From an uncultured Gammaproteobacteria bacterium (lineage in GTDB: Bacteria; Patescibacteriota; Patescibacteriia; Patescibacteriales; UBA12465): 57,829 bases of DNA. This document shows, piece after piece, positions 1 through 57,829 of the stretch. The stretch spans positions 1 to 57,829 of the forward strand of contig CAZPPI010000001.1 of assembly GCA_964588435.1 (NCBI GenBank), given 5' to 3'. Both the position numbers and the translations under genes were made by a program. The number at the start of each line of letters is the position of its first letter. The stretch's first letter is position 1. The notes below the pieces were generated by a model, which made no database searches, was not told the DNA's origin, and saw only the letters and a list, made by a program, of their open reading frames with translations.

Positions 1-156
1 TTTGGTAATATTAGACCTCTCCTGTCGGTCTTAAACACCAAAACGTTGTTGGCTCGCCTGGAGAGACTGCTTTCGGACGTGGGTGGCTAATAATAAATGA
101 TTAACTACCAGAGAGAATTTTTCTAACCAATAAGCATTTAATATGTCCTACTAAAT

Positions 157-3100
157 TTACTCTCCAGACCAGTTCTTACACAAAACTTCGGCTTGTTCCA
201 AAACCGTTTTAGTGGCCAATTCTTGTTTATCGGGTGGATATTTATATTTATTCAACAATTTTTTGACCAAGACACGAAGTTTAGCTTGCACGCTTTGTTT
301 GAGTGTCCAATCAATAGAAGTATTTTTGCGAAGCATAATGACTAACTCTTGAGCAATCTTTTTTAAGGTATCATCTCCCAATTCCATCACCGCACTATCA
401 TTGGCGGAAAGAGCGTCATAAAATGCCACCTCATCTTCGGTCAGATTCAGATTACCACCTCGTTCTTTTTCTTCTCTAATCTTTTTAGCCAATTCTACTA
501 GCTCGGCAATAACCTGAGCAGCTTCAATGGTTTGGTTTTGATATTTTTTAATTGTCTCTTCAAGCATTTTGGCAAACGACCGAGATTTAACCAAAAACTT
601 CTTTTCCATTGTGCGAATCTCGTCATTCAAAAGTCGCTTCAAAACTTCCAAAGCCACATTCTTGCGTTCCAATCCCTGTACCTCCTGCAAAAATTCATCG
701 GACAAGACAGCGACGTTCGGACTTTTAAGTCCGGCCGCGTCAAAAATATTTATAACCTTATCGGAAGTAACAGCATCAGAAACAATTTGTTTAATTGCTT
801 GATCGTAATCTTCCATTGTCGGTCCGCCCAGTCCGCCGGTTTGTTCAAACTTAGCGATAAACGCACGCACTGTTTGAAAAAATGCCACCTCATCACGAAT
901 ACTTATAGCTTCATTACTTGGCACTGACAAAGCAAAAGCCTGTGACAATTCTGCGACAACCTGCAAGTATCGCTTTTTGCCGTTATCCATACCCAAGATA
1001 TGATCCATGGCTTGACCGGCAATTTCAGCTTTATCTCGAGCTTTGTCGGTAAAATAGCCGGAATAATTAAAACCGTGATACATGGTTTTAACCGTTTCGT
1101 ATTTCTCAAGCATGACACTAATGGCATCTTCCTGTTTAACTGTCGGCTCTTCCTTGCCTTCTTGCGTGTAGTACGAGAGAGCTTCTTTGAGAGATGGCGC
1201 GATACCAAGATAATCAACAATAAGTCCGCCCGGTTTATCTTTGTAGACACGATTAACGCGAGCGATGGCCTGCATTAGTCCATGGCCTTGCATCGGCTTA
1301 TCAACATACATCGTATGCATTGACGGCGCGTCAAAGCCGGTCAGCCACATATCACGAACAATAACCAACTTGAGATCGTCTTTCGGATCTTTCATGCGAT
1401 CAGCCAATAAATCCCGATCATCTTTAGTATGAATATGTTTCTGATAATTCGCCGGATCGCTGGCCGAACCGGTCATCACTACTTTTATAAAACCTTTTTT
1501 GATATCGTCGCTATGCCACTGCGGTCGCAATTTTATAATCTCATCGTAAAGTTCAACCGCAATTCTTCTGCTCATAGAAACAAACATGCCTTTGCCATCC
1601 ATTACACCAAGGCGAGCCTCAAAATGTTCTACCACATCTTTGGCGATCAAAGCGACTCTTTTTTCCGAACCGATCATTGCTTCAAGCCGTGCCCACTTGC
1701 TCTTGAGCCTCTCTTTCTTTTCAACTTCTTCACCCTCAGTCAGTTCTTCAAAATCAGCGTCAATTCTAGGAGTAAGCTCTTTTAATAATTCAATCTTAGC
1801 CAAACGAGCTTCGTAATAAATCGGCACAGTGGCTTTATCTAGAACAGCCCGGGTAATATCATAGACATCAATATATTCTCCAAAGACTGCTCTGGTATTT
1901 TTATCGGATAACTCAATTGGTGTGCCGGTAAAACCGATAAATGATGCGTTCGGCAAAGCATCGTGCATATGGCGAGCAAAGCCGTCCAGGAAATCATACT
2001 GACTGCGATGAGCTTCATCGGCAACAACTATGATATTTTTACGGTCAGAAAGAAGCGGATGTTTGTCGCCCTTTTCTTCCGGCATAAATTTTTGAATAGT
2101 CGTAAATACCACACCGCCGGAAGCAACTGATAGAAGTTTTTTCAAATCAGCCCTGTCTTGTGCTTGTCTTGGAGTCTGACGGACTAAATCACTGCAATGG
2201 GAGAATACACCAAACAATTGTCCGTCCAAGTCATTGCGATCAGTTAATAAAACTAAAGTCGGATTATCTAGGGCCTGAATTATTTTACCGGCGTAAAAAA
2301 CCATAGACAAAGACTTGCCGGAACCTTGAGTATGCCAAACCACACCAGCTCGACGGTCGCCATTAGGAGAAGATGCATCAACCGTTCTCTCAACTGCCTT
2401 ATTGACCGCAAAATACTGATGATAAGCCGATAATTTCTTGATAGTTTTACTGACGTTATTTTTAGAGTCCTTTTCGCTTTCAAAGACAATAAAGTTTTTG
2501 ATGACATCCAATATTCTGTCTTTAGTAAAAATACCTTTGATTAAAATTTCCAAGTCATTGGTTTTTGAAATCTTTTTGCCGTCAACACTTTTCCAGCCAA
2601 CAAAGCGATCCATATCAGCCGAGATCGTGCCTACCAAGGCGTTCTTAATATGATCAACTAAAATACAAATCTCATTATAGGTAAACAGAGACGGAACATC
2701 TGCCTTGTAAGTCTGCATCTGGTTAAAAGCACTTTTTATTATCGCATTGGCATCGGCCGGGTTTTTTAACTCAAAGATAGCAACCGGTAAACCATTTATG
2801 AAAATCAAAATGTCCGGTCGGCGATTGCGATTATTTTCAATGAACGTAAATTGATTAACGGCCAGCCAGTCGTTATTGTCTAAATTTTTTGTATCAAAAA
2901 GATAAACCTTATCACCAGCGATTGTGCCATCCTCTCGACTATATTCAACATCTACGCCCTCAACTAACATTTTATGAAAAGCTTGGTTTGTAGTTAAAAG
3001 ATCGGGACTAGAATAAGCAACGCTCACAATCTTTTTTATGGCATCCTCTTGAGCACCGTTTGGGATGTCAGGATTAATTTTGTTAACAGCCGAACGTAGA

Positions 3101-3258
3101 CGATCAATCAAAACAATATCTTTGTATGACTGTCTCTCCGGATGTTCGCCGTCAAAAGCAATATCCGGTCCAAAAGCGACCGCGTAGCCAAGCTCTTCCT
3201 CAAACCATTCAAGGATTGCTTCTTCTAAATCTGACTCGATGTACTTGTAGTGCTTCAT
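157..3258 (-). CDS. hsdR: Type I restriction enzyme R subunit (HsdR)
   Basis: 1033-aa ORF with an HsdR-type N-terminus ([19 protein letters not shown]...). SF2 helicase motifs are present ([22 protein letters not shown]). It is the last gene of a tightly packed minus-strand operon that starts with hsdM. Confidence 0.92.
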
Positions 3259-3262
3259 ATTA

Positions 3263-4879
3263 TTATCTTGGATTAAATGATTTGGTATTACATACTTCTA
3301 ACGCCTCAAAAATTAATGACATATCAGTTTCAAGTTGTGTTTGAGTGATTTTAGATGCCACATCTTTCGCATACTCAACCTTTTTGCCGTCCGCCTGAAG
3401 TTGATGTGCTTCGGCCGAGGTCTTCGTGTATGGTGTCGGGTAATATTCTTCCAAGGATTCAGTCGTCAATTCAAAAACTTGATTGTTATCAAAAAGGTAT
3501 GGATATCCTTGCTTAAATAAATTATATTTTGTCTGCTGCGCAGTGTTTGGCTTATCAATCAATACTATTGCTTTTTCTTTGTAAATTGGGTTATCCGATC
3601 CTGCCAAAGGACAAAATAATTTGTGTACCGCTAAAAGTGTCGGCTCTTGCTCGCTAATGTCTCCACCGGCAAACAAAATTTTTATACCGGCGTATTTATC
3701 CTTATAAAATCTTTTAATAATGGCACTGATAAATTCAAACTCACTTTTACCTTCAACTATTAAAAAGTTCCGTGGCAACAATAGATCGGAAGGACTACCA
3801 CCAAGCAAATCAAAAATGATATTAATTTTATCCACATCCTCAACTTTTTGGATGTCCGTTATTCCATTCGTCTTTTCAACTTTAAAAATAGTTTGGATCT
3901 CATTATTATCAACAACAACCACCGATGAATGGGTATTAACCAAAACCTGATCAGTACCACAAATGTCTATCAACGCCTTTTTTAAAGCTCTTTGAGCAGA
4001 TGGGTGTAAATGTAATTCTGCTTCGTCAATCATAAAAAGAAACGTTCCGCCACCTGTTTGCTTTTTCCTGTAATCAGCAAAAGCTTGAATGATAGACAGC
4101 ATTATTGCCCGTTGCATTCCGTCACCTTTGGCCTCAGCCTTAGTTTCTATTCCGTCATCTACGGTAGTATCAAAACTCTTTAATAAATCGGAAAAGTGTG
4201 GAGGGTTAACTCCAAATTTTACCTTTGTCCCGTCTGGAAATTGTTTTTGCAAATAAATCTCCACCTGACTACCGAGTTTATCAAGCTCTTTCCTAACCTC
4301 TGAATCAGCGTTATCAAAAAGTTTTGTAAATTGTTGTTTAAAATCAATATAGTCTTGGGAACTCTCAATAATTGCTGTCAAAACACCAGAAAGCATTATT
4401 CCGATTGGGTTTTTATCCTTATATTTTGAAACATCATCCAGTCGAATCTTAGTATTTACATATTCCAATTTTGGCAAGAACTCGTTTATTGCAGTATCAA
4501 GACCGGACGGATTACCTTTATCTTCGCCGTTAACAAAATATATTCGCTTATGGTTAGTGCTTGTTTTTAATACAGAAAAAGTCGTTGCATCACCGAGCAT
4601 ATTTTTAATTTTTGTCTTATTTGCGTCAGTAGTAAGTTTATCGATATCAGAAGTTTCAACATTATCAAAAAATATCTCCACACTAATTTTATTAGATTGA
4701 TCTTTACCAAAGTACTCCTCATCCTCAGATGATTTGGCATTATAAAACCACTCTATCGCTTCAAAAAAGTTAGTCTTACCGTGATTATTCTGGCCGATGA
4801 AAACAGAAAATTTACTTGGCTCAACCATGATCTTTTTAAGGGAACGATAATTTTCTACTATAATTTTTGATATTTTCAT
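3263..4879 (-). CDS. OLD-family-like ABC/AAA ATPase with C-terminal Toprim-like domain, embedded in the Type I R-M operon
   Basis: 538 aa. Walker A is GQNNHGKT, with a signature-like GDGMQR, Walker [13 protein letters not shown] and H-loop NTHS. The C-terminal [11 protein letters not shown] ... VLIDKP resembles a Toprim domain. Gaps to both neighbours are 4 nt. Confidence 0.75.
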
Positions 4880-4883
4880 AAAA

Positions 4884-5327
4884 TCATTTCTTGTTTACCT
4901 TATTCCCAATCTTCTGATTAATAGATTTCTTCCACGCAAGTTGTTTATCTGACAAGTTTCTTTTTCTTAAAATATCCATATAGAATTTATACTCCTTGTC
5001 ATTGATCCATTTATTCTTAATTGCAAATTCCAGTGTTTCTGCATTAACTGATTTCTCAATGTTTTTTCTGATTTTTGTAACAGATCGGAAAATCTTATCT
5101 GATTTATTGTTAAATTTTTTTACACAGCAATTACCAACCCGTGATTCATTATTTGTCTTGTTATTTTTTATCAAACAAATTTCAAGTATTGGATAATGCC
5201 CACACAAACATTCTTCCGGATCCTCCACTCTCTCAATACCTATTAACTCCCACTCCAATTTTGCCTCGTCCCATTTTTGAGATTGGCTTAGTTTAAGAAG
5301 TTCAGTTGTTAATTGATATTGAGGCAT
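4884..5327 (-). CDS. Small Cys-rich (putative zinc-binding) protein of unknown function
   Basis: 147-aa ORF between hsdM-S and the ATPase (gaps of 12 and 4 nt). It has CLCGH...(19 aa)...GNCCVKKF cysteine pairs and a basic C-terminus. I recognise no family. Confidence 0.6.
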   Translation of the reverse strand: MPQYQLTTELLKLSQSQKWDEAKLEWELIGIERVEDPEECLCGHYPILEICLIKNNKTNNESRVGNCCVKKFNNKSDKIFRSVTKIRKNIEKSVNAETLEFAIKNKWINDKEYKFYMDILRKRNLSDKQLAWKKSINQKIGNKVNKK

Positions 5328-5339
5328 AATTAAATAACT

Positions 5340-7544
5340 TTAAAAATTATTAATCTCCATCTTTTTAAAGATTAACCTCATGAGTTCATTAAATAGCTCA
5401 TAAATTTTCGGCTCCGCAATCGGGATTGTAAAACTTGCCAAATCTTCTTTATTAAATCCAGCCTGGGCACTTCGATCGCTCATCGATATTAGTCTGTTTT
5501 GAAAATCATCACTTTTTAAGTAATATCGAAGATATTCTCTGTAGTAGTCTTTTTTAGGTACTACCTTAACAAGAGCTACGTTATAAGCACCATCAAGACC
5601 AAAAAGTATTCTCCCCACTGATGCACCATATCGAGCAATCATTATATCTTCCTTATTACATTTCCTTAGCTTCTTACTATCTGGAATAAACGTAAGGTGT
5701 GTATCGGTGTCGTAATCCCTTATCTGTACCAATCTAATATAACCTTCCTTTGGTTCACTTTTAAATTCAGATGCTGGAGGCTGTGTTCCTCCTTCAATAT
5801 TCATCAACTCACTAAGACTTCCGAATTTCCAATTCGATGGGAGTTCTCCGTGTTCCAAACTTAAAATCTTTCCGCCATTACTTTTATACGGCAGGTTGTT
5901 GTCATTAGGAAAATCAAAATCACAAAACCATTGTCTAAAAATTGATCTTCCGAATTCATATAGATCTTTGTTTTGTGCTGATAAAAAGTTTATTGATTTG
6001 TCTGTGTAGCCATACTTTTTTATTATTTGATTTATTTGATCTTGCAAAAATAAGCTTTCGCTATATTGTTTTTCGAACTTATTGAAAATATTATTTACTT
6101 TATTTTCAAAATTATCTTCGTCGCTTCCTACGCCTTGCTTAATATACCTACCAGGTACTAGAACAAAATTATTGTTGTCAATTTCATCAATAGAAACTGC
6201 CCTACAAAAACCTTCTTCATCTTTATAATTACTGTTTATAGATCTCCATGAATGGTATGCTGTTGTAATTTTGTTTAAGTCATCGTTAGTTAATTCACGA
6301 TGGTTCCTATCATTCTCTAATAACTTACCTAAATTTTGTGCATTTATAAACAACACTTCTTTATGCCTGTCTCTGAGCTTATGGTTAAATCTGTCTCGAG
6401 ATACAATCCATATGCATGCAGAGACAGGAGTTGTATAAAAAAGTTTACCGGGCAATGTAACGATACAATCAACTAAATTATTTTTAATTAAATTTTGTCT
6501 TGTTTCTGATTCGCTTGATTGATTAAGCGAACCATTGGCCAAAACAAAGCCAGCGATACCTGTTGGGGCAAGATGATGAATAATGTGTTGAATCCATGCA
6601 TAATTTGCATTACTGTCTGACGGTGTGCCATGTTTCCAGCGAACATCATTTTTTAATCTTTCTCCACCCCAGTCACTAATATTAAAAGGTGGATTTGCCA
6701 AAATAAAGTCTGCCTTCAAGTCTTTATGCAAATCATTATGAAAAGTGTCGGCATTATGAGATCCGAGATTGCCCTCAATACCACGAATAGCGAGGTTCAT
6801 TTTACAAAGCCTCCATGTTGTCGGGTTTGACTCCTGTCCGTAAATTGCCAAGTCGTGAGTTTGTCCACCATGAGCCTCAACGAATTTCTCGCTTTGCACA
6901 AACATACCGCCAGAACCACAACACGGATCGTAAACACGTCCTTTGTATGGCTCAATCATTTCTACGAGGAGTTTAACGACAGATTCAGGTGTAAAAAATT
7001 CTCCACCGCCCTTACCTTCAGCTCCAGCGAAACGACCGAGGAAGTACTCATAAACACGGCCAAGGACATCTTTGCTTCGGGTGGCTTTGTCGCCAAGACC
7101 GATACTACTCATTAAATCGATAAGTTCACCCAGACGAACCTTATCAAGATCAGGACGAGCGTAATTTTTGGCCAGCACGCCTTTAAGACTTGGATTATCT
7201 TTTTCAATAGCGATCATAGCATCGTCCAAAAGTTTGCCAATCTCTGGTTTCTTGGCATTAGCTTTTAAGTATTCCCAGCGAGCCTCGGCCGGAACCCAAA
7301 ACACACCTTCAGAGATATAAGCGTCTTTATCTTCTTCTTGACCTTCGTAATAATCAGAATCAGTCTTGATAGTTTTATATACTTCTTCAAATGAGTCAGA
7401 AATATATTTGAGAAAAATCAAACCGAGAACCACATGCTTATATTCAGCCGGGTCCATATTATTCCTCATTTTGTCGGCCGCTGACCAAAGAGTTTCTTTA
7501 AAGCCGGTATTAGCACCATTTGATTTTGTAGATTGTTTTGCCAT
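5340..7544 (-). CDS. hsdM: Type I R-M methyltransferase (HsdM) fused to a half-size specificity subunit (one TRD)
   Basis: 734 aa. The HsdM N-domain (LWSAADKMRNNMDPAEYKHVVLGLIFLKYISD), SAM motif (DPCCGSGGMF) and catalytic NPPF are present. Residues ~510-734 carry the HsdS central conserved region (FRQWFCDFDFPNDNNLPYKSNGG), a single target-recognition domain and the distal conserved helix. No separate hsdS ORF is present. Confidence 0.85.
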   Translation of the reverse strand: MAKQSTKSNGANTGFKETLWSAADKMRNNMDPAEYKHVVLGLIFLKYISDSFEEVYKTIKTDSDYYEGQEEDKDAYISEGVFWVPAEARWEYLKANAKKPEIGKLLDDAMIAIEKDNPSLKGVLAKNYARPDLDKVRLGELIDLMSSIGLGDKATRSKDVLGRVYEYFLGRFAGAEGKGGGEFFTPESVVKLLVEMIEPYKGRVYDPCCGSGGMFVQSEKFVEAHGGQTHDLAIYGQESNPTTWRLCKMNLAIRGIEGNLGSHNADTFHNDLHKDLKADFILANPPFNISDWGGERLKNDVRWKHGTPSDSNANYAWIQHIIHHLAPTGIAGFVLANGSLNQSSESETRQNLIKNNLVDCIVTLPGKLFYTTPVSACIWIVSRDRFNHKLRDRHKEVLFINAQNLGKLLENDRNHRELTNDDLNKITTAYHSWRSINSNYKDEEGFCRAVSIDEIDNNNFVLVPGRYIKQGVGSDEDNFENKVNNIFNKFEKQYSESLFLQDQINQIIKKYGYTDKSINFLSAQNKDLYEFGRSIFRQWFCDFDFPNDNNLPYKSNGGKILSLEHGELPSNWKFGSLSELMNIEGGTQPPASEFKSEPKEGYIRLVQIRDYDTDTHLTFIPDSKKLRKCNKEDIMIARYGASVGRILFGLDGAYNVALVKVVPKKDYYREYLRYYLKSDDFQNRLISMSDRSAQAGFNKEDLASFTIPIAEPKIYELFNELMRLIFKKMEINNF

Positions 7545-7738
7545 ATTTATTTTAATAAATCATCAATTTTAAGACTTTATTCATTCTTTATAATATATTC
7601 ATCTTTCCTTTATAATCCCATAAATTTACTCGAAAGTCAAAAAAACTGATTTTTAATATTAGCTAAAAAAGAAGACTAAAGTACGACAAATTTTCTCTTT
7701 TTGACTATTAAAACTTTACGTTATAAAATAGGCTTACT

Positions 7739-8812
7739 ATGACTAGTGAAATTCAACAATTAAAAAAGGAGCTTAGCGATTTAGTAATTGAATTTTATAA
7801 GGCCTATTTTAAAATTCTATTTTCTCGCAAGAAAATTAAGCTCAGTGAAAAACTATCCATGTCGAAAGAAGTACCTGGTCTTTTTATGGTTATTAAAAAA
7901 TATTTAAATACCATTGAATCAGCAAAAGCCTTCAGCGGTTTTATGATTGCTCTTAATAAAGAAATTAAAGAAAATGATAAAGACGGGTCTTTATCAGAGG
8001 TTAATTTAAAAAAGATTAAAAATACTCCAACAAAATCATATAATTGGATGTATTACAGTTTATTTAAAGAAATGATTATAGGCACTAGTCTTCTAGCCCC
8101 TGCACTTCAAAAATCTCTTCAAACTGGTAACGTAACACCATTAAAAAAGATAATAATAGATAGCGATATTGAAGGACAACTCAGAGAAATCCAAGCAATG
8201 GAAAAAGAATTAATAGACGCTAAAGCCGATATTTTTATCAAGCCTAAATATTATAAAAAGTTTTTTCTAGATTTTCATAAAACCGTTATGGCTTGGCTTA
8301 AAGCCTTAGAAATGACTAACGAATTTGCCGACACGGAAAGCAAGTTATATAAAGAGCCACTAACTGATGCTTGGAGTAATATTGAAATTAGATTTAAAAA
8401 CAATCATGACATCACTTTAAAAATAGACGGCGAAGAAAATGATTCTAGTTATGAAGAACTAGGCTTTGCCGATACTCGTCAAAATTCTTCTCAAAATGCA
8501 TCCTATGTTAAAAGCTGGAATACTTTAATTCTATTTTCCACTCAAAATGGTCGTATTAAAATGAATGATTATGCCGGAAGCAAAGCTAAAAAAGAATTAT
8601 TTAAGAAAAATAAACAAGACTTATCTAAAAGATTAAAAGCATATTTCAGCCTTAAAGACGATCCGATTATCTATAATGAAAAGAATGAAGAATATCAGAT
8701 AAAAATAAAACTGGCTCCACCGCCAGACTTTAGGGACTCCTGGTCGGACCGCCGCATATCCGAATCAAACACTAAAAAACAACCACCCAAAGAATACCTG
8801 TCCAACTACTAA
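7739..8812 (+). CDS. Hypothetical protein (element A)
   Basis: 357-aa ORF followed by an intrinsic terminator. No recognisable motif. Confidence 0.6.
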   Translation: MTSEIQQLKKELSDLVIEFYKAYFKILFSRKKIKLSEKLSMSKEVPGLFMVIKKYLNTIESAKAFSGFMIALNKEIKENDKDGSLSEVNLKKIKNTPTKSYNWMYYSLFKEMIIGTSLLAPALQKSLQTGNVTPLKKIIIDSDIEGQLREIQAMEKELIDAKADIFIKPKYYKKFFLDFHKTVMAWLKALEMTNEFADTESKLYKEPLTDAWSNIEIRFKNNHDITLKIDGEENDSSYEELGFADTRQNSSQNASYVKSWNTLILFSTQNGRIKMNDYAGSKAKKELFKKNKQDLSKRLKAYFSLKDDPIIYNEKNEEYQIKIKLAPPPDFRDSWSDRRISESNTKKQPPKEYLSNY

Positions 8813-8846
8813 AGAATTTTCCTCGCTATTTCCCTGCTAATTTAAT

Positions 8847-8879
8847 CCTCTAACTTACCTAAAGTTAGGGGATTTTTTT
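8847..8879 (+). terminator. Rho-independent terminator
   Basis: CCTCTAACTT-ACCT-AAGTTAGGGG hairpin followed by a T7 run, 35 nt after the stop codon of 7739..8812. Confidence 0.7.
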
Positions 8880-8985
8880 ATTACCTGCGAAATTTCGTCC
8901 ATATAGGTTAGGAGACAATCAAAAGGTCGAGCTCCTCATTAATTCCTAATCTAAACTATGTGTCAAAAGTTAAATTACCAGCCTG

Positions 8986-9042
8986 TTTGTTTTTTCTTTT
9001 TTCGGCGGCATCCCCTTGGGGGAGCCGAAAAAAGAAAACAAA
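8986..9042. repeat. 57-bp near-perfect palindrome upstream of Rep (candidate replication origin or recombination site)
   Basis: TTTGTTTTTTCTTTTTTCGGC ... GCCGAAAAAAGAAAACAAA arms form about 19 bp with a 2-nt bulge. They flank an inner TCCCC-TT-GGGGA mini-hairpin. There is no U-tract after the hairpin on either strand, so it is not a classical terminator. Confidence 0.55.
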
Positions 9043-9105
9043 GGCGATAAGAAATATTATGCTTCTTAACTTGACTATAAGCACACTCAACAAGATTCCA
9101 AAGAT

Positions 9106-9930
9106 ATGAATGCCAACGAGAGATTAGAACGTGGACGATTAAAGTATTTAGAATACATTAAAAAAGCTAGAGAAAAACGAGCTAAAGGGACTTATAAAAC
9201 CAAAATTATTATCTCCGGATCATTTATTGAAGAATATATTTACCAAAATGAAATTACTTTAGGAAGAAAGGCGGTCCGTAGAAAGAAACGAAAAAATAAA
9301 CCCAAAGAAGAACAAACAGAAATGCGAAGCGGTGCCTTAAGGCGAACCAGAATGACAATTATGAGATTAGTAAATAGCAACCCCGATTTTATCACTTTCC
9401 TCACTCTGACTTTTGATGAAAATAAGTTTGAGAATAAAAAAGATATCACCGAATTTGAAAAGTGCAATTATCTGTTTATGACTTTCATCCAAAGATTAAA
9501 ATATAACTTCCTCGGCATTAAATATCTGGCCGTTCCCGAGTTTCAAGGCGATTATTATTTCCGCACCAATATCAAGAAAGAGTTCGGCGGAGCCATTCAT
9601 TATCACATTCTTCTCAACCAAATGGTTGATACTAAAAAAATTGAAAAAGTTTGGCGGCACGGTTTCGTAAAAATTAACAAGATAAAATCAATCAATAATG
9701 TCGGCTTATACGTCTCTAAATATTTAAGTAAAGAATCTTTTAACCGCAAATATTTCGGCAAGAAAAAGTTCTTTTATTCTCGCAACTTAAACCGCCCTCA
9801 AGAATTTAAAGGCCAAGAATGCGAAGAGATGTTAATGGGCTATTCTCCGCCACCAGAAAAAGTTTATGAAAAGGAATTTAGCAATAAATATCGAGGTGAA
9901 GTAATGGTAAACATTTATCAAATTAAATAA
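9106..9930 (+). CDS. HUH-superfamily rolling-circle replication initiator (phiX174 gpA / Microviridae VP4-like motifs)
   Basis: 274 aa with motif 1 FLTLTF, motif 2 HYHILL (HUH) and motif 3 YVSKYLSK (two-Tyr YxxKY, as in phiX174 gpA YVAKYVNK). Confidence 0.8.
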   Translation: MNANERLERGRLKYLEYIKKAREKRAKGTYKTKIIISGSFIEEYIYQNEITLGRKAVRRKKRKNKPKEEQTEMRSGALRRTRMTIMRLVNSNPDFITFLTLTFDENKFENKKDITEFEKCNYLFMTFIQRLKYNFLGIKYLAVPEFQGDYYFRTNIKKEFGGAIHYHILLNQMVDTKKIEKVWRHGFVKINKIKSINNVGLYVSKYLSKESFNRKYFGKKKFFYSRNLNRPQEFKGQECEEMLMGYSPPPEKVYEKEFSNKYRGEVMVNIYQIK

Positions 9931-9931
9931 T

Positions 9932-10111
9932 ATGGCGAACTTAGAAAAAATTAATTTCGGAGCTTACGGCTACCAGGAATGGCTAATCGGAAAAATTAAC
10001 GGCATGAAAAAAGCACTGGAGACCGGAGAAAGTTTTGAACATTCTGAAAGCCAAGAAATGCTTGAAAGAAAACTAGCCTCTTACGAAAAGGCTCTCAAAG
10101 AAATTGAGTAA
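9932..10111 (+). CDS. Small hypothetical protein (59 aa; below the ORF-track cutoff)
   Basis: The ATG lies 1 nt after the Rep stop codon. The ORF reads MANLEKINFGAYGYQEWLIGKINGMKKALE...KEIE* and is co-oriented in the operon. Confidence 0.45.
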   Translation: MANLEKINFGAYGYQEWLIGKINGMKKALETGESFEHSESQEMLERKLASYEKALKEIE

Positions 10112-10147
10112 AAAGTCCTGCACAAACTTTTTACGATAAATATATTT

Positions 10148-10324
10148 ATGATTAGCAAGTTCAGACTAGAACAACTGAAGATAATCATCAAAAATGATTA
10201 TGGACGAGATCTGACTGATTCCGAGGCATTTGAACTTGGTCACCAATTAGTCGCTTATTATAGCGGTTTAAAAAAGTTGAAATTATCTAGACATTTTGCT
10301 AATATGAAAATGCACACTAATTAA
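10148..10324 (+). CDS. Small protein (58 aa) homologous to the ORF at 18325..18489; candidate recombinase accessory factor
   Basis: MISKFRLEQLKIIIKNDYGRDLTDSEAFELGH... shares the DYG-x2-L-x2-SEA-x2-L core with the 54-aa ORF that precedes recombinase 2. Confidence 0.5.
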   Translation: MISKFRLEQLKIIIKNDYGRDLTDSEAFELGHQLVAYYSGLKKLKLSRHFANMKMHTN

Positions 10325-10449
10325 ATACAATAGCCAGAGGCTTTTTTTATACTTGTCCCCTAAAAGGGGGCGGTTCTGACTGGCAAGTATTGCTTTTGGC
10401 GATATTTAGTTAGTGTGCACAGAGCCGCTCCCTTTTAGTTACCAAAAAT

Positions 10450-12078
10450 ATGAAAAATACGGACAAAAAATGCATTTTATATTGCCGGGTTTCCTCTAAA
10501 GAGCAAGAAGAAAAAGGTTATTCTTTAGGAGCTCAGGAGAAACTACTCAAAGATTACGCTAGTCGTAATGATTTTAGTATTGTGAAAACCTACAAGATTT
10601 CCGAATCCGCCAGCGGCAAGCTGATCAGGAAGACTTTTTCGGAAATGTTGGTTTATACTAAAAAGAATAAACTTAATCTTATTTTGGTTGAAAAAATAGA
10701 TAGGCTAACTCGCAATTTAAAAGATGCGGCGATTATTAGCGACTGGATAAATGAAGATGAAAAACACGAGATTCATTTTGTTAAAGAAAATTTTATTGTT
10801 AATCGCAATACCAGAGCTCACGAAAACTTAGTTTGGGATATGAAAGTGGCAATTGCTAGATTTTATACTAATAATTTGAGCGAAGAGGTAAAGAAAGGAC
10901 AGAAAGCTAAACTTGAATCCGGTTGGATGCCACAACGCCCTTGTTTAGGTTATAAAACAATTGGCGATAAGGGACATAAAACCCAAATTATTGATGAAAA
11001 AATCGCTCCTTTAATTAAACAAGCTTTTGAATTATATGCGAGCGGTAATTATTCTTTAAAATTTTTAGCGGCAGTAATGTTTAATAAAGGGCTCAAAGCG
11101 CCATCAGAAAAAAAGTTGGCGAGCAGTACTTTGTATAATATTCTCACTAATCCATTTTATATCGGACAAATTATTTGGAATAAAAAAGTCTATTCGGGCA
11201 ATCATGAGCCAATAGTATCCCAAGCATTATTTGATAAAGTGCAATTAAAAATTAAACGTAAATTATCGGCGACTCAATTTAAAAAACATCTATTTATTTT
11301 TAAAGGCAATATGCGCTGCGCTGAATGTGGCGGCATTATTAGTTGGAGTCAAAGAAAGGGTCATATTTATGGAACTTGTAATCATTACCGCCCTTGCTTG
11401 CAAAATATTAGAGTTAGAGAACAAGATATTATTGATCAATTAATGGTCTATCTAAAACAGATGAAAGCGGCTACACCAGACTTAATTGATTGGCTAGAGA
11501 ATACAATAAAGGAAGTTGAGCCGACCAATAATAACCTTCTAGAAAGCCAAAAACAGGCCCTAGGGGAGAGTTTAAAACGAATTGAGAATAGATTAGACCT
11601 AATCTATAATGACAAATTAGACGGCAAGATCACTGAAGATTTTTACCTTAAAAAATACAATGAATTTAATGCTGAAAAAATAGATTTAGAAAAGAAAATA
11701 AAACAATTTAGTTCGAATAATCAGATAAGTGATTTTGAAAAAGGCATCAAGCTTCATCGTTTAGCTTATGAGGCTCCAGACTTAATTGATAACACCGAAG
11801 AGGAGACTGAAACTAAACGTTTAGTTTTATCACAATTATTTTCGGACTTTTCATTAGAGGGCGATAAAATAAGGGTAAAACACACTTTAGGTGGCGGATT
11901 TCTTGCCGAATGGATGCCTCGTGTAAATAGCAGTTTCGGACCAGTAAAATTTGGCGAAGATTATGAAAAAACAGGCCTTTTACAACCTGTTAGTTCATCG
12001 ATGCTCTCTCTAATGGACTGCTTTCGAATTTACTTTATATCCACAACAAACAAGATTTTTGTACCGAGATTTAATTAA
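10450..12078 (+). CDS. Large serine recombinase 1
   Basis: 542 aa. The resolvase catalytic N-domain (ILYCRVSSKEQ, DRLTRN), a recombinase domain and a zinc ribbon (CAECGG...CNHY) are present. The C-terminus KTGLLQPVSSSML is paralogous to that of recombinase 2. Confidence 0.9.
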   Translation: MKNTDKKCILYCRVSSKEQEEKGYSLGAQEKLLKDYASRNDFSIVKTYKISESASGKLIRKTFSEMLVYTKKNKLNLILVEKIDRLTRNLKDAAIISDWINEDEKHEIHFVKENFIVNRNTRAHENLVWDMKVAIARFYTNNLSEEVKKGQKAKLESGWMPQRPCLGYKTIGDKGHKTQIIDEKIAPLIKQAFELYASGNYSLKFLAAVMFNKGLKAPSEKKLASSTLYNILTNPFYIGQIIWNKKVYSGNHEPIVSQALFDKVQLKIKRKLSATQFKKHLFIFKGNMRCAECGGIISWSQRKGHIYGTCNHYRPCLQNIRVREQDIIDQLMVYLKQMKAATPDLIDWLENTIKEVEPTNNNLLESQKQALGESLKRIENRLDLIYNDKLDGKITEDFYLKKYNEFNAEKIDLEKKIKQFSSNNQISDFEKGIKLHRLAYEAPDLIDNTEEETETKRLVLSQLFSDFSLEGDKIRVKHTLGGGFLAEWMPRVNSSFGPVKFGEDYEKTGLLQPVSSSMLSLMDCFRIYFISTTNKIFVPRFN

Positions 12079-13288
12079 ATTTTATTAACTCTCCATTTTC
12101 ATCATACCCATAAGACCTACTATTTCCCGAAGCATTCCATATCATATCAAATGCTGGTCGTAGTATTTTTGACACATCATCTTCAAAATCATTTAATATA
12201 ACTTCTGGCACACATATATCTTCTTCGCCTATTTCTTCGCTATCTAAAAGCCAATTTCCAGTTTTTATCAAAAAACCCTTAACTCCAATTAGCGAGATAA
12301 ATATAAAATATGGTGGCTCTATTTCTAATTTTTTTAGTATATCTAAATTATTCTGAATAAATTTAATCAGCTCTCTTTCTATCGCAATCATTGGTATAAT
12401 CCCTGTGTCTGCTCCGTGAGCAATCATCAAGGAATTAAAGCCCTCTATGGTACCATTACGGAATATCTGAGAATAGCTCGAGGAAAAACCATCACTCGGT
12501 GAATATGCGCAAACACCGTCCAAATTAATCCTTGTATTCCAACCAGACGAATATAATGGTCTAAAATCTATCTTGTGTTCTTTTAACTCTAATAATTGTT
12601 TGGATGTCAGCTTATTTTCATCAATAACACCAGATAATGGTATGATATGCACTGCGATAAAACTGTCTGAACTTTTCAACTTAACAGGACCATTATTAGC
12701 CTTGAGTTCAAAAATTCTATTTTTTCTAAAAATTCTTATACGATCAACTAAATTACTACCTTTAATAAACGCGTTTTTTAGCTCGTGCACATCCATTTCA
12801 TATTTTCCATTACTATTGCGTCTAAAAAATCTGTTAGAGTTTTTGAAAACAACCCTGTGAGGGCCATTCAAGCTTGGTTTTATTCTAATTAACAAAACAG
12901 ATTTTTTATCATCAACATCAATAGCACGAATATCAACCTCTATTCTCGGAGATATTCCGTCTCTAATAATACTTTCGAGCCTTTGAATTTCTGTATCTTT
13001 ATTTATATTCTCCAAACCAAATTCTTTATCTATCTCTTTTTTATTCTCAAAAATACCAAAAATTAAATCACCTCCATCGGTGTTAGAAAAAGAAGATACA
13101 TCAGCAAGAAATTCTTTTTTGTCATCATCGCCATTGCCAGGAACAGCCGATTTATATTCTAATGTTTTTCCTTCTAATACTTGATTATCAACCAAATTCT
13201 GTATATCGGATAACTCAATTGTATTAATATTTTTAGTAATCATATTTGCCAAACTATAAATTATTAATAAGCATATTAATATTTCCAA
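12071..13288 (-). CDS. AlbA_2 / Schlafen-like divergent-AAA domain protein with uncharacterised C-terminal domain
   Basis: 405 aa. KTLEYKSAVPG ... FSNTDGGDLIFGI matches the AlbA_2 signature (ExK ... AN/SNTxGGxLxxGV). The real start may be the internal Met at 13243. Confidence 0.7.
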   Translation of the reverse strand: MEILICLLIIYSLANMITKNINTIELSDIQNLVDNQVLEGKTLEYKSAVPGNGDDDKKEFLADVSSFSNTDGGDLIFGIFENKKEIDKEFGLENINKDTEIQRLESIIRDGISPRIEVDIRAIDVDDKKSVLLIRIKPSLNGPHRVVFKNSNRFFRRNSNGKYEMDVHELKNAFIKGSNLVDRIRIFRKNRIFELKANNGPVKLKSSDSFIAVHIIPLSGVIDENKLTSKQLLELKEHKIDFRPLYSSGWNTRINLDGVCAYSPSDGFSSSYSQIFRNGTIEGFNSLMIAHGADTGIIPMIAIERELIKFIQNNLDILKKLEIEPPYFIFISLIGVKGFLIKTGNWLLDSEEIGEEDICVPEVILNDFEDDVSKILRPAFDMIWNASGNSRSYGYDENGELIKFN

Positions 13289-13623
13289 ATACCGAGCTTT
13301 TTTAATGCAATCCTCGTCAATATATAAGATAGTGGGTATAAAAATTCAAACCAGTTTTCAAATAGAACACCCCAACCTAAAAAATATATGAGGATAAAAG
13401 CTATCAAAAGATATATTAAATTATAAACAACACTACCAATACCCCTATCAAAATATTTAATTACAAAAAATAATAAAATTAAATATATAATAGTATCTTT
13501 TGAAGTTTCCCATAAATTAGGCATCACTACTCCGAGAGCCTTAGCAATCTCTTGTTGAGCCTGCTCTAATATCTTTATAGGCTGAAACTGACTTAATGCA
13601 TTTTGTAAATCAGGGTCAGCCAT
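13276..13623 (-). CDS. Small membrane protein (2-3 predicted TM helices)
   Basis: 115 aa with the hydrophobic stretches IIYLILLFFVI and LIYLLIAFILIYFLGWGVLF. It is translationally coupled to both neighbours. Confidence 0.6.
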   Translation of the reverse strand: MADPDLQNALSQFQPIKILEQAQQEIAKALGVVMPNLWETSKDTIIYLILLFFVIKYFDRGIGSVVYNLIYLLIAFILIYFLGWGVLFENWFEFLYPLSYILTRIALKKLGIWKY

Positions 13624-13624
13624 A

Positions 13625-14437
13625 TTAAATATCTGCTCTATTAATTATCTCATATCTTTTTTGTAATGGTGGACATAAAATAGAAAAAGAATTATCAAAA
13701 GACAAAACGGTCCTTTTCTTACCACAATCAACTGATATGATAGCATCACCGATACCTTTATTATTTCTTAACTTATCCGCGTTTTTAATATCATCTTTTA
13801 TTTCTTTCAAATATTTATACATACTGACTAATTTTTTATCATCACGGAATTCATCGCAACCCAACAAATTAACCAATTCTTTGTCATACTTAATCCAAAA
13901 ATCATTTAATGGTAAACATTTTCTCTTATTATAAGCCGATATAAATTCCTTATATTCTTTCTCATTTCTTATATTTAATTTTATAATTTCATCATTTTGG
14001 AATTCTCCAACCATAGAACTAACATAAGTATAAAAAACTTCTTCCAAATTAAATATTACGGCTCTTAATTGTCTCAAACAAAGATTTATATTTTTACATT
14101 CTATAGATGTGCTAATTCTAAAAATAACCGATGTCATAATCAAAGCATTTTTCACCTGTCTTACTTGAAATTTATTAGACCATTCAGAAAAAGCTTTTGA
14201 CACATCACCAAGAATTTTTACCAAGAAATAAAAATCTATTATACTTTTTAACAATCCGGTCTTAAATTCATAAAGAACAAAATATGAACAAACAATAGTT
14301 GATCCATCACTGGTTTTCTTATATAAAAAATCAGACACTTCTGGACTTTTGCATCTCTCAATCTGAACAGAAGTGTCTAATAAATAACTATTTTTTTGTT
14401 TGCAGTTATTCTTCTTTTTCATTAGATAAAATTTCAA
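13625..14437 (-). CDS. PIN-like nuclease domain protein with large helical insertion
   Basis: 270 aa. Four acidic positions occur in PIN order: YLLDTSV, FVLYEFKTG, GIGDAIIS and LSFDNSF. Confidence 0.6.
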   Translation of the reverse strand: MKFYLMKKKNNCKQKNSYLLDTSVQIERCKSPEVSDFLYKKTSDGSTIVCSYFVLYEFKTGLLKSIIDFYFLVKILGDVSKAFSEWSNKFQVRQVKNALIMTSVIFRISTSIECKNINLCLRQLRAVIFNLEEVFYTYVSSMVGEFQNDEIIKLNIRNEKEYKEFISAYNKRKCLPLNDFWIKYDKELVNLLGCDEFRDDKKLVSMYKYLKEIKDDIKNADKLRNNKGIGDAIISVDCGKKRTVLSFDNSFSILCPPLQKRYEIINRADI

Positions 14438-14984
14438 TTTTTAATCTGTTAACTTGTTTGGAAAAAATTTTCAATTTATCCCAATCAATAACGCCATCTA
14501 TAAATCTTGATAACTCCCCGATAAAAGACTTGATTTGCCCTTCCGAAATATTAACCCAACAGTTATTATCCATTATAAGACTTACGGAGTTTACAAAAAT
14601 ATCATTTTCTTCTTTAGCAGAAAGATACCTGTCATAATGATAAATTTTATTTTTTATTTCATCTATCTTAAACAAACTATCTTCTGTTCCATTTTCAAGC
14701 CAGTAACTAAAATCGTCTATCAAATCTTTAACAAATTTTGCGGAATTAAATTCAACATATTCATTTGAAAATTTAACACCAGTACTGTATTCCCGAAAAA
14801 AATCAATTCTATTATCATTTTTACCATTATCACTCTCCTGTTTTATCTTCTCGCTTGTAAAAATATCGTCTCGAGAATATTTTTTTGGCACGTTAAAACT
14901 TGGGGAAATTGTTTCTTTCTTATTTTCTTCTTCTTTATCTATCTCAATTCTTGAAATTGTATGACTATAGTCAATGAGCTGCAT
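14406..14984 (-). CDS. Hypothetical protein
   Basis: 192-aa ORF that overlaps the downstream PIN gene by 32 nt. No recognisable motif. Confidence 0.55.
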   Translation of the reverse strand: MQLIDYSHTISRIEIDKEEENKKETISPSFNVPKKYSRDDIFTSEKIKQESDNGKNDNRIDFFREYSTGVKFSNEYVEFNSAKFVKDLIDDFSYWLENGTEDSLFKIDEIKNKIYHYDRYLSAKEENDIFVNSVSLIMDNNCWVNISEGQIKSFIGELSRFIDGVIDWDKLKIFSKQVNRLKIEILSNEKEE

Positions 14985-14987
14985 AAA

Positions 14988-15731
14988 CTATTGAATGATA
15001 TATTCTAAATAAGAACTCGCAATTTCTAAATTTTTATCAATCAAATTATCAATTTTTTCTATATTCTTTTCTGATTTTATATAAGTATCAACATCTAAAT
15101 AAATAAAACTTTTATATTCATCCATTTTGGCACTAATTTTTTCAACGTCAAACTGACTATTAAATCTCTGCAATGCCTCGTCTTTGGTAACTGGCCCCAA
15201 TATTACATTATTATTAATTCCGTCCTTAATAGCATTTATTGAAAACAAAACATCATTAACACTGTCTGATGATATTTGTAAAATATCATTCGTGTATATT
15301 TTTGAATGCAATAAATCCACAAGTTCATTAAAATCAAATTTAGTGCCAAAGATTTGGATATTCCTAAAACCCAAATGTTCAAATTCCTTTTCTTTGTCGT
15401 TCATTAAGCTAAATGCTTTTTGAAGATTAGCACTAAGCTCTTCCGTGTTTTCTTCTTTTTCATTTATATAAGAAAGTGAATTATACAAAATTTGAAACAA
15501 TTTATATTCGTCAGGAGAGTAAAGTGTAACATCTTGTCTGTTGGCTATACGCCAATGTTCAAATTCTTTTTCAAAATTTTTAGAAACAGCAATAGTATCC
15601 TGCCAAGATGAAAGAGTTGGCACAAAACGAACTTGCCCAATTATTCTTTGGCCAATTTTTATAAAATTTTTTGTCATATATTTGTAATTATAAATTACCA
15701 CATATAAACCCTTTTGTAAATCAAAAAACAC
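14988..15731 (-). CDS. Hypothetical protein (first gene of the five-gene operon)
   Basis: 247-aa ORF, 3 nt upstream of the next gene. The start is probably the internal MTKNFIKIG. No recognisable motif. Confidence 0.55.
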   Translation of the reverse strand: MFFDLQKGLYVVIYNYKYMTKNFIKIGQRIIGQVRFVPTLSSWQDTIAVSKNFEKEFEHWRIANRQDVTLYSPDEYKLFQILYNSLSYINEKEENTEELSANLQKAFSLMNDKEKEFEHLGFRNIQIFGTKFDFNELVDLLHSKIYTNDILQISSDSVNDVLFSINAIKDGINNNVILGPVTKDEALQRFNSQFDVEKISAKMDEYKSFIYLDVDTYIKSEKNIEKIDNLIDKNLEIASSYLEYIIQ

Positions 15732-15776
15732 AACTGCAAATTTGATATTTAGCCAAAATTATGTTAAATTATAATC

Positions 15777-15945
15777 GACTACCCAATTAAAAGTTCACGA
15801 TCATAAAGCCCGCTTTGGCGGTTTTTGTCCGTCTTTTGTCTCACGCTTGTGGGCAGAGATGGGCAGTTAACCTTCCACAAGCGAGACTTTCGGGCCTTCG
15901 TGAACAGTGGGTAGTCAGGTTTGACTGCCCTTTTTTGTTGGGCAG
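15777..15945 (+). ncRNA. Candidate structured RNA or 5' leader (multi-helix junction)
   Basis: Nested long-range pairings are GACTACCCA/TGGGTAGTC (15777-85 with 15908-16), GTTCACGA/TCGTGAAC, GCCCG/CGGGC and GTCTC-a-CGCTTGTGG/CCACAAGCG-AGAC. A 3' hairpin CTGCCC..GGGCAG follows. A TATAAT box at 15770-15775 lies just upstream. The region is locally GC-richer than its flanks. Confidence 0.5.
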
Positions 15946-15970
15946 GAATTTATAAATTTAATATAAATCT

Positions 15971-16558
15971 ATGCCAAACGAAACAATGAAAAAATGTAAA
16001 AAGTGTGGAGAGGAGATTTTAGCATCAGCTAAAACCTGTAAACATTGTCATTCTGATTTACGAAACTGGTTTATGAAACATAAAATCATAACCATCTTTG
16101 TAATATTCCCCATTGTGCTTACAATGTTTGTAAGTGCTTTTAATGATTTAGATGATGCAAAAAATGAAGATAATAATACTGGTTCAAATAACACAATTCA
16201 AAGCGAGGTTAAAATAGAACCAAAAACCATTACCGAAATTGAGATATCATCCTCAAAAATAACGAAAGATAGCATTGGCACGCCAATACTTAATGTTTCT
16301 TTTCTTAATAAAACAGATAAGACGGTTGACGGTGTTGATATTGAAGCGTATTTCTTGAACAACTTTGATGAACCAGTCGGTCAATTTGGCATGAAGCGAG
16401 AAGAAGCTTTTGGCGGTTCTATTCAAGAAAAAATCAATCCAAAAGGAACTTATACCGCTCAATGGAATTTAGCAGTATACGAACAAACGACTAAAATTAA
16501 GTCTATAAAAATAACACGGGTTCATTTTACAGACGGGACGATAGTTGAAGCAAACTAA
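15971..16558 (+). CDS. Zinc-ribbon / single-pass membrane protein with extracytoplasmic domain
   Basis: 195 aa. CKKCGEE...CKHCHS zinc ribbon, then the TM helix IITIFVIFPIVLTMFV, then a beta-rich C-terminal domain. Confidence 0.7.
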   Translation: MPNETMKKCKKCGEEILASAKTCKHCHSDLRNWFMKHKIITIFVIFPIVLTMFVSAFNDLDDAKNEDNNTGSNNTIQSEVKIEPKTITEIEISSSKITKDSIGTPILNVSFLNKTDKTVDGVDIEAYFLNNFDEPVGQFGMKREEAFGGSIQEKINPKGTYTAQWNLAVYEQTTKIKSIKITRVHFTDGTIVEAN

Positions 16559-16670
16559 GTCATAAAATCCCCTTCCCGACTTTCAAGATATACATACTCA
16601 ATTTTAAGATAAAAAGACCGCTATGAGGCAGTTTTAGGGCTTAAAATTGATATTTAAGCAGTAATAAGTC

Positions 16671-16802
16671 ATAGACAAACCTAACAAACTTAACACTCAC
16701 ATTAATAGATAAACCTGACAAACCTGACACTTACTCAAGGAGACGAATTGGACAAATCGGAGACCCACTTAAATAGACAAACCTCACAAACCTCACACCC
16801 AC
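16671..16802 (+). repeat. Iteron-like direct repeats (3 good copies plus 1 degenerate, 34-bp phasing)
   Basis: ATAGACAAACCTaACAAACtTaACACtCAC (16671-16700), ATAGAtAAACCTgACAAACCTgACACttAC (16705-16734) and ATAGACAAACCTcACAAACCTcACACcCAC (16773-16802). A degenerate copy lies at 16739-16768. Confidence 0.75.
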
Positions 16803-16831
16803 TTTAGGGGGCAAATTAAACACTAACAAGC

Positions 16832-16858
16832 AAACCGCCAAAAAGCGGTTTTTGTTTT
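16832..16858 (+). terminator. Rho-independent terminator
   Basis: AAACCGC-CAAAAA-GCGGTTT followed by TTGTTTT. Confidence 0.6.
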
Positions 16859-16902
16859 ATATTTATAAATAAAAATGTTAAAATATAATAAATATAAATG
16901 AT

Positions 16903-17352
16903 ATGAAAAATGTAAATAATCAAAATGATTGTATTATAATAAAACAAGGTCGTCGCATCCAAATTTCTTTTGGACCAAAAACAAATCTCACTGAAATAAG
17001 AGAATTTATATCTAAAAATAGTGTCATAATCAAAAATTTACAAAAAGATATATTAACCAAACAAGGGATTAAGAAAGAAAAAAGGAAAAAGTTTACATAT
17101 AACGAAATTAGAGATAAAAGAATTTGTGAACTTAGTCTACTTAAAAGAAATGAGTTGTTAGATTTAATTATTAAAAAAGAAGACTACAAATTAATTAACT
17201 ATAAAGACAGTTTAATAGCCGAAATTATTAATCAAGACATAAAGCCTATTTTTTTCTTAGGAAAAGATATTGCTCCAGCTAAAATAAGTTCTGACAATGT
17301 CAGAAAAATAATATCAAGAAAAAAGAGGCTATTTTTACAAGGAAAATTATAG
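16903..17352 (+). CDS. Hypothetical basic protein (element B)
   Basis: 149-aa Lys-rich ORF with no recognisable motif. Confidence 0.55.
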   Translation: MKNVNNQNDCIIIKQGRRIQISFGPKTNLTEIREFISKNSVIIKNLQKDILTKQGIKKEKRKKFTYNEIRDKRICELSLLKRNELLDLIIKKEDYKLINYKDSLIAEIINQDIKPIFFLGKDIAPAKISSDNVRKIISRKKRLFLQGKL

Positions 17353-17439
17353 CTTGTGACAAATTTCTTTAGAAGATAAAAGTAGATTATTGTCACAATA
17401 AAAAGAGGTATTCTTATAGTAGAATGCCTTTTTTATTTT

Positions 17440-17679
17440 ATGAAAAATGTGGATAACTTCAAAACCAAAGACCAATTTCTTGCCAGTACGCTTTATGCTC
17501 TTGGCGAGAGATTTTTGTTTTCTGAATGGGAAGACGGAAAGTGTTTTATATTTTTTGATAGTAAAGATAAATGCGAGCTAATAGTTTCTAAATATTATTC
17601 GGGGGAATTAAAAATTGATCCAAGAATTTTATTTGATAGCTTTAAGACAATTAAAACAATTATTTTTGGTCAAAAATAA
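17440..17679 (+). CDS. DUF5659-like small protein
   Basis: 79 aa. FKTKDQFLASTLYALGERF...CFIFFD...YYSGELKIDPRILFDSFKTIK matches my recollection of the DUF5659 pattern common in phage and CPR elements. Confidence 0.55.
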   Translation: MKNVDNFKTKDQFLASTLYALGERFLFSEWEDGKCFIFFDSKDKCELIVSKYYSGELKIDPRILFDSFKTIKTIIFGQK

Positions 17680-17689
17680 TCAACATTAA

Positions 17690-18325
17690 ATGAATATGAA
17701 ATATGAAAATCAAAAACCGTTTATTCCAGTCTTGAGAAATCTCAGAGAAGATTTTCTTGTTACAGGAAAAATCAGCTACAAAGAATTTTCGGTTATCTGT
17801 TTGCTTTATTTCTTAACAAATCCCATGAACGGACAAGCATCGGTTAGTTATTCTCAGTTGAGAGAGGAAACAAAAATAAAAAAAGATTATCTAAGAAGAA
17901 TTTTACAAAATCTTCTTTTTCACAAGTTAATATGGTTTAAGTCTCACAAAGGCAGGGGTGGGAGTTTCCCAATATGGATAGACGGTTTTATTAAAAGCAA
18001 AGGTGGTCCTAACGACATTGAGCAAATCAAAAAAAGAGAGCTAAATCATTACTCGCGACCAAGTAGCCACGGGTCTTTTTCACAAGCAGACAACGAAGTT
18101 GACGATGATTTTCACAACTTAAAAAATAGTTTTAATTCTGAAATAACTAAACAAAACGACTTAAGTATCAACCAAACTTTCACAACCGCCCATAATAATA
18201 ATGATAATAATAAAGAAAATGATTTATCTTTTGAAAAAAACAAAAAAGGATTAGATATCCTAAAAAATAAAATGACAGAAATCAATAACAAGAAAAAAAA
18301 TCTTGTTGATAAATATTCAATGTAA
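17690..18325 (+). CDS. Winged-helix DNA-binding protein, candidate iteron-binding replication initiator
   Basis: 211 aa. The N-terminal ~100 aa look wHTH-like (SYSQLREETKIKKDYLRRILQNLLFHKLIWF), and the tail is low-complexity and N/K-rich. It lies downstream of the iterons. Confidence 0.5.
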   Translation: MNMKYENQKPFIPVLRNLREDFLVTGKISYKEFSVICLLYFLTNPMNGQASVSYSQLREETKIKKDYLRRILQNLLFHKLIWFKSHKGRGGSFPIWIDGFIKSKGGPNDIEQIKKRELNHYSRPSSHGSFSQADNEVDDDFHNLKNSFNSEITKQNDLSINQTFTTAHNNNDNNKENDLSFEKNKKGLDILKNKMTEINNKKKNLVDKYSM

Positions 18326-18489
18326 TGAAATTAGATAAAAAAGCAATTAAAGAATTTCAAGAAATATACCGAGGAGATTACGGTGTAAATCTTGAATTTT
18401 CCGAAGCCGAGAAATTGGCTATCAGCTTTTTTATGCAAATGACGGCAATTTACAAAGAAATCCCCAAGAAGAGCTTTGATAATTATTAA
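18325..18489 (+). CDS. Small protein (54 aa), homologue of 10148..10324
   Basis: Its start overlaps the upstream stop codon (TAATG). MKLDKKAIKEFQEIYRGDYGVNLEFSEAEKLAISFF... The ORF ends 32 nt before recombinase 2. Confidence 0.5.
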   Translation: MKLDKKAIKEFQEIYRGDYGVNLEFSEAEKLAISFFMQMTAIYKEIPKKSFDNY

Positions 18490-18521
18490 AAACCATTATA
18501 ATAACGGCTAAATATAAATAT

Positions 18522-20267
18522 ATGAAAAATGAAATTAAAACCGAAAAAATTAAATATTTTGCCTACTTAAGAAAATCAACAGAAGGAGAAGAAAAACAAG
18601 CCCTTTCCATTGATGGTCAAAGAAGAAAAGCTGTTGAAATTTTTCCAGACTTACAAATCATTGAATTCTTAGAAGAAAGACATTCTGCTTTTAAGCCATA
18701 TAACAGACCAGTATTCAATAACATGATGGAGAGGATAAGAAAAGGAGAGGCTCAAGGAATTATTACATGGCACCCCGATAGATTAAGTCGAAACGAAATA
18801 GACGCGGCTACTATAACATATTTAGCAAGAACTGGGGTAATAAAAGAATTAAAATTTGGTTCCTATAATTATGATAACAGTCCAGAAGGAATAATGATGT
18901 TGCAAATGTCATTAAGTCAATCTCAATATTCATCATCTAAACTCGGTAAAGATGTAAAAAGAGGCTTAGGGGATAAAGCTGAAATTGGTTGGTGGCCAGG
19001 TCCCTCAAAACCAGGATACTTGAATACTCCCAACGGACAAAAAGGAAAAAAAATTATATTAAATGACCCAGAGAGATTTCCAATCATCAAGAAGGTGTTT
19101 AACACTTTACTAACCCACCTTTATTCCCCATCTCAGGTTTTAGATATGCTTAATAATGACTGGGGATACACGAGTGGTCCAAGAGGAAAGTTCGGAGGCA
19201 AACCAATGTCTCATAGTTATTATTACAAAATGCTTTCAGATACATTTTATTATGGCAGTTTTGAATTCCCCAAAAATAGTGGTAAATGGTATCAAGGAAA
19301 GCACGAGCCGATGATTAGCAAGGAAGAATATGATGAAATCCAAATGATGATTGGGAGAAGCTTATCAAATCCTCGTGTAGGAAATCGCCAAGACGCTTTT
19401 TATGGCTCTTTCTTTTGTGGTGAATGTGGTGGCACAATGACACCTGATTTCAAAATTCAAACAATATGCACCAACTGTAATCATAAATTTTCATCACGGA
19501 ATAAAGACTGTTGCCCGTCTTGTGGAACGAAGTTAGTGGATATGATAAATCCAAAACAACTTAAATATATTTATTATTGTTGTAAAAAAAATAAAGACAG
19601 AAACTGCAAACAAACTAAAAACATAGAAGAAAAACAATTAAACGATCAGATTATTGAAATTCTTAATCAGATTAGAATTTCAGAAAAAATGAAAAAATGG
19701 TTTATAAAACAATTAGACAGTGCCAGCAACAAAGAAATAAAGGATAGAACTGATATCAGAAAATCACTACAAAATAAATATGAAAATTGTCAGAAAAAAC
19801 TCGATAATTTGTTAAATCTTTTCATATCTATCAATAACACCAATAAAGAAATATTAAGTGATGATGATTATAGTCAAAAGAAGAAAGCCTTAGATATTGA
19901 AATGGCTGATATTAAAAATAGTATTAATAAATTAGAACAAAGAGCTGATGAATGGGCTGAATTAGCAATAGACACATTTAACTTCGCTTGTTACTCAAAA
20001 TATCATTTTGAGAATGGAGATTTTGAAACCAAAAAGAAAATTATTCTTGGGCTTGGTTCGAACCTAACAATGAAAGATGGAAAAATAGAGGTTATTTTGC
20101 CAAAACACCTTGAATTGATAAAAAATTCCAAAGAAATTATCCAAGCCGAAATTAAAACATTCGAACCTAATAATTTTATTGAATATAAAGCAAAAACAGG
20201 CTTATATCAGCCTGTTTCTACATCTATGCTCCCGGGGTCGGATTCGAACCGACGACCAATTGGTTAA
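18522..20267 (+). CDS. Large serine recombinase 2 (3' end antisense to tRNA-Asn)
   Basis: 581 aa. Resolvase domain (YLRKSTEGEE, DRLSRN), recombinase domain and Cys-rich zinc ribbon are present. The last 13 codons including the stop (20229-20267) are antisense to the 3' half of the tRNA. Confidence 0.9.
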   Translation: MKNEIKTEKIKYFAYLRKSTEGEEKQALSIDGQRRKAVEIFPDLQIIEFLEERHSAFKPYNRPVFNNMMERIRKGEAQGIITWHPDRLSRNEIDAATITYLARTGVIKELKFGSYNYDNSPEGIMMLQMSLSQSQYSSSKLGKDVKRGLGDKAEIGWWPGPSKPGYLNTPNGQKGKKIILNDPERFPIIKKVFNTLLTHLYSPSQVLDMLNNDWGYTSGPRGKFGGKPMSHSYYYKMLSDTFYYGSFEFPKNSGKWYQGKHEPMISKEEYDEIQMMIGRSLSNPRVGNRQDAFYGSFFCGECGGTMTPDFKIQTICTNCNHKFSSRNKDCCPSCGTKLVDMINPKQLKYIYYCCKKNKDRNCKQTKNIEEKQLNDQIIEILNQIRISEKMKKWFIKQLDSASNKEIKDRTDIRKSLQNKYENCQKKLDNLLNLFISINNTNKEILSDDDYSQKKKALDIEMADIKNSINKLEQRADEWAELAIDTFNFACYSKYHFENGDFETKKKIILGLGSNLTMKDGKIEVILPKHLELIKNSKEIIQAEIKTFEPNNFIEYKAKTGLYQPVSTSMLPGSDSNRRPIG

Positions 20268-20300
20268 CAGCCAACTGCGCTACCGCTGCGCCACCCGGGA
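20229..20300 (-). tRNA. tRNA-Asn (GTT)
   Basis: 72-nt cloverleaf folded by hand. Acceptor is TCCCGGG/CCCGGGA, D arm GCGC-AGCGGTA-GCGC, anticodon loop CTGTTAA and T arm GTCGG-TTCGAAT-CCGAC. CCA is not encoded. Confidence 0.9.
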
Positions 20301-20382
20301 ATATTTATTTCTCAAAAAATGAAAATGTCTCTAGAACATTTTATGCTCTTATTTTAGCAAACAAGCTTATTCTGTCAATGGT

Positions 20383-20411
20383 TTGACAAAACCTTAGGCT
20401 AAAACTAGAAT
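20383..20411 (+). promoter_or_regulatory. Sigma-70-like promoter
   Basis: TTGACA, a 17-nt spacer, then TAGAAT, about 36 nt upstream of the small ORF at 20448. Confidence 0.45.
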
Positions 20412-20447
20412 TCAATTATAAGTTCTTTAACCAAAAAAATATGAACC

Positions 20448-20621
20448 ATGGTGACAACAAGCATTTTTATCTTGATAGCAGCTATATTTATTCTGATTCA
20501 CCCTAAAATGGCAAAAAACTTTTTTCAAAAAATAAAAATGAAAAGAGCTCACGGCATAGCTGAAAAAGGGGTTAAAAGAATAAAAGCATTTTGGAAAAAA
20601 GCAATAGCACCTTTTAATTAA
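20448..20621 (+). CDS. Small membrane protein (57 aa; below the ORF-track cutoff)
   Basis: MVTTSIFILIAAIFILIHPKMAKNFF...APFN*. It is preceded by a near-consensus promoter and followed directly by a strong hairpin. Confidence 0.4.
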   Translation: MVTTSIFILIAAIFILIHPKMAKNFFQKIKMKRAHGIAEKGVKRIKAFWKKAIAPFN

Positions 20622-20655
20622 ACTGTTAAATTAATATTATTTAACAGTTTTTTGT
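20622..20655. terminator. Hairpin terminator between convergent genes
   Basis: AACTGTTAAAT-TAATATT-ATTTAACAGTT (11-bp stem) followed by TTTTT. Confidence 0.6.
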
Positions 20656-20666
20656 TTTAAATTCTC

Positions 20667-21884
20667 TTATTTTAACCTCTCAGTTAATATAGTAACTTTC
20701 TTTTTATCTATGACTATAAAGATTAAAGTGTATTTTCCACCTTCACCTATTTTTAAATGTTTATAAATCTCCTCTGGCTTTATAAAATAATTCTTTGCTA
20801 ATATTTCAGCCCTGTTTATACCTATTTTTTTTAACTCTTGCTTTAAACTTTTTAAAGAAATTTGAAAAACTTTTTTTACCATAAATATTCTAGCCGCTTT
20901 CATATCCGCTTTAGTTCCAGTTAAATAACTATTAATAGTTGTTAACCGTTTCAAACCATATTGACAAGCATAAGCTTCTAAAAGACCACTACGACTAATA
21001 GCTTTATCAGGTTCATAAATATATTTTAAAATTTTATCAGTCAACAAAGTACTCGCAACTAAATCTGAAACTATAGTATTTTTTTCTTGATAATTTGTAA
21101 AAAAATAATCTCCGTCTTTTCTAAAACAACTTGCTTTATTCCCTCCTCTTTTTAATCCTCCAAACCATAAAATCGCAACCTTGCAAGTATTATTTTCCGA
21201 GATAACTTCAAGCTCCGGTTCTTCGGGTAATAAAGAAATTTCCTGCCAGTCAAAAGCCGGCGAAATTTTAACGGCGACATTTTTTGTCTGCTTAAAAATC
21301 TCCGGCAAAATTTGAAGTAGATTAGGGCGTGAGTTTAAAATTGAACGCGTCTTAGTTTTTCCCTCCCGATTACGAGCCGGATCTAAAAAAACGGCCTCAA
21401 TATTTTTCATTTTATCCGAAGCAATAAATTCCTCAATTTTCAAATTCAAAAATTCAATTTTATTTTCTAAGCTATAAACTCTTGAATTAAGTTTAGCGCA
21501 AGTTAAAGTTATCTCATCTTCGTCTAAAGCTATAACCTTCTTACTCTTCTTAGTTAAAGCTAATAAATTTCCCCCGATTCCACAGCCTAAATCCGCGACT
21601 TGCCAATCGCCCCGAAAACGTTCGGCGATATGATCAGAGATTTTTTCAGAACTTGATTGCTCTAAACCTAAAGAAGTGAAAAACATTTTATTAGCCAAAC
21701 TAAATTTCCCTTCAGCTTTTTCTCTTGTCTCAATTATTGCCGAAGCGGTCGAAACTTGAGATCGTTTTTCTGTTTCTGTTTTAAATAAAAAATTATGGCG
21801 CTCTTTCCAAGTTAAAAGAGAGAGTTGCTCTAAAAGCAAATCTCCTTTTCGACTAGCTAAAAATTCTAAATCTTTAATTGTCAT
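20667..21884 (-). CDS. Class I SAM-dependent methyltransferase
   Basis: 405 aa with SAM motif I VADLGCGIGGNLLAL and a post-I acidic residue (ALDED). Confidence 0.7.
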   Translation of the reverse strand: MTIKDLEFLASRKGDLLLEQLSLLTWKERHNFLFKTETEKRSQVSTASAIIETREKAEGKFSLANKMFFTSLGLEQSSSEKISDHIAERFRGDWQVADLGCGIGGNLLALTKKSKKVIALDEDEITLTCAKLNSRVYSLENKIEFLNLKIEEFIASDKMKNIEAVFLDPARNREGKTKTRSILNSRPNLLQILPEIFKQTKNVAVKISPAFDWQEISLLPEEPELEVISENNTCKVAILWFGGLKRGGNKASCFRKDGDYFFTNYQEKNTIVSDLVASTLLTDKILKYIYEPDKAISRSGLLEAYACQYGLKRLTTINSYLTGTKADMKAARIFMVKKVFQISLKSLKQELKKIGINRAEILAKNYFIKPEEIYKHLKIGEGGKYTLIFIVIDKKKVTILTERLK

Positions 21885-23071
21885 TTATTTTTTAAAAATT
21901 TTCTGCCTTTTAATTTCTCTGGCAAATAAGTTTGTTCCGAGCTATCCTCTGTTGGTGTATATTTATAATTTTTTCCGTACTCCAAATCTTTCATTAATTT
22001 TGTCGGCGCATTTCTTAAATGCATTGGTACCGGCAAGGAGCCAGATTTTTCAATCTCTTGCATTATTTCGTTATGAGCGAAATAAACAGCGACGCTTTTT
22101 GGTGACTTAGCTAAATAAGCAGCACAATGAGCTAAGTTAACCCCGCATTCCGGTAAACCAATACTTTTACAAGCATCATAAGTCGTAGTCGCTAACATTA
22201 GCGCACTATTATTAGCTAAACCGATATCTTCGGAGGCAAAACGAATCATCCGCCTCGCTAAATAAAGCGGATCTTCTCCGGCCATAACCATCCTTAAAGC
22301 ATAATACATCGCCGCATCAGCGTCGCCGCCTCGCATTGATTTATGAAGAGCGGAAATTAAATTATAATGTTCATCTCCACTCTTATCATAAAGCAGTCCC
22401 GGTTTAGAGATTATTTCTTTAATTAAATCAAGAGAAAGAGCTGCGTCTTTACCCGCAACTTCTAAAGCACTTTCTAAAATATTTAAAGAACGTCTAGCAT
22501 CGCCGCTAGAAACCCGAGCAATGAATTTTAAAACATCGCGCTTAACTTTTATTTTTAATTCCTTTAAAGCTCGCTCTAAAATTTTTAATAAATCCTCTTC
22601 TCTTAGAGTTTCTAATACCACAACTTTCGTTCTTGATAGAAGCGCGGCGTTAACCGCAAAACTAGGATTTTCTGTCGTTGCCCCAATTAGTGTAATTGTC
22701 CCCATTTCAACTTGGGGTAATAAGGCGTCCTGTTGCGCCTTATTCCAACGATGAATTTCATCAATAAACAAAATTGTCTTCATGCCTAATCTCTTAGCTT
22801 CGCGCGCTTGCTCAACAATAATTTTTAAATCCTTAACCCCACTACCAGTAGCTGATAATTCCTTAAATTCCGCCCTTGTTTCTTTGGCAATAATAGCGGC
22901 TAAAGTCGTTTTTCCGCTCCCTGGTGGGCCCCAAAAAATTAAAGACGGAACCTTATCATTTTTTATAGACGCAAAAAGCCAAGCATCCGGACCAACAACC
23001 CGCTCCTGACCGTAGAATTCTTTTAAGTTTTTTGGGCGGAAATAAGCCGCCAAGGGTAAGTCTTTAATCAT
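21881..23071 (-). CDS. rarA: Replication-associated recombination protein A (RarA/MgsA AAA+ ATPase)
   Basis: 396 aa. FRPKNLKEFYGQ, Walker A GPPGSGKTT, Walker B FIDEIHRWNK, and a C-terminal MgsA helical domain (HYNLISALHKSMRGGD). Confidence 0.9.
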   Translation of the reverse strand: MIKDLPLAAYFRPKNLKEFYGQERVVGPDAWLFASIKNDKVPSLIFWGPPGSGKTTLAAIIAKETRAEFKELSATGSGVKDLKIIVEQAREAKRLGMKTILFIDEIHRWNKAQQDALLPQVEMGTITLIGATTENPSFAVNAALLSRTKVVVLETLREEDLLKILERALKELKIKVKRDVLKFIARVSSGDARRSLNILESALEVAGKDAALSLDLIKEIISKPGLLYDKSGDEHYNLISALHKSMRGGDADAAMYYALRMVMAGEDPLYLARRMIRFASEDIGLANNSALMLATTTYDACKSIGLPECGVNLAHCAAYLAKSPKSVAVYFAHNEIMQEIEKSGSLPVPMHLRNAPTKLMKDLEYGKNYKYTPTEDSSEQTYLPEKLKGRKFLKNK

Positions 23072-23176
23072 AATAGATATTTATATTTTAACCTTTTTTA
23101 AGAAAAAACAATAGAGAATATTGACAAATCAATTTTTAGGTGCTGAAATTACAATAGAACTTTTAAAATAACTAAT

Positions 23177-23560
23177 ATGAAAAAGGGAAATTTGTGGAAA
23201 TTATTGTTTTCATTGCTTGCCTTGGTGATAACCGTGGCGTTGCTGTATTTGGCTAACTTCCTGGGGAAGATATCGGGAGATATCAATTTAAAACTAATAG
23301 TGCAAATTCTGATTAGCACTTTTGGTTTTTTCTGGGTTTTGGTTCCGGTACCTCAGCCCTTGAAGCAAAATATCTATTTTGCCTCAGGCACAATAATAGC
23401 TATTGTCGCCCTTTACTCCCTGGCCCTGAGCCAACTTAATGTTCCTGAAATAAAATTTTTATCAGGTCTCAACATTTTTGAAGCTCTAACAATGATGTTT
23501 GCCGGGATATTTTTTATGGCCTACGGCTGGCTGACAAAACTACTAATCAGCCATACGTAG
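23177..23560 (+). CDS. Hypothetical membrane protein (4 TM)
   Basis: 127-aa hydrophobic ORF. A TTGACA-17-TGAAAT promoter lies at 23121-23149 and a terminator lies downstream. Confidence 0.6.
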   Translation: MKKGNLWKLLFSLLALVITVALLYLANFLGKISGDINLKLIVQILISTFGFFWVLVPVPQPLKQNIYFASGTIIAIVALYSLALSQLNVPEIKFLSGLNIFEALTMMFAGIFFMAYGWLTKLLISHT

Positions 23561-23582
23561 ACTTATTTACACCCTTTTTTCT

Positions 23583-23616
23583 AGCCCCGTCTTTCGCCAG
23601 ACAGGGGCTTTTTTTA
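23583..23616 (+). terminator. Rho-independent terminator
   Basis: AGCCCCGTCT-loop-AGACAGGGGCT followed by T7. Confidence 0.7.
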
Positions 23617-23681
23617 TAAAACTCTATTAAATATTTTTATTTTAAGATAAGATTAAATTAAGAAAAAATAACTAATTATCT

Positions 23682-24182
23682 ATGCGTGTGCCAATCAGAA
23701 AAGGAAGTGGTCCCTTGCCACCAAGTCAGGACCCAAAAATGACTCAAGAAAAATATGAAGAACTTAAAGAAAAGCTTGATTTTTGGTTAAAAATAAAAAG
23801 ACCACAAGAAGCAGAAGAGGTTAAAAGACTAGCTTTGATGGGTGATTTCTCGGAAAACGTTGGTTATCAAATTGCCAAAGGTCGTTTACGAGGCTTGAAT
23901 CAAAGAATTATTGAACTTGAAAAATTATTAGGGCGAGTAGAAATAATAAAAAATCCGACTAATTCAGAAACTGTTGTAATTGGCTCAGAAGTAATAATTG
24001 AAAGTAAAGGCAATCAAAAAAAATATAAAATTCTTGGCTCTTCTGAAAGTAATCCAAGTGCGGGAATAATTTCTCATGTTTCCCCATTAGGCTCGGCTTT
24101 AATTGGAAAAAAAATAGGAGAAGAATTTGAATTTGGTGCTGATGGAAAAGAAAAAGTCTATAAAATCGTCAAGATCAACTAA
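23682..24182 (+). CDS. greA: Transcription elongation factor GreA
   Basis: 166 aa. The coiled-coil N-domain carries DFSENVGYQIAK (GreA acidic tip region), and a C-terminal GreA/B globular domain is present. Confidence 0.85.
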   Translation: MRVPIRKGSGPLPPSQDPKMTQEKYEELKEKLDFWLKIKRPQEAEEVKRLALMGDFSENVGYQIAKGRLRGLNQRIIELEKLLGRVEIIKNPTNSETVVIGSEVIIESKGNQKKYKILGSSESNPSAGIISHVSPLGSALIGKKIGEEFEFGADGKEKVYKIVKIN

Positions 24183-24595
24183 ATTCTTATTTTTTTCAAC
24201 TCTCTTCTTAGCGCTTGATGATCTGGCAAAGCTTTAGCAACTAAATTCCAGAAATTAGAGCCATGATTAAATTCTTTTAGATGACAAAGCTCATGAACAA
24301 TAACATAATCAAGCAGCTCCTCTCGTAAGTGAACAAGGCGATAATTAAAATTTAAATTTCCCTGCCTTGAACAACTTCCCCAACGAGTTCTCTGGTTACG
24401 AATACTAACTCGACCGTGGGAAAAATTATAAAAATTAGCAAAATGTTTTAGGCGCTCTAAGATAACTACTCGCGCTTTTTCTTTATTATTTAAAAAATCA
24501 ACTTTAGAAAAATTCGTCGTTAAAGAACGACGTTTTTTTCTTTTAACCCATCTAACTATTTTAAAACTACCATTAGAAAATAAAATTTTTAACAT
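24179..24595 (-). CDS. DUF45/YgjP-like (M48-related) zinc metallopeptidase
   Basis: 138 aa with the HELCHLKEFNH HExxH motif and the RWGSCS motif typical of the family. Confidence 0.75.
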   Translation of the reverse strand: MLKILFSNGSFKIVRWVKRKKRRSLTTNFSKVDFLNNKEKARVVILERLKHFANFYNFSHGRVSIRNQRTRWGSCSRQGNLNFNYRLVHLREELLDYVIVHELCHLKEFNHGSNFWNLVAKALPDHQALRRELKKIRI

Positions 24596-26703
24596 ATTAT
24601 TACTCTAGCATCTAAAACTTTAACCCCCCTTCCCTTCTTTAAAACTAAAATAGGATTAATATCTAACTCAAAAATTTCTGGAAAATCTTTTATCAATTTT
24701 GCTAAACGTAAAATACTATCTACTAAAGCCTCTTCATCTTTAACGCCCGAATTACGTGCTCCTGCTAAAAGTTTTTTAGATTTTAGCTCGGCTATCATTT
24801 TATAAACATCACTCTTTTTTAAAGGATTAAGGCCAAAAGAAACATCTTTAAAAATTTCCACAAAAACTCCGCCGAGCCCAAGCATAATTGCTGATCCAAG
24901 GGCCGGATCCTTGAAAGCGCCTAAAATCATTTCTAGTCCATCATCTTGTATCATCTCTGTTATTAAAACGCCATCAATTTTTGCCCTTGGTTTTTTCTTA
25001 GAAACACGGGCCATTAATTCTTTAAATCTTTGTCCCGCTTCATTTGGCAAAACATTTAACATAATTCCGCCGACATCACTTTTATGCAAAATATCATTGG
25101 AAGAAATTTTTAAAACTAAATCTTTATTTATTTTTTTAGCAATTAATTCTACCTCTTCTAAATTTTTTGCTAAATAACTTTTTAAAGTCTTAAGGCCATA
25201 AGCTTTTATAATCTCTAAAGCTTCAAATTCGGAAAAAGTTTTTTGTCCTTTTTTCTTTGCCAGATTAATAATTCTCTCGACTTTAACCTTATTAATATTT
25301 TTTAAATTTAATTCTAGTGTCTCAGACTTCTCGCTATAAGACTCAACCCACTTATTTAAAACCCCTAAAGCTTTAATTCCATCTTCTGGAAAAGAATAAT
25401 TAGCTAAAGAATTCCCGACAAAAATTTTTCGAGCCGAACTAACCATGGTTTCTCCCATAAAAATTGGAACTATCGTCTTATTATATTTTTTCTTAGCTTC
25501 TACTATTACCTTAGCCGTTTTTTCAATTTCAGTAACTGCTTGCGGAGTTAAAATAACTAAAACACTATCAACCTTTTCATCACTTAAAACAATTTGAAGC
25601 GCATCTTTATAATGACTAGCTAAAGCATCCCCTAGAACATCAATTGGATTATCACTATGAGCGGTAGCTGGTAATACTTTTTTTAAACTTTCTTTAGCCT
25701 TAAGACTTAGAGACGCTAAATTCAAGTTAGCCCCCTCTAAAGCGTCGGCCGCAACAACCGCTGGCCCGCCGGCATTAGTAATAATGACCAAATTTTTATA
25801 ACTTCTCTTTTTAGAAATATTTTTAGTAATTTCTGATGAAAATATTTTTATAAAATCAAATAACTCCTCAATTTTGTCAGCTCGAATAATTCCGGCTTGG
25901 CGAAAAAGAGCCTCATAAATTTTATCTTCCCCCGCTAAAGCCCCAGTATGAGAAGCAGCACTTTTAATACCAACTAAAGATCGTCCTGCCTTTAAGATTA
26001 TTAAAGGCTTGCCCGCTTCTTTTAATTTTTTAGATGCTTTAATTATTTTTTCTGGCTCAACTAGTTCTTCAGCATAAACAGCGACAATTTCCGTTTCTTT
26101 ATCAGTTGCTAAATATTCAAATAAATCAGCCTCATTAATCATTGACTTATTACCAACACTCACAAATTTCGAAAAACCAATCCCAAGTTTTTCAGATGAG
26201 TCTAAAACGGCAGTGCAAACTGCTCCGCTTTGAGAAATAAAAGCTGTTTTACCAGAAAACGCATTTTGAGCCGCAAAAGATGCATTTAAATTGTTATAAG
26301 GATTTAAAACACCTAAACAATTAGGACCAATTAAAGTTATATCATATTTTTTACAAATCTCTTTAAGTTTATCATCAAGCTCCAACTTCCCAACCTCCTT
26401 AAATCCAGCAGAAATTACTATTGCCCCCTTAATTCCTAGACGACCACCCTCTTCTAAAATATTAGGAACAACTTGAGCCGGAACAGCAATTAACATCAAA
26501 TCAACTTTTTTCTTAATTTCACTTAACGAGGTGTATGATGCCAAGTTCTCTATCTTCCCTTTCTTTAAATTAATAGGATAAATTTTTCCTTTAAAGTTAT
26601 TTTTTAAATTTAAAACTAAAGTATTGCCAATACTTCCCTTTTTATTAGAAGCACCAATAATCGCAACCGACCGAGCTTTAAAAATTTTATTAAAATCTTT
26701 CAT
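24589..26703 (-). CDS. ADP-forming acetyl-CoA synthetase / acetate-CoA ligase (fused alpha-beta)
   Basis: CoA-binding N-domain (SVAIIGASNKKGSIG), succinyl-CoA-synthetase-like flavodoxin domains and a C-terminal ATP-grasp domain. The start is set at the internal ATG (26703). The track's 38-aa N-terminal extension looks spurious. Confidence 0.8.
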   Translation of the reverse strand: MKDFNKIFKARSVAIIGASNKKGSIGNTLVLNLKNNFKGKIYPINLKKGKIENLASYTSLSEIKKKVDLMLIAVPAQVVPNILEEGGRLGIKGAIVISAGFKEVGKLELDDKLKEICKKYDITLIGPNCLGVLNPYNNLNASFAAQNAFSGKTAFISQSGAVCTAVLDSSEKLGIGFSKFVSVGNKSMINEADLFEYLATDKETEIVAVYAEELVEPEKIIKASKKLKEAGKPLIILKAGRSLVGIKSAASHTGALAGEDKIYEALFRQAGIIRADKIEELFDFIKIFSSEITKNISKKRSYKNLVIITNAGGPAVVAADALEGANLNLASLSLKAKESLKKVLPATAHSDNPIDVLGDALASHYKDALQIVLSDEKVDSVLVILTPQAVTEIEKTAKVIVEAKKKYNKTIVPIFMGETMVSSARKIFVGNSLANYSFPEDGIKALGVLNKWVESYSEKSETLELNLKNINKVKVERIINLAKKKGQKTFSEFEALEIIKAYGLKTLKSYLAKNLEEVELIAKKINKDLVLKISSNDILHKSDVGGIMLNVLPNEAGQRFKELMARVSKKKPRAKIDGVLITEMIQDDGLEMILGAFKDPALGSAIMLGLGGVFVEIFKDVSFGLNPLKKSDVYKMIAELKSKKLLAGARNSGVKDEEALVDSILRLAKLIKDFPEIFELDINPILVLKKGRGVKVLDARVIIC

Positions 26704-26858
26704 AATATTTATAAATAAAAAACTTATTATCTTATAGGTAACTATATTTAATACTATAGATATTAACATATTTAGAGAAATAAAGAAAAAACCCTTCGCG
26801 CAAACGAAGGGTTTCAAATTTTAGTGTTAGATTTTGGAAAGCCTTAGCTCTTCCATTT

Positions 26859-28229
26859 TTAACTTTCGTAGGGTTTACAAACGTCGGCTTTAGCCGACCA
26901 AAATCTAATTGTCAGATCCCTTTTTAACTTACTTGTTTTAAAGGTATCTGGCAAGTTCTTTAAGTCCAATTTTTCTTCCGGAACGGTAAAATTTTCCAAA
27001 AGATAATCGGAATAAACTTTCTCCTTTTTTTTAGTCTTGTTCTCTATCACCACATCAAAGTACTTTTTATACCAAACGGTATTAACAATTATCTTTCTCA
27101 AAGAAAAAAATAATGGTATTATTGCTAACGATAAAAAAGAATACACCACTAAATACTCTATTCTATCTTTAACCACTGGTATCTCTCTAAAAAATAAGAA
27201 CACAACCCCGATGACAAAGACGTACAATAAAAACAATGAAGTAAATATGTCCTTCAGAACTTTCTCATTAAAAAATCTTTTTAAGATAAAAAAGGCAAAT
27301 ACTAAAATAAAAAAAACTACTGTAACCGTAGATCCAGGAATAAGAGGATTTTCACTAACATGATAGAACGACAACAAGAGCAAGCCAAGGAGACTAAAAA
27401 ATCCAGTTAAATGAAAAGGTGAAAACCAGGTCCTTTTAGCCGTTTCAACACCATTTTTGTATATTATTCTCGCCTTAGTCCTTCCCAATCCAAGAACGCA
27501 AACATCCGTATTATAATAATTATCTTGGGAAAAAATACGTTTAAAAATTTCAGCTAAACCAATTGACTGATAGCCAAAAAATAATAATATTGCTGAGGCT
27601 AAAAATAAATCAACTACATATAGCAACTGCACAAAAATAAAACAGGGCAGTTTCGGCAGAGCAAAGAAAAGAGCATTCTTTTTTACCTGACACTCATCTC
27701 TAGGATTTGAGGGGCCGGGCCAATAAAGATAATTGAAAAATAACTTTCCAATTTTTGATTTTGGTTTTCTTGCAAACACTTCTTGTGGAACCGTGAATTC
27801 AACGATAGTTAGGGCTAAAATGGTCTTCTTTGTATAATCATAATAACCGGTTTTCTCCAAATTAATAAAAACCGGCTCTTCATAGAGAGATTTGTCTTTT
27901 TCTTGCTTAGCAAGAAAAGGCGCCACCGCACTTAATCCCTTAAAAGCAAAGGCTAACATAATGTGTTTTCCAGCTTTAAAAAACTGAAGAAACTTAACCG
28001 CCTTTTCAACCTCAACAAGATAGCGACGGCCACCATAACTGATACTTTCTTCAACCTCAGCCCCGCTCAAATCAACAAGAAGAATATGCGTTGGTTCATT
28101 AAGAGCTAAATTTCTAGAAAAATACCATTTTACAGGAACTGTAGCTCCTTTCATCTCCAAGTTACCATCATTTAAAACGATGGATAAATCTTGTAACTTT
28201 TGTTCTTCTACTATTTTTTTATTTTTCAT
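26859..28229 (-). CDS. Hypothetical multi-pass membrane protein
   Basis: 456-aa ORF with a soluble N-terminal ~150 aa followed by at least 6 hydrophobic helices. Confidence 0.6.
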   Translation of the reverse strand: MKNKKIVEEQKLQDLSIVLNDGNLEMKGATVPVKWYFSRNLALNEPTHILLVDLSGAEVEESISYGGRRYLVEVEKAVKFLQFFKAGKHIMLAFAFKGLSAVAPFLAKQEKDKSLYEEPVFINLEKTGYYDYTKKTILALTIVEFTVPQEVFARKPKSKIGKLFFNYLYWPGPSNPRDECQVKKNALFFALPKLPCFIFVQLLYVVDLFLASAILLFFGYQSIGLAEIFKRIFSQDNYYNTDVCVLGLGRTKARIIYKNGVETAKRTWFSPFHLTGFFSLLGLLLLSFYHVSENPLIPGSTVTVVFFILVFAFFILKRFFNEKVLKDIFTSLFLLYVFVIGVVFLFFREIPVVKDRIEYLVVYSFLSLAIIPLFFSLRKIIVNTVWYKKYFDVVIENKTKKKEKVYSDYLLENFTVPEEKLDLKNLPDTFKTSKLKRDLTIRFWSAKADVCKPYES

Positions 28230-28408
28230 TGCTTATTACCGCTCCTAACGGTTTTTTTTAAAAGTTATTAATTCGGTTAATTATTAAAGACACCTACTTA
28301 AAGACGGGCTTAATAATTAACCGGATTTAACCTTATTTTTTAAATAACTTTTTCAACCAAGTATTTTGCCATCCTTTTCATAAAAAGTCAATAATCAGAT
28401 TATGAAAT

Positions 28409-29149
28409 TTACTTTAAAATAAAACCACCATCAACAATTAAAGTTTGACCAGTTATATAATCAGCTCTGTCTGAAGCTAGAAATAAAACAGCATTAGCAA
28501 TATCTTCTGGTCTGCCCAGACGTCCAATAGGAATTCCGGCAATAGATTGTTTTTTTGCCTCCTCATCTAGCGCTCCAGTTGCTCCCGGAGTTTCAATTGC
28601 TCCTGGGGCTACATTATTTATATTAATTTTTTTCTCTGCTAACTCAAGTGCTAAAGCTCTTATCATTCCGTTTAGTCCGCCCTTAGAAGCACAGTAATGG
28701 ACTAAACCAGAAAAGCCAACTGAGGCGGCAATAGAAGAAATATTTACAATTTTTCCGCCTTCTTTCATATTTTTTACCGCCTCTTGAGAGCAAAGGAAGA
28801 TACTTTTTAAATTAACATCAATAACCTTATCCCAATTCTCTTCAGTCATCTGTTCAAAGGGGACAAAGGGAAAAATTCCAGCGTTATTTACTAAAACATC
28901 AAGCCGACCAAATTTAACAACAGTTTCTTTAAATAAATTTTCAACTTCTGATTTTAAAGAAACATCACATTTTACCGCCAAAGCTTCATTGCCCAAATCT
29001 TCAATTTCTTTAACAACATTTAAACATTCTTCAAGGTTAATATCACTAACAATAACTTTATAACCATTTTTGGCAAAGATATGAGCAATGCCACGACCGA
29101 TTCCCTTGCCAGCACCAGTTACAATTACTACTTTCTCATTTTTGTCCAT
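28409..29149 (-). CDS. SDR-family oxidoreductase (FabG-like)
   Basis: 246 aa with TGAGKGIG, NNAG and YxxxK (YCASK) motifs. Confidence 0.85.
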   Translation of the reverse strand: MDKNEKVVIVTGAGKGIGRGIAHIFAKNGYKVIVSDINLEECLNVVKEIEDLGNEALAVKCDVSLKSEVENLFKETVVKFGRLDVLVNNAGIFPFVPFEQMTEENWDKVIDVNLKSIFLCSQEAVKNMKEGGKIVNISSIAASVGFSGLVHYCASKGGLNGMIRALALELAEKKININNVAPGAIETPGATGALDEEAKKQSIAGIPIGRLGRPEDIANAVLFLASDRADYITGQTLIVDGGFILK

Positions 29150-29296
29150 ATAATTTAATTTTATTTATTAATTATGTCTTCATTTTAACAGAAAACCAAG
29201 TGGTTTAAAAGAAAACTAGTTAAACTTTACTTTTTGAACTTAAAAGAGCATAATTTAAAAGGTGTTTTTAAAAATTTTAAATTAAATAATAAAAAT

Positions 29297-30334
29297 ATGG
29301 CTAGAATAATTGGACGAGGCTTTTCTTTCGATGATGTCTTAATTGTCCCAAAATACAATAAAATAAATTCACGTAAAGAGGTTAGTTTTAAAACCAAAAT
29401 CACTAAAAATTATAGCTTAGATATTCCTATTATCGCTGCTAATATGGACACTGTTTGCGAAAGCGAGATGGCAATTGCAATTGGGCGTCTAGGGGGTTTA
29501 GGCGTTATCCATCGTTTTTCAAGTATTGAAGACCAGGTTAAAGAATTAGAAAAAGTTAAAGCTCAAGGACTTTTATTAGCGGCTGCGGTTGGCGTTAAAG
29601 ATTACGAAGAAAGGGTAAAAGCTTTAAACGAAATCGGAGTAAATATAGTTGTATTAGATGTTGCCCATGGTCATTCGAAAAGAACTGGAAAAACTTTAGA
29701 CTTTATTAAAGAAAATTACCCAAATATTGATGTTATGGTTGGTAATGTTGCGACTAAGGATGCAGCTGAATATTTTATTAGCAAAAAAGCAGATGCAATA
29801 AAAATTGGCATTGGTCCCGGTTCTATGTGTACAACCAGAATTATGGCGGGCGCCGGCGTACCCCAAATTACTGCAATTATGGACGCTTATGAAGCAAGCC
29901 AAGGACGTGTACCTTTGTGTGCCGACGGTGGCATGAGAAATTCCGGTGATATCGTTAAAGCAATTGGCGCCGGAGCTGATTGTATTATGTCTGGATCATT
30001 ATTTGCGGGAACGAAAGAAAGTCCAGGAGAAATAATTAATCTAAACGGAGAAAAATTAAAAGAATACCGCGGCATGGCAAGCTATTTAGCAACGGTTAAA
30101 AAAATGAAACTTGACGGTTCAAAAGTTGATGAAGTTGTTCACGTTGAAGGTGAAATGACAAAAATTAAATATAAAGGCGAGGTGGCACCGATAATAAATA
30201 AATTATTGGGCGGTTTAGCCTCGGGCATGACTTATGTCGGCGCAGGAACGATTGAAGCTTTAAAAGGTAAGGCAGATTTTATTGAAATAAGTAGCGCCGG
30301 CTACAACGAAAGCGTCGCCCATGGTTTAAACTAA
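29297..30334 (+). CDS. IMP dehydrogenase / GMP reductase family protein lacking the CBS subdomain
   Basis: FDDVLIVP N-terminus, catalytic loop IGPGSMCTTR and GGMRNSGD. The start is set at ATG 29297; the track start at 29234 is a TTG. Confidence 0.8.
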   Translation: MARIIGRGFSFDDVLIVPKYNKINSRKEVSFKTKITKNYSLDIPIIAANMDTVCESEMAIAIGRLGGLGVIHRFSSIEDQVKELEKVKAQGLLLAAAVGVKDYEERVKALNEIGVNIVVLDVAHGHSKRTGKTLDFIKENYPNIDVMVGNVATKDAAEYFISKKADAIKIGIGPGSMCTTRIMAGAGVPQITAIMDAYEASQGRVPLCADGGMRNSGDIVKAIGAGADCIMSGSLFAGTKESPGEIINLNGEKLKEYRGMASYLATVKKMKLDGSKVDEVVHVEGEMTKIKYKGEVAPIINKLLGGLASGMTYVGAGTIEALKGKADFIEISSAGYNESVAHGLN

Positions 30335-31347
30335 TAAATTAAAACTGGAGTTCCAATTTCAACCCAATTATATAAAAATTCTGCCGGCCCAATTCCTAAA
30401 CGAATACAACCATGGGAAACGGCAATACCTAGATGATTTTCTCCTTCTCGATAGCCACTTGGCCAAATCGGTAATTCATGAAAACCAAAACGACCCGTGC
30501 CCATTCCTAGCCAATAAGGCATCCATAAACCATAAGAGGACCAAGCCTTGGGATATTTATTTATAATTTTAAAATTCCCTTTCGGAGTTGGCATTGAGGC
30601 TTTGCCGGCAGAAACCGGAAAAGAACCAATTTGCGTTTCCCCTAAATAATAATAAAGGCGCTGCCTCGGTCCAACATCAACTTTTATATTTTTTTCTGCA
30701 CCAGGAATAATTAATGAGGCATTGGCAATAAGATCGATATTTTTATTATTTATTCCTCGTCCCAAAATTGAAACTATTTTAATAAGGTCACTATAATCAC
30801 CAATATAATAACGAAGATTATCACTAGGATTTAAATACCAAAGTTCACCCCTTCCCTCGGTTTGAAGTAAAAATTTACCAGACAATTTTTTTGTAAAATT
30901 AATATCAATTGCTAAACGACTAGAACCAAGAGGGTCATAATGACCCTTAAGCTCTAAGGTATCTAAATAAGAATCGTCGTCGCTATCAGAATTAAAAGGG
31001 TTAGTGCCAATTGCTCTTTCAACCCTATCATCAAGACCATCTCTATCGCTATCAATTCTAATTAACCGATCGTCAACCGCAAGCGGAATTTTTAATAAAT
31101 CATTATTAGAAATTCCTAAAGAATTTTTATGCACTACTTCCAGAAAAGAATCTTGATTTAAAATATGACGCAATCCATTTTCTAAATCAACATACCAAGC
31201 TTGTCCTTTATTTTCTACTTGAATTAAAAACTGTCCTCGAAGTTCAAAAGCTAAAGACGAAGCTAAACTTATTTTTGGAGAAATAAACACTAAAACAAAA
31301 AAAATAAAAGTTAAAAGGTGAAAAATTGTTTTTTTATTTTTTAGCAT
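30331..31347 (-). CDS. L,D-transpeptidase (YkuD) domain protein, secreted
   Basis: 338 aa with an N-terminal signal/TM segment, a D-rich thrombospondin-type-3-like segment (DSDRDGLDD) and a catalytic SHGCIRL motif. Confidence 0.8.
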   Translation of the reverse strand: MLKNKKTIFHLLTFIFFVLVFISPKISLASSLAFELRGQFLIQVENKGQAWYVDLENGLRHILNQDSFLEVVHKNSLGISNNDLLKIPLAVDDRLIRIDSDRDGLDDRVERAIGTNPFNSDSDDDSYLDTLELKGHYDPLGSSRLAIDINFTKKLSGKFLLQTEGRGELWYLNPSDNLRYYIGDYSDLIKIVSILGRGINNKNIDLIANASLIIPGAEKNIKVDVGPRQRLYYYLGETQIGSFPVSAGKASMPTPKGNFKIINKYPKAWSSYGLWMPYWLGMGTGRFGFHELPIWPSGYREGENHLGIAVSHGCIRLGIGPAEFLYNWVEIGTPVLIY

Positions 31348-31351
31348 TTTA

Positions 31352-32089
31352 TTAATTGCTTATATTTTCAGCAATCTTAAGTTCTTCTGGGCTATTTATA
31401 CCAACAGCTTCTCGTGGTTCAATCGGTGAAGTTTGAATTATATGTTTTTGACCGAAAGCAATTTTAACCATATCGGTCAAATAAAACTCATGCGCCTTAT
31501 TGTCGTCTCGAACTTTATCTATATTAGAAAAAAACCAATCTTTATTAAAACAAAAACAATTCGGATTTACTTCAAGTATTTCTTTTTCCCCATTCGTTGC
31601 GTCCTTAAACTCCTTAATCTCTTGAATGTTATTATCTTTATCCCGAATGATTCTTCCCCAATGATAAAAAACCGAATACCAATCTTTAAAACTAGACAAA
31701 ACTACCGTAATCATTGATAAAACGCCCTGATGTTTAAGGGAAAAATTATTGATAGTTTCTGACTTATAAAACGGATGGTCACCATTTAAAACAAAAATAT
31801 CAGAAGCACGAGAGTCAATACAGTCACGCGCACAAGAAACGGCGTGACCAGTGCCTAGTTGCTCTTCTTGAATAGCATAGTCAACTTGATAGGCAGCTAA
31901 AGACTCACTAATAATTTTCTTATTACTCGGAGAAACGACGATAATCGGTTTTAATTCTGGCTTAGCCGCCATAACCGATTCCATTAAATAATAAATTATC
32001 GGCTTCCCATTTAAAGGAACTAAAACTTTCGGCAATTCCGAACCCATACGAGTTCCTCTTCCGGCCGCAAGAATTATTATTTGAGTCAT
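31352..32089 (-). CDS. Sugar-phosphate nucleotidyltransferase (GlmU N-domain-like)
   Basis: ILAAGRGTRMGSELPKVL signature. The start is set at the internal ATG 32089. Confidence 0.75.
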   Translation of the reverse strand: MTQIIILAAGRGTRMGSELPKVLVPLNGKPIIYYLMESVMAAKPELKPIIVVSPSNKKIISESLAAYQVDYAIQEEQLGTGHAVSCARDCIDSRASDIFVLNGDHPFYKSETINNFSLKHQGVLSMITVVLSSFKDWYSVFYHWGRIIRDKDNNIQEIKEFKDATNGEKEILEVNPNCFCFNKDWFFSNIDKVRDDNKAHEFYLTDMVKIAFGQKHIIQTSPIEPREAVGINSPEELKIAENISN

Positions 32090-32196
32090 AGAAAAAATAA
32101 ATAAAAGAAAGAAATTTTTAACAAAATTTCCTTTATATTTTAGCATTTTTAGGCTTTAAGGGCAAATTAATTGTCGTCTAATCTTTTTCACTTCTA

Positions 32197-32225
32197 TTGA
32201 CCCGTCTTAAAAATTAGTATATAAT
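32197..32225 (+). promoter_or_regulatory. Near-consensus sigma-70 promoter
   Basis: TTGACC (32197-32202), a 17-nt spacer, then TATAAT (32220-32225). Confidence 0.6.
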
Positions 32226-32231
32226 GTAAAT

Positions 32232-32330
32232 GCAAAAACTTGATATCCGAACTGTCACCGGATGGTGGCGTGGCTGGGACACCCAGCATAGGAATCATAG
32301 TTGGAAAAGTCTCCTTTAGGGAGTCTTTTT
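32232..32330 (+). ncRNA. Candidate ~100-nt small RNA (three-way junction plus terminator)
   Basis: It lies downstream of the consensus promoter. Helices are GAT(a)TCC/GGAATC, GTCACC-GGAT-GGTGGC and GCTGGG-ACA-CCCAGC. An AAAAGtCTCC-TTTAG-GGAGtCTTTT hairpin with a T-run follows. No ORF is present. Confidence 0.5.
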
Positions 32331-32957
32331 TTATTTAAATAACCACTTATCTTCAATTTTTTTCTTTATAATGTCTAAATAATCATTTCTGTCTTTTTTG
32401 TTTTTGTTTTGAGACCTGTTAATACTACCAGCCACCATATCCGCTAATTGAATAAGAGGATCACTTTTAGAATCAACCATTTTACAATTCTTAATAATAC
32501 TTCTCTGCCCATAATTCAATTCTTGTCTTAGGTAGCCAAAAAAGTTTCTTCTAAAAATTTTATTACCACCTCCGTCTATTCTTATTTTGGCGTTAAATAT
32601 TTTATTTCCATTATTTTTTAAAGCCTCTTTAATAAAATAAGCATAAAAAGAATCTTTACTGCTTCGTAACTCCGGGCTATAAATTAAGCTCTTATCTACA
32701 ATTAAACATCTTATTTTAAAATCAAATTTTTTAACTGTTTCTAAAAATTTTATTTTATAATCCCTGCAACTTTTAAAAAATTTAAATTCTTCAAGATCAC
32801 CAAGTTTTAAATCTCTTTTTAATTCTTTAATAGTTACCGTAGTTTTTTCTGCCTCTAAAGTGTCATTAAAACAAACCATCGCTATTACAAAATGGGTTGA
32901 AGATCCTTTTTCCATTTTAAATCCTGGATCACCAGAATCATCAATAAATACTAACAT
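32331..32957 (-). CDS. DUF3800 family protein
   Basis: 208 aa with the N-terminal MLVFIDDSGDPG motif typical of DUF3800 and a C-terminal QLADMVAG motif. Confidence 0.75.
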   Translation of the reverse strand: MLVFIDDSGDPGFKMEKGSSTHFVIAMVCFNDTLEAEKTTVTIKELKRDLKLGDLEEFKFFKSCRDYKIKFLETVKKFDFKIRCLIVDKSLIYSPELRSSKDSFYAYFIKEALKNNGNKIFNAKIRIDGGGNKIFRRNFFGYLRQELNYGQRSIIKNCKMVDSKSDPLIQLADMVAGSINRSQNKNKKDRNDYLDIIKKKIEDKWLFK

Positions 32958-33068
32958 TAAAATATATTTATAAAATCATACCCCTTATTGAAAATTATTT
33001 TCCCATTATAAACCATCACCCCTGAAAAAAAGTTAAATTTTAGATAAAGAAATTATGGGGATGGAAAT

Positions 33069-33430
33069 AAAAAAACCCGGGTTCCGTTAGAAACACCGGG
33101 TAAGACAAACTTCTAGAATTAGGCGATTCATTATCGCTTATTACCAACTCTCTGTAGACCTCCGTATGACCGCGGCTGGCTGGCACGGAGTTTTTCCCGT
33201 ATAAATTGCGCGCGTATTACGGGCAGATATACACTAGCCGACTACAAATCTTCCGAAGAAGATGATTGGATATAATTCAGAAATCTGTCGTCTAAATAAT
33301 ACAAAGTTGAACTTAAAAAGTCAAGACTCTCGCCAAATAACAGCAACATAAAAAATCAGGCAAAGTCTGGTCTTTTATATTACCGCACGGAGTCGTGAAC
33401 TGTGTTAAAACTGAAGTCGAGCTATAAAAA
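33069..33430 (-). ncRNA. Candidate structured ncRNA containing a 16S rRNA helix-18 (530-loop) look-alike (5' end approximate)
   Basis: ORF-free stretch, locally GC-richer than its flanks. Several hairpins are present, one UUCG-capped. An ACCCGG-15nt-CCGGGT hairpin plus U7 terminator lies at 33101->33069 on the minus strand. See the finding for the rRNA-like segment. Confidence 0.5.
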
Positions 33431-33603
33431 TATTAATTCCAAAATAAACAACTAAGAATAACTAATTTCCTTTATATTTAAATGTTTTCTTGACTTTTAA
33501 GCTAATATAATGTAATATAATAATATTAAGACAAAAGGGTCCCTGCGATCGAAAGATCAATGGTCCCCCTTTTTTTATTTTAACTGAATTATATGTTTTA
33601 TAT

Positions 33604-34140
33604 TTACAAAATAGTCGTAATACACTCTTGTAATTTTTTATACAGAGAGGATGCAAATTCCTTATTTGGAAATAATATTTTTTTAAACCTTCCTTCTTTA
33701 ATCAAAAAATCAACTAACATTTTATAATCTCCATCACTCGAAACGAGAACTATCTTGTCAAATTTTTCCTTATTATATAATTTCTACATAACAGCAAAGA
33801 TAATATCAGAATCAACATTTCCCTTCTTTTTACCCAACATGGCGGAGTTATGTTCTCTAAATTTTAAAACAAATCCGGCTTCTTAAATTTTATCATACAA
33901 TCCACTTCTCTCATTAATAACAAAACCGAGAAAATAGTAAGCAATAGAAACATTGTATTTTTTCTTTAAATATTCTCTAAACTTAACAAAGTCAATGTCC
34001 CACGCAGGATTACCTGAATTAACGCCCATATACAGATTTTGCCCATCAATAAAGGCTATATTATTTTCTTGTTGTTTTGTGTTATTTATATTTTTATTAT
34101 AACACATCAAATAATATCTTAAAAATAATAAAAATATCAC
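33604..34140 (-). pseudogene. NYN/LabA-like (PIN-related RNase) gene interrupted by two in-frame stop codons
   Basis: One frame reads ...NIAFIDGQNLYMG...GLYDKI*EAGFVLKFREHNSAMLGKKKGNVDSDIIFAVM*KLYNKEKFDKIVLVSSDGDYKMLVDFL...TIL*. The in-frame stops are TAA at 33883-85 and TAG at 33784-86. The IDGQNL and SSDGDY motifs are NYN hallmarks. Confidence 0.75.
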
Positions 34141-34227
34141 TATTTTTAGCGATATTTAAAATAAGTGCACGGGCAACATGGCTCGACTGGAACACTATTA
34201 AAAACGCGGTGATAAGGTGGAAATCCT

Positions 34228-34803
34228 TTACCGACTTACATGGTAGCCTTCTTTAGAAGCAAATTTAATAAGCTTCTTCATATTGTCTACCGCTCCTTCA
34301 ATAACCGCATTATAAATAACGAAACTCGGTAAATCTATTTTTTCATCTTTAACTATTTTTTTTAATTCGAGTATTTTGTTACGCCTTTCATCGTTTAGCT
34401 CACGTATAACCTTCTTCATAAACCCACTGCTTATGCCGTCCATAGTTTTCATAAACCAAATATCAATTTTCCATTTTTTACTACTATGCCTTGTTTTGAG
34501 ACCAATATAATAACCCTTTGGAAAACCTTTTTCACGTCGATGAACAAAATCATAAAATAAATAGCCACGAAAACTATTTTTAGATATTAAATCGTTCAAG
34601 CATTTAATTGCTCTCTCTTTAGAAAACTGCTTATCAATAACGTAGATATCAATATCTCCATCAACCATTAAATCTAGTTGGTAACTCCCCATCTTATAAA
34701 CACTACCGTATTTTTCAAGCAACTCAATTAAGCCTGTTTTCCCCAATAACAAATCAGCTGTTTTCTTTAATTTTTTAGAGAGGTTTTGTAATTCATTGTT
34801 CAT
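34228..34803 (-). CDS. Nucleotidyltransferase-fold protein
   Basis: GS...DGDIDIYV (NTase GS-DxD pattern) and a KIDIW strand. The start is set at the internal ATG 34803. Confidence 0.6.
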   Translation of the reverse strand: MNNELQNLSKKLKKTADLLLGKTGLIELLEKYGSVYKMGSYQLDLMVDGDIDIYVIDKQFSKERAIKCLNDLISKNSFRGYLFYDFVHRREKGFPKGYYIGLKTRHSSKKWKIDIWFMKTMDGISSGFMKKVIRELNDERRNKILELKKIVKDEKIDLPSFVIYNAVIEGAVDNMKKLIKFASKEGYHVSR

Positions 34804-34885
34804 ATCACAATTATAACACAAGTGTTCCATTAGTAAAAATTGCAAAACAAAAAATAACCCTAAAATTAGAGTTATTTTTTATAAG

Positions 34886-34956
34886 CACGGGCGGCAGGAA
34901 TTGAACCCACGCTAGAGGTTTTGGAGACCCCTGTACTACCACTATACGACGCCCGC
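34886..34956 (-). tRNA. tRNA-Trp (CCA)
   Basis: 71-nt cloverleaf. Acceptor is GCGGGCG/CGCCCGT (G1-U72), anticodon loop CTCCAAA, T arm GTGGG-TTCAATT-CCTGC and discriminator G. Confidence 0.85.
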
Positions 34957-35119
34957 AAATATTAAATTATCTTAAATTATTCTACTATTTAAAAATGAAA
35001 CTGACAAGGCTTAGGGCTTTTACTTGGTTATAGCTTTAATCATCCTAGTCTTCTGAGCTTCTCCTTATTCTCTAAATTTGCTAATATTTAAATAGTAAAA
35101 TATAAAGAATTAATAAAAT

Positions 35120-37846
35120 ATGAACAAAAATTATAAAAATGGTGAAACAATCAAATGGCATGCTTTTAAAATAGAAGATGTTTTTAAAAAATTAGATTCT
35201 AGCACTAGAGGTCTAAGTAGCCAAGAAGCTTTAAGCCGTCAAGAAAAATTTGGTCTTAATAAATTACCAGAAAAAAAATTACCCTCTATTTTCATAATTT
35301 TTATACATCAATTTTTAAGTCCTTTAATATATATTCTTCTTATTGCTGGAACAATTTCAATATTCTTCCAAGAGTGGCGAGACGCTATTTTTATTTTCGG
35401 CGTTATTATCTTAAACTCAACTATTGGCACTTGGCAAGAAAATAAAGCTGAAAAAAGCGCCGCCGCCTTACAAAATTTACTTAAAATAAAAAGCTTAGTT
35501 AAAAGAAATGGGGTAGATATTGAATTATCAGCCGAAGATCTGGTAATTGGCGATATTGTCTTTCTAGAATCAGGTTCTAAAGTCCCAGCTGATTTGCGTC
35601 TCTTTGATAGTCAGAATTTATCGGTTGATGAATCTTTCTTAACCGGCGAATCACAAACAGTTAACAAAGAAATTAGTGATTTAAAAGAAAAAACTGTTTT
35701 AAACGAAAGAACAAACTTAGTTTTTGCTGGCTCAACTATCGCTCAAGGACGAGCTTGGGGAGTTGTCGTGGAAACTGGTTTAGATACTGAGGTTGGAAAA
35801 ATTGCTAAGATAATAAATTCATCGGAAAAAACTAAATCGCCTTTGATTATAAGAATGGAGAAATTTACTAAGAGCATCTCAATTATCATTTTAGTTTTAT
35901 GTGCCTTTTTGGCTTTAACGGCAATGGGAGTTGGCTTGTCTTTAAAAGAAGCTTTCTTTATCGCTGTTGCTTTAGCGGTTTCCGCTATTCCCGAAAGCCT
36001 ACCCGTTGCTTTAACTGTGGCTCTATCGGTCGCAACCACAAGAATGTCGAGGAGAAAAGTTGTGGTTAGAAAATTAACGGCGGTTGAGGGTCTAGGAAGT
36101 TGTACGATGATAGCGACTGATAAAACTGGGACTTTAACCGTTAATCAACAAACGGCAAAATTAATTTATCTCCCCTCTGGTTTAAAACTTAATATTAAAG
36201 GCGAAGGTTATAATGGCGAGGGAGAAATAGAAGGCTTGAAAGATTTAACTAAAGAGGAAAAACTAAATTTTGAAAAAATTATAGAATCAATTGTTTTAGC
36301 AAATGAAGCAAGTTTAAGTCTGCAAAAAAAAGACTGGACTTATCACGGCGATACGGTTGATGTTGCCTTCTTAGCTTTAGCCTATAAAGCCGGCTATAGT
36401 CCGGAAGAAATTAAAAAAGAAACTAAAACAAGACTAGAAATTCCCTATGAATCAGAGAGACGTTATGCCGGGAAAATTTATGAAAAAGACAATAAAAATT
36501 ATTTTGCCATTAAAGGCTCGGTCGAAAAAGTCTTAGAATTTTGTTCACAAATTAATGTTAAAGGAAAAAATGAAAAAATTGATAAAGAAGAGCTTAGAAA
36601 ACAAGGAATAGAATTAGCGACTCTCGGTTACCGGGTTTTAGCGGTTGCTCAAGGAGAATTTTATGATGAAGTTCCTCTTAAACTTAAAGATTTTAATGAA
36701 ACCGAAATTAAAGATTTAACTTTCTTATCTTTAATTTGTTTTGTTGATCCTTTAAGAGCGGAATCAAAAGAAGCGATTTTAAAATGTCAGAAAGCTGGGA
36801 TTGATATTAAGATGATAACTGGCGATCATCCGGAAACTGCTTTATTTATTGCTAAAGAATTAGGGATGGCGAGTTCAAGGGCTGAAGTTGTAACCGGAGC
36901 TGAACTTGGTGATAATCAAAGGATTAATCCTGAATTTTTAAATTTAGTAGAAAAAACTAAAGTTTTTGCTGGAGTTAGTCCACTCCAAAAATTAAAAATT
37001 ATTAAAGCTTTAGTAAAGCTTGGTCATTTTGTCGCTGTTACCGGCGATGGTGTTAATGATGCTCCAGCGATTAAACAAGCAAATATTGGTGTTGCGATGG
37101 GCTCAGGAACTGATGTTGCTAAAGAAACCTCAGCCATGATTATCGTTGATGATAATTTTGCCTCAATTCTAAATGGAATAGAAGAGGGTCGCTTTGCTTA
37201 TAGCAATATTCGTAAAGTTTCTTATTTCGTTTTGTCTAGTGGTGTCGCCGAAATTGGCTTATTCTTTTTTGCTTTAATTGCAGTCTATCTTTTACCAACC
37301 AAGACTTCAATTATTCTTCCCTTTACTGCCGCCCAACTTCTTTGGCTTAATGTTGTTACTAACGGAATCCAAGACATTGCTCTTTCTTTTGAAGCTGGTG
37401 AACCAGGAGAAATGAATAAACTACCAAGACCACCAAAAGAAGGAATCTTCAATCGTTTAATGAAACAAGAAACTTTAATTTCTGGTTTAATAATGGGCTT
37501 CATAACTTTCGGGGTTTGGTTCTTTTTCATTAAACTCGGCTATGATCCGCAATATGCTAGTAATTATAGTTTAATGTTAATGGTGTTATTTCAAAGTGCT
37601 CACTCTTTTAATTGTCGTTCAGAACTAACCTCAATTTTTAAAGTTCCAATTAAAAAAAATCTACTCTTAGTTTTTGGAGTTATTGTTGCCCAGGCTCTTC
37701 ATATTACCGCAACTTATATCCCTTTCATGCAAAAAACTTTGGGTTTAAGTCCAATTAATTTAAAAGAGTGGATTAGCTTACTTATTCTTGCTTCCACCGT
37801 TGTTATCGGTATGGAAATATTTAAAGCGATCAAAAGAAAAAAATAA
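35120..37846 (+). CDS. Cation-transporting P-type ATPase (P2, Ca2+/Mg2+-type)
   Basis: 908 aa with TGES, DKTGTLT, TGDHPETA and GDGVNDAPA motifs and 10 TM segments. Confidence 0.9.
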   Translation: MNKNYKNGETIKWHAFKIEDVFKKLDSSTRGLSSQEALSRQEKFGLNKLPEKKLPSIFIIFIHQFLSPLIYILLIAGTISIFFQEWRDAIFIFGVIILNSTIGTWQENKAEKSAAALQNLLKIKSLVKRNGVDIELSAEDLVIGDIVFLESGSKVPADLRLFDSQNLSVDESFLTGESQTVNKEISDLKEKTVLNERTNLVFAGSTIAQGRAWGVVVETGLDTEVGKIAKIINSSEKTKSPLIIRMEKFTKSISIIILVLCAFLALTAMGVGLSLKEAFFIAVALAVSAIPESLPVALTVALSVATTRMSRRKVVVRKLTAVEGLGSCTMIATDKTGTLTVNQQTAKLIYLPSGLKLNIKGEGYNGEGEIEGLKDLTKEEKLNFEKIIESIVLANEASLSLQKKDWTYHGDTVDVAFLALAYKAGYSPEEIKKETKTRLEIPYESERRYAGKIYEKDNKNYFAIKGSVEKVLEFCSQINVKGKNEKIDKEELRKQGIELATLGYRVLAVAQGEFYDEVPLKLKDFNETEIKDLTFLSLICFVDPLRAESKEAILKCQKAGIDIKMITGDHPETALFIAKELGMASSRAEVVTGAELGDNQRINPEFLNLVEKTKVFAGVSPLQKLKIIKALVKLGHFVAVTGDGVNDAPAIKQANIGVAMGSGTDVAKETSAMIIVDDNFASILNGIEEGRFAYSNIRKVSYFVLSSGVAEIGLFFFALIAVYLLPTKTSIILPFTAAQLLWLNVVTNGIQDIALSFEAGEPGEMNKLPRPPKEGIFNRLMKQETLISGLIMGFITFGVWFFFIKLGYDPQYASNYSLMLMVLFQSAHSFNCRSELTSIFKVPIKKNLLLVFGVIVAQALHITATYIPFMQKTLGLSPINLKEWISLLILASTVVIGMEIFKAIKRKK

Positions 37847-37861
37847 AAAGAAAGTAAAAGT

Positions 37862-37896
37862 AAAAGCCTTTTTCTAAATTTAGAAAAAGGCTTTTT
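37862..37896. terminator. Bidirectional hairpin terminator
   Basis: Perfect 17-bp-arm palindrome AAAAGCCTTTTTCTAAA/TTTAGAAAAAGGCTTTT between convergent genes. Confidence 0.7.
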
Positions 37897-37925
37897 ATAC
37901 TCAGGCACGACCTCCTGATAAATTT

Positions 37926-38066
37926 TTATTCCTCCTCATCAAAACCCTCTTTTTTTAAACGCATCTCCTCACCACAACAAATTATAGAAACTCCACTATC
38001 TTTAACAAATTCAACCTCATTACCACAAACTGCACAAAAATAAATTTTTCCAACTCGACTACTCAT
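37926..38066 (-). CDS. Desulforedoxin-like small FeS4 protein (46 aa; below the ORF-track cutoff)
   Basis: MSSRVGKIYFCAVCGNEVEFVKDSGVSIICCGEEMRLKKEGFDEEE*. The CxxCG...CCG spacing is as in desulforedoxin and the Dfx N-domain. Confidence 0.65.
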   Translation of the reverse strand: MSSRVGKIYFCAVCGNEVEFVKDSGVSIICCGEEMRLKKEGFDEEE

Positions 38067-38071
38067 ATATT

Positions 38072-39220
38072 TTATTTTTTTAATTTCTTTTTTAAAATTT
38101 TATCAAAAAGTCCATCCTTCTTTAAAAGAACTTTTGATTCTTTTTCCAAAGAAGAACAATCACTACCATCTAAAGATTCACAAAATTCAAGTTCATAAAT
38201 ATGAAAAACTGTTACCATTAAAGCAATAATAAGTGGACCTAAAACAATACCCCAAAAACCAAAAAGTGAAAGTCCGCCTAAAATTGAAAACAAAACAAAA
38301 ACTGGATTAACTTCAGCATCACCCGTAATCATATAAGCACGAATAATATTGTCTATTGTCCCAATAATTAAAAAGCCCCAAACAAGCAAGAAAACTCCCT
38401 GCCAAACATCGCCAGACAATAAATAGAAAATTCCAACTGGAACATAAAAAATCATCGAACCAACATAAGGAAGAAGGGATAATAAGGCAACCAAAACACC
38501 AGCAAGCAAAGGTGGAAAACCGACAATACCAAAACCAAGGGCGGCAACTAAACCCTGTGCAATAGCAGCTACGAAAGTTGAAACAAAAATTGTATAACTA
38601 ACTTTTCTAAATTTACTAAAAATAATCTGATCATGTTTATTTGATAAAGGCGATAAATACATCAGGCGTTTTAAAATCTTGCCACCGTCTACAAAGAAGA
38701 AAAACATCGTCATGATAATAAGAACCAAGGACACAACAAACTTTGTTGTTTCTTTAAAAACAACCGTTGCTCCAGAAATAAAAGTGTTGCTTATCTTTTT
38801 AGAAACTTCTAAAATCGTTCCCTGAAAAGCTTCGTTATGAAGATTAACTTCATCTAAATTAAGAACACTTAAAGCTCCAGTAGTAAAAACTTCATTCTGA
38901 AAAATATCACCAGCTTTATTGTTCTCAAAAAAAGTTGCGGTTGCCGTATAAACACCAACTGATTTTTGTCCGGCATAAGAAATTAACTTAACTGCCGGAA
39001 TAATAATAATCAAAACTAATATTAAACACATTAAAATAGCCGCCAAGTTACGGCGACCCTTTAGGAACTTTGTTAGAAGTTCAAATGGCTTATAGAAAAC
39101 AGAAACTAAAACTGCAGCAACAAATATCTCCGTCAAAAACGGACGAAAAATAAGATAAGCAACAATTAAAACAGCAACGACCAGAATAATTAGGAATGAC
39201 TTGGTAAAATTTTTAGTCAT
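38072..39220 (-). CDS. AI-2E family (PerM-like) transporter
   Basis: 382 aa with about 8 TM segments and a typical AI-2E layout (LLPYVGS ... GPLI). Confidence 0.75.
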   Translation of the reverse strand: MTKNFTKSFLIILVVAVLIVAYLIFRPFLTEIFVAAVLVSVFYKPFELLTKFLKGRRNLAAILMCLILVLIIIIPAVKLISYAGQKSVGVYTATATFFENNKAGDIFQNEVFTTGALSVLNLDEVNLHNEAFQGTILEVSKKISNTFISGATVVFKETTKFVVSLVLIIMTMFFFFVDGGKILKRLMYLSPLSNKHDQIIFSKFRKVSYTIFVSTFVAAIAQGLVAALGFGIVGFPPLLAGVLVALLSLLPYVGSMIFYVPVGIFYLLSGDVWQGVFLLVWGFLIIGTIDNIIRAYMITGDAEVNPVFVLFSILGGLSLFGFWGIVLGPLIIALMVTVFHIYELEFCESLDGSDCSSLEKESKVLLKKDGLFDKILKKKLKK

Positions 39221-39265
39221 AAGAGCTGGCCTTTCAACTTTAAAATAAAGTTAAAATAGCGTTAA

Positions 39266-39421
39266 TTATTTAGTTTCTTTATGAACAGTATGAGTTTTAC
39301 ACTTCTTGCAATGCTTTTTCATCTCCAATCTCTCCTTAAGCATTTTTTTATTTTTTCTTGAATGATAATTGGTGGTTTTACAAACCGTACATTCTAATTT
39401 CATCATGTTGTCTTGTGACAT
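39266..39421 (-). CDS. rpmG: 50S ribosomal protein L33 (51 aa; below the ORF-track cutoff)
   Basis: [51 protein letters not shown]. This is the L33 CxxC...CxxC pattern with the HKETK end. Confidence 0.85.
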
Positions 39422-39482
39422 ATTCTTCTTTAAATTATTTTTAAACTAGTTTAAGAATATACAAAAAAGATAGAAAAGTCAA

Positions 39483-40364
39483 CTACTTTTGGCACTTAGC
39501 GCAATAATGTGTCCCCCGTCCGCCAAGTTTAATTTTAATAATTTCTTTTCCGCAATTCAGACAGCTCTCGTTTTGACGACCATAAACTTTCAAAAATTTA
39601 GAAAAATTTCCCTTTCGCCCCTTAGAATCAAGATAGTCACTAAAGGTTGTTCCCCGCTTCTTTAAAGCTAAGGCAATAACTTTTTTAATCGCTTTAACCA
39701 AAGTTATAATTTCTAAACTCTTAAGACTCTTAGCGCTTCTAAGCGGTAATATTCCGGCTAAAAATAAAGCCTCGTCGACATAAATATTGCCTAAACCAGC
39801 AATTATTTTTTGATCTAATAATAAATTTTTAATCGGTCTTAAACGATTTTGAAAAACCTCTTTTAAATATTTTTCATCGAGCTTTTTTTCAAGTGGTTCC
39901 GGTCCGTAGTTCTCGGCTAAAATTTTAATTAGCTCTTCCCCACTAATAATTTTTAAATAACCAAACTTTCTTAAATCATTAAAAAATAATTGGGAATTAT
40001 CTTCAAAATTAAAAATAACTCTTGTATGTCGATTTGGTAAATCTCCGCCGACTGCTTCTAGAAAAGAACCTTCTTTTAAACTATGACCGCCCGCAACTTT
40101 ATTTTTCCCTTCAAGATAAATTAACTGGCCTGTCATTTTTAAATGAATAAGCAAAAAATTATCAGCCCCGGAAATTTTAAAAATTAAAAGCTTCCCCCGA
40201 CGAGAAATCTCAGAAAAACTAAAACCAAGAAGTTTTTTATTAAAAAAGCTCTTAGGATTTTTAATAGTATTAGTTGATAATATTTGAAGCGAAACAATTT
40301 TCTTGGCAATCAGTGTTTTTTCTAAATCAAGTCTAATAGTTTCTACTTCTGGTAATTCGGGCAT
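39483..40364 (-). CDS. mutM: Formamidopyrimidine-DNA glycosylase (Fpg/MutM)
   Basis: MPELPEVE N-terminus, an H2TH region and a C-terminal zinc finger CLNCG...CAKCQ. Confidence 0.9.
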   Translation of the reverse strand: MPELPEVETIRLDLEKTLIAKKIVSLQILSTNTIKNPKSFFNKKLLGFSFSEISRRGKLLIFKISGADNFLLIHLKMTGQLIYLEGKNKVAGGHSLKEGSFLEAVGGDLPNRHTRVIFNFEDNSQLFFNDLRKFGYLKIISGEELIKILAENYGPEPLEKKLDEKYLKEVFQNRLRPIKNLLLDQKIIAGLGNIYVDEALFLAGILPLRSAKSLKSLEIITLVKAIKKVIALALKKRGTTFSDYLDSKGRKGNFSKFLKVYGRQNESCLNCGKEIIKIKLGGRGTHYCAKCQK

Positions 40365-40528
40365 AAAAAATTAATTAAATTTAATAAAAAAGACCGAAAT
40401 GAATGGTCTCTTAAATTAAATTGAAAGTAAAACCACGATAATTATACCAAGGACAAGAAATTCAACTAAGAAAATCTTTAAAAGTCCAAGACCAATTTTT
40501 TCTGGGTTTATTAAAGGCATATAAAGAG

Positions 40529-40611
40529 TGGGCCGAGTAGGATTCGAACCTACGAAGGCAAAAGCCAGCAGATTTACAGTCTGCCCCGGTTGACCGCTTC
40601 GGTATCGACCC
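40529..40611 (-). tRNA. tRNA-Tyr (GTA), long variable arm
   Basis: 83 nt. Acceptor is GGGTCGA/TCGGCCC, anticodon loop CTGTAAA, variable stem GGC/GCC and T arm GTAGG-TTCGAAT-CCTAC. Confidence 0.88.
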
Positions 40612-40706
40612 TCTTATTTTTATCTTACTTAGGAAACAAGCACGACAAGTTTATGATAAGCAAAAAAATATTCTTTGTCAAACGAGGACAAAAATTTATA
40701 AAGTTT

Positions 40707-41303
40707 CTAAGTTGCTAAATTAATAATAAATTTAGTTAAGGCATAAGCGCCGAAAATAACAATCAAACCAACCGCCGACCAAAGCAAAATGTCTTTTCCT
40801 TTTTTTACTTTATCCTGACTACCAGAAGATGTCATCCAAGTTAAACCACCATAAACAAACATCAGTAAAGCTAAAGAACCAACTATGCCCATGATTGAAT
40901 TAATAACCCGGCCGACTAATGAGTTAACTGTTACATCATTACCAAGAGGGTTAGTTAAACTTAGATTAGAGCCTGTATTTGCGTTTTGACCGGTGCCCCC
41001 TGGTAAAGCATTAGTTCCGGTGCCGCTAGGAAGGTTCCAAGAACAGGCTGGAGATGTGCAGGCAGCCTGAGTAGTTCTAGATGTACATGGAATAGCTGTA
41101 ACACACTCTTGCACCCCAATACGAATAGTATCTTGTAATTTACAAGGATTAATACAAAGGAAGGCAGTTGCTCCTTGGCTAGCGCAATATCCAGAATCTG
41201 TACATTTACCAGTAGCTTGAGCAGAAACAATAACTGGGGCGAAAACTAAAGCAAAAGTAAAGCTAAAACTTAAAACAAAAAACAGTTTTTTAAAATTATT
41301 CAT
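40707..41303 (-). CDS. TrbC/VirB2-like pilin-type secreted membrane protein
   Basis: 198 aa with a signal peptide, a Cys-rich region and two C-terminal TM helices (SLALLMFVYGGLTWMTSSG...LWSAVGLIVIFGAYAL) typical of VirB2-like pilins in CPR genomes. Confidence 0.6.
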   Translation of the reverse strand: MNNFKKLFFVLSFSFTFALVFAPVIVSAQATGKCTDSGYCASQGATAFLCINPCKLQDTIRIGVQECVTAIPCTSRTTQAACTSPACSWNLPSGTGTNALPGGTGQNANTGSNLSLTNPLGNDVTVNSLVGRVINSIMGIVGSLALLMFVYGGLTWMTSSGSQDKVKKGKDILLWSAVGLIVIFGAYALTKFIINLAT

Positions 41304-41425
41304 ATTTTTAAATTATTTCCTCTAAAAAGAATCTTTAAAATACAAATTTATTATATCATAGAAAATAAAAAAAGAGGATAGTTTTTTCAAACTACCCTCT
41401 GTATGTTTTGCTCTTTGCAACTATT

Positions 41426-42238
41426 TTAAGTTACAACAAGCGTTACTTTTCGATCATCTCCAAAGAGTCGAAATCTTGGGCCAACTCTATGGCCGAATTT
41501 AACTCCCGGAGAAGCTTTGATTGGCGTTTCGCCCGGAAATTGGACAAAGACCTCAAAGTTTTGAGATTCTATTGTGTAGTTTCCGCTACCACCATCAAAC
41601 CAAGCGATGATGTTAAATGGCGTTACGCCATTTATAAGTTCAATCTCATACACTCCAGTCCGAAAGACGGAATCTTTTAGTGCCATCGGGATGGCGTTAG
41701 GCATCTTAGGTTTTGGGAGTTGATTTCCAGAATGGAAATCTCTACCGAAACTTTTGTCCTGCTCCTCAGTATCTGGTCTGAATTTCCAGCGCTTCTCGAA
41801 GCCGGCTAAAGTGTCGGCCGCTTCCTTGGTTCTGTCTTCCTCTAAAAGGAATTCATAGTACCGGAGAAATGTTTCCGCTGCCCTTTTCTGTTCGACGGTA
41901 AAGATGTCTTTTGCCCTTACTTTAACATCTTTTGGCGTTAAACCAGATAAGGTCTGGTCAACGAAAGCTAAGGTTGTTGGCCGGGTTGAATTAAATCGTG
42001 GTAAAAATGTGATTACTACCACATTCAGCATCCCCAGCACAAAGATAATCCTCATCACCTTCGAAAGGAAAGCGTAACTAGAAGGCTTTCCTGCCATAAC
42101 TCCTGTCCCCCAGAAAAAAGCGAGGAATAGCACTGCAAACCAAATGCTAATGCCCGTGAAAAACCACAAGCAAATCAGAGCGATAAGCATTCCTATGTCG
42201 CGCCACCTCTTTTGTAAAAAGGAAATTATTTTTTCCAT
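41426..42238 (-). CDS. Hypothetical membrane protein
   Basis: 270-aa ORF with three N-terminal TM helices and a soluble C-terminus. Confidence 0.6.
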   Translation of the reverse strand: MEKIISFLQKRWRDIGMLIALICLWFFTGISIWFAVLFLAFFWGTGVMAGKPSSYAFLSKVMRIIFVLGMLNVVVITFLPRFNSTRPTTLAFVDQTLSGLTPKDVKVRAKDIFTVEQKRAAETFLRYYEFLLEEDRTKEAADTLAGFEKRWKFRPDTEEQDKSFGRDFHSGNQLPKPKMPNAIPMALKDSVFRTGVYEIELINGVTPFNIIAWFDGGSGNYTIESQNFEVFVQFPGETPIKASPGVKFGHRVGPRFRLFGDDRKVTLVVT

Positions 42239-42284
42239 TGTTTAAATTTTTTTGAATTGTTAATAATAAAAAAAATAAACGAGT

Positions 42285-43613
42285 CTATCTTCTAAAGACT
42301 CTTTTAGCAATACCGCCAACTAAATCAGTAGCTAAGTCTAAAGTCAGATAACTCAAAAAGCTTGAGCCAAAAACTGGTTTGTCCTTTTTTCCGTCTCCAT
42401 CTTGATCACTAGGATTAACCCCTATACTTGATGAAGCGACTGGCCCGAATTTTGCTTCGGAACTTTTCTGACCACCAATAATTCCTAAGGAATTACTAGT
42501 AGCAATTAGTCGCTCAAAGAAAGGGTCGCTAACCTTGACGATATTTCTATCGACCATCTTTAGTTTAATGTCGTCAATTGCATCCGCAATTTCTTCGCGA
42601 GCAGCAATTGGAAAATAAATTAAAAAGATGATGGTTAATAACAAAGCCATCTTCCATAAAGATTTTTTTGGCAAAATTTCCCATCCACCAAAAACGTAAT
42701 CCTTACTCCTATCCACCGGTTTAATGTCGTGGCCGTATTTAGTGGCCGTTTCATTATAGCGCTCTTGCGCTTGGCTCAATTCTCCTTTATCGGAAAACAT
42801 TCCTTCACTGAAAATAGGTCTTCCGAGTCCGAAGCTAAACGCTAAGAACCAGAAAAAAAGAGCGGCTAACAAGACGCAAAACGCGCGCCCGTTATTAACT
42901 CCCAGCCACCACCCGCGGCTAAAAGCTCTAACTCGCTTTAGGGGTTTCTTACGACGAAGAGTCATTCTAAGTGTGTCTTTCACCCCAGAAACAGTAAAGA
43001 AGATTTCCGCTTCTTCCCCGGGTTTTAGTTTCTTAGGAGCGGTAAAAGTAACCTCTCCCGTATCATCAGTCGTAACTGAGTAATCGGCTCCTTTGAAAAA
43101 TATTCCCACTGATTTGTGGGCCACTCCCTCACCGTCGGTAGTTAAAGCCCTGACTTTAAAAAAGAGCTCTCCGTTTTCCTTTTGGTATTTCATTACCAAG
43201 AGGCTTTCTGTTTCTTCTTTATCAACAGCGTCCTTTTTAGGGACAGTGACCGGATAAGAAATTTCATCCGGAAGTCTATCCAGACAAATTCTTATTACCT
43301 TGTGCTGTTCCTGATCGTTAAGATCAAAAACAATTTTTAACAAAGCTATTCCACCTTGGTCTGTTGAAACCTCAGTATTACCGTTTGTAATTCTGGCAAC
43401 GCCATCCTTTAGGATGACAAGTTGTCCAGCGACCGGGTTTAAACCACGGAAGACAGAGACCTCAAAAGAGACCTCGCAGGTATCGCCAATTATTTGGCTT
43501 TGAGTCTTAGCGCTCATCACAAGCCTCTGAGGCCTGTTGTTAGCTCCTTGATTACGGTTATTGTTATTATTACCGCCACCACGATTTTGATTCTGATTCT
43601 GATTCTGTGCCAT
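42285..43613 (-). CDS. Hypothetical membrane protein with N/Q/G-rich N-terminus
   Basis: 442 aa starting MAQNQNQNQNRGGGNNNNNRNQGANN. It has a beta-rich region and two TM segments. Confidence 0.6.
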   Translation of the reverse strand: MAQNQNQNQNRGGGNNNNNRNQGANNRPQRLVMSAKTQSQIIGDTCEVSFEVSVFRGLNPVAGQLVILKDGVARITNGNTEVSTDQGGIALLKIVFDLNDQEQHKVIRICLDRLPDEISYPVTVPKKDAVDKEETESLLVMKYQKENGELFFKVRALTTDGEGVAHKSVGIFFKGADYSVTTDDTGEVTFTAPKKLKPGEEAEIFFTVSGVKDTLRMTLRRKKPLKRVRAFSRGWWLGVNNGRAFCVLLAALFFWFLAFSFGLGRPIFSEGMFSDKGELSQAQERYNETATKYGHDIKPVDRSKDYVFGGWEILPKKSLWKMALLLTIIFLIYFPIAAREEIADAIDDIKLKMVDRNIVKVSDPFFERLIATSNSLGIIGGQKSSEAKFGPVASSSIGVNPSDQDGDGKKDKPVFGSSFLSYLTLDLATDLVGGIAKRVFRR

Positions 43614-43851
43614 AATACATTATTATTTTTTAAGTTTATATTTAATTTTCAATCAAAAAGAAGCGGTAAACCGCCAAGTCAAGCTTTTAATTTCTAAGCT
43701 TATTTAATTGTCAAAGAGCATATTTTGCCCGACACACCTGCGTTTTTAGTCTTTCTAAGAAGCTCTCGCCTCCTAAATTAACCAAAAAACTATCTCATTA
43801 ATATTCAAGATATTATAGCATACTTATTAAAAAAAGTCAAGCTATTTTAAG

Positions 43852-44643
43852 CTATTTTAAGTAATAAAACAAAATTCCGGCGGCAATAGCAACATTTAAA
43901 GACTCAATTTCCGAAGAAATTTGAATTTTTATGCTTTTATTAGCCAAATTTAATATTTCTTTACTCAAACCCTGGCTTTCACTCCCAAGGACGAGACAAA
44001 AGCTTTTCAAAGCTTTAAATTTATTTAAATCAGTTTTGCCTTTAACATCGGCGACATATAGAGCCAGCTTGTTTTTACCGACTTCCCTTTCAAGCCAGGC
44101 CCTGTTTTTATCAAAAATAAAATTCAATTTAAAGATAGAGTCTTTAGCGGCTGCAATTACTTTAGGATTATAAATATCAACACAAGCCTCATCTAAAATT
44201 AAAGTTTTAAAACCAAAAGCCAAAGCGCTTCTCATAATAGTTCCGAGGTTCCCGGGATCATTAATTCCGTTTAAATAAACAAAACGTAAATTTGCTGACT
44301 TTGTTTTTGTAGCGGACCCTACTTTAATTTTATAAACCGCCCCAATTCCGGAGGGCGTTTCTAAATTAGAAAAACTTTTATTAATTTTTGTTTCAATTTC
44401 AAAAAAATTTTTCGCTTTAGATTTTTTTTGTAGCGCTTTTAATATTTCGGAATTTTTTTGAGCGAATTCTTTTGTAAAAAATAAAGACTCAAAATCATAA
44501 CCGGCTTTTAAAGCATCTTGAATAATAACAAAATTTTCGACACAGAAAAGTCCAAACTCTTGGCGATATTTTTTAGCGCCTAGTTTTTTTAATAATTTAA
44601 TTTGAGAATTGTCCAAACTATTAATTTTTTTTATTTCTAACAT
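43852..44643 (-). CDS. TrmH/SpoU-family RNA 2'-O-methyltransferase
   Basis: 263 aa with SPOUT motifs (NDPGNLGTIMRSA, LVLGSESQGLS, IESLNVAIAAGI). Confidence 0.85.
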   Translation of the reverse strand: MLEIKKINSLDNSQIKLLKKLGAKKYRQEFGLFCVENFVIIQDALKAGYDFESLFFTKEFAQKNSEILKALQKKSKAKNFFEIETKINKSFSNLETPSGIGAVYKIKVGSATKTKSANLRFVYLNGINDPGNLGTIMRSALAFGFKTLILDEACVDIYNPKVIAAAKDSIFKLNFIFDKNRAWLEREVGKNKLALYVADVKGKTDLNKFKALKSFCLVLGSESQGLSKEILNLANKSIKIQISSEIESLNVAIAAGILFYYLK

Positions 44644-44732
44644 ATGTGTTTAATGCTTTTTTATTATACCCTGAAGCCAGAAATAAAAAAACAGACGTCT
44701 TTTATTTGACATCTGTTTTCTTTGCGATAATT

Positions 44733-45689
44733 TTATAAACTTATAGCGGCTTCTAAAGTATTACTGCCGCCATCTTCTATTAATAAAGTTTCTCCCGCTT
44801 GCAACTCTTGAGCTGGTAAACAAGCTTTCATCTGATTTTGATAATTAGCCCAAATATTTTTATGATTCTCTCTGGTTGCACTATTTAATTCCTTATACTT
44901 AACTTCAAAGGTAGCTGAACAAGCTTTTAAATTTTCCGCTTGATTAGTTTCTGATTCTAAAGCTTGATTTTGACAAGCATTACGAGCATCAATTAAAGCA
45001 GAAACTTCGCTATTCATATTAGTTAAACGAGTCTTTAAAGCGTCGTCTTTAGTATTAATAGCCGTACTAACACAAGTTTTAATATCAGCATTAACCACAC
45101 GGTTTTGAGTTCTAGCTTGTTCTTGTGTTTTTACTTGGTCCTTATTTATCGCTTGAATTCTAATACCATATAAAGTTCCATTTTCATTTTTCATGACTCT
45201 GAAATTTTTAATTTGTTCCGGATTAGGAATTTTTTCTAAAGTTGAACTACTCTTAATTAAAGCTGAGTTAACATTGGCATTTTCTTTTGCCTGATCACTA
45301 GCATTAGCGCTTTGATTTGAGGATTGAGTTTGATTAGTATTTTGAATTCTAATACCATACAAAGTTCCGTTTTCATTTTTCATCACTCTAAAATTTTTAA
45401 TTTGTTCCGGATTAAGAATTCTTTCTAAAATTTTTCCATTCACTTCAATTGTTTTTACTGGCTTTTCAGTCTTACATTCTCCTTCATAGGCAATCGTAAC
45501 ATTACCGGCAGTACATTTATTACCATAGGTTTTTCCGTCAACACCACAAACTGGCATGTATTCAAGAGTACATATTACATCATCAGTGCTGGTTGCATTT
45601 TCTTCTTCCGCCTTCGTAGTAGCGATTGAAAAAATTAAAACTGCCACCAAGAGAGTGAATGACAAAATCAAAAGATTGATTTTTTTCAT
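44733..45689 (-). CDS. Secreted Kazal-domain protein with internal 63-aa duplication
   Basis: Signal peptide, then a Kazal-like [56 protein letters not shown] occurs twice (DNA repeats 45153-45238 and 45342-45427). Confidence 0.7.
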
Positions 45690-45812
45690 ATTTTTATAAT
45701 TAATTGCTTAGTTAAATAATTATAGCACATTTTCGATAAACATTGTAAAAAAGCTCGGACATTATCTGCCCGAGCTTTCTATGCTAATAAACTATTTCAA
45801 ATCTAAAAGTAT

Positions 45813-46346
45813 TTATTCTATTTCAGTTTCAACGTCTACAAAATTAGAACAATCGCCATTCATCATTTGTCTTCCTTGAGCCTGACCACGTCTAATACCC
45901 ATAGCTTGGCCATTTCCTTGTCCGGAACCAAATCCCATAGCCGGACCTTCTTCAATACCGATATTTTTTAGAATTTCTCTAGCCTCATTCATTAAATTAT
46001 GAGCTTCAATAAATTTAGCAAAATTATCAGCGGTAATTTTTTCAGCAAAAGGATTATTTTCTCCAATAGCCTCTTTCCAAGCATTATAATCATTAGCAGC
46101 AAGAGCTACTTCAACCGCTTCAAAATCAGCTTGCATCTCGGCTTGGCGACTTTTTCTTTGAGCCTCCATTACAACCTTCTCTTCTTCACTTAAATTTTCA
46201 AAACCACGAGCTTCACCGCGCATAGCTTTTCCATTTCTAGCTTCAAAGATATTATCACTTGCAGCTTGGCTAGCAATAATACCGCCACCAATTAAGGCGA
46301 GAGCGGAAAGAGCGATTACGGTATTCATTAATTTTTTGTTTTTCAT
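45813..46346 (-). CDS. Hypothetical secreted protein
   Basis: 177 aa with an N-terminal signal/TM segment and a G/Q/M-rich C-terminal region. Confidence 0.6.
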   Translation of the reverse strand: MKNKKLMNTVIALSALALIGGGIIASQAASDNIFEARNGKAMRGEARGFENLSEEEKVVMEAQRKSRQAEMQADFEAVEVALAANDYNAWKEAIGENNPFAEKITADNFAKFIEAHNLMNEAREILKNIGIEEGPAMGFGSGQGNGQAMGIRRGQAQGRQMMNGDCSNFVDVETEIE

Positions 46347-46460
46347 ATTTTTTTATTATTAAATAAATAAAAGAGCGTATTTAGTCCTTGCAAGGCGACT
46401 CTTGGGCCATCACTAACTAATACGCTTAAAAATTTTATTTCTTCCAAAACGATTTTAATT

Positions 46461-47201
46461 CTATCTTCTTGAGCCTCCCTGGGGACTATGTGGTGGTCGA
46501 GACATAAAAGCTCTACCAGCTTGAGGTATTTTAATAACTTTAGCCTCAAAAGTAGTTTCAGAGGTAGCTTCTCCTATTAAGTGTAGTGGCTGTCCATTAA
46601 ATGGCTCTAAGTCATTGGAAACTTGAGCAGGAAGAATAACTTTCCAAACTTTTCCGGTCGGATCAATTATATTTAAGTCATCCTCACTTAAAACCGCAAG
46701 CCCGGCTAAACGACCTTCTCTCGGATTAAACCAAAAGTCCAATTGCGGATTAAACATCCTCGCATATAAAGGCGCCTTCTGACCAAGAACGTCATCTATT
46801 TTTCTCCCAAGTCCAGCTAGAAAAAATAATTCTCCTAAAATAATGCTAATTAAAATCGCAAAAATTATAATAAAACTAAAAGGATAACGATAGCCTTTAG
46901 GGCTATGCTTAATATTATAGGAAAGAACGAAAATAAAGAGACCTAAGAAAATAAGCCAAAGATAAGGAAGAGTCATTAAAAAGAAAGATAAAAAGCCGAC
47001 ATCAAGCCTTAAGCCCATCTCCCAATTATTATATTTTAATAAATAAATAATCACTGATATTGCCGCTGAGCCAAAGATAAGTGCTAAAGCTCCAAAAACC
47101 CAAACGACATAATTTTTAAGCAAAAAATGCCAACGCGGTTTTGGTGAAATATTTTCTTCTTTTATTTTCTCAAGCAAATGCTCGGCAAAATTATTATTCA
47201 T
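46461..47201 (-). CDS. Membrane protein, candidate anti-sigma factor
   Basis: 246 aa with 4 TM segments. It lies 4 nt downstream of the ECF sigma gene. Confidence 0.5.
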   Translation of the reverse strand: MNNNFAEHLLEKIKEENISPKPRWHFLLKNYVVWVFGALALIFGSAAISVIIYLLKYNNWEMGLRLDVGFLSFFLMTLPYLWLIFLGLFIFVLSYNIKHSPKGYRYPFSFIIIFAILISIILGELFFLAGLGRKIDDVLGQKAPLYARMFNPQLDFWFNPREGRLAGLAVLSEDDLNIIDPTGKVWKVILPAQVSNDLEPFNGQPLHLIGEATSETTFEAKVIKIPQAGRAFMSRPPHSPQGGSRR

Positions 47202-47205
47202 ATAT

Positions 47206-47793
47206 TTAAAATTTGATTTTTTGTTTTTCCGTTTCTGATTTAAAAGCTAACTTCGCTCGATTTATCATTGAAGCAACGGTGCCGGCCGGTTTTTTAAGAA
47301 TATCAGAAATTTCTTCATAACTTTTTTCTTCCAAAAATTTTAAAACCAAAACTTCGCGATATTTCCCATCAAGCAGATCGAGAACTTTATTAATTTCCTC
47401 GCTCGCTAAATTCAAATCCGTTTGAATGCTAATATCAATACCGTCAGCTAAATTTTTTAAACCTTCCTCATCTATATTAATAGCATTTCCCTCCGGACGA
47501 GCTTTTAATTTACGATAACGACTAATAACATAGTTATGGGCAATACGATAAATCCAGGAAGAAAATTTTAAACTGTGGTTAAAGTCATTTAAATTAAGAT
47601 AAGTTTTAATAAAAATTTCTTGCAAAATATCTTGAAGTTCATCCGCGTCAACTTTAGTTAATCGTCTAATATAAGACGATAAGGGCTTTTCATAAAGCTT
47701 AACGATATCTAAAAAAGCGTCGCGATTAGCTAAACTAGCCGCAACTAAAGTTCTCTCATCTTTTTGTTTTATCTCCTGAGAGTTTTGAGTCAT
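47206..47793 (-). CDS. ECF-type RNA polymerase sigma-70 family factor
   Basis: 195 aa with region 2 (FSSWIYRIAHNYVISRYR) and a region 4 HTH (SYEEISDILKKPAGTVASMINRA). Confidence 0.85.
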   Translation of the reverse strand: MTQNSQEIKQKDERTLVAASLANRDAFLDIVKLYEKPLSSYIRRLTKVDADELQDILQEIFIKTYLNLNDFNHSLKFSSWIYRIAHNYVISRYRKLKARPEGNAINIDEEGLKNLADGIDISIQTDLNLASEEINKVLDLLDGKYREVLVLKFLEEKSYEEISDILKKPAGTVASMINRAKLAFKSETEKQKIKF

Positions 47794-47904
47794 AAATCAA
47801 CTTCTCTTTCTAATACGCAAAAACGCACAAGTTTCTTCTGTTATTATAATCCCGTCATAGCCTTAAATCAAAAAAACCACCTCTAGGGTGATTTTTCAAA
47901 ACTG

Positions 47905-47977
47905 AGCCGTTGACCGGGATTGAACCGGTGACCTTCTCCTTACCATGGAGATGCTCTACCAGCTGAGCTACAACGGC
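47905..47977 (-). tRNA. tRNA-Thr (GGT)
   Basis: 73-nt cloverleaf. Acceptor is GCCGTTG/CAACGGC, anticodon loop ATGGTAA and T arm ACCGG-TTCAATC-CCGGT. Confidence 0.9.
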
Positions 47978-47990
47978 AGCTAAAATTCTC

Positions 47991-48815
47991 TTAATTATCC
48001 TCCCCTAAAGCCATAATTTCCTCGCGCCAAGTTTGCAACTTATTGTTTTCAGGATTTATGGCTGACATCTTATTAAAATAGACCCAGGCTAGGTCCTTAT
48101 CTTTTTTCATTATACTTAAATCCAAAATTAGGTCAAGATAACGAGGATTATTAGGCTCTAAATCAAGTGCTTCTCCAATACTTTCCAAGGCATAATCAAG
48201 TCTTTCTAAATCTAAACCTGCCTTAGCTAAAGAAAAATAAATTTCTGCAATCGATAAATCCTCAGCTAATAGACCGGCTTTTTTTTCTTTGATTGCCAAT
48301 TTAAGAGCGAAGCTTAAAGTCTGAATCGCTTCCGTTAATTTGGCATTACTATAATAAAGCTCACCTAAAAAGAAAAAAGCCCGTAAATTCTTTTGATCTA
48401 AATTAATAATATCTAAATACTTAAGCTCGGCTAAGATATTATCATCCCGCTTCTCAGCTAGCTCCGCTTCTTTAAATAAATCTTTAATCAACTTATTTTT
48501 TTTCTCCATTGTTAATGGACCGTTTTTGAGATAGCTACTTTTTAAAGAATAAAGATTTTTTTCAACAAAAGTTAAGGCATCTTTAGTTTTATTTTTAAGA
48601 CGGTCAATATTTGATGAAAAAAGTCGATTAAAACGCATTAAATCACGGTCAATTCTTTTTTTAATAATTTCTTTCTTAAAACCAGCTTCCTTTTCACCGG
48701 GGATATTATCAGTATTTAGAATCGATAAAATTGAAAACTTACGGATAATAACAATAAAAACTGCTAACATTGAAGAAAGCGCAAGGAATAAAGCAATTTT
48801 TTCAAGTAATAACAT
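47991..48815 (-). CDS. TPR-repeat membrane-anchored protein
   Basis: 274 aa with an N-terminal TM helix and TPR-like repeats (AFFFLGELYYSNAKLTEAIQTLSFALKL...). Confidence 0.65.
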   Translation of the reverse strand: MLLLEKIALFLALSSMLAVFIVIIRKFSILSILNTDNIPGEKEAGFKKEIIKKRIDRDLMRFNRLFSSNIDRLKNKTKDALTFVEKNLYSLKSSYLKNGPLTMEKKNKLIKDLFKEAELAEKRDDNILAELKYLDIINLDQKNLRAFFFLGELYYSNAKLTEAIQTLSFALKLAIKEKKAGLLAEDLSIAEIYFSLAKAGLDLERLDYALESIGEALDLEPNNPRYLDLILDLSIMKKDKDLAWVYFNKMSAINPENNKLQTWREEIMALGEDN

Positions 48816-48828
48816 ATAAATTATAAAA

Positions 48829-49563
48829 CTAACAAATACTTAAAAAGCTCTCCGCTTCTAGACTAAGCCCACCGACTAAAAGTCCGGAAATGTTTCTTTG
48901 TTTTAAAAATAAAGCAGCATTTTTTTCATTAACGCTACCACCGTATAAAACTTGAGGTTGTTTTGATAAAAGTTTTTTTCCTTCTTTAATTATATAAGCT
49001 ACAGTCATTGCGGCTCCTTCGGCAGTCATCGCCTCCCCACTACCAATCGCCCAAATCGGTTCATAAGCGATTAAAACATCAGCACCTTTAAAACCTTTTT
49101 TCAAAGAAATATTTTTCAAAGATCCTTTTAACTGTTTTAAAATAACTTGCTTAGTTTTTTTGTCAGCCTTATCCTGAGCGCTTTCACCAACACATAATAT
49201 AACTTTCAAACCCGCCTCAAGAGCGGCTAAAACTTTTTTATTTATAACCTCATCAGATTCTCCTTGAATTTGTCTTCTCTCGCTATGACCCAAAATCACA
49301 TAAGTTGCGCCAACTTCTTTTAAATTCATCGGGGAAATTTCCCCAGTTAAAGCTCCACTAGCTTTAATAGAGCAATCCTGAGCGCCAAAACTAAAATTAT
49401 TAGTCAAACCAGAAGCAGTAATTAAAGGCAAACTAATAAAATCCGGGCAAACAATTACTTGTTGGCGACTTTTAGTTAAACCCAAATTTAATTTAGAAAC
49501 TAAACGCAAACTTTCCTCAACCGAAAGCTTCATTTTCCAGTTGGCAATAATAATTTTTGGCAT
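48829..49563 (-). CDS. tpiA: Triosephosphate isomerase
   Basis: ANWKM (Asn/Lys), LGHSERR (His) and AYEPIWAIG (Glu) catalytic motifs are intact. Confidence 0.92.
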   Translation of the reverse strand: MPKIIIANWKMKLSVEESLRLVSKLNLGLTKSRQQVIVCPDFISLPLITASGLTNNFSFGAQDCSIKASGALTGEISPMNLKEVGATYVILGHSERRQIQGESDEVINKKVLAALEAGLKVILCVGESAQDKADKKTKQVILKQLKGSLKNISLKKGFKGADVLIAYEPIWAIGSGEAMTAEGAAMTVAYIIKEGKKLLSKQPQVLYGGSVNEKNAALFLKQRNISGLLVGGLSLEAESFLSIC

Positions 49564-49574
49564 ATTTTAAATAT

Positions 49575-50501
49575 TTAACTGTTTTTATTTTTAGCCCAAC
49601 TAACAGTTTTCTTGATTCCTTGTTCCAAATTTACTTTCGGCTCCCAATCCAGAACTTTCTTGGCTAAAGAATTATCTAGACAACTTCGTCTCTGCTCTCC
49701 TGATTTAGCTGGTTTTTCTTCTATTAAAATTTCCTTATCAAGCGCCTTGCTTAAAGCCTCACGAATATCTAACAAACTTGACTCTAATCCATAAGAAATA
49801 TTAATTTCTCCTTGATAATTAATTTTCATAACCGAAATTAAAGCTTCTACAACATCACTAACAAAAACGAAATCACGGGTTTGTAATCCGTCACCAAATT
49901 GATAACTAATTTTATCAGAAACGGCATTGTCAGTAAAAATAGCGATTACTCCCGCCTCCCCACCTTTAAATTGGCGTGGTCCATAAACATTAGCAAACCT
50001 TAAAACTGAATAATCTAAACCATAATTGCGATAATATAAATTTAAATATTTCTCAAAAGTTAATTTATGAATACCATAAAATGATAAAGGATAGACTGGA
50101 CAATCTTCTTTAGTTGGAATTAAATCAGTTTCACCATAAATAGCTCCGCCGGTTGAGGAAAAAATTATTTTTTTAACCTTATGTAAGCGACAAGCTTCTA
50201 AAATTTTCAAACCACCATCAAGATTAATTTTAGCATCGTGTCGCGGATCAATCATTGATTTAGCTACTTCTATTTGTGCTGCTAAATGAAAAACAAAATC
50301 TGGTTTCTCTTTAGCAAATACTGGCTCTAGTTCGTTAGAGCTAATATCTAATTGATAAAAGGTTGCCTCTGGCCTAACATAACTTTTTAACCCTGAGGAT
50401 AAATCATCGACAATAACAATTTGATGACCCTCAGCAAATAAAATATCGGCTAAATTTGAGCCAATAAAACCAGCCCCACCAGTAATCAATATTTTAGACA
50501 T
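49575..50501 (-). CDS. NAD-dependent epimerase/dehydratase (GalE-like)
   Basis: ITGGAGFIGSN Rossmann motif and YGIHK (YxxxK). Confidence 0.85.
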   Translation of the reverse strand: MSKILITGGAGFIGSNLADILFAEGHQIVIVDDLSSGLKSYVRPEATFYQLDISSNELEPVFAKEKPDFVFHLAAQIEVAKSMIDPRHDAKINLDGGLKILEACRLHKVKKIIFSSTGGAIYGETDLIPTKEDCPVYPLSFYGIHKLTFEKYLNLYYRNYGLDYSVLRFANVYGPRQFKGGEAGVIAIFTDNAVSDKISYQFGDGLQTRDFVFVSDVVEALISVMKINYQGEINISYGLESSLLDIREALSKALDKEILIEEKPAKSGEQRRSCLDNSLAKKVLDWEPKVNLEQGIKKTVSWAKNKNS

Positions 50502-50728
50502 ATTAAATAATTAATATTTTAAGTATATATTGATAATAACACGATTTTTTTATAAAAAAAAGTCCAACTTTTTTATAAGCCCCTCGGACTTGCTTCTTCC
50601 TTTTTTTTCTGCTAAAATAATTTTAGAGATAATTAATAACAGCCTTTTAAATATTGGCTATTTTAACCATAAAGACCCCGATTTCCGTTGCTTTTAGCGT
50701 TTTTTCGGTAAAGGGTGTTTTATTTTTT

Positions 50729-52774
50729 ATGAGCATTAAAGACACAAAAGAAACTAGTAATTACGGCGCCGATCAAATTACCGTTCTTGAGGGTTTGGAT
50801 CCGGTTAGAAAACGCCCTGGAATGTATATTGGCTCAACCTCAGCCACCGGTCTTCACCACTTAATCTGGGAAGTTGTTGATAATTCAATTGACGAAGCAA
50901 TGGCTGGATATGCTAATGAAATCTGGGTTGATTTATTACCCGATAGATTAGTTTCGGTACGCGACAATGGTCGTGGCATCCCAGTAGGCATGCATAAAGT
51001 AACAGGAATTTCTGCTTTAGAAACTGTTTTAACTAAACTTCATGCCGGAGGAAAATTCGGTGGTGGTGGTTATAAAGTTTCTGGCGGTCTCCACGGTGTT
51101 GGTGTTTCCGTTGTTAATGCTTTAAGTGAATATTTAAAAGCTGAAATTCACGTTGATGGAAAAATTTGGGAACAAGAATTTAAAGCTGGAATTCCTCAAA
51201 AACCAGCTAAAGCTGTAGGCAAATGTGATGATAGGGGAACAACAATTTTCTTTAGACCAGACGCAACAATATTTACCGAACTAGATTTTAACTGGGGCAA
51301 AATTTTAGATCGTTTAAGACAACAGTCCTATTTAACCAAAGGCATAACAATTAGTGTTAATGATAAAAGAGAGGGTCACCGTGAAAAAAAGTATCGTTTT
51401 CACTTTGAAGGTGGTATTAAGTCCTATATCAAATCTTTACATCGAAATAAAGATGTAAAAAATGAAACTGTTTTTTATGTTGATAAAGATGTTAATGATT
51501 GTAAAGTAGAAGTTTCTCTTCAATATAATAATGAATACAACGAAACCGTCTTAGCTTTTGCCAATAATATCCATAACTCTGAAGGTGGAACCCATGTCGC
51601 TGGTTTTAAATCTGCTCTCACTAGAACTTTAAATAATTACGCTCGTAGTAAAAATTTATTAAAAGAAAAGGATGAAAACTTAACCGGAGAAGATGTGCGT
51701 GAAGGCTTAACTGCGATTATTAGTGTTAAATTAACCGATCCTCAATTTGAAGGTCAAACTAAGGGTAAGCTGGGAAGCGCCGAGATGAAAGGTTATGTTG
51801 AATCAATTTTTGGTGAAGCTTTTAATACTTATTTGGAAGAAAATCCAAAAGAAGCTGAGGCGATTGTTGGTAAATGTATTTTATCATCTCAAGCTCGAAT
51901 GGCCGCTCGTTCAGCTAGAGCAACAATTTTAAGAAAAAGTGCTCTTGAGGGAATGACTCTTCCGGGTAAATTAGCCGATTGTTCAAGTCGACACCCCGAA
52001 GAATGTGAAATTTACATCGTTGAGGGAGATTCTGCTGGCGGCTCCGCCAAACAAGGTCGTAATAGAAAATTTCAAGCGATTCTTCCCTTGCGAGGTAAAA
52101 TTTTAAATGTTGAAAGAGCTCGCTTAGATAAAATGTTAGCTAATAATGAAATTAAAAATCTAGTTATTGCTCTTGGTACTAATATTGATGAACAATTTGA
52201 TTTAACTAAATTAAGATACCACCGTGTTATTATTATGACAGATGCCGATGTCGATGGTTCTCATATCCGAACCTTACTATTAACTTTATTCTTCCGCCAC
52301 TTTAATTCTTTAATTAGCGGTGGTCATGTTTATATCGCTCAACCACCTTTATACCAAATCAGAAAAGGTAGCTCTGTAAATTATGCTTATACCGAAGAAG
52401 AAAAGGAGGAAATTATTGTTAGCCTAGGCGGCACCCCGGAAGATTCAATCGAGATAGCTGAAGAAACTGATGATGGCGAAGATTTTATAATTGAGGAAAA
52501 AGATGAAGCCATTATTAAAAAGGTAGCCGAAGAAGCGGAAAAAAAGAAAAATAGTAAAATTCATATTCAACGCTATAAAGGTTTGGGAGAAATGAATCCG
52601 GAACAGCTCTGGGAAACAACTATGAATCCGGAAACAAGGATTGTCAAACAAGTAACAGTTGAAGATGCTGCTAAGGCTGATCAGATTTTTGATATGTTAA
52701 TGGGTGATAATGTTGCTCCTCGTAAAAGTTTCATTCAAACCCACGCCAAAAAAGTTCAAAATCTTGATATCTAA
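50729..52774 (+). CDS. gyrB: DNA gyrase subunit B
   Basis: YGADQITVLEGLDPVRKRPGMYIG, a GHKL ATPase domain, Toprim EIYIVEGDSAGG and DADVDGSH, and QRYKGLGEMNPEQLWETTM. The start is set at ATG 50729; the track start is an upstream TTG. Confidence 0.93.
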   Translation: MSIKDTKETSNYGADQITVLEGLDPVRKRPGMYIGSTSATGLHHLIWEVVDNSIDEAMAGYANEIWVDLLPDRLVSVRDNGRGIPVGMHKVTGISALETVLTKLHAGGKFGGGGYKVSGGLHGVGVSVVNALSEYLKAEIHVDGKIWEQEFKAGIPQKPAKAVGKCDDRGTTIFFRPDATIFTELDFNWGKILDRLRQQSYLTKGITISVNDKREGHREKKYRFHFEGGIKSYIKSLHRNKDVKNETVFYVDKDVNDCKVEVSLQYNNEYNETVLAFANNIHNSEGGTHVAGFKSALTRTLNNYARSKNLLKEKDENLTGEDVREGLTAIISVKLTDPQFEGQTKGKLGSAEMKGYVESIFGEAFNTYLEENPKEAEAIVGKCILSSQARMAARSARATILRKSALEGMTLPGKLADCSSRHPEECEIYIVEGDSAGGSAKQGRNRKFQAILPLRGKILNVERARLDKMLANNEIKNLVIALGTNIDEQFDLTKLRYHRVIIMTDADVDGSHIRTLLLTLFFRHFNSLISGGHVYIAQPPLYQIRKGSSVNYAYTEEEKEEIIVSLGGTPEDSIEIAEETDDGEDFIIEEKDEAIIKKVAEEAEKKKNSKIHIQRYKGLGEMNPEQLWETTMNPETRIVKQVTVEDAAKADQIFDMLMGDNVAPRKSFIQTHAKKVQNLDI

Positions 52775-52803
52775 AAACTGGCTTAAAAAAATAAAATAAT
52801 AAT

Positions 52804-53259
52804 ATGGAAGCCTTAATTATTAAATACTTAGTCTTACTCTGTCCAATAGTTGCCTTTATTTTTGCTCAAGGAACAAAAATGATAATTAGATCAACTAAGA
52901 GAAAACTAGCTTTACGTGATATTTTTGCTTATTCTGATATGCCTAGCGGCCACACTGCTGTCGTCGTTGCTTTAGTAACAATAATTGCTTTATCTGAAGG
53001 AATAAACTCAAGCTTCTTTGCGATTTCTTTTGTCTTCGCTTTAATTGTTATAGTTGATGCAATCGGCTTAAGAAATTATTTAGGTCAACACGGAAAAACC
53101 TTAAATGTTTTAGTTAAGGACTTACACGAAGATTCTTTCTTAGATTTCTCTTATCCAAAATTATTAGAAAAAATAGGTCACACCCCGCTTCAAGTTTTAG
53201 TCGGGGCTTTAGTCGGAATTGTGACCAGCTTATTAGGTTATTTTATTTTCATTGTTTAA
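52804..53259 (+). CDS. DUF212 / divergent PAP2-family membrane protein
   Basis: 151 aa with the MPSGHTA motif and 4 TM segments. Confidence 0.75.
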   Translation: MEALIIKYLVLLCPIVAFIFAQGTKMIIRSTKRKLALRDIFAYSDMPSGHTAVVVALVTIIALSEGINSSFFAISFVFALIVIVDAIGLRNYLGQHGKTLNVLVKDLHEDSFLDFSYPKLLEKIGHTPLQVLVGALVGIVTSLLGYFIFIV

Positions 53260-53273
53260 AAATAATAAAAAAA

Positions 53274-53308
53274 GCCCGACGATTTTTCTTCTCGTCGGGT
53301 TTTATTTT
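53274..53308 (+). terminator. Rho-independent terminator
   Basis: GCCCGACGA-loop-TCGTCGGGT followed by TTTATTTT. Confidence 0.7.
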
Positions 53309-53313
53309 ATGGC

Positions 53314-53421
53314 AAAACCACACTTAAAGATCGCAAAGGGATCCCCTGATTGTGAAGCTCAGTTTTTAAAATCACAATCAAAGATCGCAAAGGGATCCCC
53401 TGATTGTGAAGCTCAAAAATA
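53314..53421. repeat. 54-bp tandem duplication (two units) containing hairpins
   Basis: AAAGATCGCAAAGGGATCCCCTGATTGTGAAGCTCA occurs at 53326-53361 and 53380-53415 (identical copies). TCACAATCA/TGATTGTGA arms lie in the second unit. Confidence 0.8.
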
Positions 53422-53631
53422 TTGACATTTCTGAGACATTTTTCCAAGAAAGTGGACAAACTTATCTTGGTTTCATCAAACCCTAAAATATCTAATATCT
53501 CAAGGTTACGGTCATTTAAACCATTAATTTTTCCTTTCATATTAATTAGTTTTAATGTTAATGTACTGCTCAAAAATTTAACTCTTTACTTTATATTATG
53601 CTCTAGTATCTGTCAAATATCTCTTTAAATT

Positions 53632-54567
53632 TTATAATAAATTCCCAGCCAAACTTTTACCCTGCATTGACTCGGGTTTTTCAAGCCCCATTATTTCCAA
53701 AATTGTTGGAACAATATCAATCAAAGAGCCAGATACAACTAAAGAACTCAAATCTGAATCCATCACATCAGTTTTACCAACTCTTAAGCCTTTAAAATCA
53801 GAGCTAACAAAAATTAGGGCTAAAGGATTTTTGGTTGGACCATTATCATTTATTTCCATGCCAAGATCCAACATCTTTTCCGCATTACCAAAAACAGAAG
53901 AAATCAAAAGACAAGCGTTTTTTTCCAAAACCTTATCCGTGATTTTTTTTAAAAGCTTATCAATTAAAGCAATTTCTTGACGCGCAGTTTCCATATCACC
54001 AGTTCTGGCAGCCAAATCTATTCCAGGAGCGGAAACAATAATTAAATCATTAGGTTCGGGTTCTTCAAGACGATTTAAAAGATCGGAAAATATTTTTTTT
54101 GTTAATAGCCCCCGGCTTAAAGGCTTGCCATTTTTTAAAGTTGATGAAATAATTTGCCATTCTTCAAGCGGAAATTTATCCTCTTTTAAACCGTTAAAAA
54201 AATTGGTTAAAGCGGCAAAACGATTGCTTTCGGTAATTTTTATTTGTTTTAAATTATTATCCGCCAAAACAGAACTTAAACTTAAAAAAGTTTCACTAGA
54301 ATCAATATTTATTTCCCCGCTACTATTAGCCGTTCCTAAATTTAAATATCTCTGATTAACATTTCCCTCTAATGGACTTAGCAAGGCAACCGGATAATCA
54401 TTAATTAATTTATTAATAGTTGGAGTTTTAATTTGAGAAAAAGCATTCCCTTCATTAACTGGAGCCACTCCAAAACCATCAAGTAGTAATAGGATAACTG
54501 GGCGTGGTCGTTTATAATCACTCTCCTCAGGAGCGACGGGAGTTAAAGTATCTGCAATAATATTCAT
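53632..54567 (-). CDS. Truncated iPGM-like (alkaline-phosphatase superfamily) protein, probably not a canonical phosphoglycerate mutase
   Basis: 311 aa. The iPGM-like N-terminus RPVILLLLDGFG and C-terminus DIVPTILEIMGLEKPESMQGKSL are present. The central transferase domain and catalytic motifs appear absent (see finding). Confidence 0.6.
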   Translation of the reverse strand: MNIIADTLTPVAPEESDYKRPRPVILLLLDGFGVAPVNEGNAFSQIKTPTINKLINDYPVALLSPLEGNVNQRYLNLGTANSSGEINIDSSETFLSLSSVLADNNLKQIKITESNRFAALTNFFNGLKEDKFPLEEWQIISSTLKNGKPLSRGLLTKKIFSDLLNRLEEPEPNDLIIVSAPGIDLAARTGDMETARQEIALIDKLLKKITDKVLEKNACLLISSVFGNAEKMLDLGMEINDNGPTKNPLALIFVSSDFKGLRVGKTDVMDSDLSSLVVSGSLIDIVPTILEIMGLEKPESMQGKSLAGNLL

Positions 54568-54596
54568 AAATAATTAGTTTATAACTCGGATTCAAT

Positions 54597-55865
54597 CTAT
54601 AATTCAGACTCAATTTCAAGTAAACGATTATATTTAGCAGTTCTTTCCCCGCGAGATAAAGAACCAGCCTTGAAATAATCAGCTCCAAAACTAACAGCTA
54701 AATCGGCAATAAAGCTATCGTTACTTTCTTGATTGAGCCCAGAGACCACTAATTTATAACCATGATCTTGAGCTAGCTTGGCATAAAAAACTGACTCGGT
54801 CAAGGTTCCGGCTTTAGCCGGCTTTAGAATTACAGTATTTAAAGCTTTTTTATCCAAAGCCTCACGCAGACGCTTAATGTTTGAAGCTAATAAATCATCA
54901 GCGGAAATTATTAAGTCTTTACCAAGGCGCGAATTAAGTTTTTGCCAAGACTCCCAATCATTTTCGCTGAAAGCATCTTCAAGATAAGTAATTGGATAAC
55001 GACTCAACCACTCTTCATACAAAGAACTTAAATCAAGGGCGCTAAAATAATTTCTATCTAAAGAAAAAAGGTATTTTTTCGCTTCACTGTCATATAAAAT
55101 AGAAGAACCAATATCTAAGCCCAAACTAAAATCTTCACCCGGATTATAACCACGCCGAATAATTGCTGTCAACATAAACTCAAACGCCTCAATACTTGAA
55201 TCAATTTCTGGGGCATAACCACCCTCTTGGCCAGTATCAGTATCAAGCCCAGCTTCTTTTAAAACTTCAGCTAATTCCAAAAAAACTTCACTACTTTTTC
55301 TTATCATCTGAGAAACCTCTTCTCTTTTAGGAATTAAAAGAAATTCCTGAAAATCTAAATCCGTGTCGCCAGTATCGCCACCATTAAAAATATTAAAGAT
55401 TGGCAAAGGTAGATTATTTTTTTTAATCGGTTTTAATTTATAAAGATTAGTAATATAAACGAAAAGCTCTTGATTCAAACTTTTCGCCGCCAAGTTAGCG
55501 CAAGCTAAAGAAACGCAATAAATTAAAGCCGGACCTAGATTATTTCGCTCTGGACCATTAAGTTCTGCAAGTTTTTCATCAAGCTCAACTTGTTCTAAGA
55601 TATTATAACCCAATAAGGCGGGCTTAAGTTCTTTTTCAACAAGCTCAATAGAATTTAAACGACCCCAACCTTTATATCGCTTTTCATCATTATCAAGTTT
55701 ATCTTTATCAGAAAAAAGTGTTTCGTAATTGTCAAAGGCATAGCTAACGCTAGCCGATTGATTGTTATCACCAACAATTTTAATCTTCAAAGTTGGGCGG
55801 CCAGAAGAATTTAAAACCTCTAAAGCAGTTATTTCCTTAATTAAAATTTTTTTCTTATTAGCCAT
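54597..55865 (-). CDS. Enolase-family protein (divergent active site)
   Basis: 422 aa, collinear with enolase (QEGGYAP, LDIGSS, YLEDAF, ADDL, ILKP, KYNRLLEIE). The SGASTG and SHRSGETED motifs are replaced (see finding). Confidence 0.75.
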   Translation of the reverse strand: MANKKKILIKEITALEVLNSSGRPTLKIKIVGDNNQSASVSYAFDNYETLFSDKDKLDNDEKRYKGWGRLNSIELVEKELKPALLGYNILEQVELDEKLAELNGPERNNLGPALIYCVSLACANLAAKSLNQELFVYITNLYKLKPIKKNNLPLPIFNIFNGGDTGDTDLDFQEFLLIPKREEVSQMIRKSSEVFLELAEVLKEAGLDTDTGQEGGYAPEIDSSIEAFEFMLTAIIRRGYNPGEDFSLGLDIGSSILYDSEAKKYLFSLDRNYFSALDLSSLYEEWLSRYPITYLEDAFSENDWESWQKLNSRLGKDLIISADDLLASNIKRLREALDKKALNTVILKPAKAGTLTESVFYAKLAQDHGYKLVVSGLNQESNDSFIADLAVSFGADYFKAGSLSRGERTAKYNRLLEIESEL

Positions 55866-55870
55866 ATTTT

Positions 55871-57043
55871 TTATTTAACAATTTTTTTTAAACCAGGCAT
55901 TTTTTCACCGCCAAGATAAGACAACATCGCCCCACCCGCTGTGGAAACAAAATCAACATACTCCTCCATCTTAGTCATCTTTAAAACTGTAACTGTTTCT
56001 CCGCCACCAACTAAACCATAAGCTTTCCCCTTAGAACGTGCGGCAACTAAACGGGCCAAAGATAAACTTCCCTGTTTAAAATGTTGATTCTCAAACTTAC
56101 CCATCGGCCCGTTCCAAACTAAGGTAGAGGCCTTTTTAATATGTTCAGCAAAAATACTAATTGTTTCTGGGCCAATATCTAAAATTGATTCACTTTTCTT
56201 GACCTCATCCGGTCTCACTACTTTAGCTTTTCCAGTTTTTGTTAGAACAACAAGATCAAGAGGTAAAGAAATTTTTTCCGCTGCCCCTTTAATTTTAAAA
56301 AGTTTTTTAATAATTTTAGACGAGTCTTTATCATACAAAGACTTACCGACCTCAAAACCCATATTCTTGATGAAGGTCGTTGCTAGAGCTCCACCAATTA
56401 ATATCTTGTCTGCCTTAACCAAGAATTTCTCAATCAAAGGCGCTTTAGTAGAAATTTTTGCTCCACCCATAATTGCAATAAAAGGTTTTTTCGGTTTCAA
56501 AATCTTAGCTAAGGCCTCTAATTCTTTCTCCATTAATAAGCCGGCATAACTCGGTAAATATTTTTTAATCATACCAACCGAGGCTTGGCTTCTATGGGAA
56601 ACCGAGAAAGCATCATTTATATATAAATCTGCTAAAGAAGCAAGATCCTTAGCAAAATGAGCCTCATTCTTTAATTCTCCGGGATTGAAACGAAGATTTT
56701 CAAGCATTAGTATTTCTCCATCTTTCAATTTAGAAACCTCTGCCAAAACTTTAAGTGGCTCATATTCAAAACTAAATTTAAGCGGTTTTTTTAAGAGTAA
56801 TTTTAATCTAGCTGCAACCGGTTTTAAAGAATATTTTTCATCAAATTTACCATCGGCCTTACCAAGGTGACTAATGATTATTATCTTAGCTTTCTTGTTT
56901 AATAAAAACTCAATCGTCTCTTTAGCCGACTCCAAGCGGTAATCATCTAAAATTTTACCATCTTTAACCTGAACATTTAAATCAAGTCTCAATAAAACTT
57001 TTTTACCGTTAATTTGCTTTAATTTTTTAATTGAGTTAATCAT
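55871..57043 (-). CDS. pgk: Phosphoglycerate kinase
   Basis: RLDLNV, ISHLGK, NDAFSVSHR, GGAKISTK, LDIGPET, WNGPMGKFE and STAGGAML motifs are all collinear with PGK. Confidence 0.9.
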   Translation of the reverse strand: MINSIKKLKQINGKKVLLRLDLNVQVKDGKILDDYRLESAKETIEFLLNKKAKIIIISHLGKADGKFDEKYSLKPVAARLKLLLKKPLKFSFEYEPLKVLAEVSKLKDGEILMLENLRFNPGELKNEAHFAKDLASLADLYINDAFSVSHRSQASVGMIKKYLPSYAGLLMEKELEALAKILKPKKPFIAIMGGAKISTKAPLIEKFLVKADKILIGGALATTFIKNMGFEVGKSLYDKDSSKIIKKLFKIKGAAEKISLPLDLVVLTKTGKAKVVRPDEVKKSESILDIGPETISIFAEHIKKASTLVWNGPMGKFENQHFKQGSLSLARLVAARSKGKAYGLVGGGETVTVLKMTKMEEYVDFVSTAGGAMLSYLGGEKMPGLKKIVK

Positions 57044-57080
57044 ATTTTAAAATTTTAATGCGATAAAATCGAAAACAATT

Positions 57081-57829
57081 TTAATTTAAAGGAATAGATT
57101 CTAACGTTAATTCAAGCTTTAAAGCCTCAGTCTTTCTTAAATAATTAATTGTTAATTTATCTCCCGGTCGATAAAGACTTATAATCTCTGCTAAATCATT
57201 GCCCGAATTTAATTCATAATTATTAATCCAAGTAATAATATCACCCTCTTTCAAACCAGCTTTAGCGGCCGGAGAATTACTTAAGACTGCTGGAACTTTC
57301 CCATCAGAAAAAAGAAGGGCACCCTTATTTAAATCCTGAGTTGAAGAAGCAATTTTAACGTCACTTAAATCTAAATAATTTATTCCTAGAAAAGGTTTTC
57401 CAGGAGAATCAGCCTCAATTAAACTCTGCCACTGATAATTATAAGAAAAAGCAGGAACAAGCTCCCCTTTGCTGTTTACAATAATCGCTAAGTCACCAGC
57501 TAAATTAAAAACAAAGCTGTTTTTTATTTCTATTGCTGGGACAGAAAGCTCTAAACTTAAATTTGAACTTTCCGAACTTAAAACTGTTTCAATCTCTCGT
57601 AAAGAACTTAAGCTCAAAGGGCTAACCGAATTCAAATCTTTAAAAGCGAGTAAACTTTGGCCTAAAAAGAAATTAGTTTTAGCTAAGTTTTTTCTAACAA
57701 CAAGATTTTTAGCATCATTTAATCTGAAGAATATCAAACCATCATCATTAACTGCTGATAAATCAGCTAGTTCATAAACTCGACGATTATTATCAATAAC
57801 AATTAAATCTGTTTTTAAAAAATCAAAAT
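57081..57829 (-). CDS. PDZ-domain protein (HtrA-like architecture), 5'-truncated by the window edge
   Basis: The reading frame stays open from 57737 to the window end. The C-terminal PDZ reads GALLFSDG...SPAAKAGLKEGDIITWINNYEL...GDKLTINYLR. Confidence 0.65.
   Translation of the reverse strand, partial: FDFLKTDLIVIDNNRRVYELADLSAVNDDGLIFFRLNDAKNLVVRKNLAKTNFFLGQSLLAFKDLNSVSPLSLSSLREIETVLSSESSNLSLELSVPAIEIKNSFVFNLAGDLAIIVNSKGELVPAFSYNYQWQSLIEADSPGKPFLGINYLDLSDVKIASSTQDLNKGALLFSDGKVPAVLSNSPAAKAGLKEGDIITWINNYELNSGNDLAEIISLYRPGDKLTINYLRKTEALKLELTLESIPLN

Follow-up and report, generated by a model that had tools for sequence, protein, structure and literature searches.

A conserved three-gene cassette of Patescibacteria with a PIN-like protein, a candidate toxin-antitoxin-like or abortive-infection module, beside a separate prokaryotic Schlafen gene

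Introduction

VapC enzymes cut tRNA or rRNA. Tripartite toxin-antitoxin (TA) or abortive-infection (Abi) cassettes also exist, toxin-antitoxin-chaperone modules being one example. Prokaryotic Schlafen (pSlfn) proteins give bacteria a single-gene defence against phages, and 17% of those surveyed were 'unannotated fusions' (PMC13056530, Nat Microbiol 2026). PMC13552941 described a Schlafen protein whose C-terminus had no annotation, and Cash is a CRISPR-associated Schlafen protein (PDB 9ylu). Two Patescibacteria-restricted examples, ldgA and the 'Dallas' system, are defence genes obtained by functional metagenomics (PMC12366544, Cell Host Microbe 2025).

The window analysed here, a stretch of DNA of 57,829 nucleotides, carries a block of five minus-strand genes which a preliminary description had taken for one defence module. 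The five genes are genuine, yet they are not one system: genes 1-3 (the trio) are an autonomous, conserved and uncharacterised Patescibacteria cassette with its own short upstream block, gene 4 is a clade-specific membrane protein and gene 5 is a separate Schlafen.

Host and carrier element

The window belongs to a Falkowbacteria-like member of Patescibacteria, and its GyrB grouped at ≥90% identity with Falkowbacteria and Patescibacteria GyrB in clustering. The carrier of the five genes is a serine-recombinase integrative element inserted at tRNA-Asn. Serine recombinases were found on both sides of the block, and the GC content was 27% across 13-15 kb vs 32-35% in the flanks. A Type I R-M operon ended at 7544, 4.5 kb from the block, and the 538-aa ATPase embedded in it matched the PADLOC 'Old' model (E=1e-61). 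The mobile, defence-island-like setting of the preliminary description, with its two recombinase modules and its OLD-like gene inside the R-M operon, was recovered.

Layout of the five genes

The ORF list contained all five ORFs at the coordinates first described, on the minus strand at 14988..15731 (gene 1), 14406..14984 (gene 2), 13625..14437 (gene 3), 13276..13623 (gene 4) and 12071..13288 (gene 5). With these first-read starts the junctions were also as described, namely gaps of 3 nt between genes 1 and 2 and of 1 nt between genes 3 and 4, and overlaps of 32 nt (17 nt with the ATG at 14422) between genes 2 and 3 and of 13 nt between genes 4 and 5, and the motifs pointed out earlier (LLDTSV, VLYEF, IGDAIIS, SFDNSF, LEYKS and FSNTDGGDLIFGI) were all present in the ORFs. 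The five were said to be the sole minus-strand genes of the element, and no other minus-strand ORF of at least 100 aa existed between 7739 and 20267.

Comparison with related loci suggested that the true starts of genes 1 and 5 probably lie downstream of those first read. For gene 1 the most likely start is ATG 15677 (14988..15677, minus strand, 229 aa), since the DNA shows homology to L009, L011 and L013 from 15720 onward only and gene callers gave 229 aa in these three loci. For gene 5 the most likely start is ATG 13243 (12071..13243, minus strand), giving 390 aa as called in L009, so that its 13-nt overlap with gene 4 becomes a 32-nt gap. The 43 nt 5' of ATG 15677 (15678..15720, minus strand) were homologous to L009, L011 and L013, and the pattern TTTACAAAA..GTTTATATGTG.TAATTTATA, read by eye, was common to the upstream regions of these loci and the window; this block probably holds the promoter and a short leader of the trio. 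A terminator-like hairpin (11970..11991, minus strand), with an 8-bp stem and then a T-run, was a weak pattern match in a consensus scan and sat about 80 nt downstream of gene 5; the same scan found no such site between genes 1 and 5. Gene 5 is perhaps co-transcribed with the trio.

The trio in other genomes

About 15 independent metagenomic and MAG loci were compared, and genes 1, 2 and 3 stood in this fixed order in all related loci long enough to hold them, which makes the gene order more than chance. These loci were the window, L001, L003, L004, L009, L011, L012, L016, L017, L018, L025, L026, L027 and L028, with gene 3 at 33% to 91% identity to the window copy, and the trio stayed intact in its order down to 33-39% identity. 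The three proteins had 229, 192 and 265 aa in the window. Across the trio loci the spacing between genes 1 and 2 was -4 to +6 nt, and in 10 of 12 loci gene 3 began 17-50 nt before the end of gene 2. From locus to locus, the cassette sat in differing element backbones. All named sources were Patescibacteria (Daviesbacteria, WWE3, Patescibacteria group), and in a motif-pattern scan of 185,579 species-representative genomes, which reaches fairly close relatives only, no more than 2 carried the trio. By sequence the trio had no match in PADLOC, Pfam or PDB, and genes 1-4 of the window had none among the PADLOC, NCBIfam, Pfam and PHROGs profiles. Nothing in PADLOC v2 matched, in agreement with the earlier remark that no named system has such a composition.

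About half of the trio loci adjoined R-M, AbiU, PD-T4-2 or PD-Lambda-2 genes, and tRNA-Asn/serine-recombinase islands were carriers of trio loci. In the window the Type I R-M operon with Old and the pSlfn gene were near the trio. L013 had the same tRNA-Asn element, with Bsp6I R-M and a MazG-like gene inserted beside gene 1, and L001 was a tRNA-Asn island with AbiU, BglII R-M and a serine recombinase. PD-T4-2/NsnA-like and HEPN genes lay directly upstream of the trio in L003, and PD-Lambda-2 B and C about 0.9 kb upstream in L017; downstream of it were Alw26I-type R-M and DUF4238 in L026, and an HNH nuclease and a resolvase in L028. No recognised defence gene was near the trio in L016 and L027, nor in L018 as far as it is annotated.

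Genes 1 and 2

Gene 1 orthologues had 228-241 aa and were immediately 5' of gene 2 in all loci with room. The family comprised 32 clusters, with Patescibacteria as the only named sources, and its invariant residues include R11, G14, Q15, P20, W42, G103, R105, G161, P162, D195 and D197. Nothing significant was obtained for gene 1 in Pfam, PADLOC or PDB, and one of ten family members matched NCBIfam TIGR04255 (E=2.8e-5).

Gene 2 (14406..14984, minus strand, 192 aa), always between genes 1 and 3, had a polar, poorly conserved N-terminal part of about 70-80 aa followed by a conserved C-terminal domain of about 110 aa, the mean top-residue frequency being 0.34 in the former vs 0.54 in the latter. 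Profile searches gave it no family or PDB match. The 247-aa (gene 1 as first read) and 192-aa window proteins, described as free of any recognised motif, had no significant match in Pfam, PADLOC or PDB, and a DNA-binding domain typical of type II antitoxins was detected in neither gene 1 nor gene 2. We propose gene 2 as a candidate inhibitor or adaptor of gene 3. In the L004 lineage gene 2 had a 1-nt frameshift, identical in five samples, and in L011 (a low-coverage contig) a premature stop, with gene 3 apparently intact in both, which is awkward for gene 2 as an essential antitoxin.

Gene 3, a PIN-like protein

Gene 3 (13625..14422, minus strand, 265 aa) is PIN-like at the level of sequence and structural model, as first suggested. 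Its family included at least 420 representative clusters, nearly all of 250-295 aa, and the four acidic positions were kept family-wide: D/E16 in 132, E52 in 133, D226 in 133 and D243 in 131 of 133 sequences. The motifs hhLDTS, E, GDAhIA and [ST]hDxxF follow what we take to be the canonical PIN order, and helical insertions of about 150 aa surround the PIN core. The AF2 model was of high confidence (pLDDT 96.6, pTM 0.92). Its best Foldseek matches in PDB were the PIN proteins 3i8o, VapC2 3zvk and Shigella VapC 5ecw, at a target TM of 0.53-0.59 which was not statistically significant (E≥1). In hhalign against VapC 3tnd, the aligned pairs were D16/D7 and E52/E42 (P=3e-5 to 3e-4). The Pfam PIN score was 13.4 bits, below the 23.6 cut-off, and a spliced-core test for PIN brought no gain. 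Gene 3 would be a nuclease, with RNA as its presumed target.

Genes 4 and 5

Gene 4 (13276..13623, minus strand) encodes a 115-aa membrane protein, for which 2-3 transmembrane segments had been predicted; the hydropathy, judged by eye, agreed, with a strong segment at about residues 62-88, a second, less marked, at about 45-60 and perhaps one more. Profile searches gave no family match. L009 and L011 alone had relatives, right behind gene 3 and with 94% and 60% identity, respectively; every other trio locus lacked the gene, so by its sequence distribution gene 4 is an accessory confined to the closest, shallow clade.

Judged by its domains, gene 5 is a prokaryotic Schlafen, a defence gene of known kind (PMC13056530, PMC13552941). 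The AlbA_2 domain (PF04326) was recognised at E=3.2e-18, and the motif E24-x4-E29-x-K31 (LEGKTLEYK) could be read in the sequence, its E, E/D and K positions being conserved in the alignment. The family profile matched CbCash 9ylu (E=7.5e-8) and also the catalytic-lobe regions of SLFN12, 5, 14 and 11. The AlbA_2/Schlafen assignment of the preliminary description therefore stood, while its 'nucleic-acid-sensing' role did not, as the domain is better read as a putative Schlafen tRNase-type effector with Ex4ExK. The C-terminal stretch of about 240 aa behind this nuclease domain, which could not be assigned before, had no match in Pfam. Full-length relatives with 30-33% identity were found on plasmids of Bacillus, Ralstonia, Burkholderia and Rhizobium; they stood alone on Bacillus, Ralstonia and Paraburkholderia plasmids, and the trio was absent from the three plasmid regions inspected. 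Gene 5 was absent from all trio loci except the window and L009, and position 5 of L011 was taken by an unrelated 320-aa protein. It is independent of the trio, co-located with no functional tie. The five genes, first taken for one module, were not inherited together: across genomes only genes 1-3 co-occurred, and outside the window gene 4 was limited to L009 and L011 and gene 5 to L009.

Interpretation of the locus

The locus is best explained as a composite, namely a TA/Abi-like trio with a PIN effector, a gene 4 added in one clade and a separate pSlfn gene 5, with a probability of about 0.6. The view of the preliminary description, in which all five genes form one sensor/effector system uniting a membrane component, an AlbA_2 'sensor' and the PIN nuclease, could draw on the common strand, the tight junctions without a predicted terminator, the 94% nucleotide identity of the entire block in L009, and the place of gene 4, 1 nt behind gene 3 in the window, L009 and L011. 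However, L009 is so nearly identical to the window that it says little; in L011 (78% nucleotide identity) an unrelated protein already replaces gene 5, and at ≤68% amino-acid identity only genes 1-3 are left of the five. With the gene 5 family alone on plasmids of Bacillota and Pseudomonadota, and published pSlfn proteins acting as single genes (PMC13056530), one five-gene system is very improbable. It is scarcely credible that gene 3 is no nuclease at all, being a HAD-like phosphatase, some other helical-cap enzyme of Rossmann-like fold or a catalytically dead PIN scaffold, even if no PIN match was statistically significant in database searches and Foldseek listed HAD-fold cap proteins (eya2 3hb0, UTR4 2g80, haloacid-dehalogenase-like 8wbo/8wbq), all non-significant. 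A DxD nucleophile motif is essential to the HAD fold, whereas the first acidic position of gene 3 is D or E (89 and 43 sequences) with Ser or Thr at +2; the HAD matches reached a target TM of only 0.19-0.21 vs 0.53-0.59 for PIN, and the residues equivalent to VapC D7 and E42 as well as the order of the motifs, presumably canonical, argue for PIN.

For the role of the trio, pure addiction (post-segregational killing) by a TA module which stabilises integrative elements, without any anti-phage role, would suit a toxin-like PIN effector translationally coupled to its upstream gene and located on serine-recombinase/tRNA-Asn islands. It is unlikely, as the 8-10 kb flanks of L026, L027 and L017 had no recombinase, the neighbours were mostly defence genes instead of element core genes, and damaged gene 2 copies were next to intact gene 3. 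Addiction and anti-phage roles are not mutually exclusive and can coexist. Participation of the trio in RNA or DNA processing, either for replication, excision or transfer of the mobile element or for the CPR host, is a distinctly unlikely role: PIN-like domains also take part in DNA repair and in the maturation of RNA, profile searches gave no known conflict-system domain for genes 1 and 2, and the L016 and L027 trios lie among metabolic genes, but the occurrence was sporadic within the reach of the genome scan, the trio was low-GC cargo whose place next to R-M, Abi and PD systems varied, and the backbone of the element differed around it.

The trio is taken as a credible candidate for a TA-like or abortive-infection defence cassette. 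Its effector would be gene 3, a VapC-like PIN nuclease with all active-site acidic residues retained. Gene 2, translationally coupled to it, would be produced in fixed proportion and could keep the nuclease inactive through its conserved C-terminal domain, and gene 1 may serve as a scaffold or a sensor. On a cue from a phage or from stress the nuclease would be set free to cut RNA, most likely tRNA or rRNA, and growth would stop. In gene 5 a tRNase-type effector domain (Ex4ExK) may be fused to a putative C-terminal sensor.

Comparison with known systems

Gene 3 shares with VapC-type PIN toxins (Shigella 3tnd/5ecw, Rickettsia VapC2 3zvk) the four acidic positions in the same order, the alignment of D16/E52 with D7/E42 and a place of VapC among the best structural matches, and with TA toxins the translational coupling to an upstream gene. 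Unlike VapC, it is twice as big (265 vs about 130 aa), carries about 150 aa of helical insertions and falls below the Pfam PIN threshold. The partner of VapC is one small DNA-binding antitoxin, whereas the trio is a fixed three-gene unit with two upstream proteins of about 230 and 195 aa, both without a recognisable DNA-binding domain. By analogy, three tightly coupled and co-inherited genes, one for the predicted toxic enzyme and two for its apparently non-enzymatic partners, resemble tripartite TA/Abi cassettes; in contrast to toxin-antitoxin-chaperone modules, genes 1 and 2 had no detected similarity to SecB-like chaperones or known antitoxins. Like ldgA and 'Dallas' (PMC12366544), compared by their published description, the trio was Patescibacteria-restricted among named sources. 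Gene 5 agrees with pSlfn (PMC13056530) in a PF04326 domain longer than 100 aa, the catalytic Ex4(E/D)xK, the fusion to a further domain and the neighbourhood of defence island and serine recombinase. It differs from the published proteins in its Patescibacteria host, and since its C-terminal domain matches no annotated sensor, it would join the 'unannotated fusions' of that survey.

Organization of the five-gene block

Five minus-strand ORFs running from 15731 to 12071 (genes 1 to 5) had been proposed in the preliminary description to form one defence operon. All five ORFs and their junctions were recovered at exactly the same positions in the ORF listing and the sequence, and indeed no other minus-strand ORF of 100 aa or more lay within 7739-20267. 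The start codons assumed for genes 1 and 5 probably have to be moved downstream, while the remaining junctions stood. For gene 1 the most likely start is ATG 15677, giving 229 aa, since nucleotide homology with three related cassettes began only at 15720 and gene callers gave a protein of 229 aa there. For gene 5 it is ATG 13243 (390 aa), as called in the closely related cassette L009, which leaves a 32-nt gap behind gene 4 instead of a 13-nt overlap. The GC content was 27% over 13-15 kb and 32-35% on both flanks.

None of the five proteins had a match in PADLOC-DB v2.0.0 at E<=1; the preliminary description had likewise known of no named system with this composition. NCBIfam gave no match for any of them, the sole match in PHROGs was of AlbA_2 type (gene 5), and no homology was detected among the families of genes 1, 2, 3 and 5 in hhalign comparisons.

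Conservation of genes 1 to 3

Contigs carrying homologues of gene 3 and gene 1 were fetched, and all of their ORFs were searched with the five window proteins (tblastn, jackhmmer). Genes 1, 2 and 3 were found together and in constant order in every locus with room for them, which were the window, L001, L003, L004, L009, L011, L012, L016, L017 (Ca. Daviesbacteria), L018 (a Patescibacteria MAG), L025, L026 (a 753-kb contig), L027 and L028 (Patescibacteria GCA_035946335.1). Identity of gene 3 to the window copy went down to 33% among these loci, and the protein sizes stayed within 228-241 aa (gene 1), 192-215 aa (gene 2) and 260-277 aa (gene 3), apart from the damaged gene 2 of L011. The gap between genes 1 and 2 was -4 to +6 nt, and genes 2 and 3 overlapped by 17-50 nt in 10 of 12 loci. 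Gene 4, a 115-aa membrane protein, was present only in L009 (94% identity) and L011 (60%), and gene 5 existed, besides the window, only in L009 among the loci with the trio. The fifth position of L011 was taken by an unrelated protein of 320 aa that is rich in Cys and His at its C-terminus and had no match in Pfam or PADLOC. Since genes 1-2-3 co-occurred at every roomy locus and genes 4 and 5 were limited to the closest relatives, the conserved unit is three genes, not five. Neighbourhood conservation thus held for genes 1 to 3 and failed for genes 4 and 5, and the proposal of one five-gene system is not supported. A genome scan for related loci based on a 13-sequence gene 3 alignment reached two genomes, and scans of IMG/VR viral contigs did not find genes 3, 1 or 5.

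Gene 5, a Schlafen protein

The AlbA_2/Schlafen domain read by eye in gene 5 was borne out by Pfam, with PF04326 (SLFN_AlbA_2) matching residues 39-165 of the 405-aa ORF at E=3.2e-18 over profile positions 1-117 of 118. Prokaryotic Schlafen (pSlfn) nucleases have been defined by a PF04326 domain of more than 100 aa and the catalytic motif Ex4(E/D)xK (PMC13056530). Gene 5 carried a PF04326 domain of this length, the motif Ex4(E/D)xK as E24-GKTL-E29-Y-K31, and a fused additional (putative sensor) domain, just as in the nucleases of that study. The study reported a defence neighbour for 69.6% of pSlfn genes, and defence genes near them were about tenfold more numerous than near housekeeping genes. 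E24 and K31 were invariant and position 29 was E or D in an alignment covering four phyla, and the motif region aligned with ESTHVEIK of the SLFN12 catalytic lobe and with the CRISPR-associated Schlafen CbCash. The family profile matched CbCash (9ylu) at E=7.5e-8, and also matched the catalytic-lobe regions of SLFN12, 5, 14 and 11.

Full-length relatives of gene 5 were carried by plasmids of Bacillus, Ralstonia and Paraburkholderia (30-33% identity, 96-97% coverage), and none of the three plasmid regions inspected contained the trio. The C-terminal ~240 aa were conserved across phyla in these relatives and had no Pfam match, which fits the unannotated-fusion class that made up 17% of the pSlfn set (PMC13056530). 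Independent work demonstrated abortive-infection defence by a Schlafen protein whose C-terminus is unannotated (PMC13552941). No gene 5 homologue was found in GenBank phages. By its sequence gene 5 is a prokaryotic Schlafen and a member of a known family, and the best-supported reading is a putative, separate single-gene defence of the Schlafen tRNase type.

Gene 3, a PIN-like protein

A word-indexed search returned 12 clusters of gene 3 homologues, and an exhaustive profile search 420 representative clusters, almost all of 250-295 aa. The preliminary description had pointed to four acidic PIN positions in canonical order, and these proved highly conserved among 133 diverse members: D/E16 in 132, E52 in 133, D226 in 133 and D243 in 131, with T17 kept in 129. 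They conformed to the PIN order D(beta1)-E(alpha3)-D(alpha5)-D(after beta4).

An AlphaFold2 model built from the 133-sequence alignment reached pLDDT 96.6 and pTM 0.92; it superseded a model from 13 homologues (pLDDT 59.5), for which the Foldseek search was meaningless. The PIN fold has three layers (alpha/beta/alpha) with a parallel sheet of five strands; the model contained five short strands (residues 12-15, 42-46, 136-138, 238-241 and 256-259) and a helical insertion of ~150 aa in two blocks, roughly residues 72-135 and 140-224. The acidic residues were located at strand ends or helix starts, the places that they occupy in VapC structures. In the Foldseek search against PDB, PIN proteins ranked on top, namely M. 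jannaschii 3i8o, Rickettsia VapC2 3zvk, Shigella VapC 5ecw/5ecd/5ed0, VapC15 4chg, PAE0151 2fe1 and 5f4h, the last of which is an archaeal RuvB-like helicase with an N-terminal PIN domain. The best target-normalised TM was 0.53-0.59, and the matches lacked statistical significance (E of at least 1, probability <=0.63) because the insertions break the alignment.

The family profile was aligned by hhalign with Shigella VapC, the VapC sequence used being identical to PDB 3tnd. LLDTS fell on LDTN and YEF on MEL, pairing D16 with VapC D7 and E52 with VapC E42; P was 3e-4 with the full profile and 3e-5 when the N-terminal half was used alone. The C-terminal half gained no support against the single VapC sequence, too weak a template, and its motifs GDA[VI]IA and [ST]hDxxF fit the canonical PIN pattern by inspection, without statistical support. 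Pfam PF01850 (PIN) scored 13.4 bits against a cut-off of 23.6 and covered the first 47 profile positions only; a Pfam PIN match was seen in 1 of 13 members, and removing the insertion from ten members (spliced "mini-PIN" cores) did not improve PIN significance against Pfam. The PDB profile search with the family gave nothing credible, and the BFVD viral structure library no match. Reading gene 3 as a HAD phosphatase was unlikely, as no DxD motif was present, the first acidic position was D or E, and HAD proteins reached a TM of ~0.2. The family-level assignment from sequences and model is that of a PIN-like, VapC-like protein, which would be a nuclease.

Genes 1 and 2

Gene 1 (~230 aa) formed a family of 32 clusters, whose named sources were exclusively Patescibacteria, with invariant residues including R11, G14, Q15, P20, W42, G103, R105, G161, P162, D195 and D197. 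Nothing credible was found for it in Pfam or the PDB profile search. NCBIfam TIGR04255 matched one of ten orthologues weakly (E=2.8e-5) and did not match the window protein; this family is itself uncharacterised, and no mention of it was found in the searched literature.

The N-terminal part of gene 2 (~70-80 aa) was polar and poorly conserved, and a conserved domain of ~110 aa made up its C-terminus; the gene 2 profile gave no credible match in PDB. In two lineages (L004-L008 and L011) a damaged gene 2 was observed beside an intact gene 3. At 2415-2440 of L004, and also in L005-L008, L021 and L022, gene 2 was split inside the conserved domain by a 1-nt frameshift (GAT AGC CTA ACA TAT TAA, with reading resumed at A CAT ATT AAA AAT ATT AAG), identical for L004-L008 in contigs of five samples. 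A fixed pseudogene, a split that is tolerated and a programmed +1 frameshift are all conceivable explanations. In L011 an in-frame premature stop at 1669-1671 (..GMIDWDR*KTFSKQINRLQIEILSNEK*) removed the last ~19 aa, and the gene was called at 174 aa; this stop may be an error, since the coverage of the contig was only ~2.6x.

Genomic neighbourhoods and mobile elements

The GyrB of the window belonged to a 90%-identity cluster with Falkowbacteria and Patescibacteria GyrB, which assigns the host to Patescibacteria.

A Type I R-M operon was located at 157..7544, with an embedded ATPase matching PADLOC "Old" at 1e-61. HsdM and a single Methylase_S specificity domain formed one fused ORF of 734 aa. 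The Old-like ATPase (538 aa, matching model positions 2-418 of 578) sat together with a 147-aa ORF of unknown function between hsdR and hsdM. The flanks also held a Rep (ORF2/G2P-like) gene, two large serine recombinases and a tRNA-Asn. The Rep gene (PF23343, REP_ORF2-G2P) and then a second large serine recombinase (542 aa) occupied 9106..12078, and may together represent another small integrated replicon, directly adjacent to the first element. The stop of this recombinase overlapped that of gene 5 by 8 nt in convergent orientation, and homology with L009 ended at 12003.

On the other side, at 18522..20300, a 581-aa large serine recombinase ORF overlapped the 3' end of tRNA-Asn (20228-20300, minus strand) by 40 nt. 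The same junction was found with 87% nucleotide identity and different cargo at 3066-5118 of L013, which has the same tRNA-Asn element, and the island of L001 also began at a tRNA-Asn (1925-1997). The common junction with different cargo, together with L001, suggests that there is a family of CPR islands which target tRNA-Asn and whose defence cargo can be swapped. The att search found no tRNA-derived direct repeat marking the ends of the integrative element. Such a lack is usual with serine integrases, whose core sites for recombination are very short.

Known defence genes lay within a few kb of the trio in about half of the loci. L013, with its tRNA-Asn/581-aa recombinase element as in the window, had Bsp6I R-M and a MazG-like gene right beside gene 1, and the tRNA-Asn island of L001 contained AbiU, BglII R-M and a serine recombinase. 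PD-T4-2/NsnA-like and HEPN genes were found in L003, PD-Lambda-2 B and C in L017, Alw26I-type R-M and DUF4238 in L026, an HNH nuclease and a resolvase in L028, and pSlfn with a methyltransferase in L009. No known defence gene was seen near the trio in L016, L027 and L018. In L003 a 658-aa unannotated protein (1777-3753) with a weak PIN match (E=0.006, residues 242-340) stood between the PD-T4-2-like pair and the trio.

Structured patch and repeats

A GC-rich and strongly structured patch of ~155 nt was found at 15783-15940 (plus strand), between gene 1 and ORF 15971..16558, with fold z-scores of -5.7 (plus strand) and -4.6 (minus strand). On the plus strand its end was formed by a terminator-like hairpin with T6 behind it (15909-15930), and a conserved TTGATA-17-TAAATT box was placed ahead of the patch. 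It had no Rfam match and was not found in IMG/VR viral contigs. In L013 the patch was 95% conserved, did not adjoin gene 1 and had non-homologous sequence on both flanks; in L014 it was 72% conserved and directly upstream of gene 1. Four base pairs showed compensatory double changes, among only three sequences. The patch is a candidate small RNA, which would be transcribed divergently from the operon.

Three 34-nt direct repeats (ATAGACAAACCTAACAAAC...) were present at 16671-16806, spaced by 34 and 68 nt, upstream of ORF 16903..17352; they resemble iterons or sites for regulator binding that belong to the integrative element. The Rfam DUF3800-IX RNA motif was identified at 32237-32306 (plus strand) with 51.6 bits against a gathering threshold of 36.8, adjoining ORF 32331..32957 on the opposite strand.

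Proposed role and comparison with known systems

From the observed architecture, conservation, family-level assignments and neighbourhoods we infer all activities considered here. The trio is best read as an autonomous cassette of toxin-antitoxin-like or abortive-infection type. The PIN-like protein of gene 3 would be the effector, and gene 1 might act as sensor or scaffold. Gene 2 would be a stoichiometric partner or inhibitor of gene 3, as the two genes are translationally coupled; an antitoxin role for gene 2 has to be taken with caution, because its damaged copies stand beside an intact gene 3 in two lineages. In its fuller form the reading is tentative, with a probability of roughly 0.4: the cassette would be an undescribed anti-phage system of abortive-infection type centred on Patescibacteria, its effector would represent a new PIN nuclease subfamily regulated through its large helical insertion and through two partners with novel folds, and just downstream there would be a hot spot swapping single-gene defences (pSlfn, a Zn-ribbon protein, HNH).

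A large share of bacterial diversity belongs to the Patescibacteria (CPR), in which very few defence systems are known and for which a single phage had been described (PMC12366544). The trio gives a concrete, testable candidate for an immune or toxin module native to this group, in a compact cassette (~2.1 kb) with a conserved upstream block of its own and hundreds of sequence clusters. A new PIN architecture comes with it, marked by large helical inserts and by two obligate partners whose folds match nothing known. The block as a whole teaches that operon-like packing on a mobile element does not equal one system, and a known single-gene Schlafen defence lying flush against an unrelated cassette is a clear example.

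The trio had no match in PADLOC v2, and no description of it was found in the searched literature. Dallas and ldgA are defence genes restricted to Patescibacteria (PMC12366544). Pending comparison with their sequences (Zenodo 10.5281/zenodo.15758252, BioProject PRJNA1262520), the trio can provisionally be regarded as a putative conflict module with a PIN effector, in which both the partners and the PIN architecture are novel. No DNA-binding domain was matched in genes 1 and 2 by Pfam, NCBIfam or PHROGs. Compared with type II VapBC, gene 3 shares the translational coupling to the preceding gene, whereas the single small DNA-binding antitoxin of VapBC (RHH, AbrB, HTH or Phd) is replaced here by two proteins of 229 and 192 aa.

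Follow-up and report, generated by a model that had tools for sequence, protein, structure and literature searches.

Organization of the tRNA-Asn locus

The window analysed here, the whole stretch of 57,829 nt, belongs to an ultra-small (Candidatus Falkowbacteria-like) bacterium in which two small elements are stacked at the end of a tRNA-Asn gene. The features of this locus are collected in Table 1. Each element begins with a short end sequence, termed here the P' arm, and closes with a gene for a large serine recombinase (LSR) that reads towards the tRNA.

Table 1. Features of the tandem array at the tRNA-Asn gene, in window coordinates.
Feature	Position	Strand	Description
Tandem array			Native flank 1-55, element A 56-12006, element B 12007-20231, tRNA-Asn
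Three junctions			Flank/P'(A) 52-78; P(A)/P'(B) 12003-12029; P(B)/tRNA 20228-20249
Native chromosomal flank downstream of tRNA-Asn	1..55		B arm of original attB; core GCTC at 52-55
attL of element A	52..96	+	GCTC, then P' arm: 8 nt, AGAC, 5 nt, TCGGAC, ~18 nt conserved
Element A	56..12006	+	~11.95 kb: P' end, type I R-M and ATPase cargo, 357-aa unknown, HUH Rep, two small ORFs, recombinase 1
Element A cargo	157..7544	-	Pfam: hsdR 157-3258; AAA_15/AAA_21 ATPase 3263-4879; small ORF 4884-5327; hsdM-hsdS fusion 5340-7544
357-aa protein, unknown family	7739..8812	+	No Pfam match; 71-81% aa identity in relatives; conserved core of A-type elements
Rolling-circle-type replication protein	9106..9930	+	PF23343 REP_ORF2-G2P, E 2e-14; 86-96% aa identity in relatives
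58-aa ORF upstream of recombinase 1	10148..10324	+	No Pfam match; counterpart 18325-18489 in B
Recombinase 1, LSR	10450..12078	+	542 aa; last 24 codons (12007-12078) come from left end of B
Terminator-type hairpin and U-run	11970..11991	-	dG -14.5 kcal/mol, z -3.0; within recombinase 1 ORF; now orphaned from any tRNA
A/B junction	12003..12029	+	P arm of A, GCTC 12003-12006, P' arm of B (8 nt, GGAC, 5 nt, TCGAAT)
Element B	12007..20231	+	~8.2 kb: P' end, five-gene minus-strand cargo operon, zinc-ribbon protein, iterons and winged-helix protein, small ORF, recombinase 2
Element B cargo operon	12071..15731	-	AlbA_2/Schlafen-like protein 12071-13288 (PF04326) and four proteins of unknown family
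Three 34-bp phased direct repeats, iteron-like	16671..16806	+	Upstream of winged-helix gene 17690-18325
Recombinase 2, LSR	18522..20267	+	581 aa; final 12 codons and stop antisense to tRNA-Asn
tRNA-Asn intrinsic terminator	20194..20217	-	Hairpin and U-run; dG -21.4 kcal/mol, z -6.9; supplied by element B inside recombinase 2 ORF
tRNA 3' end	20228..20249	+	Core GCTC and B' arm (8 nt, GGAT, TCGAAC)
tRNA-Asn(GTT)	20228..20300	-	ARAGORN; sole tRNA-Asn gene in assembly

The first 55 nt of the window are identical to the last 55 nt of another contig (C20) of the same assembly. C20 terminates exactly at the GCTC core, and the contig that holds the window (C1) begins 55 nt upstream of it, a break that looks like a branch of the assembly graph at the att core. 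The same flank was found, with 98% identity, in a sister species (G015, contig C43), where a different P'-type arm comes next. On the strength of this sequence comparison, the flank may be regarded as a hot spot.

The bounds of element A were taken from its two junction sites. A tandem element at recombinase 1 had been proposed in the initial annotation; the element itself stood, but its left end lies at position 56, with a P' end of its own, rather than near 10450, and it is 12 kb long rather than the recombinase alone. Its core (7688-12006) is shared with elements in five related genomes (G058, G008, G009, G061 and G052) at 72-96% amino acid identity. In A-like elements of five relatives the homology to the window stops at 12006, and one contig ends exactly there. 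At the other end, window positions 49-96 are 89.6% identical to the left end of an A-like element at the tRNA-Gln gene of G009, with unrelated sequence on both sides. This G009 element has the same 41-bp P' end beside an unrelated native flank with its own terminator. A placement of attL at the boundary of core and cargo in G058, by which element A would lose its left end, was rejected, as the true P' end is found at 52-96 and in G009. In G008 and G009, the equivalent place in the A-like elements is taken by a different type I R-M operon. The ATPase in the cargo of element A is OLD-like.

No close twin of element B was found when 300 genomes of the order were searched with AlbA_2. A scan of viral contigs with recombinase 2 returned no relative, and an exact-pattern scan of metagenome contigs for the P' arm of element B gave 0 matches. 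Because there is no close twin, the left end of element B rests on the end of the homology to A, the geometry of its motifs and a contig from another run, 91% identical, that starts at about 12001-12003. The A/B junction itself is also crossed by a contig from the source run (spanning 11954-15564) with zero differences. The winged-helix gene has a weak Rrf2/winged-helix Pfam match, and together with the iteron-like repeats it is likely to be the replication module of B.

The two large serine recombinases

Resolvase, Recombinase and Zn_ribbon_recom domains were identified by Pfam in both proteins. The catalytic domain (PF00239) is matched with an E value of 1.5e-23 in recombinase 1 and 2e-16 in recombinase 2, and the Recombinase domain (PF07508) in both. 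The zinc-ribbon family (PF13408) scores just above its cut-off in recombinase 2 (25.6 against 25.3 bits) and below it in recombinase 1 (19.8 bits). Residues R17 and S19 are invariant in an alignment of 54 sequences, in line with a serine nucleophile motif. Overall identity between the two recombinases is only 24%, but their C-termini align by BLASTP, as had been noticed earlier from the sequence.

The AlphaFold2 model of recombinase 2 (pLDDT 87) has beta strands at residues 305-354 and long helices at 388-498, and residues 548-581 are disordered in it. Foldseek matched the model to SPbeta-type, Bxb1 and phiC31 integrases over the full length, with E values down to 5e-19 and 13-19% identity. 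The SPbeta-type label of one match rests on a comparison of its title with the abstract of PMC11722253. Matches to PDB entries at the level of sequence were restricted to the catalytic domain, and the full-length match is by fold only. Taken together, Pfam, AlphaFold2 and Foldseek indicate the zinc-ribbon domain with inserted coiled coil and the Recombinase domain that define an LSR, and recombinase 2 is predicted from its model to fold as a full member of this group.

All coordinates and alignments given in the initial annotation were correct on re-check. ATGCTC was found again at 12001-12006 and 20226-20231, with the C at 20229 at the discriminator position of the tRNA. The stop codon of recombinase 2 (TAA, 20265-20267) overlaps the complement of the anticodon (20266-20268) and does lie inside the anticodon loop. 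The unrelated tail of recombinase 1 consists of 23 codons and a stop, and overlaps the AlbA_2 gene by 8 nt.

Junctions and att half-sites

Only the 4-bp GCTC (tRNA positions 71-74) is common to all three junctions. No tRNA fragment is present from position 56 or 12007 onward, and apart from GCTC the elements are not flanked by direct repeats of the tRNA 3' end. The locus is thus not a classical tRNA island of the tyrosine-integrase type, in which such repeats typically measure 15-50 bp. A crossover within the T-loop, with a copy of the tRNA 3' end carried by the element, was also considered and rejected, as neither left end has acceptor-stem sequence.

A second likeness lies to the right of the core. 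In the tRNA, GGAT is found 8 nt past the core and is followed without a gap by TCGAAC. In the left ends of both elements (52-78 and 12003-12029), RGAY is found at the same offset and TYGRAY follows after 5 bp. The RGAY-N5-TYGRAY layout was also observed at seven further P-P' junctions from other subfamilies in the genus. In serine integrases, the motif bound by the zinc-ribbon domain is shifted by 5 bp, lying closer to the crossover in attB than in attP half-sites (PMC3783163). The right half-sites of this locus conform to that offset. Two copies of the composite site GCTC-N8-RGAY-N5-TYGRAY are present in the window, one at each predicted left end; shuffled sequences contained 0.01 copies on average, and at least two copies were seen in 0/100 shuffles. 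The inference that the tail of recombinase 1 is really the left end of element B is supported by these data, since the homology of A stops at 12006 and positions 12007-12029 have the geometry of a P' half-site, including the 5-bp offset.

The left half-sites are different. By inspection, no mirror of the right-arm motif is present in the P arms (11965-12002 and 20190-20227) or in the native B arms, and a search of the window for inverted copies of the two att regions found none. On the minus strand, RGAY-N5-TYGRAY occurs only at 32514, outside both elements. Textbook LSR sites are quasi-symmetric, with arms that form imperfect inverted repeats; the sites described here look strongly asymmetric.

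Inverted repeats as probable tRNA terminators

Both inverted repeats pointed out in the initial annotation were located as described (20194-20201 with 20210-20217, and 11970-11975 with 11986-11991). The suggestion that they are specifically attP candidates was not upheld. Each has the stable hairpin and immediate U-run of a rho-independent terminator, and an equivalent hairpin and U-run was found at almost all other tRNA-Asn loci examined, occupied and empty alike. In relatives, the hairpin corresponding to 11970-11991 adjoins tRNA-Gln. The best reading is that the repeats are intrinsic terminators of the tRNA and not obviously an att arm.

The alternative, that the conserved repeat is mainly the recombinase-binding part of the P arm and not a terminator, is unlikely. 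Its distance of 12-35 bp from the core is within reach of an LSR half-site, and it has been kept at 11970-11991 although no tRNA now precedes it. Set against this, empty tRNA-Asn sites have the same kind of hairpin and U-run in the same place, the stems differ among loci and yet remain paired, every U-run is on the tRNA strand, and the hairpin sequence is unrelated to the GGAY and TCGAAY motifs of the right arms. The roles of terminator and of recombinase-binding site are not mutually exclusive.

Related elements in Patescibacteria

The reading of LSR genes into tRNA genes was established as a pattern of the whole family. Within the genus, 55/88 LSR ORFs read into the 3' end of a convergent tRNA gene (Ala, Asn, Gln, Glu, Gly, His, Ser or Val); two loci were counted twice, so about 53 of these ORFs are distinct. 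Among species representatives across Patescibacteria the count was 54 of 71. We found no papers that describe, for a Patescibacteria family, an att site within the last codons of a recombinase at tRNA ends. A second tandem array was found on contig C3 of G058, where an LSR with a P' tail is followed after 17.5 kb by one that reads into tRNA-Ser.

Relatives of recombinase 1 (75-95% identical) have the same C-terminus as far as ...SSSML and then continue with antisense tRNA-Gln, antisense tRNA-Asn or a P'-type tail. The tail predicted for the episomal form of recombinase 1 matches those of two database proteins (P0036 and P0239). Database tails were sorted by regular expressions, which is only rough, and the counts of DNA loci are more trustworthy. 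This exchange of tails after ...SSSML, together with the end of A homology at 12006, bears out the earlier inference of tandem integration with a crossover where the 3' ends of recombinase and tRNA meet.

We therefore consider the locus to be a tandem array of two independent integrative elements at a single tRNA-Asn 3' end, each inserted by its own LSR (probability roughly 0.8). Its anatomy and boundaries are read directly from the three junctions and from the relatives. A single composite element with two recombinases and one functional pair of ends (56 and 20231), moving as a 20-kb unit, is very improbable. There are solitary A-type elements, which share the P' end and the recombinase end, the latter abutting a tRNA, recombinase-2-like elements are found singly at tRNA-Asn, each half has its own replication module, and the internal junction has a complete P-core-P' layout. 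What can be said for such a unit is that host DNA is contacted only by the outer ends, the internal junction being a hybrid site, that neither element was seen as an episome of its own and that some islands carry several serine recombinases.

Present-day mobility is inferred. Circular junctions and empty sites had been proposed as a check, and none were recovered. Logan contigs of four runs, compared with window positions 4000-23500, contained no clean circular or empty-site joint, and the joints that were listed were short-sided and noise-like. A pattern search of the binned assembly for episomal junctions, composite junctions and the empty site returned only the two known junctions. As these searches yielded neither circular junctions nor empty sites nor alternative joints, activity has not been shown. 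This lack of evidence for excision, along with the predicted disorder of the tail region, would also suit a fossil array, in which the past integrations have become fixed and the read-through tails are remnants without meaning. We give that reading little credence: neither recombinase ORF is disrupted, nor is any of the three junction sites, the break in the assembly falls precisely on the att core, a contig from another sample starts at the A/B junction, and the occupancy of tRNA-Asn is patchy among species (7/20 loci examined).

Proposed mechanism of integration

For two independent elements, the following mechanism is proposed. In this clade of LSRs, attP would lie across the recombinase gene end. 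Its left (P) arm would be the last ~40 bp of conserved coding sequence, including the tRNA terminator hairpin. The right (P') arm would imitate the acceptor and T-arm of the tRNA, except that its inner motif (GGAY-type) and its outer motif (TCGAAY-type) are set 5 bp further apart. The crossover is placed in the 4-bp GCTC; the exact dinucleotide, probably CT or TC, is inferred. Integration would fuse the recombinase gene to the antisense strand of the tRNA, and by this joining the last codons of the protein would be exchanged. The tRNA sequence would be kept intact through position 74, and its trailer and terminator would be swapped for element DNA.

The order of the two insertions is likewise an inference. 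The second element may have used the still-intact tRNA half-site or the hybrid site of the other element. That second insertion would have created the internal P(A)-core-P'(B) junction at 12003-12029 and, with it, the odd 23-residue tail of recombinase 1. To our knowledge, canonical LSRs do not recombine attP with attR, attL or attP, so a tandem array can arise only if the rule for the left arm is relaxed. It is possible, though this remains tentative, that the clade recognizes its chromosomal target essentially via one half-site, the near-universal acceptor and T-arm of tRNA, and leaves the other arm almost free. The tail swap (tRNA-encoded, P'-encoded or hybrid), for which any role is inferred, could in the same proposal also signal which state the element is in and modulate the activity of the recombinase. 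If true, recognition of one half-site would explain the switching between tRNA-Gln and tRNA-Asn in lineages that are 75-95% identical. It would also explain why occupied sites stay targets, so that heterologous elements stack, and how ends and cargo are reshuffled between elements via mixed excision. The small ORFs upstream of the recombinases (10148-10324, 58 aa, and 18325-18489, 54 aa) have no family match, and it is speculation that they encode an accessory or directionality factor.

Relation to known integration systems

The large serine integrases of phages and ICEs (Listeria A118/LI, SPbeta SprA, Bxb1 and phiC31) have catalytic, recombinase and zinc-ribbon domains and a coiled coil in the same order as the recombinases described here. 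They also share short att sites with a tiny identical core, and an outer motif whose distance from the core is 5 bp greater in the element site than in its host counterpart. In contrast, the target here is the 3' end of many kinds of tRNA instead of a protein-coding gene or unique site, attP lies inside the coding end of the recombinase itself, and recognizable motifs are present in right half-sites only.

The CcrA/CcrB recombinases of staphylococcal SCCmec are also large serine recombinases that insert at the 3' end of a conserved housekeeping gene, and successive elements stack in tandem. The likeness is in the insertion at a gene end and in the stacking; the SCCmec target is rlmH (orfX) and not a tRNA, and the ccr genes are internal to the cassette, without reaching across the att site. 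We know of nothing like the half-site that mimics a T-arm for SCCmec.

In SSV1 the int gene is split on integration and not re-tailed. In myxophage Mx8 (IntP/IntX), whose attP lies within the int gene, the exchange is confined to the C-terminus and integration is into a tRNA gene. Integration thus alters the integrase gene in both of these systems, as at the present locus, but the enzymes are tyrosine recombinases with long identity segments. For the SSV-type archaeal integrases, attP has been located within the int gene (PMC5861418). The tycheposons of Prochlorococcus are likewise small, self-replicating, cargo-carrying and tRNA-specific elements for which tandem junctions have been observed, but 910 of 937 rely on tyrosine recombinases, and the repeats that they leave are partial copies of the tRNA (bioRxiv 10.1101/2020.12.28.424599). 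The elements at tRNA-Asn use a serine recombinase and share only 4 bp.

These LSR elements form a large natural family for which tRNA 3' ends are the landing pads, and their attP half-site copies the T-arm at the exact 5-bp offset predicted from structural work. To this family the window contributes a tandem array that is clean, has all its bounds defined and contains a naturally occurring hybrid P-P' junction. Serine integrases are major tools of genome engineering, and the logic of their sites is known from a handful of phage systems. The family offers hundreds of natural test cases for the 5-bp offset rule and suggests recombinases able to address conserved tRNA genes. It also illustrates how, in ultra-small bacteria, defence cargo is accumulated and exchanged at tRNA genes that are both essential and present in a single copy, without harm to these genes. 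The cargo at this locus consists of a type I R-M system and an OLD-like ATPase, together with an AlbA_2/Schlafen-like operon. The element even supplies a replacement terminator for the tRNA.

Recombinases reading into tRNA 3' ends

Both recombinases contain resolvase, recombinase and zinc-ribbon domains (Pfam) and are the only serine recombinases encoded in the source assembly (0.78 Mb, 97% complete), which has a single tRNA-Asn gene and a genus mate in CP066698 (Candidatus Falkowbacteria). Their overall identity is only 24%, yet the final ~25 residues align well (BLASTP). An AlphaFold2 model of recombinase 2 (pLDDT 87; residues 548–581 disordered) was aligned in full by Foldseek to solved serine integrases. 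Chains of a cryo-EM series titled 'serine integrase and RDF' matched best, ahead of Bxb1, phiC31 and LI.

A large serine recombinase reads into the tRNA at 7 of 20 tRNA-Asn loci compared from the genus, one of the seven being a relative of recombinase 1 (76% identical). Of 88 recombinase ORFs collected across 45 genomes in the genus, 55 run into the 3' end of a convergent tRNA (~53 distinct, two loci having been counted twice); the tRNAs entered are those for Ala, Asn, Gln, Glu, Gly, His, Val and four Ser isoacceptors. The same holds for 54 of 71 complete ORFs Patescibacteria-wide, a set of species representatives and a few loci from other bins. The 'DSN' tails common in database homologues are the T-arm translated antisense. 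Literature searches found no report of serine recombinases targeting tRNA 3' ends in Patescibacteria.

The recombinase-1 lineage (75–95% identical) sits at tRNA-Gln(CTG), tRNA-Gln(TTG) and tRNA-Asn (loci L065–L068 and L051; proteins P0121–P0135). The acceptor stems of these tRNAs differ, but all end in GCTC and have GGAT and TCGAAC at the same distances. The tRNA-Asn gene of the window has no intron; in 11 of 20 genus relatives (L045, L046, L048, L050, L063 and L064 among them) an insertion of 230–620 bp interrupts its counterpart within the anticodon loop. All six insertions tested matched the group I intron model RF00028 (85–98 bits), and where such a gene is occupied by an element, the recombinase ORF runs onward into the intron.

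Half-site geometry and array boundaries

A minority of the family's recombinase genes end in an alternative recurrent tail, D-x-(I/V/F)-R-(T/I), encoded by GAY, 5 nt and a TCGAAC-like sequence. It corresponds to the T-arm motif with 5 nt inserted and, as in the tRNA, lies 8 nt from the end of the recombinase-specific sequence. The layout was seen at seven junctions of other genus subfamilies and in the recombinase-1 tail (GGAC, 5 nt, TCGAAT, 12015–12029). In serine integrases, the inner domain has the same binding position in attB and attP, whereas the zinc-ribbon-domain motif of attB is shifted 5 bp towards the crossover relative to that of attP (Rutherford et al., PMC3783163). The 5-nt offset agrees with this rule, which makes tails of this type P' half-sites (the right arm of the element attP) and the tRNA the B' half-site of the host. 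As GCTC (tRNA positions 71–74) is the sole sequence common to all three junctions, the inferred two-base crossover must lie within it; the exact dinucleotide is probably CT or TC, the non-palindromic options. At the reconstructed empty site all of CCA is encoded, whereas the present tRNA-Asn gene encodes C74 only.

A scan of the 57.8-kb window for GCTC-N8-RGAY-N5-TYGRAY gave two matches, 52–78 and 12003–12029, against a mean of 0.01 in shuffles. No second, inverted copy of either att region was found in the window. Nucleotides 1–55 are identical to the end of another contig of the assembly, C20, which stops exactly at GCTC. A contig of G015, the nearest species, matches 1–56 at 98% identity and continues past this GCTC with another P'-type arm. 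In genome G009, an A-like element at tRNA-Gln has a far end that shares 89.6% identity with positions 49–96; the sequences flanking this match are unrelated, and a native terminator lies just beyond. A core of element A (7688–12006) is common to five relatives, and homology ends at 12006. These matches place the left end of the array at the 52–78 site and the limits of element A at 56 and 12006 (Table).

The initial annotation had proposed two related elements in tandem at tRNA-Asn, with the crossover in or just after the recombinase 3' end, and these comparative boundaries bear it out. Its suggestion that the recombinase-1 tail is the left end of element B is likewise upheld, by the P' geometry of that tail and the end of element A homology. 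The ATGCTC hexamer, both inverted repeats and the recombinase-2 stop codon in the anticodon loop lie where it placed them, and the 8-nt overlap of the recombinase-1 ORF with the AlbA_2 gene was confirmed in the sequence.

Table. Features of the tandem array (element limits set by the junction sites).
Feature	Position	Strand	Basis or content
Native flank	1–55		Identity with C20, 98% with G015
Element A	56–12006	+	Type I R-M and ATPase cargo, 357-aa unknown protein, HUH Rep, two small ORFs, recombinase 1
Recombinase 1	10450–12078	+	ORF list
Element B	12007–20231	+	AlbA_2-type cargo operon, zinc-ribbon protein, iterons and winged-helix protein, small ORF, recombinase 2
Recombinase 2	18522–20267	+	ORF list
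tRNA-Asn(GTT)	20228–20300	-	tRNA gene prediction (ARAGORN)

The G015 contig (C43, 1–80; L216) consists of native flank, a GGAC, 5 nt, TCGAAC arm and the contig end. A different element thus occupies the same tRNA-Asn site in G015, where a recombinase-2 query found no recombinase.

Exchangeable tails and probable replacement terminators

Database relatives of recombinase 1 (75–95% identical) all extend to ...SSSML, beyond which the tail is antisense to tRNA-Gln, antisense to tRNA-Asn (in some cases including intron sequence) or of the P' type. Joined to its own P' end, recombinase 1 is predicted to finish in 14 residues, AWRDCFRTWVANNK, almost the same as the tail of homologues P0036 and P0239; for recombinase 2, a free circle would give the 23-residue tail presently on recombinase 1. 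The variation after SSSML is in keeping with the proposal that the tail differs between integrated and excised forms; no excised form was found in public contigs or the source bin.

All 20 tRNA-Asn loci, with or without a recombinase, have a hairpin 7–25 nt (in a few up to ~35 nt) past the tRNA 3' end. An A-run precedes it on the + strand, giving a hairpin and then a U-run on the tRNA strand, and the stems vary in sequence between loci with pairing kept. The hairpins at 20194–20217 (-21.4 kcal/mol, z -6.9) and 11970–11991 (-14.5 kcal/mol, z -3.0) have folding values similar to those at empty sites; where a site is occupied, the recombinase ORF encloses the hairpin. The recombinase-1 hairpin is nearly unchanged beside tRNA-Gln in close relatives, so it moves with the element. 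Most simply read, each element carries a terminator that replaces the one lost when its insertion parts the tRNA from the native trailer. The inverted repeats, first described as conserved, are best read as terminators and not specifically as att candidates, being present at empty sites too.

Stacking and inferred mobility

The final order could have arisen if B inserted into attR of A, if A inserted into attL of B, or if a fused A+B circle integrated. To our knowledge, canonical serine integrases refuse the site pairing needed by each of these routes. Since the native left arms at tRNA-Asn loci vary freely between genomes and left arms in general show no mirror motif, recognition may lean on the tRNA half-site, and occupied sites would thus remain usable.

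A second natural tandem array was seen in genome G058 (C3, 1000–20999; L207), with a 518-aa recombinase bearing a P'-type tail (265–1821) and, ~17.5 kb on, a 570-aa recombinase reading into tRNA-Ser(TGA); this supports stacking as a recurrent outcome. The 20 kb downstream of another P'-tailed recombinase, in genome G052 (C2; L101/L209), contain no tRNA, reflecting either a very large next element or another origin of the junction.

Neither the circular junctions nor the empty tRNA-Asn site by which the initial annotation would have been checked were found in public contigs or the source bin. The window contig begins 55 nt upstream of the core at which C20 (L219/L222) ends, a k-mer overlap which implies that the assembly graph branches at the attachment site; a second branch after GCTC was not found in the bin. 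The contig break at the att core and the start of a foreign contig at the A/B junction only hint at heterogeneity.

The nearest analogues are phage serine integrases in mechanism and SCCmec for tandem stacking. SSV1 and Mx8 also have attP inside the int gene, but their enzymes are of the tyrosine type. As tRNA islands, tycheposons come closest (bioRxiv 10.1101/2020.12.28.424599). The window contributes a fully bounded two-element array, an inverted repeat read as a terminator and the +5-bp T-arm-mimic geometry.

Other features of the elements

The non-coding 150 bp upstream of the element A cargo operon (7535–7682) are 80% conserved in A-like elements of genomes G008 and G009 (L121, L122), which carry ~530 bp extra nearby, absent from the window. 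The type I R-M operons behind this region belong to different families in the window and in G008/G009, and on sequence it resembles a joint at which cargo is exchanged. A possible replication origin of element A is the long palindrome (8986–9045; T/A-rich arms, C4/G4 centre) that precedes the Rep gene by ~60 bp. An inverted repeat of 37 nt (10342–10456; 73% complementary, 41-nt loop), upstream of and into the recombinase-1 start codon, may be regulatory. Directly upstream of the respective recombinases, ORFs of 58 aa (10148–10324) and 54 aa (18325–18489) matched no Pfam family; they share a short motif around YG..L..SEA and are candidate accessory or directionality factors.

Follow-up and report, generated by a model that had tools for sequence, protein, structure and literature searches.

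In the mRNA leaders of ribosomal proteins (such as S8, S15, L1, L20 and L10), a transcript other than rRNA mimics the site at which the protein binds the rRNA and draws the protein off the ribosome. Other RNAs act as decoys, for example the ToxI antitoxin RNA of type III toxin-antitoxin systems, the phage RNA anti-CRISPRs that mimic CRISPR repeats, and the phage tRNAs that replace cleaved host tRNAs. Decoy elements are usually sporadic and are found in variable islands and in phages. Bacterial MITEs and palindromic elements, finally, include the Correia, RUP and Rickettsia palindromic elements (RPEs). We know of no described decoy that consists of an rRNA hairpin, and our search of the literature on mimics of helix 18 or the 530 loop and on rRNA mimicry returned no such RNA. 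Genes of the DUF3800 family, which has an RNase H-like fold (PMC7736814, PMC10910872), are associated with eleven unrelated structured RNAs (motifs I-XI), which lie on either side of the gene and on either strand (Weinberg et al. 2017, PMC5737381).

We analysed a stretch of 57.8 kb of DNA (the window) from a candidate-phyla-radiation bacterium, the source of a predicted stand-alone RNA gene of ~220 bases that contains a near-perfect copy of the 530-loop hairpin of 16S rRNA helix 18 (h18). The parts of this h18 unit, in window coordinates, are:

33296-33324, minus strand: sigma-70-like promoter TTGACT - 17 nt - TATTAT (consensus match, prediction only)
33069-33289, minus strand: predicted stand-alone small RNA of ~220 nt (predicted promoter and terminator)
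33273-33289, minus strand: 5' arm of the closing stem, GACAGAUUUCUGAAUUA (folding)
33248-33263, minus strand: UUCG-capped hairpin AUCUUC UUCG GAAGAU (string present, and folding)
33196-33223, minus strand: CCCGUA...UACGGG hairpin (string present, and folding)
33159-33192, minus strand, read 33192->33159: copy of 16S helix 18 / 530 loop (alignment and BLAST against 16S)
33123-33137, minus strand: GCGAU AAUGA AUCGC hairpin (string present, and folding)
33104-33121, minus strand: 3' arm of the closing stem, UAAUUCUAGAAGUUUGUC (folding)
33105-33300, minus strand: apparent 196-nt insertion relative to a UTR-terminator in the sister genome L136
33069-33101, minus strand: intrinsic terminator, an 11-bp interrupted stem followed by U7 (T-run on the minus strand only)

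The 530-loop copy is genuine and is not the remnant of an rRNA gene. It reads AACUCCGUGCCAGC[C]AGCCGCGGU[C]AUACGGAGG and departs from 16S h18 by one inserted C and one A-to-C change, the latter at the first A of GGUAAUAC (about E. coli A532); both changes hit universally conserved loop positions. The match is far above chance: local alignment to a Salmonella 16S gene scores 56, the best of 100 shuffles reaching 26, and a BLAST search of the entire window with 16S finds this copy as its sole match (E = 5e-6, 94% over 34 nt). The proposal of the preliminary description that the segment derives from or mimics rRNA is supported. When the locus was compared by BLAST with phage-collection records (2.3 Gb), the only matches were annotated 16S genes, limited to the same 34 nt. 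In fact, the similarity stops at both ends of the upper h18 stem, that is, at the limits of the helix. All other local alignments of the RNA to 16S are at shuffle level and the Rfam SSU models find no match at the locus even at E <= 10, in agreement with the earlier remark that no further 16S flanks the copy. The window as a whole holds no rRNA by 16S BLAST or by Rfam at the gathering threshold, at which it contains four tRNAs and a DUF3800-IX RNA. A 16S gene or a pseudogene piece of an rRNA operon can be rejected: only 34 nt match, and the window has no 23S, 5S or rRNA-operon context. The hairpin is of rRNA origin and lies outside any rRNA gene.

By prediction, the unit fits an independent bacterial small RNA gene, with a promoter, an intrinsic terminator and no credible ORF (the sole candidate at the locus is a 48-aa GTG ORF that reads through the terminator). 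The promoter, which would start transcription at ~33289, agrees with the consensus at 10/12 positions. Only two sites of at least 10/12 occur between 32100 and 34300, and the second precedes the DUF3800-IX RNA. The predicted transcript folds more stably than shuffled sequence (33069-33289: MFE -73.6 kcal/mol, z = -4.2, 200 shuffles), and its ends are joined by a closing stem in which 33273-33289 pairs with 33121->33104 (17 bp, with two G-U pairs and one bulge). Its central 110 nt gain no stability over shuffles (z = -0.3); here the arms of a rod-like inverted repeat are complementary at p about 0.035, with the same fold z of -0.3. In silico, the free h18 hairpin lies 2.8 kcal/mol above the MFE, with a pair probability of 0.07, and the strands of the CCCGUA...UACGGG hairpin can alternatively each pair with a strand of the h18 hairpin. 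We also considered this neighbouring hairpin (33223->33196) as a degenerate duplicate of h18, and the similarity is not significant (p about 0.2-0.3). The GC content of the unit is 44%, compared with 33.6% for the window, and peaks at 48-52%, comparable to the neighbouring tRNA and the IX RNA. Every string and coordinate listed earlier (the h18-like and so-called loop-deleted strings, the UUCG, CCCGUA and GCGAU hairpins and the terminator) is present in the DNA. The placing of the h18-like segment on the sense (minus) strand of an ORF-free unit that ends in a terminator is supported, as is the failure to assign it to a known RNA family: Rfam finds no family for the unit, either across the whole window at the gathering threshold or in 32100-34300 at E <= 10.

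The unit exactly occupies the gap between two small cassettes, an NYN cassette that ends at about 33345 and a DUF3800 cassette that starts at 33074:

33345-33397, minus strand: 3' end of the NYN cassette, outside the h18 unit, alignable with L115, L126 and L116
32190-33074, minus strand: DUF3800 cassette, outside the h18 unit, 885 nt, 95.7% identical to L002, with unrelated flanks
32237-32306, plus strand: DUF3800-IX RNA (RF02968), Rfam 51.6 bits

The nearby genes are those for DUF3800 and NYN, a Pol-beta-type nucleotidyltransferase and a sugar nucleotidyltransferase; there is no reverse transcriptase among them, and a retron non-coding RNA was rejected. Both immediate neighbours are as first described: the DUF3800 gene is confirmed by Pfam (E = 1e-16) and the NYN gene is a pseudogene with two in-frame stops. 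The DUF3800 cassette comprises its own promoter region, the DUF3800 gene (32957->32331) and a convergent DUF3800-IX RNA, which has its own promoter (32197-32225) and its own terminator (32311-32323). Motif IX was found at the same place in 20/20 related DUF3800 loci tested and, by this comparison, is the cognate RNA of the DUF3800 gene in the window. The 3' end of the NYN cassette consists of a small hairpin, CACGACUCCGUG, an A-rich linker and a terminator. It includes the string (33393->33378) that had been taken for a second, loop-deleted copy of h18. The string is there, but it is not an independent relic of h18: because it can be aligned to the conserved 3' element of NYN cassettes (GGTCCCGTGCCAAATAAAAA in L126, GAGCCTGTGCAGATAAAAT in L115), its resemblance to h18 is mostly not rRNA-derived. 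The RNA shows no antisense complementarity above shuffle level to the DUF3800 5' region, the IX RNA or the NYN mini-RNA. The cassette comparisons thus show the h18 unit to be independent of both the DUF3800 and the NYN cassettes.

Where could such a unit come from? In the sister genome L136, a 150-aa gene is followed by a terminator homologous to that of the unit (44 nt, 82%, E = 3e-4), and the terminator 10-mer TTACCCGGTG occurs in only 3 of the 149 loci compared (L001, L136 and L046). In L136, a UTR-like stretch of 24 nt is joined straight to this homologous terminator (one comparison, about 82% identity). It looks as if 196 nt had been inserted between a 3' UTR and a terminator that are still together in L136, a reading that is tentative because it is based on one distant comparison. 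The apparent insertion is flanked by imperfect 9-nt direct repeats, CAACTTTGT (33309->33301) and GAAGTTTGT (33113->33105), and TTA stands on both sides; its boundaries are ambiguous. Read as terminal inverted repeats, the arms of the closing stem match at 15/17 positions at the DNA level. There is also a 10-nt direct repeat, TTAGACGACA, at 33295 and 32181. Direct repeats in 33000-33700 form only two-copy families of 9-21 nt, spaced 93-605 nt apart, none of them tandem. Neither the window nor 867 kb of loci hold a further copy of the putative mobile unit, no transposase lies near it, and 33000-34000 holds no protein remnants of the L136 genes. The -35 box and the terminator appear to be inherited from the older UTR, and therefore the gene-like look of the unit may be partly accidental.

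The unit has no counterpart among the relatives examined. We found no homologue in 867 kb of related loci and no BLAST homologue in cultured-phage records. Sequence that is h18-like or otherwise similar to the unit occurs in 0/80 related DUF3800 loci, and h18-like sequence in 0/13 NYN loci; the unit is also missing from all 4 sister-genome loci (the terminator similarity in L136 apart). It is missing from L002, the closest DUF3800 relative, where the sequence upstream of the cassette has no residual similarity to the window RNA (score below the shuffle mean). Because the unit is missing in all relatives examined, the RNA itself offers neither conservation nor covariation, and the search for syntenic copies that had been suggested yielded no homologue. 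Likewise, a functional tie of the RNA to its DUF3800 or NYN neighbour finds no support in these DUF3800 and NYN loci.

Isolated 530-loop hairpins with non-16S flanks are, however sporadically, present in other metagenomic contigs, by our pattern scans in one other bacterium and in phages. Besides the window, the cases are four JGI metagenome contigs from one bacterium (L084, L099, L106 and L108) and two phage contigs (L113 and L111). The bacterial hairpin, CUGCC-GUGCCAGCAGGCCGCGGUUAUAC-GGCAAG, has two stem pairs altered on both sides and is changed at the same loop A position as in the window; in L084 it lies between UvrD-like and PHP-like genes. In L113, the loop is identical at 22/22 positions within a 9-bp stem of different sequence, and in L111 the loop is again 22/22, with extended stems and a match to the Rfam SSU model at E = 0.0036. 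The surroundings differ: a nuclease island for the window copy, the intergenic region between UvrD-like and PHP-like genes for the bacterial one and, in the phages, a replication module and a structural ORF, one phage copy lying within an intact ORF. Close phage relatives lack the phage hairpin and have other hairpins at that position. By chance, the 22-mer is expected well under once in the phage-contig collection searched (4^-22 per position), and no isolated copy of either of two further universal 16S 22-mers turned up in the same collection. About 658 kb of non-rRNA loci hold no other 16S-like fragments. A metagenome scan with the insertion-specific h18 pattern returned only one unrelated RNA with a shared hairpin, and a fuzzy h18 pattern run across all loci returned only matches already known from the pattern scans. 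Matches to the 18-mer or to degenerate h18 patterns in viral contigs were discarded as chance-level or organelle-type rRNA. Those in the plasmid collection proved to be genuine rRNA operons, apart from a partial match by chance (L150) and a contaminated Ralstonia record.

To explain these results, we tentatively propose that the hairpin is displayed by an orphan small RNA as a bait or decoy. Transcription of the unit, its history of insertion and the entire decoy step are inferences. The unit would be a small RNA gene specific to this lineage and transcribed on its own (about 33289->33069, minus strand), which arose when roughly 200 nt were inserted into an older 3' UTR-terminator, within a hypervariable island of self-contained cassettes that each combine a nuclease gene with a small RNA. 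Its cargo would be the h18-derived hairpin. The abundant small RNA would offer this hairpin as bait and be bound, in place of the ribosome, by a protein whose normal target for recognition, cleavage or modification is the ribosomal 530-loop hairpin. Candidates would be toxins, defence nucleases and phage factors, as well as proteins of rRNA modification or assembly. As an orphan RNA for immunity or as a decoy, it would be the RNA equivalent of an orphan antitoxin. The match far above chance, the coincidence of fragment and helix limits, the anatomy of the unit and its exact fit between the two cassettes, the isolated hairpin of the other bacterium, the 22/22 loops in phage contigs, and the lack of isolated control 22-mers and of other 16S-like fragments favour this bait reading; the lack of conservation, the sporadic phage copies with one inside an ORF, the weak folding of the free hairpin and of the central 110 nt, the two altered universal loop positions and the apparently inherited -35 box and terminator speak against it and keep it tentative. 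It gains plausibility because the other isolated hairpins keep their loops, with stems that are changed but still paired.

Neutral capture is almost as likely as the bait reading. Here a piece of 16S rDNA or rRNA would have been pasted into the intergenic 3' UTR by repair, template switching or the traffic of small mobile elements, and the copy, incidentally transcribed and functionless, would still look intact because it is recent. The absence of the unit from every relative examined, its setting in a decaying mosaic region beside the NYN pseudogene, the look of an insertion with imperfect 9-nt repeats and inverted-repeat-like ends, and the chance-level central fold all agree with it. The phage analogues are equally sporadic, and the copy inside an intact ORF suits a mutational capture process. 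Against it stand the fragment limits that coincide with those of the helix, the 22/22 loops of independent cases whose stems have changed and still pair, the lack of isolated control 16S 22-mers and of other rRNA fragments in 658 kb of comparable loci, and the lack of a second copy of the putative mobile unit in the sequence searched. A related possibility, in our view quite improbable, is that the unit is the trace of a MITE-like non-autonomous element, with the h18 segment tied to the biology of the element, for example as a former rDNA target. The closing stem as terminal inverted repeats, the 9-nt repeats and flanking TTA as candidate target duplications, the L136 sequence as an apparent empty site and the TTAGACGACA repeat would all suit such an element, but it is single-copy in all sequence searched, its boundaries are ambiguous, no transposase is near and two G-U pairs of the stem form only in the minus-strand RNA.

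The position of the unit, directly upstream of DUF3800 and downstream of NYN, could also make it a further partner RNA, antidote or guide, of the NYN RNase or of the DUF3800 nuclease, as a twelfth DUF3800 motif. The precedent of eleven unrelated structured RNAs beside DUF3800 genes and the RNase H-like fold lend some appeal to this idea; it is nevertheless improbable, given that the discrete 885-bp cassette leaves the h18 RNA out, that the cognate RNA is motif IX in every locus tested, that none of the 80 DUF3800 and 13 NYN loci has h18-like sequence, and that the other h18-like RNA, in L084, lies between UvrD-like and PHP-like genes. We give even less credence to a cis-acting role, as a read-through region or attenuator of DUF3800, as an insulator or as the terminator region of the upstream gene. 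The unit shares the strand of DUF3800, ends 112 nt before its start codon and has a terminator inherited from an older gene, but the conserved cassette gives DUF3800 its own upstream region, L002 and others do without the unit, a strong U7 terminator stands between the two, and the upstream NYN cassette has its own terminator. Least probable is an artefact, be it a chimera with an rRNA contig, the remnant of a broken rRNA operon, or a plus-strand RNA antisense to 16S, and we found nothing in its favour. Over 1.5 kb, locus included, the window matches an independent Logan assembly (L001, SRR8925774) at every position, the 34-nt rRNA-like part lies between unique sequences, and no other rRNA-like sequence exists in the window; chimera and disrupted operon are thus excluded as far as can be judged from the DNA. 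On the plus strand, there is no upstream promoter and the terminator hairpin has no T-run.

If the RNA is a functional bait, it points to a protein (toxin, defence effector or phage factor) that targets the decoding-centre hairpin of the small subunit. It is conceivable, though rather doubtful, that the isolated near-verbatim copies form an unrecognised class of decoy RNAs, found in defence-type islands of Patescibacteria and at accessory positions of phages, which titrate factors that attack or recognise this hairpin. Such a class would reveal an RNA-level arms race around the most conserved sequence in biology. Under neutral capture, the lesson is a practical warning: rRNA genes are not the only places in genomes and phages where the 515F primer site can turn up. 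In addition, the locus illustrates the assembly of Patescibacteria islands from tiny self-contained cassettes, a nuclease gene with its own convergent small RNA, and this cassette view is of use for the old question of the role of DUF3800 and its many RNA partners.

How does the unit compare with known systems? Relative to 16S helix 18, 32/33 bases agree with the consensus and one base is inserted; both the loop and the upper stem CUCCG/CGGAG are retained in sense orientation, whereas the lower stem of h18 is missing along with all other parts of 16S and the copy is embedded in a small, predicted, terminator-ended transcript. Ribosomal protein leaders are 5' UTRs of ribosomal protein operons that mimic shape with few shared bases; the window RNA is a near-verbatim copy, has no ribosomal protein gene after it and ends in a terminator. 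We rejected a leader of this type, as the unit is followed by its terminator and DUF3800 and preceded by the NYN cassette. Like DUF3800 motifs I-XI (Weinberg et al. 2017, PMC5737381), it is structured, ends in a terminator and lies beside DUF3800 in a Patescibacteria genome; it is none of them, since 33069-33430 matches no such motif at E <= 10 and the unit does not travel with DUF3800. Bacterial MITEs resemble it in length (about 200 nt), in inverted-repeat ends that fold into a long stem, in a possible target duplication and in an apparent empty site, and one phage analogue lies in frame within an ORF, as RPEs do, but the h18 unit is single-copy in all sequence available and has an rRNA-derived core. 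The RNA decoys share the proposed mechanism, in which a protein is titrated by a small RNA that resembles its natural RNA target or partner. The unit differs from them in having no tandem repeats; a ToxI-like antitoxin RNA was rejected because 33000-33700 holds none and a terminator separates the RNA from DUF3800. If the bait reading is true, rRNA mimicry by a free-standing small RNA would join the tRNA mimics, the CRISPR-repeat mimics and the pseudo-substrate antitoxin RNAs.

On the minus strand, positions 33192->33159 of the window read AACTCCGTGCCAGCCAGCCGCGGTCATACGGAGG, a segment that aligns to positions 499-531 of a Salmonella 16S gene once an extra C and an A-to-C substitution are allowed for. 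The preliminary description of a near-exact copy of 16S helix 18 (h18) and its 530 loop is thus borne out: the local alignment scores 56, against 26 for the best of 100 shuffles, and this copy (E = 5e-6) is the sole match above noise in a comparison of 16S with all 57.8 kb of the window. It also lies, as claimed, outside any rRNA gene. In fact, Rfam detects no rRNA anywhere in the window and assigns no known RNA family whatever to 33069-33430, even at E <= 10. When the 381-nt locus is searched by BLAST against 2.3 Gb of phage-collection records, it matches 16S genes only, and over these 34 nt only. The sole ORF in the locus is a 48-codon GTG frame that reads through the terminator. We regard the observation as real because the rRNA-like part spans just 34 nt and is flanked by unique sequence on either side. 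As far as sequence can tell, a chimera was dropped because an independent Logan assembly of the locus (L001, from SRR8925774) is identical across the 1.5 kb compared and the 34 nt have unique flanks; those flanks, the short length and the lack of rRNA in the window also dispose of a piece of a broken rRNA operon. An artefact of any kind is scarcely credible.

The copy sits in an ORF-free unit whose predicted features are as follows.

33344->33075, minus strand: the h18 unit, the full gap between the NYN and DUF3800 cassettes, which it fills exactly
33324->33296, minus strand: predicted sigma-70-like promoter (TTGACT, 17 nt, TATTAT; 10/12 matches)
~33289 to 33069, minus strand: predicted RNA of ~220 nt
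33289-33273 with 33121-33104, minus strand: closing stem of 17 bp, two of the pairs G-U
33101->33069, minus strand: terminator hairpin and U7, the T-run being on the minus strand only

We found no plus-strand promoter upstream of the hairpin and U7. The closing stem encloses a UUCG hairpin, a CCCGUA...UACGGG hairpin, the h18 copy and a GCGAU hairpin; all the hairpins named earlier, and the terminator, are where they were said to be. The GC content of the unit is 44%, with a peak of 48-52% (window 33.6%), similar to the peaks of the nearby tRNA and of the DUF3800-IX RNA. The whole RNA folds more stably than its shuffles (z = -4.2), and its central 110 nt are at shuffle level (z = -0.3). In the minimum-energy fold both h18 strands pair with the upstream hairpin; a free h18 hairpin has a pair probability of 0.07 and, when imposed on the fold, comes at a cost of 2.8 kcal/mol.

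The surroundings of this unit are pieced together from small cassettes, like a mosaic. The DUF3800 cassette (33074->32190, minus strand, 885 nt) is 95.7% identical to positions 2884-3768 of a Candidatus Falkowbacteria genome (L002), with unrelated flanks on both sides. Besides the DUF3800 gene and the region upstream of it, the cassette includes a convergent DUF3800-IX RNA that has a promoter and a terminator of its own. In 20/20 related loci tested the IX RNA lies on the opposite strand, ~30 nt beyond the stop codon of DUF3800, a constancy that marks it as the cognate RNA of this DUF3800 subfamily. Such identity between genomes with unrelated flanks suggests that gene and RNA act together as a tiny module that is mobile or can be exchanged. 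The literature examined assigns DUF3800 no function. DUF3800 RNA motifs were described by Weinberg et al. 2017 (PMC5737381), and the h18 RNA is not one of them.

On the other side, window 34170->33480 is 83-85% identical to NYN loci of other Patescibacteria (L115, L116/L117, L126), and a weaker similarity can be aligned onward to ~33345. A conserved convergent mini-RNA belongs to the NYN cassette, whose end consists of a small hairpin (CACGnnnnCGUG) together with an A-rich linker and a terminator. The second, loop-deleted h18 copy proposed at 33393->33378 turns out to be the window's version of this conserved 3' element, which reads GGTCCCGTGCCAAATAAAAA in L126 and GAGCCTGTGCAGATAAAAT in L115; its resemblance to h18 is therefore for the most part family sequence, not rRNA. 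The NYN gene is decayed, as first described: its frame (33594-34140, minus strand) carries an in-frame TAA after ...LYDKI and an in-frame TAG after ...IFAVM, is otherwise intact without any frameshift, and shares 79-90% identity with intact relatives of 171 aa. We read it as a putative recent pseudogene, with read-through less likely.

Several details of this region deserve mention. The NYN (LabA-type) mini-RNA, of ~50 nt (about 33525-33585, plus strand; promoter 33490-33518; own terminator), is conserved downstream of NYN in L115, L116 and L126, convergent with the gene's 3' end, and has no Rfam match; the layout is that of DUF3800 with IX. A GC peak of 43% at 34150-34250, between the nucleotidyltransferase and NYN genes at the conserved cassette start, may be another small structured element. 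The island begins beside a tRNA gene (34886-34956), followed by a Pol-beta-type nucleotidyltransferase gene that precedes NYN in L115 as well, and this start (34228-34956) is arranged like an integration hotspot or defence island. The heptamer GGTAATA occurs 21 times in the whole window against 8.2 expected from shuffles (0/100 reach 21); within the region studied it lies in the NYN-cassette 3' element (33378-33384) and in the h18 RNA (33139-33145).

To follow the history of the locus we located four sister genomes (L135-L138) via the adjacent nucleotidyltransferase gene. They share 82-85% DNA identity, are syntenic only from window 32172 downward, and all lack the h18 unit. In L136, behind an unrelated 150-aa gene, TTGAATTTTTAAGTTGAATTTTTT (matching 33324->33297; 28 nt, 82%) is followed directly by CTTACCCGGTGTTTTAAGGAGCACCGGGTTTTTT (matching the window terminator; 44 nt, 82%, E = 3e-4). 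The 10-mer TTACCCGGTG is present in only 3/149 loci (L001, L136 and L046). From this one distant comparison, we tentatively propose that 33300->33105 may have been inserted into older sequence, separating a 3' UTR from its terminator. This 196-nt piece is the RNA body, h18 copy included, and has imperfect direct repeats of 9 nt, CAACTTTGT and GAAGTTTGT, at its borders. In addition, an exact 10-nt direct repeat, TTAGACGACA, at 33286-33295 and 32172-32181 (minus strand), brackets the 1.1 kb that comprise the h18 RNA and the DUF3800 cassette; its second copy lies just outside that cassette, where synteny with the sisters resumes, and the window and all loci compared hold only these two.

Neither BLAST nor a fuzzy pattern revealed homologues of the h18 RNA, beyond its terminator, in 80 DUF3800 loci, 13 NYN loci, the sister loci and phage records. 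Scanning a metagenome collection with a pattern requiring the extra loop base (GTGCCAGCNNGCCGCGGTNATAC) yielded two kinds of match: noisy but true 16S genes, 24 in number, and four contigs almost identical to one another (L084, L099, L106, L108), with a 530-loop copy between UvrD-like and PHP-like genes. It reads TTCTGCC-GTGCCAGCAGGCCGCGGTTATAC-GGCAAG, with the stem UGCCG/CGGCA in place of CUCCG/CGGAG, so that two pairs are changed on both sides. The loop A, present in all 24 true 16S matches, is C in the window and U in these contigs. Nine bases on, CCTTGTACACAACGCCC is one mismatch away from the 16S 1400 region (score 30, above all 100 shuffles), and a terminator-like hairpin follows. This RNA and that of the window have only the hairpin in common. 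The intergenic RNA-like unit (L084 5110-5335, also in the other three) combines a copy of the 530 loop with one of the 16S 1400 (decoding-site) region, and weaker collinear 16S-like bits precede them; a decoding-centre mimic in miniature and a 16S relic with heavy deletions are both conceivable. Next to it, the UvrD-like gene is broken into several ORFs, which may reflect an alternative genetic code.

Phages carry isolated copies as well. Among 2.9 million viral contigs there are four exact occurrences of the 22-mer GTGCCAGCAGCCGCGGTAATAC, two in true 16S and two isolated. In L113 (2505-2552, minus strand) it forms an intergenic hairpin in the replication module, between acidic protein and VRR-NUC genes and upstream of the latter; the sequence, GTCACCGGC-loop-GCTGGTGAC, has a 9-bp stem of different sequence whose outer part resembles the lower h18 stem, and a second hairpin follows. 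In L111 (3799-3844) the copy, CCTCCCCCG-loop-CGGAGGAGG, lies within an intact 154-aa ORF of the structural module and encodes PPPPPVPAAAVIPEED; the Rfam SSU model aligns to it (E = 0.0036). Folded alone, all four isolated copies adopt an h18-like fold. Since the probability of any particular 22-mer is ~6e-14 per position, coincidence does not account for two isolated exact copies that both have complementary flanks. With two control 22-mers taken from other universal 16S regions, the only matches were in rRNA or at contig ends, and ~658 kb of non-rRNA loci held no other 16S-like fragment, both on small numbers. Close relatives of the L113 phage (L140, L144; VRR-NUC protein 87-94% identical) have different hairpins at the same spot, so the element is as sporadic in phages as in the window lineage. 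Stray 16S of another kind is found in CP011998.1 (1,198,749-1,238,783; Ralstonia solanacearum YC45 'plasmid'), where >30 head-to-tail fragments of ~470 nt (V3-V4 sized), from unrelated taxa, show that this public assembly is contaminated by amplicon concatemers.

We conclude with good confidence that the locus is an rRNA-derived hairpin in a lineage-specific, probably transcribed, ORF-free unit and, equally, that this unit is independent of both neighbouring cassettes. The feature is real and unusual; its function is putative. Our leading reading, held at somewhat less than even confidence, is that the h18 RNA would present the 530-loop hairpin to a protein that otherwise acts on the ribosome, and would thereby serve as an orphan immunity or decoy RNA. 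We favour it because the ends of the copy are those of the helix, because independent cases keep the loop intact while their stems are changed yet paired, because h18 turned up where control segments did not, and because a variable island and phage accessory positions are settings typical of defence and counter-defence parts. It is weakened by the absence of conservation in relatives, by a predicted fold that conceals the hairpin, by two altered conserved loop positions, by the copy within an ORF and by the hypothetical nature of its partner protein.

Almost as much weight goes to a capture that is neutral and recent. The lesser possibilities include a partner RNA of DUF3800 or NYN, which we consider improbable; a cis-acting leader and a MITE-like element are slimmer prospects still, on a par with each other. 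That the isolated copies mark a new class of 530-loop decoy RNAs seems doubtful.

In the literature we found no free-standing helix-18 mimic, an absence that is not proof of novelty. RNA decoys include ToxI, phage RNA anti-CRISPRs and phage tRNAs, and the h18 RNA is similar to them; if functional, it would also work as rRNA mimics do in ribosomal-protein leaders. It belongs to none of these groups, from which it differs in location, in repeat structure and in partner genes. We envision the h18 RNA as rRNA mimicry by a non-rRNA transcript, a kind of mimicry that is already known.
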